DNA of 60,569 nt, the filler included, from Nemertoderma westbladi (taxonomy: Eukaryota; Animalia; Xenacoelomorpha), in assembly GCA_032718475.1 (NCBI GenBank). It is 2 parts of 2 records of this genome, joined end to end, with 100 filler letters (N's around TTAATTAATTAA, not from the genome) between each part and the next. Parts side by side here need not be neighbours in the genome. Positions count along the whole stretch, not along the records: positions 1 to 29,572 come from JAUCBJ010001432.1; 1 more part is not named here. The stretch is one strand, 5' to 3'. The position numbers were made by a program, and so were the translations under genes. The notes under the pieces are model-generated. The model was not told the DNA's origin. It searched no databases and saw only the letters and a list, made by a program, of their open reading frames with translations. Below, in pieces: positions 1 to 60,569 of the stretch. Each line of letters starts with the position of its first letter. The stretch's first letter is position 1.

Positions 1-285
1 TACGGTGGTGATTTGCGGCCTTTTCCCTTTTACCTTAATTAAATAATTTTACTCTTTACCTTACAAATAATTTTACTCTTTCTTTACCTTTTTCAATAAT
101 TTTACTCTTTACCTTCCAGATAATTTTACTCTTTACCTTCCAAATAATTTTACTCTTTACCTTTTTCAATAATTTTACTCTTTACCTTTTTCAATAATTT
201 TACTCTTTACCTTTTTCAATAATTTTACTCTTTACCTTTTCCAATAATTTGACACTTTTCAACAAGCAGACTTGGCCTTAACTGT
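1..285 (+). repeat. Left TIR with internal ~24-25 bp tandem subrepeats (AATAATTTTACTCTTTACCTT...)
   Basis: Reverse complement of 5239-5640, including the inner anchor TTTTCAACAAGCAGACTTGGCCTTAACTGT. Confidence 0.95.
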
Positions 286-585
286 AATAAATTGAACCTT
301 TAGGGGTTAAGTACTGGTATTCATCTAGCCTATATTGTACTGTACCCTACCCGTTATTGAACGGAACTGAAACAGTGTTAAATAAATATTTGAATTAGGC
401 CTACTACATAGCTATCTATTACGAGCCGGTATAATGAAAATAGTGATAAAAAATCGCCACTTCAGAGGTAGGCCTAGGCTTAGGCCTAGACTGTAATTAT
501 AGGCCTGATGGTTAACCTACTGTAAATATAGGCCTTCTGGTTATGTAATTATAGGCCTGCTGTGTAGGCTGGACCTCGAGATAAA

Positions 586-2888
586 ATGGCCCATGGTGGT
601 AATAATTCAGGAAAAAGCAGAAAAAAATTACTTGAAAGCTTGCGTCATAACATAAACGATCAGCTTGAGGATATCGCTACAAGTTCTACCAGTACAGGGA
701 GTAGGCCTACTTCAGGTTTAGCAGCAGGTGCTGTTGTGAAGAAACGACGTCCTTATAGTGGGCGACTACGAAAGTTGTCAGAGTTTAATTTTGTAACATT
801 TGTCTTCAAAATACAACCGGTCCGAAATGAAATTAATTAGTAAGCCCCTCGGAGAGAGTACGGGTCTGCGAGTTCAGGTGTCAATGAATGCGCCAATTTC
901 TCGTGTTGTAAGAGAAGTTACAGATATTGTATTTAGTGGCGATGATTCGGTTAATTTGCATCTTAAAAGTTTGAGGCATCCAAGTAAGAAAACTAATTAC
1001 ACCTGGTCTCTAGAAAATCTCCTTGGAGAAAATTTATCAAGCTTTGTTAGCCTACGCGATTATTGCGTTCAACGTTGTGTACCATCTTGGAAGATTAAAC
1101 CAATCTTAGTTGGAAGGATTTACCCATCGGAATTGGAAGAAAATTATGAGGAAGCTGCTGTAGAAGATAACGCTATTGCCACTGTTTCCAGTACCGGTAG
1201 CGGTTCTATTGATTTATTGTGGGCTGAAAATATGAAAGAGAAATAGGTCACTCCGAATCTGAAGATGAGGAATCAGTGTCACACATTATTGAGGCAGCTA
1301 ATGATTTTGAATTGATGGATCAAGGTGTTTCGAGTGCTCGACGAAGTTCTCGCATTACCCAGAGGATCATTTGTGAAGTTTGCCATCATTCCCGTTTAGC
1401 AACGGATGTTGATTGTTTCAACTGTCAGGTAATTTCTGATGTATTTGAGTCAGAGCAAGTTGATTTGATGAAGACTACTCACTGTAATGATGATCTGTTA
1501 TTGTCATCGGCCAATGATATAGAAGATGTTGAGGTTGATAGAGCTGAGGTTGCTTCCCTTCGGGCTGCTTATTTTGAACAATTACCCTTGACTTCGACTA
1601 GTTCGACCACCAATATGAGTACCCTCCTTACTAGCCCTAGTGCGTTATGCAATGACTCACCCCAATTAAGGTCTCAGAATAGCATTGGTGAAGTTGATGT
1701 GTTTCTTGTTCATGAGACAGGTCAAATTGTTCCTTGCACCGAAACTAAAGATGTCATAGCTATTGCAAAGTCTTGCCACTCAATTGGAGATGCACTTGAA
1801 GTTTTAAAATCGCCATTTAGCAGCAAGCAATTAACTCGCTTTGAAATTCCCCGTTCCCAGCTTGTTGACTGTCTCTATGAAATTATTGAAGAAGATGGAA
1901 TTCAGAGTCCTTTTGTCAATGCGAAATTTATAGGAGAAGACGCTGTTGACACCGGCGGACCCATGAGGGAAATGTTTTCACTCTTTTTTCTTCAAGATCG
2001 CGGTGAGCTATTTCGTGGTGCGTATCCGAATATGACATTTCGCCACAACCTGACCGAAAGCAAGAAATTTGAAATCTATGGAAATATGACTGCTCTATCT
2101 TTAATTAATGGACTTCCTGGTCCTCATTGCTTAGCTAAATCAGTTGCATCTGCAACTGTTGGTGTTCAATTCAAAGCCTCGCTCGAAGAAATACCAGCTT
2201 GTGATGAAAAGGTTAAGATTATAGAAATATTTAATTCTGATGATACTGATTCGTTCAACAAAGCAATTACTAATTGCTTCGAACGTTTTGATATGGGATT
2301 TGTTAAAGCCAACGTTACTCATGACCAAAAGGATTTAGTAATTGAAACTCTAGCTAAGCATCTTGTGGTTAGTTGTGTTTCTGAGGAAATTTCGCACTTT
2401 AAGAGAGGACTTCAGTTGTTCGGAGTTTTGGACACTTTCAAGAATTTAAATTTCTAACTGAAAGAAAAGTTTCTGCAGACGATGTCAAATCTGCATTTTT
2501 GCCAGTTTATACATCCCCTCATGGGTCAGCGGAACATTATATAGAATGTCAGCTCAAGTACAAGTTTGACAGATTTCTTGCTAAGATTGAGAAAAAAGAT
2601 GACTCGTCAATTTCCTCTTACTCATCATTGGAAGTTGACATACCGCGTAATATGAGGGTCAATCTAGGCGATGTGTTGCAATTTGGAAGCGGAAGTAGAT
2701 ACCCTGATTTTAAAGGCGAATTGTGTTTCGAACATAGCGATGGTTCACAGAGGAGATTACGTTCCAGTACATGTTCATACACAATAACCTTTCCCATGAA
2801 TGACCGATATGTTAAATCAACGTCAGAAGAGTTCTACCAGAGAGTTAGTGAGGACATTCTAAATACTATTGGATTTGGACTACCTTGA
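586..2888 (+). pseudogene. HECT-domain E3 ubiquitin ligase-like gene (G2E3-like), broken into four ORFs by three frame changes
   Basis: HECT N-lobe motif KFIGEDAVDTGGPMREMFSLF, G..TALSLINGLPGP, VLQFGSG and the C-lobe catalytic-type motif SSTCSYTITFP, ending in the HECT-like GFG. A CxxC-x10-CxxC motif sits at ~1372-1425. The shifted frame stays open across ~1230-1276 (REIGHSESEDEESV) and ~2450-2499 (FLTERKVSADDVKSAFL). Confidence 0.8.
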
Positions 2889-2906
2889 TTTACATTTACA
2901 TTAGAT

Positions 2907-3050
2907 AAAACTCATACTCATCATCTCTATAATGACTTCGAATTGTTACGAAAGTTATCTTTGATTTTAAATGTTAAAACTCATATTCATCGTCATGTTT
3001 ATAATGACTACGAATTGTTACGAAAGTTATGTTTGATTTTAATTGTTAAT
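2907..3050 (+). repeat. Imperfect ~70-bp tandem duplication in the 3' region of the HECT gene
   Basis: AAAACTCATA..TATAATGACT.CGAATTGTTACGAAAGTTAT.TTTGATTTTAA.TGTTAA occurs twice. Confidence 0.8.
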
Positions 3051-3121
3051 GTTGTTTATCTGTGATATGTTTCACAATGAAAACGTTTTGTATCTTATAG
3101 TTCCTCCTTTCATATCCATAA

Positions 3122-3668
3122 GGGGGGGGGGGGGGGGGTTTGACTAATTAACCAAAAGTGTTCGTTCCCTTATTTAGGAGGCTTCGTTTTACCGATTATT
3201 AATAATAAATTTAAACAATTTAAAGAAAAAAGACAGACAGACATGTAGGTTTTTTTAAAAGTGAACTGTAAACTGACGTCCGAAATGAAATCAGCAACCA
3301 GGATACCCCCCATAACTAAACTTCTATCTAGTTGGAATGCTTTTTTTATATTTTGACAGACAGATAGACGGACAAACAGACAGACCGACAATCAGACATA
3401 ACAGACTTCACTAAAAATTAAAACTGACTTCGGAAATGAAATCAGCGATCAAAAAAACCACAACAAAGAAGTTTTAGCTAGGTGGTATGATGTCCTTATA
3501 TTTTTTATATTTTTTACAGACAGACAGACAGACCTAGATAAATAATAGTTTTTGTTAAAAGTGAAAACTGACGTTTGGATGAAATCAGCGACCAGGAACA
3601 CCCTCATAACCCAACCCAACTCAACCCTCCCACCCCCCCCCCCCTGGGGGGGGGGGGGGGGGGGGGGG
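3122..3668. repeat. Intergenic block bounded by G/C homopolymers, with three diverged internal repeat units
   Basis: Poly-G at ~3122-3138 and poly-C then poly-G at ~3633-3668. AAACTGAC.T..G.AATGAAATCAGC occurs at ~3270, ~3420 and ~3565, with CAGA microsatellite stretches. Confidence 0.55.
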
Positions 3669-3902
3669 TAACATTTGATAATGAAAGCCTAGTTTTCAAT
3701 GTGTTGACCTGTTGAGCCTTTAAGAAAACCGTATATTGTACCCCCACCAAATCGATGAGTACATACAGTAAAGTGTTGTCAGATAACTCAAACTGTTTTT
3801 TTTTACAATTAATAAAAACTAAAAAATTAAAATAGTTATTATTCATTGCTTAAATTCAATATAAACAAAACTTGTATTGCAAAATTATACATGATACTAT
3901 TG

Positions 3903-5057
3903 TTAGTAGTCTTGTTCTAATCGATCAATAAGGTACACCAATGTATCAGCACAATCTGAGAGTGATTCACACATTTCAGGACGTTTAGTATCCGGTGAAT
4001 CATTCAAGTAGTCAGTACCCAACTCACTGATGCTCGGGAGGCAGTGTGGCTTCTTCTTGGAGAAGTACTTCATAAGATCAAGCTGATCAATGTGTTCCGG
4101 GTGTAGGAAATTCGGCTTATCCAAGAATAAGATATCTGGTTTACCAGCTTTCACTAACAAGCCAGATTTCCGTAAATGATGAGAATTCCACATTTCTCTT
4201 ATTGAATTCAGCAACCGTTGCAATAGATCCATATACACATACCGGATCAGTTCTATATGGATCCGATTAGAAGTAGTGATGACACTATAACCATCCAACT
4301 GAGCGAAGTGTTCAATCCAATGTTGTAAGCCAAGTTTTGGAAATTGGCTCCACCACGCCTCAATCCTCTGATTTCGAGAACTTTTACCGTACATATAGGT
4401 TGTGTTATGTTCTGCCCGCGTGTCATCATCAAAAGCTCGCAAATACCGTTGAATAACTTCTATATTAACATTTTCCGTTCCACAGTCGGAACGAATCAAA
4501 TGAGGAAGACCTCCAAAATTTTTCACAGCATCAATAAAATAATGTCCGATTACGAATGGATCATTGTTGGTAGAGCTGCACTGCAGCCACAGTAGTTTGC
4601 GGCTATAACCATCAATGCATCCGTGAAGGGCGAGTCCATAGTTTTTCAACTTATCCCACCCGTCCACATGGTGAATATAGTTTGGTCCTAATGCGTAATA
4701 ACTGCGACGTACTACTTTGTTCCCAATGCGATCGGCAACAAGTTGCGGATTTAACGTTTTTTGTATGAGTGCTACTAATTCTTCACGTGCAAATAAACCA
4801 TACTTTCGAAGTAGAATCCTCTTCATTTGGCGGTAACCACACGACGGCTCTCGAGAAATGGCGTTTATGATCAGGTTAACATTGTCAACATCACACCTCT
4901 TCTTCAAATTTATGTCAAACAATAGGCGACGGACAGTTCGCGATGAAATCCGAATTAAATGTCTCTCTTTGAGCAATCTACTGATTTCTAAGTGAGTATA
5001 CCCTAAAGAATAGTAATCCGTTACTGTCTCGTTTAAATGTAGCATACTCATGGTCAT
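3903..5057 (-). CDS. DDE integrase/transposase (IS3EU-like, rve-type core), intact 384 aa
   Basis: N-terminal HTH-like segment (ISSRTVRRLL), GYRQM, GPNYIHHVDGWDKL (D1), HGCIDGYSRKLLWL, LIRSDCGTEN (D2), YGKSSRNQRIEAWW (E), WNSHHLR. Confidence 0.92.
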   Translation of the reverse strand: MTMSMLHLNETVTDYYSLGYTHLEISRLLKERHLIRISSRTVRRLLFDINLKKRCDVDNVNLIINAISREPSCGYRQMKRILLRKYGLFAREELVALIQKTLNPQLVADRIGNKVVRRSYYALGPNYIHHVDGWDKLKNYGLALHGCIDGYSRKLLWLQCSSTNNDPFVIGHYFIDAVKNFGGLPHLIRSDCGTENVNIEVIQRYLRAFDDDTRAEHNTTYMYGKSSRNQRIEAWWSQFPKLGLQHWIEHFAQLDGYSVITTSNRIHIELIRYVYMDLLQRLLNSIREMWNSHHLRKSGLLVKAGKPDILFLDKPNFLHPEHIDQLDLMKYFSKKKPHCLPSISELGTDYLNDSPDTKRPEMCESLSDCADTLVYLIDRLEQDY

Positions 5058-5238
5058 ACAATATGGCTCACAATGCTATACACAGTTCAGTTCAATCTGT
5101 TCACAGTAAAGTTGACACCGTTTCAGTTCCGAAAGACTTCAAAGGTCAATAACGGGTATGGTAACAATATATGTAGGCTAGGTGAATTCCGCTACCGGTA
5201 CTTAGCGGGTTCGATCCGATTCGTACGTTCGATTCGCA

Positions 5239-5640
5239 ACAGTTAAGGCCAAGTCTGCTTGTTGAAAAGAGTAAAATTATTGAAAAAGGTAAAGAGTAAA
5301 ATTATTAAAAAAGGTAAAGAGTAAAATTATTAAAAAAGGTAAAGAGTAAAATTATTGAAAAAGGTAAAGAGTAAAATTATTTGGAAGGTAAAGAGTAAAA
5401 TTATCTGGAAGGTAAAGAGTAAAATTATTTGGAAGGTAAAGAGTAAAATTATTGAAAAAGGTAAAGAGTAAAATTATTTGTAAGGTAAAGAGTAAAATTA
5501 TCTGGAAGGTAAAGAGTAAAATTATTTGGAAGGTAAAGAGTAAAATTATTGAAAAAGGTAAAGAGTAAAATTATTTGTAAGGTAAAGAGTAAAATTATTG
5601 AATTAAGGTAAAAGGGAAAAGGCCGCAAATCACCACCGTA
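5239..5640 (-). repeat. Right TIR, with more subrepeat copies than the left TIR
   Basis: ACAGTTAAGGCCAAGTCTGCTTGTTGAAAA followed by an (AAGGTAAAGAGTAAAATTATT..)n array and the terminal CACCACCGTA. Confidence 0.95.
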
Positions 5641-6419
5641 TCATACGCCCACAACTATCATTTATAATCATTTCCAATTAATTTCTCCCTCTAGGGGCAT
5701 CATCAGGGACCAACCACCAAAGCAATAAAATACTGAAAAATTAGGCCTACCTACATTATTTTACTTTCTTATTTCTTTCTTTCTTATTTTTATCTTTCTT
5801 ATTTTACTTTTAGAAATAGGTGTAAGGTACATCAATCTATATTAAATATATTATTATCTTAAATATACTGATATCCCAACTTTAAATTATAATTTTATAT
5901 AAACAAGAACATAACTTAACATTAAACATGATACCATTCAGCCATTGCAGTGATTACACTTTACTTTACTTTTACATTTATTAATAGTCCTTTATCAGTT
6001 TAGTAGGTACAGAGGTAAGCCCCTGAGAACAACTTGCTATATCGGGAAAGGTACGCCTTTCCCGATTGGATATGCATCACCTTTCCCGATGGGGGAATTG
6101 GACCTAACTGCCTGTCTTCTAGTTTCTAGTAGACCTTGGTTTTTATATAGGCCTAGTACCGGTAGGGCCAAGCCAGCAAGCTGCCAAGTACTGAAGTATG
6201 TACCGTAGCCGATTTCACCTTCTTTTTTTACTAAAAATGTATGGTGCTTTGGCACTTTAATGTCAAATTTTCAATATTCGGTACCGAATATACCAAAGTT
6301 GTTTTGTTTCGGTTCCTGTTCGGCAATATTTTAACTTTGTTCGATCCATAGCCTGATAGCCTACTACCATACAGACTGACAGAGTACTGCAGTATTTTAA
6401 CTGTTAACAGCAATAAAAT

Positions 6420-7874
6420 ATGTCCTGGTGTTGTCTTTACTCAAGTTTACTCAACTGTGTGTCTTGGTTAGTGGTACCTGTCGTGGGAATTGTTATCCTC
6501 CTACTGTGCCTGAGGATAGCGGCAGGGAGAGCCCTCAGACTCAGTGGAGAGTCTCTCGTTTTCGGATTCTTCCACCCATATTGCAATGCGGGGGGTGGCG
6601 GCGAGAAAGTGCTCTGGACCGCTGTGAACGCCCTCCTAGATAAATACAAAAACTCTAAATGCGTTATTTACACCGGCGATTTGGATGCAACTTCCGAGGA
6701 GATATTCTTCCGGGCGAAGCAAAGGTTTAACGTTGATATCGCATCTCGTGTCGACAATATACAGTTCGTGTACCTCCGCAGACGTTGGCTGGTGGAGTCA
6801 CAATATTACCCGGTGGCCACTTTGGCTGGTCAAAGTCTGGGCTCCATGCTGCTGGGATGGGAGGCTTTGTGTGCTTGCACACCTGACGTGTTTGTAGACA
6901 CGATGGGTTACGCATTCATCCTCCCTATAGCTAAATATCTGTTTAGGACTAAGTTGTGCATAAGCTACGTCCACTACCCCACTATTAGCACAGATATGCT
7001 GTGTCTTGTAGACAAACGAACTAAATCATTCAACAATTCGGGATTATTCACAAATAATTATATTTTAAGTCGAGTGAAACTTTTGTATTATAAATTATTT
7101 GCATGTTTTTATGGGGTTGTGGGTCGTTGTTCTGATGTTGTCATGGTGAATTCATCGTGGACGAAAGGTCATGTGGACGCGTTATGGCACTGCGATAGCG
7201 AGTTGGTTTACCCGCCTTGCAGTGTAGAACGGCTGGAGGAGTTACCGATAAGCGACTCCTCCCGGAAGCTGCACATCGTATCGGTTGCCCAGTTCCGCCC
7301 GGAGAAAAACCACGGCTTGCAGCTGCGCGCGTTAGCGGGGTTCCTCGCGGGGCTGAACGAGGCCCAACGGCACCGTTACAGACTGGTCGTCGTTGGCGGC
7401 GTCCGGGACGAGGCAGACCGTCGACGCGTGGACGAACTCGAGTTGCAGTCCTTGTCGTTGGGTATCCGTGACCGGGTTGACTTCCGGATTAATCTCGAGT
7501 ACGATGAGTTGCTCCGGGTTCTCGGGGACGCCTCCATAGGGATCCACACCATGCGGGACGAACATTTTGGTATCGGAGTCGTGGAGTTCATGGCGGCGGG
7601 ACTAGTTGCGTTGGCTCACCGCTCCGGCGGCCCGCTCGCAGATATCGTGTCCCCGGACCCGGCAGAATGCGACGGATTTCTAGCGGATTCCCTGGACTCC
7701 TACGTGGAATCCATTGATAGGATATTCGCCATGTCGGAATCGGATCGGACTCGGATTCGTCTAAACGCGAGGAATCGCGCGAAATTATTTCGCGACGAGT
7801 GTTTTTGTTCGCGATTATTAGAGGTCGTTTCTCCCGCAATCGATAGTAAACCGGGAATTCTTAAACAATTATGA
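6420..7874 (+). CDS. ALG11: GDP-Man:Man3GlcNAc2-PP-Dol alpha-1,2-mannosyltransferase, single exon
   Basis: N-terminal TM, then FFHPYCNAGGGGEKVLW, YVHYPTISTDML, VMVNSSWT, VAQFRPEKNH and EHFGIGVVEFMAAG (GT4 EX7E motif). Confidence 0.97.
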   Translation: MSWCCLYSSLLNCVSWLVVPVVGIVILLLCLRIAAGRALRLSGESLVFGFFHPYCNAGGGGEKVLWTAVNALLDKYKNSKCVIYTGDLDATSEEIFFRAKQRFNVDIASRVDNIQFVYLRRRWLVESQYYPVATLAGQSLGSMLLGWEALCACTPDVFVDTMGYAFILPIAKYLFRTKLCISYVHYPTISTDMLCLVDKRTKSFNNSGLFTNNYILSRVKLLYYKLFACFYGVVGRCSDVVMVNSSWTKGHVDALWHCDSELVYPPCSVERLEELPISDSSRKLHIVSVAQFRPEKNHGLQLRALAGFLAGLNEAQRHRYRLVVVGGVRDEADRRRVDELELQSLSLGIRDRVDFRINLEYDELLRVLGDASIGIHTMRDEHFGIGVVEFMAAGLVALAHRSGGPLADIVSPDPAECDGFLADSLDSYVESIDRIFAMSESDRTRIRLNARNRAKLFRDECFCSRLLEVVSPAIDSKPGILKQL

Positions 7875-8498
7875 TAATATTACTATAGATAGTTATATTA
7901 GTGATTTTTTTTTTAAACGGTTTTCTAATGCAATTTTATTTTTTGGTGGGAAATCAATGTTTAATAAGTTGGTGCTCGGTGGTTTGTGTATTTATTATTC
8001 TATCTTTATTATATTTGTTTTAAAATAAATCGAATACTTCAGTATATTTATTTTTATTATTTAATTATCCAATACAATATTTATAATAATCAGCGTGACA
8101 TTACTATTTCGATGCTTTTTCGCACTCAATCTACTCCACTCACGTAGTAGAATATAAATGGCTTCACTTCATTTTTGTTCTTGTGTCACAAGTGTGGGAG
8201 TGGGACATGGGGGGGATAATTAGTTTAAAAGTATAAATTAATATAATGTTTACGTGAATGCCGCTTGACTGACCAAAACATTCCCGCATACAGATGAAGA
8301 TAAGATGCGTCCAAGAATGAGCTCTGATCAGGCTCTGAAGGCTTAATAATAATAATGATAATGCACTCTATTTACATTGCGTTGTTATGTTTCAATGTTT
8401 GGTATGTTAAACTAAACGATCGTGGTGAGTCGAGAGACTGGGCGCAAAACCAACCTTAGCGAATTAATATCCCGCCTCAATGTTAAATTCTCAATTTA

Positions 8499-8552
8499 GG
8501 GAAAGGAGCAGGTTACAGTGGCACGTTATTTTTAACAAAACAATAAACTAAA
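8499..8552 (+). mobile_element. TIR-like end (Kolobok-type, TTAA-like flank), inverted relative to 26176-26226
   Basis: ttta|GGGAAAGGAGCAGGTTACAGTGGC is a perfect 24-bp inverted match to GCCACTGTAACCTGCTCCTTTCCC|ttaa at 26203-26230. Weaker similarity continues through AACAAAACAATAAAC. Confidence 0.6.
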
Positions 8553-9480
8553 CACAATAGAACTGGTTACAGTTTTATTTTTGAGAGTAATCAGCTGTTA
8601 TTTGCGGTAAAATTTTTGAATTGCGAATAAATAAATTGATATTCCCAAAATGATAGGATTACAATAAACAAAATAGAAAAAAAACAGTATCACTGTATCG
8701 ATATGAAAACTCGATTGTGGGCTGTAGTATAAGATAATTCATACAGATACACAGAGTGTAACATACTGATTAACAAAATAAAAAAAAACAGACAAGACTC
8801 ATTATAACGATGGACTGCTTTTATTTTTAATTTTTTTGTAGTTTTTTTGACGGTGTAACATGACGTGTTATGTGTAGTGTATATAATGCTGATTTTAACA
8901 CAAAGTTGAGGTTTTGTGTGCGCGACACTAACTCGACTACTCGCCTTTTAAGCGTATATATTCAATGCATTGTTTGAATGTTTATAATTTGTAAAGATTA
9001 TCGGTGCTAGTCCCTTTATCCCTGCACCCTGGCTAGTCCCTTTATAACATCAAAAGTTATCCCCTGGCTCCTTGCAGGTATTGACCCCACGACCTCCGTA
9101 GATATATGAATTTAACGCGCAAAGGATTTAACAACTAGGCCTACAGTACGTCATGTTGTTAAAATGATAAATTGTGGGCCTCCCACAATCTAAACCCGGC
9201 CGGCACTGTGACTTACTGTTAGGCCTACCTCAGCCTGACCGTAGAATACGGTACAATCATACTGAAATAATACTTTTACTTTATTTCACGCCGTGATATA
9301 TATAGCCACCCATCATTGATTTATAATTTATTTAATGTACTGTATTGTAATATATAAACGGAAACGCATGAAACTTTCATGCGAAACTTTAAAAGTAATA
9401 AACTCACAATGACTCGAACGCCCTACAATTTCCAGCTACAGCGATTGACAGTTTATTAAGATGACTCAGATGTTGTTAGG

Positions 9481-9835
9481 CATTGATATACTTTTTGCTG
9501 ATGACGCTAATATTTTGTTGTTTAGTTCAAATATAAAAAATCTGGTTGATATTGCAAATATAGAACTAACAAAATTAAATACGTGGTTGTCAATTAACAA
9601 GGTATCATTAATAATGCCGAAAAAAGCAATGTCATGTCTATAAAAACCCGTAATCAAACAGACAGTTAAACCTGAACCAATTAATATTGACAACATGAAA
9701 TCAAAGCAGTAAATGTCTTAAAGTTTCTAGAAGTTTTTATTGACCAACGCCTTACTTGGAAGTCACACATAAATAAAATCTCATCGAAAATAAGTGACAA
9801 TTTAGGAATAATTAACAGAATAAAACATTTTGCAA
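9481..9835 (+). pseudogene. Non-LTR retrotransposon RT C-terminal fragment (CR1/L2-like)
   Basis: LFADDANI...ELTKLNTWLSINKVSL, then in another frame KFLEVFIDQRLTWKSHINKISSKIS. Confidence 0.8.
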
Positions 9836-11229
9836 CACCAGTTTACTTGATTATTTTTCGCTTTCCATTAATATTTTGACTTCAGGGTTATTTTTTGTAC
9901 TTACGGTGTTTTTGCATTGTACAAGCTGCATGTAAATACATTCGATACAAAGCAAAAGCAAATGTCACAATGACAAAACACCGCAAGTTTGTCAGTTGCG
10001 GTGTTTTTGCATTGTATGAATTTAATGCATAAATTGTGGGGGGGGGGGGGGGGGGGGAACCCCCTGTGGTTTTTAATTTTTAAAATCTTATCGGTAGTAG
10101 GTCTAGTGTTAGGTTTGGGTGAACTCTTTTCGGTAATAGTGGTAACACCATGGTGCTCACTATCTTCTGGATCTTTGTTGAACATGAGACTGGATAAATC
10201 CCGATATGACACTTCCGTTTAGGATACTTTGGGAACATTACTTTGATGTATGTTCCTTCACCTTTGTAACTATTGCATTTGTCAACTGGAGCCACCTCTC
10301 CCCCCTCGAGTTCAAGTGAGTAATCAACCGGAGCCACCTCTCCCCCATCGAGTTCAACTGAGTAACAAAATTTGTTCTACTGTACTTGTATTTTTCGTGC
10401 CGCGCATTGACACATCCAAAAATGGTCTAATCAACAAGATACGATATATTTCAGTGTCATATTCATGATCAGCATCACAAAAAACCATATGGTCATAAAA
10501 TCAATTTGATTTTTTTGTGATATTTCATTATGATATTTGCACTGCTTGTTTTTTTCGTGCCCCAGGGGGCACATTCAAAATTTCAAAAAATGTTCTCTAA
10601 TGTTATATCTGAGTTCTATAATCGTGATTAGCATCCAAAAACCCGCTATATGCAGCAAATAAAATACTTTTAGTGAGCCATAAAAACTTTCGAAAATTTA
10701 GTACAAAAAATACTGAAGATTGGTGCCATTAACGGACCACAGCTCGAAAACTAACATAGCCATTTTAGTTAGGTTTGTTCTATTGGATAGTCCATTAAAT
10801 TTTAGGAAAAGTCACGAAATCTCGGGGTTCCCAATAAACCTGACTCAAAGATACAGATGAATTACAAAAAATAAAAATAAAATAATTATAGAGAAATACT
10901 GTAGGTCAGTGTGCTACTGTATATTCTAGGGCCTACTATTATCATCAATCAACAATACGCAATAAATAATATGAGAACAAAACTGTTACCGCTACAAGGA
11001 TATATAATACTAATTATAATATTAAAATGTAGTCACGTTTACTTACTGTAGGGTTTATGCAATTGCAATGTCTGTTCACTAGTCGGTAGGTTGTTCCGTA
11101 GCCATAGAGCCATATGATGATAATACATGATTTTTATTGCGTCCAGTCCCCCCCCCCCCCCCCCCCCCCCCCTATATGGGCATTCGTGGGCTATCTAGTG
11201 TAACTAAACTGAAATCGAACCTTGCTCTT

Positions 11230-11500
11230 AATTCAATTCAAGTTAAGAAACAGACTTGGTCTCGAATTGGAATCGATTTAATAGGGCCGCTACCGTTGAC
11301 CGTGAAGGGAAATGCGTATATAATGACATGTACGGACTACTTTACTAAATGGCCCGAAGCCAAAGGCTCTTCCTGGAAAAGACTCCCGTTGCGGAATTTC
11401 TGTACGAATTGTTGACTCGCTATGGGGTGGCGGAGATCGTGATGTCAGATCAGGGACGTGAGTTCGTGGCAGAAGTTAATGAACAGCTTTTTACGTATTC
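11230..11500 (+). pseudogene. Gypsy/Ginger-type integrase core fragment, frameshifted
   Basis: WSRIGIDLIGPLP..GNAYIMTCTDYFTKWPEA, then VAEFLYELLTRYGVAEIVMSDQGREF. Confidence 0.85.
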
Positions 11501-11645
11501 ATTAATACCACCCACTGTACATTGTTATGTATCATTGTATATTGTTTATGGTATTCTGGTATACTTTATGATATGTAATAAATAGACCTAATGTAATGTG
11601 TAATGAAATTACAATTGAATCCCTTATTTCAAACCATTAAATCAC

Positions 11646-11771
11646 CGGGGGGCATTCTACGCGGTAGGGGGCCATATGGCGCTAGGCCTATGTGACCCGG
11701 GGGGACATTTGACGCTAGGCGAATATGCCCCCCTGGGCATTCCGCGCGGGGGGACATTTTCGCCTGTGACA
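11646..11771. mobile_element. Putative Ginger-type right terminus (…TGTGACA) with GGGGGACAT subrepeats
   Basis: Repeated GGGG(G)(A)CAT motifs end in GCCTGTGACA just downstream of the integrase fragment. No matching left end was found. Confidence 0.45.
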
Positions 11772-12128
11772 CAGGGTACCTAACCTTTATCGACACAAAA
11801 AGAAGAAATACCACAACCAATTTATTACACAGAGCGACTATTTCCAAAATACATAAACAGCAACAAAAAGTAGTCTCTATCAATCGTCATTCTAGCCCAA
11901 ATATTACAGCATTAACCCTCCTACTGTACTGTACGAACATCGTACATGTTCCATATAGGTTTGATATGCTTTTAAGTTTGCAAAGCCTTCCTCCCCAATG
12001 ACAATTTTCAGTCATTGTTACTTCCTGTCACACCAATTCATGACTATAACACAAGAGGTGCTCTTAGTGAAAATTCATACAGATCTCGTACTATAGGCTA
12101 GCACTCAATCAATATACTAACGAGCAAC

Positions 12129-12450
12129 GTTGTTGCTCATTGTTGTTCGTTTGTTGCTCATTGTTGCTCGTTGTTGCTCATTGTTGCTCGTTAGTCGTTG
12201 TTGCTCATTGTTGTTCGTTGTTGCTCATTGTTGCTCATTGTTGTTCGTTGTTGCTCGTTGTTGCTCATTGTTGCTCATTGTTACTCGTTGTTGTACTTTA
12301 TTATTGCTCGTTGTTGCTCATTGTTACTCGTTAATTGATGCTCGTTGTTGCTTATTGTTGCTCGTTGTTGCTCATTATTGCTCGTTGTAGCTCATTGTTG
12401 CTCGTTGTTGCTCATTGTTGCTCCTTGTTGTTGGTCATTGTTGCTCGTTG
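12129..12450. repeat. 10-bp microsatellite (TTGTTGCTC[A/G])n
   Basis: Directly visible tandem array. Confidence 0.95.
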
Positions 12451-12655
12451 TGCATTTTAGCACCTACCGGGCCTAATACTGTACAGTAATAATTGATTAA
12501 TAGCACAATACTGAACAGTGCTTGAGTCAGGGAATACAGAATACTGGAATAGGCTTATTTCTTTATTTAATACTGTCTGACTCTCAGACTCTAGGCCTAA
12601 TATAAAATATTTCGGTACAGCAGTATTAACAGAGCAAATTTCAACAGACGACAGA

Positions 12656-14471
12656 ATGACCGTGTTCCGGACACCGGTGGCTATCTTAGCTATGTATTCT
12701 TTACTACCCATTCTACTTCTCCATGTCAACAATATTGTAGCAGAAGAAGATACTGGTGATACGTGGGTGTCAGTCGTTATATCAGAAAAGGATCCAAATA
12801 AACCAAAACTAAGGATTGCGGACACTACTGATGCCGATGGTTGGGTTGGATCTACGAGTCGTCAACTATTTTACGGCTGGATTAATAATCAAGTTAAAAT
12901 GAAATGTCAGAATAACGTTGATTCATCAAGGTAGGTAAACCAAGCCATCCCGCTCCCGAACCGCCACCAACTGACCAGGGCACAAGGTCTGAAGGTTGCA
13001 AAATACCGGTATCATCATATTCCAGTATGCCCAATTCCTATTCGGGGGTGTATTCATAATCATAACTGCAAGCTGCAAGCACTGAAGCAGCAAGCAAGCC
13101 TAGGCAGCCAGGCAGCTAGGCCTATTGTTAGATTGGTGTATTACAGTACAGTATTATTCAGTTATTGCATGCTATAAAAATGTAAAACTAACAGCGTGAT
13201 ACTGGTATAGGCCTAGTCTAACTAAATACAGAAATAACTACCTGCTTCGTAGGCATAGATAGATAGTTCATAGTTACAGTACAGTGTACAGAGTTACTGG
13301 TGTTAGCATAGTGGCTAGACCTGTACCGGTAGACACCGGCGACCGGCCCGGCATTCCGACTCGACCGGTATATCCTGATACAAACTGACCTGGCAGGATA
13401 AAAGTAGGGCTAATTACCGGTAATGCGGAGATAATTTTCTTTTTTGTAAACTTTAAATACAGTGCAGAGATAGTTAACTTTTTTTTGTAAACGTTACTTT
13501 AGTTTACAGCTGTACAGGGAGCCATGCAGTGTGGATACCACCGGGAGTGCACAGGAGTGTTTTGTGTTACTGTCAGACTATTTAGGCATATCGCATATCA
13601 TATATTAATTATTACCGTCTGACCGTTACATATGTATTATCAGTTCATGCAGTCATGTACCTGTGTTAGTATTGATTTACTACAGATACGCCTAATTTAA
13701 GGCCTACCTTCTTCATTGAATTTCAGCGACAATTCGACTGGCCTAGAAAAGAAATGCTTCGACCCGGGTACTGATACTACGTGTCCAGTCCGATACGAAT
13801 CGTTCGAGGATTATCCTCAAGGTTTGTCTAATAAATATATTCAAATCTGTCGATGCAGTTATTGTATCTGATAAGTTATAATTATAAAGAATGACTATAA
13901 ATTCTTAAGCTATAATAACTAAATTTCGACTTATTAAATAAGATAGGTAAAATCTTTACATTTTTTAAACTAGTGAAATAAAGTAATCTATTTATATAAA
14001 ACATTCCTTTCTTTCACTGAGTTTTTTGCAAACATCCGTGTGAGGTTTTTCAGATACAATTTAATTATGAACTACCGGTACACAAGATTCCTGTGTACAA
14101 CTGTACTAGCGGTATTATATTAATTATATTTAGATATTAGTATTGGTATCCAAGAAAAGTTCAACGTTATTCACTCCGATGATTGTAAAATAACCCGTGA
14201 GGCCTTACAGGATATTCTAGAACGAGCAGCCAACAACACCGATACCGTCGAAGATAATGTTACCTGGAAGGTGGCCTACGTTTACCCGCCGAAGCACGGC
14301 TACTACATGGATAGCGTTATGATACCGGTAGCAATGTGTATGTTCGTCGCGGTTGTCATTCTCGCTATAGCGTCCTACCTGACTTCTAACTATCGACGCC
14401 GTAAGGAAAGGAAGGAACGCGCACACAAAGCTGGCGAGGGTATCCTATTAGTGAAGGCGCAGCCGGCGTGA
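12656..14471 (+). CDS. Three-exon orphan type-I membrane protein, 235 aa (exons 12656-12930, 13727-13821, 14134-14471)
   Basis: Splice sites AG|GTAGGT, TTTCAG|C, G|GTTTGT and ATTTAG|AT give compatible phases (2, then 1) and a 708-nt open frame. Protein: signal peptide, ectodomain with four Cys and N-glycosylation sequons, TM segment VMIPVAMCMFVAVVILAIASYL, basic stop-transfer RRRKERK. Confidence 0.78.
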
Positions 14472-15397
14472 GGAGTTGGAGGTTGATATGGTGGACAATC
14501 ATATCGAAGTTATCGCGTTAACACTACGAGAGCAGCCGGTTATTATTAATTTCTATCAACTTAGGAACGGGGCCTATTTATAATTCTCTACTATATAATA
14601 TTATTTTATATTATTTCTAGTCAAATATATAAATTTTTTGTACTTGTAATTCATAAACTAATTACTACCGGTATGTTTAAAGATTTACAAGATTTCGGCC
14701 TTTATGTAAATGTAATTATTAGAAGTTTATCAGAACGTATTCGGTTGTTAGTCGATTAGTTGACGTCTAAAAGACGAAACTTATTTGAATAATTTATTAT
14801 TATACTAGTTCATAAATATAAAGCATGGGGGTGCGCTTTGCATGAATTTAATCTCAGTGCAAGTAATTGTGATGCAGTAATTAATTGTAGTCAATATTGC
14901 TATTGCAATGGGTAATTATTTTGTGTTTAATATTTTGCGACTTAAACTCCACAGTTCCTGCCTGTAGCTTCTCTTGTTGTATTAACTTTTTTGCGTAATC
15001 TGTGATGGTATTTATTCATTTTTTTCTTACGTCCACATAATTTATTAAACTGGTTTTCGTTTCGGTATTTTTTCAAGGCATTCGAATATATATCTCCTTA
15101 TATTACACCGTTTGTGCTGTGCGCGCAGCCCATGGGTTTTTTTTGCGTCGAGAAACCCTCCAAGCTTCCACCAACCAATGTAGATTCAATTTGGTATCTT
15201 TACTAACCTTTAGCTTTCTACAGTTTTTATATGCAGCATTAATTGGTGCCCCATCTTAGGATTTCGTTGTTTCGAACCGTCTCTCTCCTTTTGTGCTTAG
15301 ATTTCTGCTCGGTTTAATTAAAATTAACAATGTGCCAATTGTATAGAGATGGCAATTTAATTATTGTAGTAGTAAAATATCAGAACACACATGGTTG

Positions 15398-18300
15398 ATA
15401 AATTACTTGTTGGTGTAGGCACAATAAATTACTTGTTGGTGTAGGCACAATAAATTACTTGTTGGTGTAGCCACAATAAATTACTTGTTGGTGTAGCCAC
15501 AATAAATTACTTGTTGGTGTAGCCACAATAAATTACTTGTTGGTGTAGGTACAATAAATTACTTGTTGGTGTAGGCACAATAAATTACTTGTTGGTGTAG
15601 CCACAATAAATTACTTGTTGGTGTAGCCACAATAAATTACTTGTTGGTGTAGCCACAATAAATTACTTGTTGGTGTAGGCACAATAAATTACTTGTTGGT
15701 GTAGCCACAATAAATTACTTGTTGGTGTAGCCACAATAAATTACTTGTTGGTGTAGCCACAATAAATTACTTGTTGGTGTAGGCACAATAAATTACTTGT
15801 TGGTGTAGCCACAATAAATTACTTGTTGGTGTAGCCACAATAAATTACTTGTTGGTGTAGCCACAATAAATTACTTGTTGGTGTAGCCACAATAAATTAC
15901 TTGTTGGTGTAGGCACAATAAATTACTTGTTGGTCTAGCCACAATAAATTTATTGTTGGTGTAGCCACAATAAATTTATTGTTGGTGTAGCCACAATAAA
16001 TTACTTGTTGGTGAAGCCACAATAAATTACTTGTTGGTGTAGCCACAATAAATTTATTGTTGGTGTAGCCACAATAAATTTATTGTTGGTGTAGCCACAA
16101 TAAATTACTTGTTGGTGTAGCCACAATAAATTTATTGTTGGTGTAGCCACATTAAATTTATTGTTGGTGTAGCCACAATAAATTTATTGTTGGTGTAGAC
16201 ACAATAAATTTATTGTTGGTGTAGCCACAATAAATTACTTGTTGGTGAAGCCACAATAAATTACTTGTTGGTGTAGCCACAATAAATTTATTGTTGGTGT
16301 AGCCACAATAAATTTATTGTTGGTGTAGCCACAATAAATTACTTGTTGGTGTAGCCACAATAAATTTATTGTTGGTGTAGCCACAATAAATTTATTGTTG
16401 GTGTAGCCACAATAAATTTATTGTTGGTGTAGACACAATAAATTTATTGTTGGTGTAGCCACAATAAATTACTTGTTGGTGTAGCCACAATAAATTTATT
16501 GTTGGTGTAGCCACAATAAATTTATTGTTGGTGTAGCCACAATAAATTACTTGTTGGTGTAGCCACAATAAATTTATTGTTGGTGTAGCCACAATAAATT
16601 ACTTGTTGGTGTAGCCACAATAAATTACTTGTTGGTGTAGCCACAATAAATTTATTGTTGGTGTAGCCACAATAAATTTATTGTTGGTGTAGCCACAATA
16701 AATTACTTGTTGGTGTAGCCACAATAAATTACTTGTTGGTGTAGCCACAATAAATTTATTGTTGGTGTAGCCACAATAAATTACTTGTTGGTGTAGCCAC
16801 AATAAATTTATTGTTGGTGTAGCCACAATAAATTACTTGTTAGTGTAGCCACAATAAATTTATTGTTGCTGTAGCCACAATAAATTACTTGTTGGTGTAG
16901 CCACAATAAATTTATTGTTGGTGTAGCCACAATAAATTACTCGTTGGTGTAGCCACAATAAATTACTTGTTGGTGTAGCCACAATAAATTTATTGTTGGT
17001 GTAGCCACAATAAATTTATTGTTGGTGTAGCCACAATAAATTACTTGTTGGTGTAGCCACAATAAATTACTTGTTGGTGTAGCCACAATAAATTTATTGT
17101 TGGTGTAGCCACAATAAATTACTTGTTGGTGTAGCCACAATAAATTTATTGTTGGTGTAGCCACAATAAATTACTTGTTAGTGTAGCCACAATAAATTTA
17201 TTGTTGCTGTAGCCACAATAAATTACTTGTTGGTGTAGCCACAATAAATTTATTGTTGGTGTAGCCACAATAAATTACTTGTTGGTGTAGCCACAATAAA
17301 TTACTTGTTGGTGTATGTAGCCACAATAAATTACTTGTTGGTGTTCCCACAATAAATTTATTGTTGGTGTAGCCACAATAAATTACTTGTTGGTGTAGCC
17401 ACAATAAATTTATTGTTGGTGTAGCCACAATAAATTACTTGTTGGTGTAGCCACAATAAATTTATTGTTGGTGTAGCCACAATAAATTACTTGTTGGTGT
17501 AGCCACAATAAATTTATTGTTGCTGTAGCCACAATAAATTACTTGTTGGTGTAGCCACAATAAATTTATTGTTGGTGTAGCCACAATAAATTACTTGTTG
17601 GTGTAGCCACAATAAATTACTTGTTGGTGTAGCCACAATAAATTACTTGTTGGTCTAGCCACAATAAATTACTTGTTGGTGTATGTAGCCACAATAAATT
17701 ACTTGTTGGTGTAGCCACAATAAATTTATTGTTGGTGTAGCCACAATAAATTACTTGTTGGTGTAGCCACAATAAATTTATTGTTGGTGTAGCCACAATA
17801 AATTACTTGTTGGTGTAGCCACAATAAATTTATTGTTGCTGTAGCCACAATAAATTACTTGTTGGTGTAGCCACAATAAATTTATTGTTGGTGTAGCCAC
17901 AATAAATTACTTGTTGGTGTAGCCACAATAAATTTATTGTTGGTGTAGCCACAATAAATTACTTGTTGGTGTAGCCACAATAAATTTATTGTTGGTGTAG
18001 CCACAATAAATTACTTGTTGGTGTAGCCACAATAAATTTATTGTTGCTGTAGCCACAATAAATTACTTGTTGGTGTAGCCACAATAAATTTATTGTTGGT
18101 GTAGCCACAATAAATTACTTGTTGGTGTAGCCACAATAAATTACTTGTTGGTGTAGCCACAATAAATTACTTGTTGGTCTAGCCACAATAAATTACTTGT
18201 TGGTGTATGTAGCCACAATAAATTACTTGTTGGTGTAGCCACAATAAATTTATTGTTGGTGTAGCCACAATAAATTACTTGTTGGTGTAGCCACAATAAA

Positions 18301-18538
18301 TTACTTGTTGGTGTAGCCACAATAAATTACTTGTTGGTGTAGCCACAATAAATTTATTGTTGCTGTAGCCACAATAAATTACTTGTTGGTGTAGCCACAA
18401 TAAATTTATTGTTGGTGTAGCCACAATAAATTTATTGTTGGTGTAGCCACAATAAATTACTTGTTGGTGTAGCCACAATAAAGTACTTGTTGGTGTATGT
18501 AGCCACAATAAATTTATTGTTGGTGTAGCCACAATAAA
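15398..18538. repeat. 26-bp satellite, about 120 copies (AATAAATT[AC/TA]TTGTTGGTGTAGCCAC)
   Basis: Directly visible array with two main variants and rare diagnostic variants. Confidence 0.98.
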
Positions 18539-19445
18539 TATCCGCTGCCAGTGTAGAATATAATTTGTAAAGTAAGTCACTATCAGATAGTGTTAGAACT
18601 GGTGTCGGGTGGAATCAATTTTATTGCTACATAATAAATACCTGGAGTAATATATTATCTACATAATACTATATTACGGTGTTCTTTCTGATATTATCAT
18701 AATCGATTTTGTAATTAACGTACGGTAGCGTAGCATTGGTAATTTGTTAATTTATCTGTTTTCATTCGAGTGATTTGTTTCAAGCCGAACGCAGTGAATG
18801 TGTGCAAATATGGCGCAGATCGGAAAGTAGTTTTTTTTTCGAAATTGTAACATTACGATTACGAAACAACTACAGAAACTTGACCACTTACCGGTACCGG
18901 TAAGTCTGAGAGTTAGTTAGGCAGCAGCTCTGCTTTCATGTGTATCAGAGGTTACCGTAGAAACGATATTGCATGCATTAATTACTCGGCGTTGTGTTTA
19001 TAATCAAGGCCATAAAGTATTGTTTACATTTTTTAATAACGTAATTAATATTAATATAATAGGCCTCCTATTATTACTGAGTTTAGTATCTTTTACTCTT
19101 GTCTAACTGCCTTATCTTTTAGTATATATAATTATTATATTGCCCTAAACTAGATTCTCTGAGATATAAATGATTCGTTTATATTACAACCGGGTTTGTT
19201 TTACTTTTTTTACTTTTGGTTATTGTTTTTCTACTTTAGTTGTTGGTGTTGCTAATGCGTTGCCAAGTTACCTTAAATCTTAATTATCGATAATATTAAT
19301 TTAAATTACCAATAGAAAAAATATACGTCGCGAAGTTTCATATTCTATAACCTTTACAATTTTATTCATAAATAATAATTGATATAAATAATATAATAAT
19401 AGTTAGCTTAGATACCAACATGTCTAGTCGATAAGAAAATAATTC

Positions 19446-19609
19446 CGACACAAGAATGGGCCTAGAGTGATTCCTAAAAATACTAACCGACACAAGAATG
19501 GTCCTAGAGTGATTCCTAAAAATACTAACCGACACAAGAATGGGCCTAGAGTGATTCCTAAAAATACTAACCGACACAAGAATGGGCCTAGAGTGATTCC
19601 TAAAAATAC
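19446..19609. repeat. 42-bp tandem repeat, about 4 copies
   Basis: CCGACACAAGAATGGGCCTAGAGTGATTCCTAAAAATACTAA repeated. Confidence 0.95.
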
Positions 19610-20602
19610 TTGCGATACTTCTTCAGATAACCGACATTATATGTCCTACATTGTAGCTTTTAAGCAGTCCAGTATCACGTATGGGACAAAACAATTGAAC
19701 CACCGGGAAATTATGAATTTACGTAGGCCGATTATTTACAATAAATTGTTCTGTTTGTATTATTTACAACACTACAGTAGTGCCTTAAAGCCTAAAAGAT
19801 TCTCATGATTCTCTACGGCAATCCAAATGTAGATTGTAAAATTTAGAGGTTTTTTGTATCTACGATCAAATATTTCCATTCGGATCACATGATTGACAAT
19901 TTTACATAAATAAAATAGCAACTGAGTTTCAAGCCCATGGGACTTAGCTCTTAAGAGCTTAAGGGGACCATTATCTCCAATGAAAGTAACATTTTCCAAT
20001 TACGGAATTTTCAAAAATACATTTTCATATATTTTTGTAGTTTGATAGAAGGGCTTTCATGTGGTGACATCGGTTTTCACCACAGAGTGATTTTTTCACT
20101 ATTAAACAGCACTTTTCAAAAATTTGAAATTTTTTATTATATAAAAAAAATTTATCCCAGGTAACGTCAGAGTCTAAAAATGCACATAATATTTGTGTAA
20201 AAAAAAACAATAGTCTTATGACTGATATTCATTCATTCTCTTTTAAATCAAGCTTACCTCAGTTTGTAAATTTTTGACATTTTTCATCACTAAATTCCCT
20301 ACATCTTTTTTATTTTTCTTATTATATTTTATACAATTGTCATCAAACAGATACAAACATGTTCAGTCGCTTTGGGGCTACAATTAGTGAGTTTTTGTAG
20401 AACATGGCCATTTGGATGTTCTACTGTAGAATCGATTTTGTAACTGATACCCTTTGTCTATCACAAAATGTACGATCACCAAAATATAGTCAGAACATAC
20501 TAAAGCCCCATTAATTTTTAAAAAACTATAATTTTTCGCTGAAATATTTTCATAAAAGATCGTCTACATATCTACTGTAGGTCCATTGTGCGAAACTCTT
20601 GG

Positions 20603-20865
20603 ACCGAAGATGGGACGAAGGTCCGAATGAGACGAAGGTCCGAATGAGACGAAGGTCCGAATGAGACGAAGGTCCGAATGGGACGAAGGTCCGAATGGGA
20701 CGAAGGTCCGAATGATACGAAGGTCCGAATAAGACGAAGGTCCGAATGAGACGAAGGTCCGAATGATACGAAGGTCCGAATGAGACGAAGGTCCGAATAA
20801 GACGAAGGTCCGAATGAGACGAAGGTCCGAATGAGACGAAGGTCCGAATGGAATGAAGGTCCGAA
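20603..20865. repeat. 17-bp tandem repeat (GAAGGTCCGAATGAGAC)n, possibly the subterminal array of a DNA transposon
   Basis: About 15 copies are directly visible. The transposon link is inference by analogy with other arrays in the window. Confidence 0.9.
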
Positions 20866-21988
20866 AAAATAGACCCAATCGACTCTATGCTAGGACGAGT
20901 TACCTGGCAGAACTTTCTCTTCAAAAGTAGTCGATGAGAGCTCCTTTATTCGGTCTGTCCCACCTGAATTGACTGGTAGGTAATTTCTCATCATATTCCA
21001 CTACTGGTGCTAAACTGCATCCAACTTAAAATGTTCTCATCTTTCCTTGAACTTCTGATCGTTTGATTTCGCCATTGTATTGTGTGTACTAATGTTTGAA
21101 AACAGCGATGGAAAAATTAGTAAAAAAATATAGGAGCCTACCTTATGTGGTTCTGTTACTGAAAAATAATCTCGTTATCATAATGGACAAAGATATTTTA
21201 TATTTTAGGGCTGGACTGGATACAGTTCTGGAATATGCCTTTGCACTGTACACTGCAGTTATTATGCATTATATAAATGAAATAGTGTCAGACGTTACTG
21301 AAAATCCATCACCGTCATCACATCCTAGAATTATGTTAGCCTGGATTTAATAGCCAAAAAGACACCATCTTGCGTCGGCATTGAGTCATTCGTATTTCGA
21401 TGTGGAGGAACATTCAATAGGCAAGTATTTGGGAAAAATGTAAAGGAAATGTCGGACGTTACAATTGGAGACAGGACGAACTTCCTTGAATGAACGGATT
21501 CGATGTAAATTACCAATTTCGTAGATTTGGTCAAAATATGTAACAGTCACTCATATTTGTATTTTATTTTACTTCCTTCCGTCTAACAACGCACAGTTAC
21601 CTATCGGTATCAATTTCAAAATTTCGACAAGATCGATCTCAAAAATTTAATTCTCTACGAACTTGCTCATTTCCCTCTTACAAATATTATGGCATGCTAT
21701 AACTGGATATAATTGTACCTACTGAACCTTAACATTTATTATTTTATTAATTGCAAAGCTTCTATTTTATCATATTACCGGGCCTACCAAATATTCACCA
21801 CTTTTCTAGCTTTTGAGCTCCAACGGCGTGAATATTTTCTAACACATAACACATCCTACTGTATCTTGGGTTCCATAGCCTTTACACTTACAGTTGAGAA
21901 AATGTTGTGCACACAAATCATGGCCAGGATCTATAAACTGAGAATAAAGGACGGTAGGTTTAATCATTACTTTTATGGGTTTTACTTT

Positions 21989-22082
21989 AGTAACAGCGGA
22001 GTGCATGGATGCTGCCTTTTACTACCCCCTGTAAAGTAACAGCGGAGTGCATGGATGCTGCCTTTTACTACCCCCTGTAAAA
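21989..22082. repeat. Near-perfect ~46-bp tandem duplication
   Basis: AGTAACAGCGGAGTGCATGGATGCTGCCTTTTACTACCCCCTGTAAA twice. Confidence 0.9.
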
Positions 22083-23032
22083 GATCAACGATTTACGTGA
22101 GAACAAAAATTACTGAAGCAGATTGATAAAAGACTACATATAATTTCGTTTGTTAATTACCCAGAGATAAAGTTGTTTAGATAAAGTGCCATAATCAATT
22201 AATTCGGACACCATTATGGTCCACCACTATGTCATATAGGCAAATAAATGCCTAAAACATTATTTATTATTTATTTATTTGGCCTATTAATTATTCAACT
22301 TTAATTAGAGTAGCCAGCCTACGAATAATATCAACAATAACTAGACAGTAAAACACTGAGTACGAGTACTTTAGCTTGACATTATTTCCTCAATTTTCCA
22401 TAGCCCTTTTTGTGCCCTAAATAATCTCGATTTCTATTATGTCTTTTTAGTTCTCTCGTAATATTTTTTTCACTAAATGACACACAAAAAGCTGCAATTA
22501 TCTATTTATATACCAAAATATTAACGCCGTAAAGCGGGGGCTCCAACCATCGCGGATGCGTCAAGATTATAAGATTGGTAGCATAGTGTAGGATCGAAAA
22601 CAAGAACAACCACAACTCGGACTCGGACCTATTTTTGGGACGCGTCCAAATTCTAGAAAGCTGTGAATTCTATGAGGAGAGCCCCAACCCAAGCGAATTA
22701 CTACACCCAGAGTGACTAATATTATTATTATTGTTATTAGTGGATATTATAATAAATGCAGTCTTTAACTTATAACCGGCTCAAAGTATCATTACAGGTA
22801 ATATAGCATTGCCAGTAAACAAACATATTATGTTGTAGGTGGTTTATATTTTATTCATTAGCGTTTGTGACGCGTCCGCTTGTGGCATCTGCGCTGGTTG
22901 GGGCTCCACCTTTAGCATCAACAGAGGCAGCTATATAGACAAACTTGTTGGTCTGTTCGTCTGGAGCTTTGAAACCAACCATTGTGAATTTATCCAAGAT
23001 TCGGAAATTTGACAGGGTTATATTGCCCTCAG

Positions 23033-25884
23033 AATCTCCCCACAGACCACTGCCTTCCATCTGGGTTCAATCTCCCCACCGCACCGGCCTCCGCATTCCC
23101 TCTGGGTTCAATCTCCCCACAGGCCATTGCCTTCCATCTGGGTTCAATCTCCCCACCGGGACCTCCGCCTTCCATCTGAGTTCAATCTCCCCTCAGGCCT
23201 CTGCCTTCCACCTGGGTTCAATCTCCCCACCGGGGCCTCCGCTTTCCTTCTGGGTTCAATCTCCCCACCGGCCTCCGTCTTCCTCTGGGTTCAATCTCCC
23301 CACAGGCCACTGCCTTCCATCTGGGTTCAATCTCCCCACCGGGGCCTCCGCCTTCCATCTGAGTTCAATCTCCCCACAGGCCTCTGCCTTCCATCTGGGT
23401 TCAATCTCCACACCGGGGCCTCCGCTTTCCTTCTGGGTTCAATCTCCCCACCGGCCTCCGTCTTCCTCTGGGTTCAATCTCCCCATAGGCCACTGCCTTC
23501 CACCTGGGTTCAATCTCCCCACCGGGGCCTCCGCTTTCCTTCTGGGTTCAATCTCCCCACCGGCCTCCGTCTTCCTCTGGGTTCAATCTCCCCACAGGCC
23601 ACTGCCTTCCACCTGGGTTCAATCTCCCCAACGGGGCCTCCGCTTTCCTTCTGGGTTCAATCTCCCCACCGGCCTCCGTCTTCCTCTGGGTTCAATCTCC
23701 CCACAGGCCACTGCCTTCCACCTGGGTTCAATCTCCCCACCGGGGCCTCCGCTTTCCTTCTGGGTTCAATCTCCCCACCGGGGCCTCCGCCTTCCATCTG
23801 AGTTCAATCTCCCCACAGGCCTCTGCCTTCCACCTGGGTTCAATCTCCCCACCGGGGCCTCCGCTTTCCTTCTGGGTTCAATCTCCCCACCGGCCTCTAA
23901 TCTTCCTCTGGGTTCAATTTCCCCACAGGCCACTGCCTTCCATCTGGGTTCAATCTCCCCACCGGGGCCTCCGCCTTCCATCTGAGTTCAATCTCCCCAC
24001 AGTTCTCTGCCTTCCATCTGGGTTCAATCTCCCCACCGGGGCCTCCGCCTTCCATCTGGGTTCAATCTCCCCACCGGGTCCTCCGCCTTCCATCTGGGTT
24101 CAATCTCCCCACCCGGGCCTCTGCCTTCCATCTGAGTTCAATCTCCCCACAGGCCTCTGCCTTCCATCTGGGTTCAATCTCCCCACCGGGGCCTCCGCTT
24201 TCCATCTGGGTTCAATCTCCCCACCGGGGCCTCCGCTTTCCTTCTGGGTTCAATATCCCCACCGGCCTCCGTCTTCCTCTGGGTTCAATCTCCCCACAGG
24301 CCACTGCCTTCCATCTGGGTTCAATCTCCCCACCGGGGCCTCCGCCTTCCATCTGAGTTCAATCTCCCCACAGGCCTCTGCCTTCCATCTGGGTTCAATC
24401 TCCCCAGCGGGGCCTCCGCCTTCTATCTGGGTTCAATCTCCCCACAGGCCTCTGCCTTCCCTCTGGGTTCAATCTCCTCATTGGCCTCCGTCTTACCTCT
24501 GGGTTCAATCTCCCCACAGGCCACTACCTGTCATCTGGGTTAAATCTCCCCACAGGCCTCCGCTTTCCCTCTGGGTTCAATCTCCTCATTGGCCTCCGTC
24601 TTACCTCTGGGTTCAATCTCCCAACAGGCCTCTGCCTTCCCTCTGGGTTCAATCTCCTCATTGGCCTCCGGCTTACCTCTGGGTTCAATCTCCCCACAGG
24701 CCACTGCCTTCCATTTGGGTTCAATCTCCCCACCGGGGCCTCCGCCTTCCATCTGAGTTCAATCTCCCCACAGGCCTCTGCCTTCCATCTGGGTTCAATC
24801 TCCCCAGCGGGGCCTCCGCCTTCCATCTGGGTTCAATCTCCCCACAGGCCTCTGCCTTCCCTCTGGGTTCAATCTCCTCATTGGCCTCCGTCTTACCTCT
24901 GGGTTCAATCTCCCCACAGGCCACTGCCTGTCATCTGGGTTAAATCTCCCCACAGGCCTCCGCTTTCCCTCTGGGTTCAATCTCCTCATTGGCCTCCGTC
25001 TTACCTCTGGGTTCAATCTCCCCACAGGCCACTGCCTGTCATCTGGGTTAAATCTCCCCACAGGCCTCCGCTTTCCCTCTGGGTTCAATATCCTCATTGG
25101 CCTCCGTCTTACCTCTGGGTTCAATCTCCCCACCGGCCTCTTCCTTCCCTCTGGGTTCAATCTCCTCATTGGCCTCCGTCTTACCTCTGGGTTCAATCTC
25201 CCCACAGGCCACTGCCTTCCATCTGGGTTCAATCTCCCCACCGGGGCCTCCGCCTTCCATCTGAGTTCAATCTCCCCACAGGCCTCTGCCTTCCATCTGG
25301 GTTCAATCTCCCCAGCGGGGCCTCCGCCTTCCATCTGGGTTCAATCTCCCCACAGGCCTCTGCCTTCCCTCTGGGTTCAATCTCCTCATTGGCCTCCGTC
25401 TTACCTCTGGGTTCAATCTCCCCACAGGCCACTGCCTGTCATCTGGGTTAAATCTCCCCACCGGCCAACGCTTTCCCTCTGGGTTCAATCTCCCCACCGG
25501 CCTCCGTCTTCCTCTGGGTTCAATCTCCCCACAGGCCACTGCCTGTCATCTGGGTTAAATCTCCCCACAGGCCTCCGCTTTCCCTCTGGGTTCAATCTCC
25601 TCATTGGCCTCCGTGTTACCTCTGGGTTCAATCTCCCCACAGGCCACTGCCTGTCATCTGGGTTAAATCTCCCCAACGGCCACCGCTTTCCCTCTGGGTT
25701 CAATCTCCCCACCGGCCTCCGTCTTCCTCTGGGTTCAATCTCCCCACAGGCCACTGCCTGTCATCTGGGTTAAATCTCCCCACAGGCCTCCTCTTTCCCT
25801 CTGGGTTCAATCTCCTCATTGGCCTCCGTCTTACCTCTGGGTTCAATCTCCCCACAAGCCACTGCTTTCCCTCTGGGTTCAATC
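23033..25884. repeat. C-rich 36/38-bp minisatellite with higher-order structure (core CTGGGTTCAATCTCCCCAC)
   Basis: Core spacing is 36 or 38 bp (e.g. 23285, 23321, 23359), and variant blocks recur. Confidence 0.97.
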
Positions 25885-26175
25885 CAGAGGGAAATCAACT
25901 ACTAGACCATGCGGCTGCTTGGTCGAATGGTAACCGAATATTACTGCAAATTTAAATGGAAGGTGCTTCACTAAATCTCAATATTGAATACTCTCACTAT
26001 CAGGCCATTTTCTTTAATAACTTTTATGGTATTCACTTACAGTTTAGTAAGAAACTTATCCAACATCTTTGATATTACGGCCCAATGTTGCTTTAAGGCC
26101 AGATAGTGGCGCATATTGACCGCAAGTGAAAATTGTGATGTTCAGCGCAAATTAACCGGAAGGGAAAGAAAGTAT

Positions 26176-26226
26176 CGTTTATTGTTTTGGTTAGAAATTA
26201 CCGCCACTGTAACCTGCTCCTTTCCC
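26176..26226 (-). mobile_element. TIR-like end followed by TTAA, inverted relative to 8499-8552
   Basis: GTTTATTGTTTTGGTTAG...GCCACTGTAACCTGCTCCTTTCCC|TTAA. Confidence 0.6.
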
Positions 26227-26519
26227 TTAATGTTTTAAATTAAATTAAATTATTGTTTGGTCATTTTAGCCATTGAGGCAACATGACGTACAATTCTACC
26301 ACTAGTTTTACCCATATTATGGTTATATCTAAGTTATATGTTTGTTTACTCACAAACACAGTGAGTAGACGATTTGTGCAAAATATGTTGTTGTTTCATA
26401 GCAACAGTGGGCCTGATTAGGTAGTATTACAGTAGTAATGTACTGTAATAAATAATATATAACAAATCAAAAAATAATAATAATGATCTGATTATTCAAT
26501 TTCATCAATAAAACCCAAC

Positions 26520-27482
26520 ATGCGTTATAATTATTACAACGAAAGGGCTTCAGTTCCTCTCACCAATGAAATTCAGATGGATTTGATATTTATCCAAGTT
26601 TCATTTCCGCTACTGTGTGTGTTGATAATCATTGGGAATTCAATGACTTTATTAGTTTTAGCAACAAATAAGAAAATGCGAAATCCACTCAACTTCTTTA
26701 TGGCAAACTTAAGTGTTTCTGATTTGTTAGTGGGTATACTTATTGTTATACCCGAAATGTTTGTTTTGGAAGATAGATTTTTTGAATGGAACTACGGATA
26801 CTTCTGGTGCAGATTCTTTCAGTTTATCTTGTTTGTGAGCAACAATGCCTCAATTTTATTCATGCTTTGCATTTGCATAGAGCGCTATATCGTTATTGTC
26901 AAACCGTTTTTAGCCATTCACATTATTTTATGGCCTCAAGTGATTGTTGTTGCCATAACAGTTTGGCTGTTTTCGGTTTCAGTTAATTTGGTTCACTTGG
27001 CTTTCTGGCATTCGGAAGAAGTTTTTTTACCAGCCGCTGGCAGAAACGTAACTATTTGCTGGTTGGCACCTGAAGCAAGAAGATCTCTCGTTATTACAGG
27101 AACTTTGTGCGCATTTATCTTTCCTGCTATTGTTATGTCGATGTTCTATGTAATAATTGGCCTCACTATGTTGAGATCAAGAACTTCGCGAAAAACTAAG
27201 ACGAATCGAGTTGTAGAAAGGAAAGGAAAACGAATAGTTTCTATGATGGTTGTAGTTATGGTGAGTTTCTATGTCTGTTGGCTCCCAAATCACATCTACA
27301 ATTTTATCGATGAGTTCATTGGTTTCAATGACTCTTATGACAATGTTAGAAAATGGTATTTCGTCATCTCAGTTTTCTTTGTATTTTTATCGTGTTGTAT
27401 TAATCCTATTATATACATTTGCTTCTTGCCCGGGTTCAGAGATGGTATAAAAGATCTTGTGATGTGTCGTTGCCACAAGTAA
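26520..27482 (+). CDS. Class A (rhodopsin-like) GPCR, probably a neuropeptide receptor, single exon
   Basis: GN in TM1, NLSVSDLL in TM2, W..G...C in ECL1, ERY in TM3, W in TM4, FIFP in TM5, FYVCWLP in TM6, NPIIY in TM7, helix 8 FRDGIK. Confidence 0.95.
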   Translation: MRYNYYNERASVPLTNEIQMDLIFIQVSFPLLCVLIIIGNSMTLLVLATNKKMRNPLNFFMANLSVSDLLVGILIVIPEMFVLEDRFFEWNYGYFWCRFFQFILFVSNNASILFMLCICIERYIVIVKPFLAIHIILWPQVIVVAITVWLFSVSVNLVHLAFWHSEEVFLPAAGRNVTICWLAPEARRSLVITGTLCAFIFPAIVMSMFYVIIGLTMLRSRTSRKTKTNRVVERKGKRIVSMMVVVMVSFYVCWLPNHIYNFIDEFIGFNDSYDNVRKWYFVISVFFVFLSCCINPIIYICFLPGFRDGIKDLVMCRCHK

Positions 27483-27833
27483 CCCAACTATGACTCAACT
27501 GGAGCAGAGAAGAAGCGAAGCTGTACAAAGTAAAAGCCGTATATTACATTATTAAAACGATCTTTTTAAATATGTACAATGTATATGTGAAAACTTTTTT
27601 TCAAAATTGTCATGATCTTAAATTCATAGATTGTTTTCAGCTATTAATACATTTTTATTATAACTATTTAACAGTGAAAATAAATTAGTGCTGATATCTC
27701 GTTACTGACCCCGAAATGTACAATAGGACGAGGAAGTTATAACAAGCTAATATTATTATAGGTTAGGGGCCTTGAGTGATATAAAGCTGTTATATTTACA
27801 TGAAATGCCTAACTTTCTTCGTATATTTGACTT

Positions 27834-29004
27834 GGATGTAGGAAAATTCGGTCCCGGACAATTCGGTCCGGACAATTCGGTCCCGTACAATTCGGTCCCG
27901 GACAATTCGGTCCCAAAACAATAACCAAAAGGGACCGAATTGTCCGGGACCGAATTGTCCGCGACCGAATTGTCCGGTTCCTGATAGCAACTTTTTAGTG
28001 CTTTTTTGATATTGGTGAATGTTCTATAACATTACTAGATATATTTGTTTATGGTAGCTAGTGTTTTTTACTAGCTAGAATTTTTTGAAATTTTAAAAAT
28101 AATGTATTTTTTTTATTTTTGTTATTGGTAAGTGTTCGAGAACATTATTATATATTATTTAATAAGGTGTAGCTGGTTTTTTTTTACTAGCTAGCATTTT
28201 CTTGGAATTATAAAAAAATTTGTGAAAACATTGATATTTCAGAGTTAGGCCTAAACTGTTGCAGATTATATTAATTACCAAAAATATTGATGATATTATA
28301 ACAGTGAATGAGATCCAGCTATTATCTAGAATAATAATTTAGGCTTGTTAACTAACCAACAACACAATTCATATACATACGCAATTTATAAAAAAAAATC
28401 AGTTTTAAACATTTTAAATACATACTATTACTAGCTAGTAAATAATTCACAAGCTACATAAAAACACCATAATAGCTACCATAACTAATAATGTTAACAA
28501 AAAAAAAGTATTTTTATTTATTTTCAAAAAAATACTAGCTAGTAAAATAACACTAGCTACCATATAATAATATATATGAAGGTTCTAGAACATTCATCAT
28601 TATATAGTACAAATTAAATTTGGTCCCGGACAATTCGGTCCCATTAAAGGCCATGATACACCACAGGAGCGGCGAGTGACAGCGGCAGGCGGCCGCGGCG
28701 AGCGGCCGATGTGAGCGGCGACTTTTAGTATGATACACTATAGGAGCAGCGAGCGGCAGCAGCGGTGTATCATCACCCATAGAAAATAATGTGTTCTATT
28801 TTTAAAAAGTGGCCGCTTGCCGCGGCCGCTGCCGCTCGCCGCTCCTGTGGTGTATATCATGGCCTTAATATATATGTTTTGGGACCGAATTGTTCTAGTC
28901 GGTATCCGGACAATTGGGTCCCAAAATACCAAATTAATGGGACCGAATTGTCCGGGACCGAATTGTCCGGACCGAATTCTCCGGGACCAAATTGTCCTGC
29001 TTCC
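27834..29004. mobile_element. Non-autonomous Mutator/Foldback-like element with 9-bp TSD
   Basis: Ends are GGATGTAGGAAAATTCGGTCCCGG and CCGGGACCAAATTGTCCTGCTTCC. Flanks ATTTGACTT (27825-27833) and ATCTGACTT (29005-29013) match at 8 of 9 bases. It carries ACAATTCGGTCCCGG subrepeats and internal inverted arms. Confidence 0.85.
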
Positions 29005-29572
29005 ATCTGACTTATTGCGGTTAACGAAGTTAACGAGGTTAGTGCGAGTCCTTATAACTATCAGATTGATATATTTGTTTATTCAGTGAAATTTAATATG
29101 TAATAAACAATTAGTTATCTATAAACAATAATTATGATATAATTCAACCAAGTAAAAAATGAACACCACAATAACATGAATGTGTCATATAGCAGCACAA
29201 TGTCGAGCGCGCTCGGACAGCGGAAAAGAGATCCTTCCAGGCTTCCCGATTCATAGTTGTCGCAATTTCGTTTCTGCAAGAACATCAGTATCCCTGTCAA
29301 TTTGGTCTGTTGTCGTTGTCAGAAAAGTAGATTTAGTATGACCGCATGTTTACTTCTCCAACAGCAGGGCCCACTGAATCGTAACTTGCGTTTATAGAGA
29401 GTGGTTGATACAGATGTTATTATAACATAAAGCTCAACGTTTGTTATGTGTTGTCACCAGTTGATACTGTAGTTATGGTTCCCTTGCCTTTAGAAATCTT
29501 CTGTATCAAATCGTTGATGGGTTGGTTTGTACATCAAATTACTGTATAATAACCAACAAAGCTAAAATTGTC

Positions 29573-29672
29573 NNNNNNNNNNNNNNNNNNNNNNNNNNNN
29601 NNNNNNNNNNNNNNNNTTAATTAATTAANNNNNNNNNNNNNNNNNNNNNNNNNNNNNNNNNNNNNNNNNNNN
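29573..29672. other. Artificial contig-joining spacer (44 N + TTAATTAATTAA + 44 N)
   Basis: Exactly 100 bp, with a central six-frame stop linker. Confidence 0.97.
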
Positions 29673-30549
29673 ACTATCTATTGATCAATTTGATTATTTT
29701 AAAAAATTTGGTGCTGGCACAACAATTTTCACCCAACGGCGAAAAATACAAGTTTGAAAACTCTTATATAATTTACGTATGACGTATTCCATTGAATTCG
29801 GAACCCTCACAAACCCTGCTAACCGAACAAACCATCAACTCTAAACTAACAAGTTCAACAATGCTAAATCGGCAGGTTTATATAAAAATATCAAATTTAT
29901 TATGGATAATCCAGATCGATAGTAAAACAAATGATTCTGCTACACTAGATACATTGGGTGTCAGGGGTTCAGCATCTTACAAAAGTATCATCATTTTTAA
30001 ATTTGCAAGATGTAATTATGGGGAGCCGTTCGGGTCAAAATCAAATTACAAAAAACCATATCTTTAGAATTCATATAGTATATTTTATTGTTCGCCGTTT
30101 GGGCCAAAAAGTTGTTCGTTAATTATTTATCGCAATAATTTTTATTGTCCGTATAAATCACTCATGATGTCCTTTTTTTGACTTTTTATGTACTCCAGAA
30201 ATTTACCGTTAGGTTCCATGCTACCGGTTTCTCTACTGCTGTTCTCTCAGGCTATCAGTACCGGTATTAGTATATAGAGCACTATTTTGCAGTATTGCAT
30301 GTACAGATGTAGGTATAAAGCAGGTATCTTAGTTTTATTTTATTTTAGTTGTATTAGTTTTATTGTTTTGGTTCATCAATTGGTAATTGTTTGAGTAAAT
30401 GAGTGTTTTGCTACGTCATGTGGTAATCGATTATCGACAACAACCACAAACTAATAAATTTTGAGTCTTTTACCACAGGCGCATATGGAAATCTATAAGT
30501 CTATGAGTCTATAAATCATGGAATTTTGAATGTTTTAGCATAGGCATGT

Positions 30550-30712
30550 TGAAATCAACTGTCTGACAGTCCAGAAATCAGCAGTCTGACAGTTTGAAGA
30601 AATACATACATAAAAAGGACAACAAAAGTCATTAAAGGGACAACAAAAGTCATTATGCACAATTCGTAAAAAAAGGAGGACAAAAAAGTCAAATAAAAGG
30701 ACATAAAAAATC
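30550..30712. repeat. Short subrepeat cluster (GTCTGACAGT x2; GGACAACAAAAGTC-like x3), possibly a TIR remnant of the adjacent integrase relic
   Basis: Direct repeats about 420 bp upstream of the 31130 integrase pseudogene. Confidence 0.4.
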
Positions 30713-31129
30713 ACTGCCATTATTTATTTCACCAAATGGGCCAAAATTCAGAAGAGGGAAATTTAAATAACTATGGTACTGTAGTACAGTACTGGTCAGC
30801 TGGTAGGCCTTCCCTTATTCATGTTATTCAGTTGGGACAATTACAGACAAAAAATGCCCATTACACATTACAAGCTGACAGCTTACAAGTTAACTGCAGC
30901 ACTACTGCAGTTAACCTGTAAACCTCACCTCTCTGCACTGACTAAATGTTAAGTACTGAACTAGGCCTAATCAATTGGAATGCACCTTTCTGCCTTTCAG
31001 ATTTTGACTGATTCTGTGATTGTCTTCAGTTATTATTACTATTATTATTTTTATTTATATTTATAATTATGTTTAGTTAGATACTGGAGATAGGTTGGTC
31101 CTGCACGGTAGGCCTAGACATTTAGCTGC

Positions 31130-32030
31130 TTGCTACCTGCTACCCTATCACCTATGTGGGGTCCGGGCCGTCATCATGTTGCGCTAGATGATGCGCAACT
31201 ACGCTTTCTACGAATTAGGCAGTGGTTTTCGATTCGGGATATTGCTAATCTCACAGGTGCCTCGGAGCGAACTATAAAGAGGCGATGTTTGGAGCTAAAC
31301 GTGACCAGTCATCGATTTACGTCTGTATCAGACGACAGACTTATTGATTGGAGATTTGTTTTTCATGGGATTGTAGATGGTTACAGCCGAATGGTGGTTG
31401 AAATTTTGCTTAGCGATAATAATAGGTCGAATACGGCGTTGAGTAACTTAACTTTAATAAAGCTGTTTCACTACATGTGCTATATTATGGGCATCGTCAG
31501 CAATAATGCCATACACACAACATCAGCAGTCTGACATTAATTTTTATTAATCTATTTATTCTTAGTTTTACTGTAAATTATGTACGTTTTATTGCTCCAA
31601 AATGGTTTGGATTAAAGAAACAATATTCAATAATGCTGTTTCGAAATATGGTTTGCCTCAGCGAGTTCGCGGTGATCTCGGAACTGAAACCATTGGGATT
31701 GCGCGATTTATTATACAGAATCGGGGATTAGGTAGGGGTAGTTAGGCCTATATAGGTGGAAGAAGTGTTCATAATGTCCGAATAGAGCGTCTGTGGGGGG
31801 AAGTAAACAGAGTAGTAACCAATGACTATAAGCCTGTGTTCAAATGCCTGGAACACGACGGTCTCTTTCAGCCAACCAATGAACTGCATTTATTCATACT
31901 ACACTACATCTATAAACCCCGTATAGAGAAATCTGGAACAAGTCACCAAATCAGTTGTGGTGTGCGAGTATTTTATCGCAACCTAATAATGGCACCGCTG
32001 CCGCTTATCAAGCAAATGATGAAATAGAAG
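31130..32030 (+). pseudogene. Degenerate second IS3EU-like DDE integrase
   Basis: ASERTIKRR, WRFVFHGIVDGYSRMVV..SDNNRS, then KYGLPQRVRGDLGTE, GGRSVHNVRIERLWGEV and LFILHYIYKPRI. Has an internal deletion, stops and an AT-rich interruption at ~31441-31620. Confidence 0.85.
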
Positions 32031-32420
32031 AAGAGACTACGGCGGTTGAAGCGCCAGTAACTGAGGTCATAGTTTGCAATATAATATAATAATAATATCT
32101 CAGAAGTGGCTACTGACCGGACCCATAGACCGGACCTCTAAATACCGTATTACAGCTTTATATTTGATTTATATTTTACTTGTGTAGTGTATTATTGACT
32201 GGACCCTTATTACCACAATTAAGTAACCTGCATAATCTTGTAACATGTGTTAACTTTCGTTTATTGTTTTGGTTCCCCCAACACGCCTCTGCAACCTGCT
32301 CCTTTACTAAACTTCTCCTTTATATGGCAATGGGTCCGGTCAGTGTCCTTTGCCATATCTTAGTTATTAATTTGTGTTCTAGATAATAATACATAATACG
32401 CAAATAATAAATAACAATAA

Positions 32421-32555
32421 TTATTACACGGTTATTTTGTTATTTTCCTGGTTATTTTGCCCGGGGAGAAGGATTAACCCAAGGGCCGCAGCCCCGAGGG
32501 TATCCTTCTCCAAGGGCAAAATAACCGGGAAAATAACAAAATTACCGTGTAATAA
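32421..32555. repeat. Long imperfect palindrome (hairpin MITE-like)
   Basis: TTATTACACGGTTATTTTGTTATTTTCCTGGTTATTTTGCCC..GGAGAAGGAT pairs with ATCCTTCTCC..GGGCAAAATAACCGGGAAAATAACAAAATTACCGTGTAATAA around a GC-rich centre. Confidence 0.85.
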
Positions 32556-33828
32556 ATAAATATGTTATTCCCCATTTTTATTATCATCTCATAATGAATT
32601 TCACGAATAAACGGACATAGGGGCTCATAAAAAACCTTCGCAGATAATCTTTTCAATGTAACAAATACATAATAACATAAAACACTAATTACATAACACT
32701 TAGAGTAAATTTCTTTCTCTTTAAAGGTGGTTCATCTAACTCGCAGTCATTATTATTACCGGAACTATCGGTACCGGTAATACCGCCGCATGAAACAGTC
32801 GCCATGGTAGGCCTACGGCGACGCGGTACTCGTACACAATTACATTTAAAAATTTTTGACAGTTCCGTATTCATTTCACTTAGTTTTAATTTATCTTCGG
32901 GATCCATTATTATGCAGGCCTGCCGGTTTGCAGTATGACAGACAGTTACAGTATGCCTACTATCCTTCATCCCTTACAGCCACAGCCTAACCCACTGTCA
33001 GACTACTTACACTACTGCACTACCGGTACCTGTCCTTGTGTCCTGTTCCTGTACGACAGACTGCCAGTACGAGCTACGCCGCTACACGGTACCGGTACAT
33101 ATCATGTACCGGTACTAAATACCAAATACATGCTAGGCTTACAACAGTCAGACAGTACAACAACAGAACTGTACAATCAGATAATGCGGTGACAGCAGCA
33201 TAGACAGATAGGCCATTAACGTACAGTCCTGCAGTGACTTTATGAACAGGACAGACTGAAACCAAAGCTGGTGTATTTCAAATTTCCCTCTTCATAATTT
33301 TGGCCCATCTGGGGAAATAAAAAATTAACCAACAACATTTTGACCCATACGGCGCAACATTTAAATTAACTATATTAATTCTAATGACAGTTTTTTTTAC
33401 TTGAATTTGGCCCAAACGGCGCCCCATATGCAATCCTTGCCGAAGAACTATTTTCCTCCCAAAAGTCAAAAATTTGTCATACTCTATTTCGTACTCTATA
33501 CATACTCTCTATTCCTTCCTTCTATTTCAGAATAAGTACAGGAAATGTCAATGTAATGTACACAAATGTAAGTCCAAGATCACAGAGCAACCTTTTAAAC
33601 AACTACTACTACTATAATCGGACTGAAGCATTGAAACACATTGAGATGCTATGCCTGATATCCATATACATACAAGTTTGTCATGGTCATTTGGTAGCAT
33701 TGTCCAACGTTTCCTGGAACCCAAACACAGAGAGTTGCTTGCTATGTGACAGTTACTAGAGTTCTATAAAAGTAGTGAAAGTCTGTGACATATTGAGATT
33801 TAAGTAAGTCATTATCATCTTCATTATT

Positions 33829-34052
33829 GGTGTTAGCTGAATGGTTAAGAGCGTCAGACTTCCAACCCGGAGGGCACCAGTTCGATCCCACCTGGACGTC
33901 ATTGCCGACTTTGCAAAAGCCCAACAAAAAGTTATGATCATTTTGTGTGACCATTATCCTTTCCTGTGGCTGGTATGATCCTGACACCTTTAGTATCCAT
34001 TACAAGGGGTCTGCTAGTCGGCTTGCCACTACCTTAAACAATTTAACCTTTA
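33829..34052 (+). mobile_element. Probable tRNA-derived SINE
   Basis: Pol III A box TAGCTGAATGG and B box GTTCGATCC at tRNA spacing, poor cloverleaf pairing, then a non-tRNA body ending ACCTTAAACAATTTAACCTTTA. Confidence 0.55.
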
Positions 34053-34128
34053 GTATCAAGTTGTTCAAAGCCATACAACAAAACATATGAATGTTAAAAC
34101 AAAAGTAAAAATGAACATAAATTTCCCA

Positions 34129-35469
34129 CTACTGGTTACTAGGGTAAATACCACATCTAAAAGCGAAAAGAACAATCAAGGAGAAAAGAAAAGGCAACCC
34201 CAACAGACTTAAAAGCGAACAAGTTGTTTCCATTCCAAAGTAATCATTGAGAAATCCTCCAAAAATGAGTCCTATAATATTTCCAATTGACAGAGAAATT
34301 CTATACATTTGTTGGAGAAGAGATCTGGTGTCAACATTATCAGGATAGCCACAAACATTTATTGCCAGTTGTGTTTGTATTTCCAGTGCCGGGGTTTCGA
34401 ATATACCAATCCCCAAACCTAGTAGAGCAGATCCGGTGATAGAGATGGCGAGATAATGAGGTAAACCCAGTAGTTCTGTAGGGCCTATTAGTTGCATTGA
34501 TACTGCTAGTACCATTACACCGAATACTGTAGGCAAGATTAAGACATGCTTCAATTTCTTTATCAGTAATGATATTATTAGACTCATTAAAGCTAGAACA
34601 CTTGCAAATATCATATATATCAGACCAATAAAATATTGGTTCACATTATAAGTGTGGTGAAGGTAGGTAGCATAGTTCGCAACTACAAAAGAAGAGAGCA
34701 TTATGAAATATGAATTCAAAATAAATATAAGTATAATGATTGGATTCTTCAGAACTTTAAGATAAGTTGGTCTGACTTCTTTCGATTCACATCTGTCATG
34801 AATATAAGCTGGTGACTCTATCCAGCAGTAAAGGATGATAATGAGAAACATCAAACCCGATATTATAAATGGGAATTCAAAACCCAAAGCAGCAAAAATC
34901 GATGACCCAAAAACTGGTGCAACCATATATCCCAAGTTGTCAATAATAACTGATAGACTGGCTAATAAAGTTCTTTTTGTCGGCCACAATTCCATTAATA
35001 GACTGAATGAATATATGAAACTAATGTTGAGACCAACAGATTCAATGATGCGCAGTGAAAAACATGCCAATATGTATAATCCATAGTTAGTATTAGGGAT
35101 ATACTCAACAAACCCAAATGCTAACTGGAAAACTGCTCCAATGATACCGAATAGACCCAAAGAGATATGAGTTCCCCAATTGTTGATAGAATGAGGGGAA
35201 GTAATGAAGATTACAAGTCTAACAGCTGTAAACATTGCGAAGAATGTACCAATCATGGTTTTAGACCAACTTCTCTCTTCCACAACAATTGGAAAAAACG
35301 TTTCCAATAAATTCTGACACCAACCTGGTATTGTTTGATAAACGATCAGCATTGTCAGTAACACATAAAGTCTCCATTCCTTTCTATGTCCATTTTTAGT
35401 GGAATCTGTTTCATTTCTTGCAGTTGAAATAATCGGAGCTCTTTCATCTGACATTTTATAGATGTACAA
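34129..35469 (-). CDS. MFS transporter, SLC18B1-like, single exon
   Basis: About 12 hydrophobic segments; LLETFFP, LRIIESVG, LGYMVAPVFGSSIFAALGFEFPF, IGPTELL, IGNIIGLIFGGFLNDYFG. Confidence 0.88.
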   Translation of the reverse strand: MYIYKMSDERAPIISTARNETDSTKNGHRKEWRLYVLLTMLIVYQTIPGWCQNLLETFFPIVVEERSWSKTMIGTFFAMFTAVRLVIFITSPHSINNWGTHISLGLFGIIGAVFQLAFGFVEYIPNTNYGLYILACFSLRIIESVGLNISFIYSFSLLMELWPTKRTLLASLSVIIDNLGYMVAPVFGSSIFAALGFEFPFIISGLMFLIIILYCWIESPAYIHDRCESKEVRPTYLKVLKNPIIILIFILNSYFIMLSSFVVANYATYLHHTYNVNQYFIGLIYMIFASVLALMSLIISLLIKKLKHVLILPTVFGVMVLAVSMQLIGPTELLGLPHYLAISITGSALLGLGIGIFETPALEIQTQLAINVCGYPDNVDTRSLLQQMYRISLSIGNIIGLIFGGFLNDYFGMETTCSLLSLLGLPFLFSLIVLFAFRCGIYPSNQ

Positions 35470-36052
35470 TTTGGTTTAGGTTATTCTGGATAATTCATAT
35501 ATGACAATAATGATTAGCAAAAGTAGAGCCAATTAAATATCATTTCCAAATTGAGCATTATTTGATTTTATGGCATGTCAGAACATAGTTAGGGTTATTT
35601 ACTAATATTTATTTACTTATTTACTAATAATAGATAGGGTTATCTAAAAAGATTGCAAAATTGCAGTTTTCAGTGATGAATCGAGCAACTTTGATTGGAA
35701 AAATAAATGATGATATTGTCAGTTGATGATGTGGATCTGTATTAGAAAAAATTTAGTCAGCCATATACATAAACAACTTCAGATAAATTCGATTTCCATG
35801 GATAATGTAAAATTTTCTTTAACCCCAGCGATATCATATTTATTACTGACAACACTGCAATGTATACATATTCACAAATTAAAGTGGTGAACAAGGTGGG
35901 CACAGATTTTATTAAGCATCATCATTATAGTATGTCCGACTTTAAATAAGAAATTTTAAATAATTTTTAATGTACTATATTTGAGGTGGTCATTTAGCTA
36001 TTCTGAGTATATGCACATAAGTTACCTGGGAAATGGTGAAAAACAACGAGAC

Positions 36053-36130
36053 TTGAAAAATATTGAGAGTAAAAATAATGAGTGTTGAAAAATATCGAGT
36101 AATGAGAAATATCGTGTTGCTGCATTCATG
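36053..36130. repeat. Short inverted relic of the 55031-55490 repeat family
   Basis: AAAAATATTGAGAGTAAAAA..GAGTGTTGAAAAATATCGAGT is the reverse complement of the 55-kb array units. Confidence 0.65.
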
Positions 36131-37906
36131 AATTCTGCATTTAAATTACTTATTTTACCAATTTTGGTCCAAAACTACATTTTTTATTGATAAAAAACCA
36201 GTTACAGTGTAATATTTATTATTCGCCATCTAGTGCCATTATACCCATATTCGAATTGATAGGATGCCTTACTGAGATTCGTGACGTCTTATTGGCCCGT
36301 ATTATTGCCTTGGTAAGGCTGATATATAATCTCTGCTGGTTGATCATTTTATCCACTCAGCACATTAGCATATTGCAGAGGAGTTACCTCCAATGCAGGC
36401 CCTTTGGATGCTGGTCAGATTACTGATGACCAGTGTTTATTACATGCCTTTATGTCTTTATTGTTAATGCCTTTGCTGTTAGTGTCTGTGTCGTGGTGAC
36501 ATTATAATATTATTATTTATTGATATTCTGTCGTTAAACTCAATTTACTCTCTTTGTTTGTTTAATATATCGCCGATATTACGAAATCAAGGAAGTTTTA
36601 CACGCGCCAGAAAAGGTGGGTCACTACAATTAAGTATCAGTGATAATCTGGACAATTGTATTAGATTTGTGTGTTGTCGTACCTCTGATTCACTAAATAA
36701 TTAATATATAGATATCTCAGACCATTATTATAAGCAAAGCTCTTATTATTAATTATATCACGATTGAGAGTTGTCACAAATTGATAATGGTAGAAATATC
36801 AATATAATTGGACATAAAGACAAGTTACAATACGTTTCCCCTAAAGGGAAACACAAACGCTAGACTTGAGTCCTTACATAATTAATTAGTCTGTCATTTG
36901 CTTGGTGGGATAAATATTTCTCCATTTGACGCAACACCGCCGCGGCCGCTATGAGGGAGGTGAATACCGCGGCCGCTCCTAAAGCGGCAGGCCATCGCTA
37001 ACTATATAGGTTAACTTGGGATTCTGGGGGACTTTTCGATGAAGGAACATACCAATTTTTTTTATTTTCGCACCAGGGGAGCGACTCGGAATTCTAAGAT
37101 ATTAGCCACTCTAACATTAGCAAATCTATCCCCTCGACGGACAAAAAGTGTAGAAAGAAAAGCGTAGAAGACCACAGGGGCTACATTCCTATCGAATGGG
37201 GGTACAAAAAATATGTAGGCAAAGGGGTCCAAAAAGGGCCAGAAAATAATAAAAAGTTTATAACTAACAACTTTTTTATTTTTGACTCTTGAAGGTTAAA
37301 GTACATTTTATACGGTTAATATCGATACGGGGAATCCAAATATTCGATTGGTTTTGCCGCGCAAACGATATTGAAAAAATTAGGGCCCAAATTATAATTT
37401 CACGCTTCAAACTCGCTTCGCGGGAACTCGTCTAGCTCGAAAAATACATAAGGTCTGGCAGACTTATTTAAACAGTCTTATAGAGCGTCAAATTATCTAT
37501 CTTTCAACGGTAGTTACAGCGCCATAGCTATTATATAACTGAAGCGGCAGACGATCGTGTGAAATATACTACTTATAAAAAAGGGACGAAAAATTTTTTT
37601 TTAAATAAATCGCCATTACATTATAATTTAACTTTTTGCGCCAAAAGTTCCTGTAAAATGTAGCAAATTAACTCCACTATCTTTTTTCTTAACATTTATC
37701 ATTAAAATAACGAGTTTTAAGGGTCGAAAAATATCGCGTCATTTTGGCCCTTTTTTTTCATTTTTTTTGGGGCCAAAAATACCCCCTCTCAAAAGATAGA
37801 AAAAAAAATTACGGCAAAGAATATACCAATTTTATTGAATTTGGAGCACCAGAACCGAAATTTAGTCAAAAATTAAAAATATTTTTTTTTTGCAAAAAAT
37901 TAAGAA

Positions 37907-37980
37907 TGGTCATATTGGGTTTCGAACCCACGAACTTAAGTATCGTTAACGTGATTGATTACCACTAGACTTCGTGACCA
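37907..37980 (-). pseudogene. tRNA-like relic (74 nt)
   Basis: Minus strand reads TGGTCAC GA AGTCTAGTGGTAA ... GTGGGTTCGAAACCCAA TATGACCA. It has acceptor-stem pairing and A/B-box-like motifs but no proper anticodon arm. Confidence 0.5.
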
Positions 37981-40900
37981 AGAGAATTTGAAATTTTCGA
38001 GTGATTATTTTTAAACATCAATAACTTCTGTTCTACTGGGCCGTTTGATCTGAAACTTTTTTCATTGGATAGAGGATAGATTGTAGTGTGTGAAATAGGA
38101 TACAACTTGGGAAAAGACGCATGTGCACTTAGTGCATAATGCACTTAAAAAGTACACATTTTTTCGATATTTCAAACACTATTATTTCCAGTTCCATTCA
38201 TCGTAGAATGTTATTTTTTGGATTAAAATGTAGTTTGGAGTGATTTCTAACTATAATCGTAACATTTGTTTAACTTTTTATGTATATAAAGTGACTTAAA
38301 ATGCCCATGAATATGGTCCAAAATCGCAAATGTCGCGATTTATTAAATTAGATTTTTTACACTTTTAGTGACTGACACTTGATCATACACCATCGTAGAT
38401 CGGTAGAGGATAAACATAAGTTTGTTAAATAAGAACCACCATTACGATCTGCTGAAGTGCACTTGCACAAATAAGTGTGCAAAAGTGCAAATTTTTTAAT
38501 AAGGTCAAATTATATAGCATTGGGTTCTTTTCTTTGCAGATACTTTATTTTCATATTAATATGTTGTTTGGCTCATACTGAGCGCATTAGGGATATGCGT
38601 ACAAATAAGCGGCCCTTATTAAGGCTTCGATTGGGTTAATAAATAAAACATAAGGTTGTAATATTCTAAAAAACCAGTGTGATATTAAATGCACTTTAAA
38701 CAATGAATAGAGATAAAATAACAAATGGACTACACAATTAAAAACTCGCACAATTTTGTACTTATTATATCGCTTCAAATTAATTTAACAGTGGATATTT
38801 TGGGGGAAGGGGGAAGTTACAGTGTGCATTCGGGGGAAGTTTGGTGAACTGCATTTATGCAGTGAATCCAAACTTCCCCCTTTTAGATATCGTATACTTA
38901 AGACATGCTCGATTGTCAGGGAAATAATAGTTACTGTCACACTTTGCTTCCATTTATCCTATCCTTTATTATTACCCCAGTCAGATAAGAGATAATAATC
39001 AGTAAAAACCAAACTAAACTGTCTTTCATGCAAACAAATTTCTAATTAAAGACGGGTGAATGACCATGACCATGGAAATAATTTTAAATATAATCGTATA
39101 TCAACTCTTTGGGGAGGCTTCCAAACCCAAAAACAATTATTTCGTTACATATAATATAGTAAATAACGTTGTATGTTCTTCTTCCTATCATAATAAAATA
39201 TATATGAAATATCTCTGATCGCTGTGCCCTGAACATTTCACAACCAAAATGTTTCAGTGTGAAAAGTGTAGGCCTACCACACCCCGCCCAAACAGCCGCA
39301 AACGCATAGCCAACAAATTTATCAAAAGTTTACATACATGTTGTGTTCATGACGAGATGAGTGAAAATTGATCGCGTAATATAAACTAAAAAATTGAGAG
39401 TCGGGCCTGGCTCTTCTCCACTTTCTTACCCAATGGAAATGTTGTTGTTATAATCTAATATTGGGGCGGCTTTCTCTCGTTATACTGTGTTGTCACACCC
39501 TCCCTGTATCATATCTCAGTTAAATACAATAGATAATCAAATGCCGTATCGAACTAAATAAGCTATAGAGCAAATCAATACATAAGAGGGAAACAAAAGG
39601 GGACTAATTGATACAGTGAGTGGCCCTTGGTTACAGGTACACTTTAGCGCAACTCCGCTCATTGTATCAGACCAGCGATTTCTGCGTAGTTGCAAAAGAG
39701 TCGAAATATACGAAATTGAGATTGAAAGAACATATTTTTTATTAAAAGCGCTAACAGTAATAAATGCTGTTAAACTACGTTTAACAGTAATAAAAACGAT
39801 TTTCATTCCCCTCACAGTAATATTTGACTCTCAACCCCCCTCGAGTGTTTTGATTTGCTTATTTGTTCTATTGATGTGCTTATTTTCTCTAATTTCGATC
39901 GGCCATCGTAATTGGTAGGAATTTGGTACATAAATATTTATCGATTTATATTATAGACCTGGCCCGTTTATTGTATTTTTTGGTAAGTATTCTGCAAGTA
40001 ATTGATGAACTTATTTACTGGTGTATAACCGGAGAGTGTAAAGGAGTACTTTATATATCGTTATTTATAATTGGTGTATTTGTTGTTTTTTGCTTTCACG
40101 TATTGGTGAGTTTTGAACATTAACTGATAGTGCCCTGTGTGTTGTTGGACCTTGTAAGGCGTAGACGTTCGTATTCTACCGTAAGCCGGGTACAATAGGT
40201 AAATTCCCGCTGCAATAATTCTAGATTGGTCGGGTCAGATAATAGACAGAATCTCATATTTACCATAAAACATTTTACTGCAAGTTAGCCTACTGTGAAT
40301 TACCGGTATCTGATTGCTTGGCTTCATAGTGTATTAAGTAAATGCTTAATTGTTTTGTAGGCCTCATTATATCCCCTATCTTATTCCTATTTCCGTTATT
40401 GGAACAAATAAAGTTATTTATTTCCTTGTGGGAGGAAATACTACTTTATTCCCGACGAATTACCTTTCATACTTGGTTTTACAGAATTGTAGCGCATAAG
40501 TACGACTGGCCCATCAAAAATATCCACAACATAGTCTGTGGATGAATCGTGGGGCACTTTCGTTTCTTCAACCAAGTATCAAACTGCTATTTATCGACTT
40601 ACTAGTTCGAATTTTTCAGTCGATCGGAACCACTTTATGCGGTCTTAGCCCGTCAACAGTTCGTTATACCCTATACTTGGCAAAATAACTAAGAGTCCTT
40701 GGTAGCGTATGCGACAATCCCGGGGATGCATTCTACTAAACGTATCTATTGTTTTTATTTGTGCTATTAACATTTGTCTCTTGACTGGTCCCTAAACATT
40801 CGAAATGATTTACAAATTCCCTACTTTCTAATTCCCAGTCTTATTGTTCTGCAAATTTTCCTTTTACGTGTATTATATTAAAGTAAACTCTAAGTTTACA

Positions 40901-42573
40901 CCACTTCTTGTAACGTAGGTACTTTAGGTATAAGTAACGTTTTGTATTTATTTCATTGAGTTGTGCTGTTTTTTATTCCGAGATTATTATTCCATAATAA
41001 ATATAAAGGGAACATTTAACGATATACATATATATCATCGAGCTATTTAACATTTCAGCTCATTTATTCCCCCTCATATCCAATATTTACAACATGGATC
41101 TCTGTCAGCGTAATATTCAAAAAACCAATATATTTCTTGGGTGGAATTATTTGTCGTTTCTGCAAGCAATATTAGGTCACATGACTGTCCTACCTATGAA
41201 GTAACCTTGACTACAGCCTGGGCTTACACTCCCTGCTTAGTTGATTGCTGCTAATAAGTAGGCAGTTGTATTACACCATAGGAATCATTAGCTCAGCTTG
41301 CTAGCCCCAACCCTTCCTGTTGGTTGGACGTATTACATGTAAAGGTAGCTTACAGCATACACTCTATAGTGGTAGTATACTGCCTTGCTTATACCACCTT
41401 CTTTGTTGTTAGACTATCTTACCCCTAATCCAATAGGAGGTAATTCATTCCTCTGTCAGTGGTAGCATTGCTTGTAGTGAGTTAAACTTAATAATTTCCC
41501 CCATCAAGCGGTGAATCAGAATATTTATCACGGCATTATTCCTGACAAATAAATTACCGGTCATATATTTATTATTTACCGGTAATTAACTTGTGGACTG
41601 AATTAATCAATTTAATTCCGTGTTATTTGTTTGGGTGCGATTGTAATAATTTATTTATAACATATTATTATTGTTACAATAAATCGTTGATAATAAAAGA
41701 AGGCATAATAGTTATTTTTAAAGGGTTAATAAAAATACTTTCACTTCAAAATAAAATCTAGCAAAATGTCTTATCATTCAAATACCAACAAGAGCGCCTC
41801 AGACAGTTCTCTCAGCGACCACACCTCCAACCTTGACGTAGCTGCGATACCAGTACATTCCGACCCGGATAGATCTCCGACCAGAGAATTGCCTGAGCCG
41901 GAATAATCCAGTTTGAATCAAGTGAGTAACCCCATTATGCCCTCAAAACTAAATCGACCACCCACTGTCACCAGAACTAACCAACCCACTACTGGCCTCG
42001 AATTACAATCTGACCGACCGAGAGTGACTGCAACCTCCGACTTAGACCGGACGGAAGTCGACACAGCCGCCGGGAATGGGCCCACTTATGGCCCCTTCCC
42101 CTGGTTTATTAATCGGCCTTCTAAGGGCCATTGACAACTATCGGGCCTCCGAGAAAGGGACTAAGGTTCAAATACTGTCTATGTCTGTCACAGAGATGCA
42201 ACAGGCTGTATTGTGATATTATAATTACCCAGCATTGGATAAGTTTTTTCCATTACATTCTGCCACCTCTGATGAATTGACAGCATTGAAAGTACCAGCT
42301 GATCCCACAGACCTTGGTAAAGTGGGAAGGTCCCTAAGGGGATTTCAGACCGGTTTTGCTAAGCAAATCGCCAGTTTTGAAACTGCCTTACGGGACCCGA
42401 ACATAAGACAATCCTCCATCACTCTTTTATGACATAAAGGAGAGAATAATCCATATCAGGATAATACTCTCCACCTTCTATCAGTACGCCATCTGGACTG
42501 GAGCTGCAGTGATAGAAACTGCAGCCAATGAAAACATAATAAAATTCGCTCAGTCGGCGCGTACTTGCCTCTC

Positions 42574-43038
42574 TGTGGTGATCAGCAGCAAGGACATACA
42601 AAATATGAAACACAACAATATCAAATTACAAAAAACGTTATAAATAATATAACGCCATCTAGGGAAGTTTACAGGAAACAACAAAATTGCGCTAGAATAA
42701 TCCTGACCGCTGATTGGAGGATAACAAAGAGGGATAGATAGGTAGGATAATACCGGTAAGTAAGTAATATATCAAGATATGGTCAGTACAATACAGTACC
42801 TACAGTAGTAGTTTAGATTCGTGTTTCTTTTTGGATGTCTGACATCTGACTGTCTGACGTATGTACATATGTATTTCAGTATTTTGATTTATCTGTTTTG
42901 ATTAGATGAACTAACAAACTAATCGTTTTAGCCAGCCTGCCAGTTAACGGCAGATTTTCTTCAGGGAAACCAGAAAAACTAAGTGGTAGATTGCCACGGA
43001 ACCCGGGTTCGACCTTATCCTGTTATCCAGCTTTCACA
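42574..43038 (+). repeat. 5' LTR
   Basis: TGTGGTGATCAGC...CCAGCTTTCACA, direct repeat of 49628-50092. Confidence 0.97.
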
Positions 43039-43040
43039 TT

Positions 43041-43057
43041 TGGGGGCTTGTCCGGGA
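43041..43057 (+). promoter_or_regulatory. Primer-binding site complementary to tRNA-Pro
   Basis: TGGGGGCTTGTCCGGGA versus the canonical tRNA-Pro PBS TGGGGGCTCGTCCGGGA (one G:U-type difference), 2 nt after the LTR. Confidence 0.9.
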
Positions 43058-43227
43058 GGATTTTTTTTTTTCCTGGTTGCTGCTGCTGGATATAGACTTG
43101 TTACTTGTACCGTCAGACCGTTGGGCGTAGATAATCGATTGTTGGTTATCGGTAAACTGGCTGACTTTGGACTTGTACCGGTAGGTACCGGTAATATCAA
43201 GCATTCAGACAGTCAGCGAGTCAGGGT

Positions 43228-44862
43228 ATGACAGACGTTTTTGGATTCGAGAACGATAGCGATAGTACCGGTAGTAGATGCGGAGGGTCTGACCAAACGC
43301 AAATAGCCGTCGGTCCGAGAGAAGAATCAAGTTGGACGGACATAAACTTAAATAGTCCGGCGGTTGTCGTTCCTGGTTCCGGTTGCGACCGTCCTAGATA
43401 TTCTGAAACGCAGTCTCACGGTAGGAATCGGTTTCCTGCAGTACCGGTACCAGGAGAAGGGGACGATTACATACATCCTAATAGAGAGCAGCAAGGTACC
43501 GATACCTGTATACAGCTTGAACGCGACGCACCGATAATGGCGGATATCAGGAAGGAACCGGAAATATTCGACGGGCGTGGAGATGTTGATTCCTGGGTTA
43601 GTGCATTACAGCGATTGGGACGTCTTCGAAGATGGAATTACGTGATGATGGGAAGGGTTGCTTCCGTTTATGTGTCAGGTACCGCGGCTCGCGTAATAGA
43701 AGAATTACCTACTGAACAACAAGTCGATTTTGATAGCGTAGTAGCCACTCTGCGAGCTAGATTTAGGCCTTTACCCCCCGAGGTTATATGTAGTAAGCTG
43801 TTAGATTGTAGGCTTGGAATAAATGAAACTATAGAGGAGTATGTAGATAAACTCCAGAAATGGGGACAGCAAGCCTGGGTAGATATGAATGGTGCACAAT
43901 GAGATCGGTTATTACTTACAGTTTTTTACAGAGGCATACCCTCTGATTTGGCTTTTAGGATTAGAAACAGCCATCCGCAATCGTTTGACGAGGCTGTACG
44001 TATGGCGCGTAATGAAGAAATTTATTTAGCGGAGGCGAACCATTTAAATTACGGTGATCAAGCTGGACGTATTGATCGAAATACCGATATTGATTCTAAT
44101 AGGCCAAAGCATACCTTTTTGCAGGAAAGTGGTGTACATGGATATGTAAACAATACGGCGAGTTTTAATAGAAATTCTACTGTACCGAGTAGACCGGTTA
44201 CCGTTGATCCAAAAATAAATAAATTAGAAAGTGAGATACAAGAATTACGGAAACAAATTTCCGGTATGCAGTGCCAGCCAGCTCCTGTACGTCCGTTTAC
44301 TCCTGTACGTCCGTTTACTGCATGGAATAAGAGTAGAACAGATTCTGGTCCAAACCATTCTGAAAGGAGTAGTGATACATTAGCTTACAGTAGTGGTAGA
44401 CCTGTAGATAGCCCTTATTTGACTGAGCCAAGTAGGTCAATTATTCAAAGTGAACATTTTCAGGGAAGTAATAATATGACACCCCGTAGGAATGTTACAT
44501 GTTTTAACTGCAATGAATTTGGCCATTACAGTACCCAATGTCCCCAGCCGTTTGCTTCCCGTAATGTTCAGCCACGGAGAGATATTGTTTGTTTTAATTG
44601 TAACGAGTCTGGACATTACAGTACCCATTGCCCAAGATCTCAAACATCCCGATTTAATAGATCGAGTGACGATGTGAGACGTACTTATCCATACAGACCG
44701 AGACCTTCCCCACTTAGTACTGGTAGCAATATGTGCCACACCCTACTCCACCGCCCAGTAGGTTTAGTACGGATGCTGGTACACCGGCTTCGAGTTTTGA
44801 AAATAATCACATACGGTATACAACGCATACGAATCGCGATTGGTACATACCTATACATATAG
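43228..44862 (+). pseudogene. Gypsy gag with an in-frame TGA at 43900-43902 and two CCHC zinc knuckles
   Basis: Capsid-like PEIFDG and ETIEEYVDKL; same frame on both sides of the stop; CFNCNEFGHYSTQC and CFNCNESGHYSTHC. Confidence 0.88.
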
Positions 44863-47800
44863 GACGTACAAAGATGGTTGGTTTGGTAGATAGCGGTTCG
44901 GATTTTACTATAATGGATATACGTAAATTACCAAAGGATTGTGAACTGGGAGCCAGTAGTATACCATCTATTAAGGGTGTAGGAGGGTTAATGCCAGTAT
45001 TAGGTGAAGTGCATCTACCGATTGTTATTACGTCAGACTTTAAAGTAGACATATTAGTGTATATTGGCGACTTACAGAAAATTGATGGTTCTGAAATTAT
45101 TTTTGGTAAAGATTTTATCTACCAAGCCTGTACCTCGTTTGATTTAGTAAAGCAATGTATGATTTTACGGAATAACGAGTGTGTTTATTTTTGTAGTCCA
45201 CCGACTCAGGTTATATCTAACTCAACCACAGAACACTATACTCGCCGTATAATTATGTCAGAAAAGAGGGTTACTATACCACCAGATTCACAGGCATATA
45301 TTACAGGTTGTTTGAAGGGAAAGGGAAGTAATTGTAGCTTCCCAGCAGGACCAGTTTATATTGAACCTCTGTATCAGTCGAATACTCAAACCCTACTAGC
45401 ACGTTGTATTATAGAGCCAATTGATAAAGAACGTGTTACATTACAAGTTTTAAACCCAAACAATTCACCAATTACTGTTTTTAAGAACCAGAAGGTAGCA
45501 TCATACTGTGACGTCACTAATTATACCTTGCGTACTTTAGAAAGTAGGGCTATCAGTACAGATAGTGTAGTTAATGATGTCAATGGTAAACAGATATTTT
45601 TACGTGAAGAATTAAAATTAGACCATTTAGACTCTGACAAACAAGCTGATGTATTGGACATTGTTGGACAGAATCCCCATTCATTTTCTTACAATGATTA
45701 TGACATAGGACGGACTACACTGTTACAACATTCTATACCTTTGAAACCTGATGCTAAACCGATACATGTAAAGCCTTATCCAATACCCGTAGCCATACGT
45801 CCAGAACTGAGAGAACGGTTAAGTAATTTACAACGTGTAGGAGTTATACAGCCGAGTACCAGTGAATGGTCTTCTCCTCTTATTATTGTTAAGGCACCTA
45901 ATAAGCCATGGCGCTTAGCTATAGACTATAGGGGACTTAATTCAGTAGCGGTTCCTCAATTTTGGCCATTACCTAATATTGATTACATGTTAGCAGAAGT
46001 TGGTGCTGCCAGACCAGAATATTTCAGTGCTTTGGATTTTAAATCCATGTTTTGGCAAGTAGAGATTAATCCGGAGGATTATGCGAAGACCGCCTTTCAT
46101 ACTCAGTGGGGAAACTTTGAGTTTCGTAGAATGCCGTTTGGGCTTCAGTCATCACCCAGTACGTGTCAGAGATTAATGCAACTAGGATTAGAAGGGATAG
46201 AATGTGCTTTAGTGTACATGGATGACCTGATATTGTATTCTAGAACGTGGGAACAGCACATAGAACTCATAGATATAGTACTACGGCGTATAAGTGAGTT
46301 AGGTCTCAAATGGAAACCATCTAAATGTTGTTTTGGAGCGAGTTCAATACACTTCCTAGGACACATTATTGATCGGGATGGTATACATACTGACCCTAAG
46401 AAAATAAGTACAATGGTCGATTTCCCCAGACCTACTTGTGTGAAGGACTTACAGAGTTTTCTGGGCCTGTGTGGATACTACAGGAAGTTTGTGAGAGATT
46501 ATGGCAAATTAGTACAACCATTGTATGGCCTAACTAAAGTAGGAGTGCCGTTTTACTGGAATGCAGATTGTGAACAAGCTTTTCTAGAACTCAAGAATCG
46601 ACTCGTTTCATCGCCAATTTTATCCCACCCTGACTTTGAACGAGAGTTTACCTTAGAAACTGATGCCAGTGGATCTGGACTTGGGGCGATACTTTGCCAA
46701 GACGATAAGGTTATAGCTTATGCTTCGCGTTCCCTGACTTGTGCTGAAGCTAAGTGGTCGATTACGGAATTAGAGGGATTAGCAGTAGTTTGGGCCGTAG
46801 CTAAGTTTCGTTTTTATTTATTGGGTCGGCATTTTAAAGTGATTTCAGATCATAACCCCCTGCGATGCTTGTCTTGGGTTGGTGTCAATCGCCATATTAC
46901 GGGTCGTCTCCAAAGGTGGGCACTAAAACTGTCAGAATACGATTATACTTTTATTTATAAGCCCGGAAAGTTTAACAGGGCTGATTGCTTATCCCGAATA
47001 AAAGTAGAACATCCTCTAGATACGACTAACACTGTAAACAATCACAGTAACGAACTCGATGTTGAACCATTTTGTTTAATTAATGTTCCTGTAATAAACC
47101 CTGTAGACTCTACAGACGTGACTGGAGACACAGACAATTTGATGAATAACAAATCTAATGTAGTGAGTGTAGATACCGATGAACTACAAGGTCTTGTAGA
47201 CTTATTTAGTTGCACTGGAACGGATTCGAAGGTTTGTAACCATGACTACCAGGATAAACAGAGTTCAGTAGCAAATGACGATGATGGATGTTCATATTAC
47301 CGTGCTCCAGATACCTCAATACATGTAGATAGTTTCGCAGACGTTCAGTCTTCCTTACCTGTGTTACCTAGCAATGTGGAGTTTTGTAGTTTGTCCAGAC
47401 TACGTACACTGCAGTTGGAAGATTCAAATATTAAGGTGATGGTAGAATATTTACAAACGGGAAATAAACCAGAATTTAATCGTAAGCTCTCTGAGTGTAA
47501 GAATATGGTAAAGTTACATACACAATATGTATTAGTAGATGGTATTCTATGTCACGTCTCGGATTGTAAGACAAATAAGACAATACAAGTAGTAGTACCT
47601 AAGTTACTACGTAGACAGGTACTACTTCAGTTCCATGACCTTAGGTCACACTTAGGAATTAATAAAGCGTTGAATGACATTAAAGTAAAATTTTATTGGG
47701 TAAATCTCCGGGATGATGTAGCGCGGTACATACATAGTTGTGATCCTTGTCAACGACGTAAAGGTTCTACTAGTATTCAACCATTAACTAGTTTACCAGC

Positions 47801-48734
47801 CCCTACCCGAGTTATGGAAAGATTATCTATTGATATCGTGAAAGGGTTTCCCACTAGTCCAACTGGTAATAAACTTGTTTTCACTATTACAGAACATTTA
47901 ACCCAATATGTTGAACTATTACCTGTCCCTGACGAACAGGCTGAAACTTTAGCCCGGGAATTGGTAAATAAAATATTTTGTGTATACGGTGCAGCTGAGA
48001 TTATTTTATCGGACAGAGGTCCAAGTTTTACTTCGTCACTTTTCTCGGAACTGGAAAAAATATTTGGCATTGTTCGTGTGTTAACTTCAGCGTACCACCC
48101 ACAATGCAATGGTCTTACTGAAAGGGTCAACCAATCCATGTGTAATATGTTAACACTGACAGTTCGTAACCATGACAACTGGGAAGAAATGCTTCCCCTA
48201 GTACAATTTAATTATAACACTAGCGTACATTCTAGTATAGGGATGGCACCATTTACGTTGATGTTTGGTAGGGAGGCTCATCTACCAATAGATACTCGTA
48301 TTGAGCGGCCTTATAGTTTGTTGGCTGACACAGCGACATACCCTGACGAATTACGTAAGAACTTACAAAATGCCCACAAGTTAGTTAGAGAACAACTAAG
48401 TAAAGCACAGAATAAACAAAAACGCCTCCACGATCGTAAAGTGAAACAAAATTTGCAATCATTTGTGACAGGCGATAAAGTATTGTATTTTGATCGACGC
48501 GTTAAGCGCAAGAATAATAAGTTGCGGTTCCGTTTTACCGGACCCTATGTAGTGCTCCGTAAGCGTTCGCAGTTTTCATATGAATTACGTCCTGTACGGA
48601 AACGAGTTACACCACGAACTCCAGTGTTGGTAGTGAACGCGAAAGATTTAAAGTTATATCAAGTGCGTTCATCCGCTTGTGAAAGTAATAACCCTTCTAT
48701 GTCCAATGGACAAAGTGATGTCGACACACCTTAG
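44733..48734 (+). CDS. pol: Gypsy pol polyprotein (protease, RT, RNase H, integrase), open frame, -1 relative to gag
   Basis: LVDSGS; WSSP, IDYRGLN, MPFGL, YMDD; TDASG, ELEGLA, SDHNPL; H..H/C..C; D-D-E (SIDI, SDRG, NGLTER); GPY motif. Confidence 0.97.
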   Translation: MPHPTPPPSRFSTDAGTPASSFENNHIRYTTHTNRDWYIPIHIGRTKMVGLVDSGSDFTIMDIRKLPKDCELGASSIPSIKGVGGLMPVLGEVHLPIVITSDFKVDILVYIGDLQKIDGSEIIFGKDFIYQACTSFDLVKQCMILRNNECVYFCSPPTQVISNSTTEHYTRRIIMSEKRVTIPPDSQAYITGCLKGKGSNCSFPAGPVYIEPLYQSNTQTLLARCIIEPIDKERVTLQVLNPNNSPITVFKNQKVASYCDVTNYTLRTLESRAISTDSVVNDVNGKQIFLREELKLDHLDSDKQADVLDIVGQNPHSFSYNDYDIGRTTLLQHSIPLKPDAKPIHVKPYPIPVAIRPELRERLSNLQRVGVIQPSTSEWSSPLIIVKAPNKPWRLAIDYRGLNSVAVPQFWPLPNIDYMLAEVGAARPEYFSALDFKSMFWQVEINPEDYAKTAFHTQWGNFEFRRMPFGLQSSPSTCQRLMQLGLEGIECALVYMDDLILYSRTWEQHIELIDIVLRRISELGLKWKPSKCCFGASSIHFLGHIIDRDGIHTDPKKISTMVDFPRPTCVKDLQSFLGLCGYYRKFVRDYGKLVQPLYGLTKVGVPFYWNADCEQAFLELKNRLVSSPILSHPDFEREFTLETDASGSGLGAILCQDDKVIAYASRSLTCAEAKWSITELEGLAVVWAVAKFRFYLLGRHFKVISDHNPLRCLSWVGVNRHITGRLQRWALKLSEYDYTFIYKPGKFNRADCLSRIKVEHPLDTTNTVNNHSNELDVEPFCLINVPVINPVDSTDVTGDTDNLMNNKSNVVSVDTDELQGLVDLFSCTGTDSKVCNHDYQDKQSSVANDDDGCSYYRAPDTSIHVDSFADVQSSLPVLPSNVEFCSLSRLRTLQLEDSNIKVMVEYLQTGNKPEFNRKLSECKNMVKLHTQYVLVDGILCHVSDCKTNKTIQVVVPKLLRRQVLLQFHDLRSHLGINKALNDIKVKFYWVNLRDDVARYIHSCDPCQRRKGSTSIQPLTSLPAPTRVMERLSIDIVKGFPTSPTGNKLVFTITEHLTQYVELLPVPDEQAETLARELVNKIFCVYGAAEIILSDRGPSFTSSLFSELEKIFGIVRVLTSAYHPQCNGLTERVNQSMCNMLTLTVRNHDNWEEMLPLVQFNYNTSVHSSIGMAPFTLMFGREAHLPIDTRIERPYSLLADTATYPDELRKNLQNAHKLVREQLSKAQNKQKRLHDRKVKQNLQSFVTGDKVLYFDRRVKRKNNKLRFRFTGPYVVLRKRSQFSYELRPVRKRVTPRTPVLVVNAKDLKLYQVRSSACESNNPSMSNGQSDVDTP

Positions 48735-49627
48735 TGTACAGTAGTACATACAGTAAGGTATAAGTATATACAGTAGAACAGTGACTGATGATATTTACAT
48801 AAACCAACAAACTATATGCAATATGCACTACCGTATGCAGTTTAGATCCTACTAAACATTTTGTAGGTTATTATTGCACGGTCAGTATATTATTGGTATG
48901 TATACTTGTTACTATTTAGATTAGACATATTTAGTGTTTTGTTTTATGAATGTAAATTAAACTATAAATTTTTGCTGTTCCCATTTCACCCTCTTTGTTG
49001 TCGCAGAAAAATAATTATTTAGCGGAACCGAATCCTCTAATCTCATTTGGTAGTAAATGTGGTGTTGTTTTACATTTGAATAAATGTACAGTATGTATTT
49101 TATTTTTGGATACCATAAGTTTATTGATATGTTTATTCATTCTGTAGAGACTTATTTTGTTTCTGTTTATTTCATAGAAAACTCGCCAATTGGCTATTTT
49201 GCTTGCTTTGGGCGCCAAAGGAGGTCTTGAAGGTCTGTTGTATATTATTAGCCTATTGGTTATTAACTTTTTTATTAAATAATATTTGCCTATTGGCTAT
49301 CATTTTGCATTGCATGTATTAATTGTTGTCGAATGACTGCTATATTCAGTAAATTTAATTGCCTATTGGCTAAGCTACTGTAGCTGAAATTAATATCTAC
49401 TTAGTACATATTGCAGTTGGTATTGGCAACTGGTAGTTGGAATGGGAATTCACATTTCCTGTACATGAATAAAGTGTACCAAGTGCGTTGGATTTTAACT
49501 AATTCTATATTCATATATTTTGTAGGTATTTTTACATTATTATTGTGCTGTTTTTATTTAGATTCGGTTCTGCAAAATATTTTTATCAAACCACTCGGGA
49601 CGAGTGGTTTCCTTTCGTGGGGGGATT

Positions 49628-50092
49628 TGTGGTGATCAGCAGCAAGGACATACAAAATATGAAACACAACAATATCAAATTACAAAAAACGTTATAAATA
49701 ATATAACGCCATCTAGGGAAGTTTACAGGAAACAACAAAATTGCGCTAGAATAATCCTGACCGCTGATTGGAGGATAACAAAGAGGGATAGATAGGTAGG
49801 ATAATACCGGTAAGTAAGTAATATATCAAGATATGGTCAGTACAATACAGTACCTACAGTAGTAGTTTAGATTCGTGTTTCTTTTTGGATGTCTGACATC
49901 TGACTGTCTGACGTATGTACATATGTATTTCAGTATTTTGATTTATCTGTTTTGATTAGATGAACTAACAAACTAATCGTTTTAGCCAGCCTGCCAGTTA
50001 ACGGCAGATTTTCTTCAGGGAAACCAGAAAAACTAAGTGGTAGATTGCCACGGAACCCGGGTTCGACCTTATCCTGTTATCCAGCTTTCACA
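49628..50092 (+). repeat. 3' LTR, preceded by a short polypurine tract (GGGGGGA)
   Basis: Direct repeat of the 5' LTR, followed by the TSD TCTC. Confidence 0.97.
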
Positions 50093-51139
50093 TCTCCTTT
50101 CAAGGCGAATCCCCTCGTCCTGAAACTCTGGATTCTGACCATCCAACCCTGATCGATACCCGTGACGTTGAAGGATATATGCAGACCGAACCAAGACTCA
50201 AAAGGGACAAGAAGATGCGATCCGTAAACACCTTAGAGATTACATTGAGCAAGTGGGAGAAGAAGAACTAATGAGAAGACTCCGTGGCCATCCCCCATCA
50301 AGTCCCACAACTATAAGGATCCTAAAGGATATCGATGAGGAATGTCAACATAGATCGATTATGGACCGGGACCTAGAGAAAAATAAAGGTAAATTAAAAC
50401 AACTATAGGTTCGGGCAGAGGATGAATGCTTACAATGTAAATATGAAGCTGAGGAAGCGGAGGAAAGAAAACACGAACTGGAAGCGGAGAAATGAAAATG
50501 CGAACTGGAAGCGGAGGAATGAAAATGCAAACTGGAAGCGGAGGAATGCAAAAATCAGTTTCTGGCGGAACAAAAAAGAAAGCAGAATGAGAGGGAGCAA
50601 GAGAGGGAGCAAGAGAGCATATTGAGAGAGATCGAATCAATAGAAAAACAACAGTCCGATTCCCAATCAAAGAAAAACAGGACCAAACAACTCGATTGCT
50701 ATACTTCCTCCGACGAGTTCGATAAATTATCAGACAAATGTCGAGCTTCTAGAAGCGGACGATGCTTAGAATGGGCTGAATGTCATCGCCTGCCAGAACC
50801 GCCACCCCAACACCCTGCTAACTCCGTTAAAAACACCAACGATCTTAGAACTGACTCCAACTCTGATTTTTTCAGACCAATGAACACCCCTCTTGCAGCG
50901 CCAAATATTGTTCCCCATATATTAATAAACCCCTCTAAGCCGAATGTAACATCTGTGGCTAATGCGACCCAAACCAAATTTACACCCATTGGTATTTCGA
51001 CATCTACTGTAGAAAGTAGCCAGGCAGACAGTTTACAGCTCAAAACTTCTACAGTATATAGGGATAGAATAGTTACGCCTACAGTTTCTTACAAGCTTGC
51101 TTGTAAGAAGGATCCTTTTTCTAGGATTTATAGCAAGCC

Positions 51140-52140
51140 GATGACGCAACTGGAAACGATGCTCCTGAGAGAAAGAGTTGATTGTTATGAGCCCCCGCCC
51201 CCATTCACCCACACAGGCATGGATCTCTTTGGGCCCTTTGAAGTTAAGCGTGCCCCCTCGATAGTGAAACGATGGTGTGTCATCTTCGTTTGCATGACTT
51301 TTCGAGCCGTCTACCTGGATATTGTTAACGACATGTCGATGAAAAGTTTTATCCTTTGTCTCCGGAGACAGATCGGTAGATATGGAACTAGCCGGACTAT
51401 GAGGTCCGACCAGGGGACGAATTTCGTAGGCGCCAATAAAGAAATCACCAAATTCATTGCCGCTTGGAACGATCCACGGCTCGAAGAACACCTTAAGGTG
51501 TCGGCATCTACATGGACGTTCAATGCCGCCGACACGCCCTGGTGGGGCGGAAGTCGGGAATGGTTGATTAAAAGTACAAAGGTCGCGTTCCATCACATCA
51601 TCCCATGTAAGGCTTATTTAACCGACGAACTACTCAGAACTCTTTTGGAGGAGATATCAAGCTACTTGAACGATAGACCCCCTCTTACCTATTTCGTCGA
51701 ATCCACAGGCCATGGAACCCCTTACACCGTCCCATTTCCTACTAAGAAAACCAGTAACTATGCTGCTGGCTAAATCCGATCCACAGGATGGTGATGAGCT
51801 GTTGAGATGTACTTGGCAAATGATGCAACTACTATATCGGCGATTCGCTACACATTTTGAAAGATACTATTTACCTTCAGTCCAGCTCAGGACCAAATGG
51901 TTTTCCAAAAAGGAAAATGTATCAGTTGGCGATATCGTACTCTTAGTGGATCAGGACCAACCTAGAAAGAACTGGGAAACGGGCTGTATAACAAATGTTC
52001 ATATGGGTAACGATGACTTGGTACGCTCAGTTGAACTGGCTATTTGGAGAGCTACATCCAAACCCAAAGTACACTATTTCAATCGACAAATCGGACGCCT
52101 TTGTTTACTAGAATTAGCAACAAATAGTATGAAATTTTAA
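51140..52140 (+). pseudogene. BEL/Pao integrase and C-terminal domain, frameshifted near 51715
   Basis: PFTHTGMDLFGPF, RAVYLDIV, SDQGTNFVGA, WTFNAADTPWWGG, LNDRP, PLTPSHFL, YLPSVQLRTKW, VGDIVLL, DDLVRSV. Confidence 0.92.
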
Positions 52141-52329
52141 GGTACATGCAATTGTCCAACCCTTCACAGAGTTGTAGTAGATCAGTGATGGCTCCGGGCC
52201 AGCCCCCGTCTCCCTGACTTGATGAGAGTTTAGCATATAGCCACGATATTTTGGTACCGCTGGTTGTTGCAAACTTGATAGACTTGACTGTCACTAGTTA
52301 GATGAACATGCATTAAAGGTTTTTTTTAA

Positions 52330-52850
52330 AGGCATTTTTTAGCACTTTGAAGGATAATTGAAGAGTTATCAAAAAAGAAAGACAGGCATCTGGCTGTTAT
52401 CTTTTTTGACTTCTTCAAGGCCTTTGATTCAGTCTCTCGCTCACGTATGTTCAGCATACTTTCATTATATGGGATTCCTGATGAAATTATTGCAGCAATC
52501 AGATCAGTATATGATGGTTCGACAACATTTGTGTCTACTGTTGACGGTGACACAGAACCATTTGAAGTGTTATGGGGCGTCCTCCAGGGAGACACACTTG
52601 CACCATTCTTGTTCATAATTGTTGTTGACTATGTTCTACGCATGTCATTAGATCATCATAATGATGATGGGGCGATGATAACTCCACCTACTGGCTCCAG
52701 AAGTCGAGGAAATCCTGCCAAGTACCTAACTGATCTAGACTTTGCTGATGACTTAGGAGTACTCTCAGAATCACTAGAGGGAGCCCACGGCTCCTCAGCT
52801 CATTAGAACATGCTGCTTCTAGTGTTGGTCTTTTTATTAACTTTATTAAA
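52330..52850 (+). pseudogene. Non-LTR RT fragment (RTE-like)
   Basis: FFDFFKAFDSVSR, YGIP, GVLQGDTLAPFLFIIVVDYVLR, LTDLDFADDL. Confidence 0.88.
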
Positions 52851-53200
52851 GTTCTGACGTCTCCAACACTTACTAGGTCGTCGGCATACATTATCACCCA
52901 GTTAGTAGCGAACACAATGTATGCGGGAAGGTCTGCCACGAAGAGACTAAATAATAGGTTGGAGAGTTTGTCGCCTTGGACTACTCCAACTGTTTGAGTG
53001 ATTGGTTCCAACACGTGCACTCCTACGCAGTTGCACACGAAGTTTATCGAGATCAAGGCCCAAATCGCGCTGATGAACTTTCGGCTCAATCCCACATTCG
53101 ATAGTTTCATGCAGAGTATCTCGCGGTTTATTGAGTCAAAACATTTCCGGAAGTCTACAAAGACGCAATAAACGTGCCCACCTGCTGGTTGTATAGCGAT
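52850..53200 (-). pseudogene. Second, different non-LTR RT fragment in the opposite orientation
   Basis: VYCVFVDFRKCFDSINR, GVVQGDKLSNLLFSLFVADL, MYADDL. Confidence 0.88.
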
Positions 53201-53819
53201 GTTAATACGGTTATATAATTTTAATAAATAAGGTATATTAAAAATAAGGTCCCTGGCATGATCGGCTACTCCGCCCATAGTCTCTGGGCTCGAAAAATAG
53301 ACTTAAACGAAAAAACGCCATAAGTACAATGATAAAAACACCAGCTGGCACTCATGAAAAATTTATAGAGATGGCCTAGTAATGCTATTCAATTGAGAAA
53401 GGGCCAACTAATTACATCTGAACTCAACTCGAGTGAGAGTAGCTCGCAATGTTTGTACAAGATAAATAAACCTTGTCTGTCATTGACAGAGTGTAAGGCA
53501 TAGAACAATTACACCATCTGGTTTGGCAACTAAATTCCTTTGTCCCTACCTACCGCGTAGCTCAGCATTAGTTTAATGGACAGAACTTTCCACACCATCT
53601 GGTGTCTTGAATAAAATACATTGCGTCTAATTGTTTTATTTATAAATCTTTGGCCAACATTGATACTATGGAGACTGTATGTTTAAAAGGCTGTATGTTT
53701 ACTCAGCTTCATGATTCTCCATAGGCTAACATTATAGTTTGAAATGTAAAAATCACTGCTTATTATCTCTATATCAGGTTACTTACTCACTGTTGATTGC
53801 AAAATGTTTTATTGTTGGA

Positions 53820-54702
53820 TTACTAACGATAGACGGTGAGAAATTCCTTTTACATGATAACGAAAACCACGAAGGTAGGCGGATAATAATGTTTGCCACA
53901 AATAAGAATAGCGTTAAACTGAGTCCCACAGATGAATGGATGGCTGATGGAACTTTTAAAATTGTTCCCAAGTTATTTGGATCAAATGGATAGCTTTGTA
54001 CAATCCTTGGTAAGAAATACCATGCCTGGTACCCGCAGATTTATGTGCTAATGCAATGTCATGAGTTAAGAATATATTTTCCAGATTTTGTTCGAATTAG
54101 CTGCAGAGAACGATGTAGTTTTCAAGAATGACATAACAATGTTCGAAAGAAGAATGTTCTTGGATTTCGAAAAAGGAAGTGCAAACACGTTTCTCACCTA
54201 TTTCGAAAATGGAAAGGTTCAGCGATGCCTTTTCCATTTAGGTCAATCGGTATTTCGCAAGGTACAGGAGCTCGGAATGTCAGTGCAGTACATGGAGAAT
54301 GAAGAAATTCGTAGAAAGAGATTAGTATGAAGTAAGAAATTAGTATGCGTCAAATATTTGCTACACCTCGGTATACACCATCGGAATGGAATGTTTATCG
54401 AAACATTTCAGAAGAGATAGACCACACTAAAAATGCTCAGGAAGGATATCATCATCGACTGAATGTTGTTGCTGGAAAGCATCATCCCGGAATTGATTGA
54501 ACAGCTGCTAGGGGAGCATTGTAAGATGGAACACGACATTAGATTGAATCTGGAACGAGGGGAACATGGGAACGTCAAATCCAAGAAACAAATAGAAAAG
54601 GAAATAAATCTATTATCTCTCTGCCTCAAATTTGACTGTGGTGAAATTTGTATAGAAGATTATTTGTATGGTGTGACTAGAAATCTTAAACTCTTAAGAT
54701 AG
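53820..54702 (+). pseudogene. MULE/Mutator transposase relic
   Basis: GEKFLLHD..RIIMFAT, WMADGTFKIVPKLF, LDFEKG, CLFHLGQSVFRKVQELG, WNVY and a degraded TNN..EG.H-type motif. Contains stops and frameshifts. Confidence 0.9.
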
Positions 54703-55030
54703 TTTCTTTACTAAGATACACCGTACACAACTCTAGGCCTACTACTGTATACAAAATTACTCTAAATTGTTTCTATTAAAAAAAATACAAGATGTATACT
54801 AAACTCTTTAAACTGACATTAAGTTTAATAAGTTACTTTACATTCATCATATTTTCCATAACTTTAGTTTGATCAATTTAATTTGTGACCGTATGTATTT
54901 AATATAATAAATAAAATAATATGTAGCTTTCATTATACAATATCATTTACATTTTACACACTAAATCTTATAATTGTTGTTCAATATTAAAATGGAACAC
55001 CTGGCATCAATCCCTGCTATTTTTTATCAT

Positions 55031-55490
55031 GAATGATTCTTACTCTCGATATTTTTACTCGATATTTTTCAACACTCGATAATTTTACTCTCGCTATTTT
55101 TCAACACTAGATATTTTTACTCTCGATATTTTTACTCTCGATATTTTTACCCTCGATATTTTTCAACACTCGGCGATATTTTTCAACACTAGATTTTTTA
55201 CTCTCAATATTTTTCAACACTCAATAATTTTACTCTCTATATTTTTACTCTCGATATTTTTACTCTCGTTATTTTTACTCTCTATATTTTTACTCTTGTA
55301 AATTTTACTCTTGATACTTTTCAACACTCAATATTTTTCAACACTCAATATTTTTCAACACTCAATATTTTTACTCTTAATATTTTTCAACACTCGATAT
55401 TTTTACTCTCGATATTTTTCAACACTCGATATTTTTACTCTCGATATTTTTCAACACTCGATATTTTTACTCTCGATATTTTCTACTGTA
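55031..55490. repeat. Tandem array of CTCGATATTTTTACT / CTCGATATTTTTCAACA units (transposon subterminal type)
   Basis: Directly visible 15-17-bp units, adjacent to the MULE relic. Confidence 0.9.
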
Positions 55491-58400
55491 AAAAATTAGA
55501 ATAAATATGCAATAATTCATTATCATTAGGTGATAGTACCAGTAATACTTGTGTATAATAATTCCAGAATTCAGTAATTAGTCTTGACATACAGTTGGCT
55601 TATATAATTAAGTCATACTTAATAGCCTACATTGTTACTTTCTGACTTTTTACCTGTTTACTAACATAACATAATAACAATCTGACAATAGTAGTTTAAA
55701 TAAATTGATAAATTTTCAGCTCTGGTATTACAGTGAAGGATGGAAGAATGTAGTACGGTGAAATGATAGAGCGGGACATTTGACTGTTTGAAGAAAAAGA
55801 AAAGGAAAAAGAAACGAATTTTTTGTGTATTTTCGTGATTTCAATTAATTTGTGTTGCGCATCTGAGCTGCGCACTGCTGCGAAACGCGCACCTGTCTCA
55901 CTAAAACACGCATCTGGTTGTGGTCACTTGCGCAGGTACGCGCCCGAGTTTTGTATCATGAATTCCAACCCGGGGTATAGGTATGCCTAGAACGCTGCTG
56001 TACCTACTGTAAACCCTAGTAAGCTAGTTAGAATTAGAGTTGAACGCGCAGTACAATGGTAGTAGATCAGTAGAAGTTTGTAGTAGTTTTTTGTAGGAGT
56101 AGTAGTTTGATAATACTGGCGTGCAGGGCGCAGTGATGGCAGTATATGGCTCGAATTTTTGTAAGTCTGAAAGCTGGAGCGCAGCCCTAGCTGCCCAGCC
56201 ATGCACCTGAGGAATTTTTGAAAATATTTTATTTATTATTTAGTTTTGACAGATGGTCCCCTTGCAATGCACCCAATGCAAATTTTCGGCTGGTGCGGAC
56301 GAGACAAAAATAAATGGCATTGATGCACCTTTTGTACTTCAAGTTCAAGCCCCCCCCCCCCCCCCCCCCCTGCCAAATTTGTTTATATAATTTAGATCTT
56401 CAGAACATGTTTGATATTACCTTGTATATTTATGTTATTAATAAAAATATTTAAACGCATATTTAATATTAGTTAATACAAATAATTTAATTATATAATC
56501 AATGTTAAATATGAAAATGAAATGAAATGAAATAAAGTGCAAATTAAAACTAGAACGAAGTAATAATTAATAACTGTAGTTTTTTATACTCTCTGAGTTA
56601 AATTGGATTTACTAGAGTTTCTAAACTGCCTGTCGAATATATCATTAGGTCATTCACGGCGGTATGCTTAATATCAATTTATAACAAACCTACCTAGAAC
56701 TAACATCAACGCTTGCGCGCTGAGACAATATAATAATTGTTGATTAGTTATAATTATTAGTATATAGGATGGGCATACTTGTACTATTATATATATTAAG
56801 TGTTGTGATATAAATATTCTTGGCAAAAAAAGTAGTCAGTCAGCTCAGCATGTAGATAGTCATAAAATGATAGCTAGGCCTGGCTTAGACTTTATCATAT
56901 TCATAATGAATGAAAATTGAATGAATTATATTAGACTTATATTATATAATTTAATTATATTATATTATTATATTAGACTGTTGTGTGCAGCCATTATAGA
57001 TTTATTAGTTATGCAGGTTAGATATAGTAGTACTCAATTTCGTCATTGTTCTCACTTGGGTTCTTTTTTATTTTGGTTGCATGTACTTAGTTACCGTTTA
57101 GGCTTAACTGGTATCAGTTTTTGGGTTTCATCTATTTACTATCTGTTTGCTTTGTTTTATTTCTGCATTTCAGTATTTGGTTTCATTTCAGAAACCGTAT
57201 GTAACCGAAACTGTATAAGGTCCTACCTGTCCTGTGCTAATTCTACAAACGGCCTATTAACTATACTGTAAGACTGATACCCTACCCTGACTTATAATTA
57301 TAGCTCCTTCCCAAGCAGCATGCTATATCCGTCGTATCTGTCGGAATCCGTTTTCCCAAATTTGTAGATATGTTTTTAATATTTTGGTGGCCCTCTTGTG
57401 ACATTTATTTTAATATACAACATTGTTGTAGCCCTCTTGTAACATTTGCATGTAACTAACTTTTCCAACATATCAGGTGACTGAAGGATATACCTCCGAT
57501 AAACGCAATATCAGATTTATTTTTAGCGATATTCTGTGCATGTATATGTTATTCCAGTTATATCAGTAAACGACAAAGGAATTTATTCATGGGAATAAAT
57601 TTTTGACTAAAATAACTCCTGATTTCCATACATGTTGACGATGTAATGCTGATATCGTTATCCATATTTATAGTTTTCTGGAAGTAAAGAGTGCAAATAC
57701 GATGTTTATCTGATATTTTTTGTATATTATCTCAGCATATTATACGATGAGCAAGAATATTAAATATACTGAGAATAATATACAGACAATGTACGCAAAG
57801 TGGTGGGATTTATTACGGTTATTGTTCGTATATCGTTTTGAGAAGGCGTGCGTATATTTTGCGTATGTTGCACGTGGACGTGGGAACAATTTGTTAACAA
57901 ACGTGGAATATACGAAAAATATCCGCTGGCCTATTCACAATATACGAAACATAACAGTTTTCTTTCCCACGCTAGCAACTACACATTAGGAGTACATGTT
58001 GTTATTGCATAGAGACAATTAGACTAGCCTATATATCACTGTCAATTGCCATCTTGTGCAATTAGTCTTGTTGAGACTTGCGAGCAGGTGAACTATTACA
58101 GTATTATATATAAAACATATTTCGTTAGTATACAGTAGTTATTGTTTAATTCATCTGCAAATGTTTGTAATGTTTTACAGTAAAATTAAACATAATTTAT
58201 ATTAAATTTATAGTTATAAATTTATAAATTTATAGTTTATAAATTTATAGTTAAATTTATAACTTACCGGTAGATAAAATTATATTAAACAAGAAAAATT
58301 TAGATAAAATATAAAAATAATAAAAATACAAATAGGGTAACATTTACCGCCATAAGAGTAGGGTAACAGTAACTACTGCATTGCATAGTAATACGGCATT

Positions 58401-58583
58401 CCGTGAATGACAGAATTACCCTGCTTTTTTGTGATTTCTGTGTTAATTAAAGCAAATTAAATGTTTATGTAAATTTATTTCGCTAACTAAAACTCTAAAA
58501 TCCAAAATTTGCAGTTATTAGTCATAAGACACACGGACCGGACATGGATTACCATACTGGATAAAATTTGAGATTGGAATATA

Positions 58584-60569
58584 ATGGTTAAGCCTGAACA
58601 AAGACGTAAAATTATAAACAATACAAAAATTTCCTATTGTAATCGATCCAGAAGAAACCACAGAAATAATGAAGTTAAACGATTACTGGGTGCATTAGCA
58701 ATACGCCCACACCGACAACTCAACTGGATGGGGCAGCAAAAAGGGGGCACTTTACCTTCCTTGCCATCTACCGCAGTTACTGAGGTGGACCGTGGCGAAG
58801 TTGTCAACCTTCCCTCTTCTTCTTCAATTCCCATTCATGATGATATTCAAGCAATACCGGTAAGCATTGACAATGAAAATCCAATTTTGTCAGAAGCCGT
58901 CGAGAGTGAAGATGATGTCAGCGAGAGTGAATGTGAAATATATTCTGTGTCTTCTGAAATATCTTCAGTTGATGGATACAAGTACGACAAAAACAGGTTA
59001 TTAATCGATATTAATAAGCTTGCTATAAGTCATAATGTTAATCACACCATTCTGAGAGGATTTCTTGACATTTTGAGAAAGCATATAGACGAATCCTTGC
59101 CCAGTGATCCTAGAACTGTACTTAAACTCAACACGGGAATGGGTACCATTGTACCTGTTAAACCAAAATTTGTAGCTGGCGGCTATTTATGTTACTTTGG
59201 TATATTAAATGGCATTACTTCCATGTCGCACATTTGTAGAAATCTATGCAAAGATGTGCTTTCTGTGTCAGAAAATAACAGAATTTTGTGCTTGCAAAGT
59301 AACATTGATGGCCTTCCCATTTCTCGAAGTTCTTCAGCACAATTTTGGCCAATTATCGGCAGTTTAACAAACTGCAATCTTTGTCCACCATTTATAATTC
59401 AGTTATTTTATGGTACCAAGAAGCCGCATCCATTCAATGACTACTTAGCGCCCTATGTTGATGAAATGAAAAGTCTTCAAGAGAAAGGTTTACCTGTGAA
59501 TGATGTTAGTTGCCTGTTGAATAATTCAGGGGGAATTATTTGTGATACCCCGGCACGATCTGCAACTAAATGCATCAAAGGGCACACAGGGTATAACTCT
59601 TGTGATAAGTGCACTATTGAGGGTGAGCATTTTAATAATCGTCAAGTATTTACAGAGTTAGACGCAGAATTGCGTACAAATCATTCATTCCGAAATCAGC
59701 ACGATCCTGAACATCATAATGGAATATCAATAATAGAGAACTTACCTATTGATATGGTGTTGGACATTCCACTGGATTACATGCATCTTTGTCTTCTTGG
59801 AATAATGAAACGATTAATTACTAAAGTTTGGATGACGGGGCGATTAAAAACACGTTTATCAAAGGCAGTGTTAGATAAATTATCGCAAATTATAATCTCT
59901 ACTAGATCATGTATTCCAAATGAAATCAATCGAAAACCCCGTTCAATACACGAAGTCAAATGGTGGAAAGCCACAGAATTCAGAACATTTATATTATATA
60001 TTGGACCAGTAGTTTTAAGCAAGAATGTAGCACAGGAGGTTTATCATAATTTTCTTCTGCTTCACACAGGGATAACCATTCTGATCAGCAAAGAATTTCA
60101 TCTCAAATATAATGAATATGCTGAAATGTGCCTACGGGCATTTGTCAAACATTCAATTAAGTTATATGGAAAAGCTTGGGCATCATACAATGTCCATTCA
60201 ATCATTCACTTGGCTAAGGATGCTGCCAGATTTGGTCCACTTGATTCATTTAGCTCGTTTAAATACGAGAATGTTTTATTCCAAATGAAACGTCAGCTTC
60301 GCTCTCCTTACAAACCCTTGGAGCAACTAGCTAACCGTCTCAGTGAGCAGAGGGGTTTGCTAAAATATGCAGATGGTAGATGTACCACCCATCGGAACGA
60401 ACATAATGGAAAACATGAAATTCCTGTGGTGGAATCCACAAATACATATTTGTATTACAGAGTTTTATTAAATACAGCGCGGAATTTTAAATTATCATGT
60501 GCTAGTACATCCCCCGATAGATACTGTTACATATCATTGGAAGAAAATAATGTGTTTCCCATTGAGATT
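58584..60569 (+). CDS. EnSpm/CACTA-superfamily transposase, open to the window edge (absent from the ORF track)
   Basis: Manual translation from the ATG at 58584: LPSDPRTVLK, NIDGLPISRSSSAQFWPI, YGTKKP, ICDTPAR, KGHTGYNSCDKC, PLDYMHLCLLGIMKRL, RKPRS..WKATEFRTF, YNVHSIIHL, FGPLDSFSSFKYEN. No stop found. Confidence 0.9.
   Translation, partial: MVKPEQRRKIINNTKISYCNRSRRNHRNNEVKRLLGALAIRPHRQLNWMGQQKGGTLPSLPSTAVTEVDRGEVVNLPSSSSIPIHDDIQAIPVSIDNENPILSEAVESEDDVSESECEIYSVSSEISSVDGYKYDKNRLLIDINKLAISHNVNHTILRGFLDILRKHIDESLPSDPRTVLKLNTGMGTIVPVKPKFVAGGYLCYFGILNGITSMSHICRNLCKDVLSVSENNRILCLQSNIDGLPISRSSSAQFWPIIGSLTNCNLCPPFIIQLFYGTKKPHPFNDYLAPYVDEMKSLQEKGLPVNDVSCLLNNSGGIICDTPARSATKCIKGHTGYNSCDKCTIEGEHFNNRQVFTELDAELRTNHSFRNQHDPEHHNGISIIENLPIDMVLDIPLDYMHLCLLGIMKRLITKVWMTGRLKTRLSKAVLDKLSQIIISTRSCIPNEINRKPRSIHEVKWWKATEFRTFILYIGPVVLSKNVAQEVYHNFLLLHTGITILISKEFHLKYNEYAEMCLRAFVKHSIKLYGKAWASYNVHSIIHLAKDAARFGPLDSFSSFKYENVLFQMKRQLRSPYKPLEQLANRLSEQRGLLKYADGRCTTHRNEHNGKHEIPVVESTNTYLYYRVLLNTARNFKLSCASTSPDRYCYISLEENNVFPIEI

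Follow-up and report, generated by a model that had tools for sequence, protein, structure and literature searches.

An IS3EU/GingerRoot-type DNA transposon from Nemertoderma westbladi and the HECT-type ubiquitin ligase gene that its family bears opposite the transposase

DNA transposons of the IS3EU/GingerRoot type are described as having TA..TA termini, 6-bp target site duplications (TSDs), long terminal inverted repeats (TIRs), and an integrase-like DDE transposase that lacks HHCC (PMC10045372; PMC6839031); the termini, TIRs, and transposase are shared by the element reported here. GingerRoot elements are also known to capture fragments of host genes (PMC6839031). Another likeness is offered by fungal TET+ IS3EU elements, which combine TAYGG..CCRTA ends and 6-bp TSDs with a second enzyme gene, coding for an alpha-kinase, opposite the transposase (PMC12730594). 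More generally, Kapitonov described DNA transposons, the IS3EU-derived Intons among them, in which proteins of host origin are conserved (PMC3520738). Among HECT ligases, the HECT domain of G2E3 has been described as non-functional (PMC3673628).

The window analyzed here is a 60,569-nt stretch of N. westbladi DNA (assembly GCA_032718475.1, filler included). All of positions 1..5640 constitute a complete cut-and-paste DNA transposon of ~5.6 kb with the ends TACGG..CCGTA. These termini and the accompanying TIRs are those (TA..TA, or more fully TAYGG..CCRTA) by which IS3EU/GingerRoot elements are defined in PMC10045372 and PMC12730594. The features outside the ligase gene are as follows:

1..5640, no strand: complete copy of an IS3EU/GingerRoot-type DNA transposon (TIRs, terminal 20-mer, depth)
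1..285, plus strand: left TIR, with tandem subterminal units of 24-25 nt (repeat structure)
3267..3610, no strand: high-copy host repeat of three ~150-nt units between the 3' ends of the two genes (repeat families D6/D8; depth in thousands)
3903..5057, minus strand: intact rva_4 integrase-like DDE transposase of 384 aa with D132, D191, and E233 (open ORF, Pfam, alignment)
5239..5640, minus strand: right TIR (repeat structure)
5641..5646, plus strand: TCATAC, the expected right copy of the 6-bp TSD, whose left copy would lie outside the window (sequence)

Both TIRs are built from tandem 24-25-nt units, with more units on the right than on the left. The terminal 20-mer, TACGGTGGTGATTTGCGGCC, occurs only at 1-20 on the plus strand and 5621-5640 on the minus strand, and no such pair arose in 100 shuffles. 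A preliminary description of this DNA had proposed an IS3EU-type element in which long TACGG..CCGTA TIRs enclose two convergent genes. This architecture is borne out: the TIRs span 1-285 and 5239-5640, a HECT-type gene (plus strand) and a transposase gene (minus strand) converge between them, and the termini and DDE transposase agree on the class.

Contigs of runs X2 and X3 contain the right flank without the element, and in these the TCATAC hexamer is present once. For the family, the loose ends behind the terminus read AAATAG in X2 (the consensus of two contigs at 0.7 agreement) and CTATTT in X3, two sequences that, in this one sample, are reverse complementary along exactly 6 nt. Across three sets of run contigs, the element has a depth ~4-10 times that of its ALG11 flank, which is a rough figure and not a copy number. 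Run X5 spans the ALG11 gene but not the genes of the element, an observation that is neutral on expression. The element family is young, and the copy at hand is apparently recent.

The transposase ORF matches Pfam rva_4 (E 1e-33), and its catalytic residues D132, D191, and E233 are invariant across 38 aligned transposase sequences, in agreement with the intact rve-type integrase first reported. Pfam gives a weak HTH match and no zinc-binding match at its N-terminus. The integrase-like DDE domain, the absence of an N-terminal HHCC, and a first D located 100-300 residues into the protein are likewise characteristic of IS3EU/GingerRoot transposases. The other gene has the following parts:

586..2888, plus strand: HECT-type E3 ligase gene, a 772-codon frame once the frameshifts near 827, 1230, and 2431 are bridged (ORFs, run contigs, relatives)
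830..1159, plus strand: N-terminal globular region following a basic KKRR stretch, at the place where relatives have a ubiquitin-like domain (low-confidence model)
1372..1425, plus strand: C-x2-C-x10-C-x2-C motif, zinc-ribbon-like by pattern only (read from sequence; no Pfam match)
1780..2430, plus strand: HECT N-lobe (similarity to seven relatives, alignment)
2445..2885, plus strand: HECT C-lobe, with a Cys at the catalytic position (2772-2774) and a Phe at -4 from the C-terminus (relatives, profile alignment)

In the window copy this gene is divided into four ORFs by three frameshifts. Contigs of the runs carry indels of +8, -2, and +10 at the three junctions, and one contig of another run differs at exactly these break sites to yield a single intron-free frame of 772 codons, for which all three indels are required. 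Introns are thereby ruled out as the cause of the four ORFs. The ~765-codon HECT gene of the preliminary description is thus present, at 772 codons, but is not intact, and the ligase of the window copy is a pseudogene. The proposed selfish element armed with a ubiquitin ligase therefore describes the family, not this copy. The break near 2431 recurs in run X1, and X1 and X3 both contain a derivative from which 1181-2951 is missing. Together with the intact transposase found beside the frameshifts here, these observations indicate that the ligase is dispensable in cis and often lost.

The HECT motifs originally quoted are present in the sequence, but the Pfam HECT model (PF00632), suggested as a check, left the window pieces below its gathering score: the ORF at 1228-2457 reached E 0.045 and 13.8 bits against a required 23.9, and the ORF at 2403-2888, which holds the C-lobe of a domain divided over two ORFs, had no HECT match. 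Consequently, the assignment rests on relatives. The N-lobe is 37-43% identical to seven relatives (E 1.8e-41 to 8.1e-25), five of which have PF00632, and the C-lobe is 38% identical to P0122 over 158 aa. Both window ORFs match a profile built without them (E 1e-35 and 1e-13). When the window pieces were included, the profile found 74 PDB sequences at E <= 0.001, the best being HUWE1 (2e-23), in an alignment that spans profile positions 15-350 of 353 and therefore both lobes, through the HTC motif. Relatives of the window ligase align over their full length with HUWE1/E6AP (E 2e-23) and retain the catalytic Cys, and the C-lobe Cys in the window aligns with the HTC Cys of HUWE1.

The remainder of the protein is less readily classified. 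Region 830..1159 has no Pfam match and no sequence link to the N-termini of 51 relatives, its single-sequence fold has a pLDDT of 41, and the ESM Atlas returned nothing above 0.85 in a search with low recognition. Because it was misaligned with the relatives, this region was removed before their own N-terminal domain was folded, which proved to be a beta-grasp, ubiquitin-like fold (Z 9.3). Relatives also carry UBX, CUE, RING, and UIM domains, mostly as weak matches, with UBX-like matches in L008 (E 1.5e-4) and P0384 (E 2.5e-5). In the four window ORFs, Pfam detected neither RING nor PHD domains, and one Cys4 motif was seen by eye; the three N-terminal RING/PHD-like fingers of vertebrate-type G2E3 are not found.

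Related loci were surveyed with a HECT profile that was built in part from the surveyed loci. A convergent HECT gene was recovered in 21 of the 35 loci having at least 2 kb of downstream sequence, and in 18 of the 25 for which this sequence reaches 3 kb or more. After clustering of the transposases at 70% identity, the pairing is represented in 15 of 23 clusters. On the control side, a minus-strand HECT match was located upstream in 1 of 17 loci, and the best reversed-ORF control scored E 0.52. Independent of the survey profile, 8 of 81 scanned ORFs surpass the Pfam HECT cut-off. Most transposase clades contain HECT-positive loci, and long intact HECT ORFs of 710-714 aa exist at L064 and L070. 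Both genes reside inside TACGG..CCGTA TIRs with 6-bp TSDs at L039 and L066, the kind of locus for which a wider survey had been proposed; exact 6-bp TSDs were found at L016, L039, and L066. A HECT match is absent from 14 of the 35 informative loci, including the complete, TSD-flanked element L016 and the clade formed by L031, L079, and L082. At L031, where TIRs were not found, a protein kinase ORF occupies the same slot. A scan of viral_contigs gave 435 pattern matches and no relatives.

We tentatively favor, at somewhat less than an even chance, the reading that this is a young IS3EU/GingerRoot family in which the ligase encoded opposite the transposase acts in trans on host nuclear proteins. 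Judging from what is known of such protein families, the transposase would bind the TIR units, excise the element, and insert it with a 6-bp duplication, while the C-lobe Cys of the ligase would receive ubiquitin from a host E2 and the variable N-terminal region would choose the substrate for its transfer. The targets would probably be silencing or chromatin factors, whose modification may make transposition easier. Intact copies are predicted, with good likelihood, to encode an active ligase; that its substrate is a host protein is a putative assignment falling slightly short of even. This host-directed reading is favored by the presence of other protein- or DNA-modifying enzymes in the same slot elsewhere, and by the varied ubiquitin-system domains or ubiquitin-like fold of the relatives.

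Comparison of the gene trees also bears on the choice of target. Two sister pairs of the transposase tree are incompatible with the HECT data (p-AU 0.003 and 3e-10). Of two tests in the reciprocal direction, one shows a HECT clade to be incompatible with the transposase data (p-AU 1e-4) and the other was not significant (p-AU 0.17); the L022 HECT and L066 transposase used in these trees are short pieces. This conflict suggests that ligase modules may have been swapped. In the pair L070/L071, dS is 0.26 for HECT versus 1.13 for the transposase, a gap that, with the tree conflict, points to a host-directed enzyme rather than a coevolved partner. The main rival holds that the ligase targets its own transposase, either to allow removal of the post-insertion complex by p97 and the proteasome for gap repair or to cap transposase levels. 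UBX domains bind p97, and the UBX-like matches in relatives would suit this role, as would the fixed convergent linkage. The pairwise identities of the two genes are correlated (Mantel rho 0.45, p 0.005, n=16), which fits some co-descent. HIV integrase offers a precedent: TRIM33 and CRL2-VHL bring about its degradation, and its removal after integration has been proposed to aid transcription (PMC9603942). We nonetheless consider a transposase target unlikely, given the apparent exchange of modules between transposase lineages, the related elements that lack HECT or have a kinase instead (L031; PMC12730594), and HECT identities between clades of only 13-25% compared with 30-48% for the transposases. 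A complex prediction with the transposase and three ligase pieces scored 0.00 (run without alignments, with no controls folded) and is neutral between these readings.

A second rival gives the protein a non-catalytic or self-directed role, for instance as a scaffold, as a sink for E2 or ubiquitin, or as a nuclear import helper. The extreme divergence of the HECT domain, with window pieces under the Pfam cut-off, the variable residues preceding the Cys (STC, NTC, RAC), and the non-functional HECT of vertebrate G2E3 (PMC3673628) are compatible with such a role. Its improbability is greater still, since all 18 rows that reach the C-lobe, drawn from clades less than 25% identical, have the Cys, as do no fewer than 90% of 71 aligned rows, and the terminal Phe is retained within the window ligase's group.

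Of 10 HECT pairs at >=45% identity, six were saturated, one was identical, two were near saturation (dN/dS 0.15 and 0.22), and one was usable. This sole unsaturated pair, L070/L071, has a dN of 0.051 and a dS of 0.262 over 383 codons, and the ratio of 0.20, below 1 as had been anticipated, reveals purifying selection on HECT in this pair. That the gene is a neutral passenger, captured once from a host and now decaying, is largely refuted and very improbable: the three frameshifts, the deletion derivatives, and the capture of host fragments by GingerRoot (PMC6839031) would suit it, but a sister contig has an open frame, 15 clusters share the same site and orientation, L064 and L070 are intact, and dN/dS is 0.20. 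The one-off capture named at the outset as a refutation, with other members lacking the gene or losing it neutrally, is at odds with 21 of 35 loci and with this ratio. Taken with the TIR- and TSD-bounded loci L039 and L066 and the Cys in 18 of 18 rows, these data make it very probable that HECT is a standing accessory gene of the family, as first proposed.

If kept by selection, a transposon with its own HECT ligase would offer a compact setting for asking how ubiquitin serves selfish DNA, whether against host control or on the element's own machinery. Since the elements of this family are young, lack introns, and measure just 5.6 kb, an intact natural copy should be easy to assay. Annotation is affected as well. 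The closest named relatives of the window ligase are coral proteins automatically labeled G2/M phase-specific E3 (PFX23080.1 and three near-identical Paramuricea entries). Multicopy invertebrate 'G2E3-like' models may be transposon genes, in which case counts of host HECT ligases would be inflated; that many such models have this origin is only suggested by sequence resemblance. A broader and doubtful proposal is that animal IS3EU transposons have an exchangeable enzyme slot holding active HECTs that degrade host silencing or chromatin proteins, in the manner of viral accessory ligases, that the divergent G2E3-like and GL-Metazoa genes of invertebrates are largely transposon genes, and that the vertebrate G2E3 HECT is possibly a domesticated relic of one.

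The pairing of HECT and transposase was not found in the literature on IS3EU, GingerRoot, transposon-HECT, and G2E3, a scope that excludes Repbase reports, Kojima 2020, and most supplements. In the available text, 'HECT' and 'ubiquitin' have no occurrences in PMC10045372 and PMC6839031, nor does 'transpos' in the HECT surveys PMC3673628 and PMC2837046. The class IV HECT ligases G2E3 and GL-Metazoa resemble the window protein in their highly divergent HECT domain (PMC3673628; PMC2837046), with GL-Metazoa likened by description. The window protein differs in that it lacks the RING/PHD triplet, keeps its Cys, and is encoded inside TIRs. Kapitonov's transposons share the general idea that host-derived proteins are kept to regulate transposition, but the available text names no protein, and its only 'hect' string belongs to 'trophectoderm' (PMC3520738). 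The cargo of GingerRoot is described as fragments of host genes (PMC6839031), in contrast to the conserved second gene found here. By its termini and transposase, the element is of the IS3EU/GingerRoot type. Where the fungal TET+ IS3EU elements carry alpha-kinase and TET/JBP genes (PMC12730594), this one lacks TET and carries a HECT ligase gene.

Within the IS3EU/GingerRoot superfamily of DNA transposons, the element at 1-5640 is a real HECT-carrying form, with a ligase function that is putative. Its parts are as follows.

1-285 and 5239-5640: TIR arms, mostly 24-25-nt tandem units
between 568 and 2888, plus strand: ligase gene, as four overlapping ORFs
3903-5057, minus strand: transposase ORF, 384 aa, open, Pfam rva_4 E 1e-33

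The TIR starts at window base 1. Its terminal 20-mer, TACGGTGGTGATTTGCGGCC, occupies 1-20 and recurs inverted at 5621-5640; it was found in 0 of 100 shuffles, and no further copies exist in the window with up to 3 mismatches allowed. Long TIRs ending in TACGG..CCGTA do enclose two genes, as the preliminary description held. A 17-nt core is present in exact copies, 7 in the left TIR and 13 in the right. In one sample, two loose ends behind the terminus are reverse complements across exactly 6 bases, as expected for a 6-bp target-site duplication (TSD) at another copy, and a TSD of this length is thus suggested for the family. Between the 3' ends of both genes, at 3267-3610, the element contains a very high-copy host repeat, which seems common to family copies because a contig from sequencing run X2 connects it to the element's 3123-3267.

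The preliminary description had also reported an intact rve-type integrase. The 384-aa frame is indeed open, and its residues D132, D191 and E233 are invariant among 38 aligned sequences. Of 2789 candidates, 131 are relatives at E <= 0.001; those with names come from fish, cnidarians, molluscs, a tunicate and a sponge. Termini and transposase fit the IS3EU/GingerRoot description, with the TSD demonstrated for relatives.

The ligase gene is broken in the window copy. This stretch is present in three of the six listed runs (X1, X2 and X3), whose contigs carry 8 additional letters after 827 and lack 2 at 1230; after 2431, X2 and X3 contigs have 10 additional letters, whereas X1 shares the window's state. 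A single X2 contig, spanning 256-2707, shows all three indels plus five substitutions and joins the gene to the left TIR at that arm's inner end. When the window is read through with all three indel sizes, one 772-codon frame with no internal stops results. All 7 other indel combinations end prematurely, and no stop codon arises from any of the six listed coding substitutions. The gene is therefore intron-free and the window copy is a recent pseudogene; introns as the cause of the split ORFs are ruled out by these same indels. Thus, the convergent HECT gene of about 765 codons described previously does exist, at 772 codons, but carries three frameshifts here. The two frame breaks unique to the window may be assembly errors. 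Deletion derivatives are suggested by contig joints at 1181-2951 (X1, X3) and 4166-5228 (X1).

Over the ligase gene, contigs reach depths of 81-125 (X1), 281 (X2) and 90-101 (X3), close to those of the transposase, compared with 14, 27 and 21 on the contig that carries ALG11; these rough depths, which give no copy number, suggest a small multicopy family with very few differences, in which both genes travel together. The ALG11 mannosyltransferase gene itself is one ORF at 6417-7874 (+), about 780 bp beyond the element's right end, and marks the host as a eukaryote. No contig depth covers 5641-5650 in X1, X2 or X3, and the flank without the element is seen in X2 and X3. This fits a polymorphic and recent insertion, a reading to be taken with the facts that the flank is itself repetitive sequence and that contigs drop rare variants.

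Identification of the ligase as a HECT protein required relatives, because the window pieces miss the Pfam cut-off (13.8 bits versus 23.9). Seven relatives of the N-lobe share 37-43% identity, five of them with PF00632; one of the seven also aligns with the C-lobe ORF, at 38% over 158 residues spanning the Cys and terminal GFG. A 19-row HECT profile matches 74 solved sequences, the best being HUWE1 (E 2e-23) over nearly the entire profile and through the HTC motif. The HECT assignment of the preliminary description thus stands on relatives rather than on the Pfam threshold. The catalytic-position Cys is kept in all 18 rows extending that far, and its retention across highly divergent HECT domains argues for a ligase that would be active in intact copies. 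A Phe sits at -4 from the C-terminus, and a Phe near the HECT C-terminus has a role in transfer.

Of 1.84 billion searched, 2385 representatives match a narrow HECT profile at E <= 0.001. Coral proteins annotated as G2/M phase-specific E3 are the nearest named relatives; they include a Stylophora model with RT-like and rve pieces fused to it, and three Paramuricea entries that are nearly identical. G2E3 has RING/PHD fingers, whereas the window protein has none. Extra domains in relatives include UBX, CUE, RING, SAM or zinc-ribbon matches, many of them weak. In locus L070 and the coral group, a common N-terminal domain is modelled with confidence (pLDDT 85) and resembles ubiquitin-like beta-grasp folds, with a best Z of 9.3 (87 aligned, rmsd 3.2).

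How general the pairing is was judged from the best 80 of 567 confirmed metagenome-contig matches to the transposase alignment (26 of 64 parts scanned), plus 12 loci from prokaryote assemblies. Among 81 non-transposase ORFs of at least 150 aa, 8 pass the Pfam HECT cut-off and 2 match weakly; all 10 lie downstream of the transposase on the opposite strand. With a profile iterated from these ORFs, a convergent HECT match occurs in 21 of the 35 loci that extend at least 2 kb downstream. Requiring 3 kb gives 18 of 25, and requiring 1 kb gives 25 of 56. These counts include loci that match inevitably, having contributed to the profile, and some near-duplicates. Upstream matches occur in 1 of 17, and reversed ORFs reach a best E of 0.52. 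Clustered at 70% transposase identity, 15 of 23 clusters have the convergent gene. The two-gene architecture is complete within TACGG..CCGTA TIRs in L039 (5112 bp, TSD AAAAAG) and L066 (9394 bp, TSD GATTGT). No HECT match was found in L016, a complete element with a TSD. A quick 35-row transposase tree places HECT-positive loci in most clades and negative loci mostly as sisters of positives, except L031/L079/L082. Loci L069 and L071 are 98.7% identical until about the expected start of the ligase gene. Individual copies have lost the ligase, which shows it to be dispensable in cis.

L031, whose clade has no HECT matches, carries a protein kinase ORF at 2956-4352 (-) (Pkinase E 3e-41) convergent with its transposase; no TIRs were found on its 4.7-kb contig. 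The 12 loci in prokaryote MAG contigs (L081-L092), three with HECT-like matches, neighbour LINE-, MULE- and piggyBac-like genes and are probably eukaryotic host contamination. In the window, a second, decayed IS3EU-like element at 30017-33428 has TATGG..CCATA TIRs (82% over 38 nt), a near-TSD (TGTAAT/TGCAAT), a fragmented rva_4 transposase at 31118-32024 (+) and no HECT match. By eye, the window also holds a Gypsy-like LTR retrotransposon at 43195-48734 (+), with one stop splitting its Gag-like ORFs and a 1335-aa Pol-like ORF, BEL/Pao-like integrase fragments at 50523-52140 (+), and ORFs for a rhodopsin-type GPCR at 26487-27482 (-) and an MFS-like transporter at 34129-35475 (-). A long, GC-skewed tandem repeat at 22939-25955 yields repetitive open frames.

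L070/L071 is the sole unsaturated pair, with a dN/dS of 0.20 over 383 HECT codons and 0.13 in the transposase; in this one pair, the HECT ORF thus shows the ratio below 1 anticipated for a maintained gene. L018/L064 retain 63% protein identity despite saturated synonymous sites. Pairwise identities of the two proteins correlate across 16 elements (rho 0.45, p 0.005). The trees nevertheless conflict. Two sister pairs of the transposase tree, L005+L022 (p-AU 0.003) and L064+L066 (3e-10), are incompatible with the HECT data. In the reciprocal test, the HECT clade L022+L038+L039 is rejected by the transposase data (p-AU 1e-4), whereas L018+L064 is not (p-AU 0.17). The window sequence is a long branch of unsure position in both trees. 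This conflict, together with unequal dS between the genes in L070/L071, suggests that ligase modules have been swapped among elements.

Excision and insertion by a DDE enzyme are characteristic of the IS3EU family, and the transposase here would excise the element and then insert it. We tentatively favor, at slightly under an even chance, a ligase that would act on host proteins, given its apparently exchangeable module, varied N-termini and a slot shared with a fungal alpha-kinase beside TET/JBP. Action on the element's own transposase seems somewhat less likely: host ligases that degrade integrase offer a precedent (in the available part of PMC9603942), but exchangeability and varied N-termini favor the host-directed role.

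A HECT gene in IS3EU is undescribed in the available portions of PMC10045372, PMC12730594, PMC11934779, PMC6431247, PMC4455052, PMC3520738, PMC8965078, PMC9603942, PMC3673628, PMC2837046 and PMC6839031; Repbase and Kojima 2020 may state the pairing. Transposons go unmentioned in the corresponding portions of two HECT surveys (PMC3673628, PMC2837046), and the structure and function of the superfamily are described as largely unexplored (PMC11934779, in part). A comparison can be made with fungal IS3EU elements, in which an alpha-kinase beside TET/JBP has been proposed to aid escape from methylation silencing; these genes hold the position that, in the window element, is occupied by the HECT ligase (PMC12730594, in the portion available).
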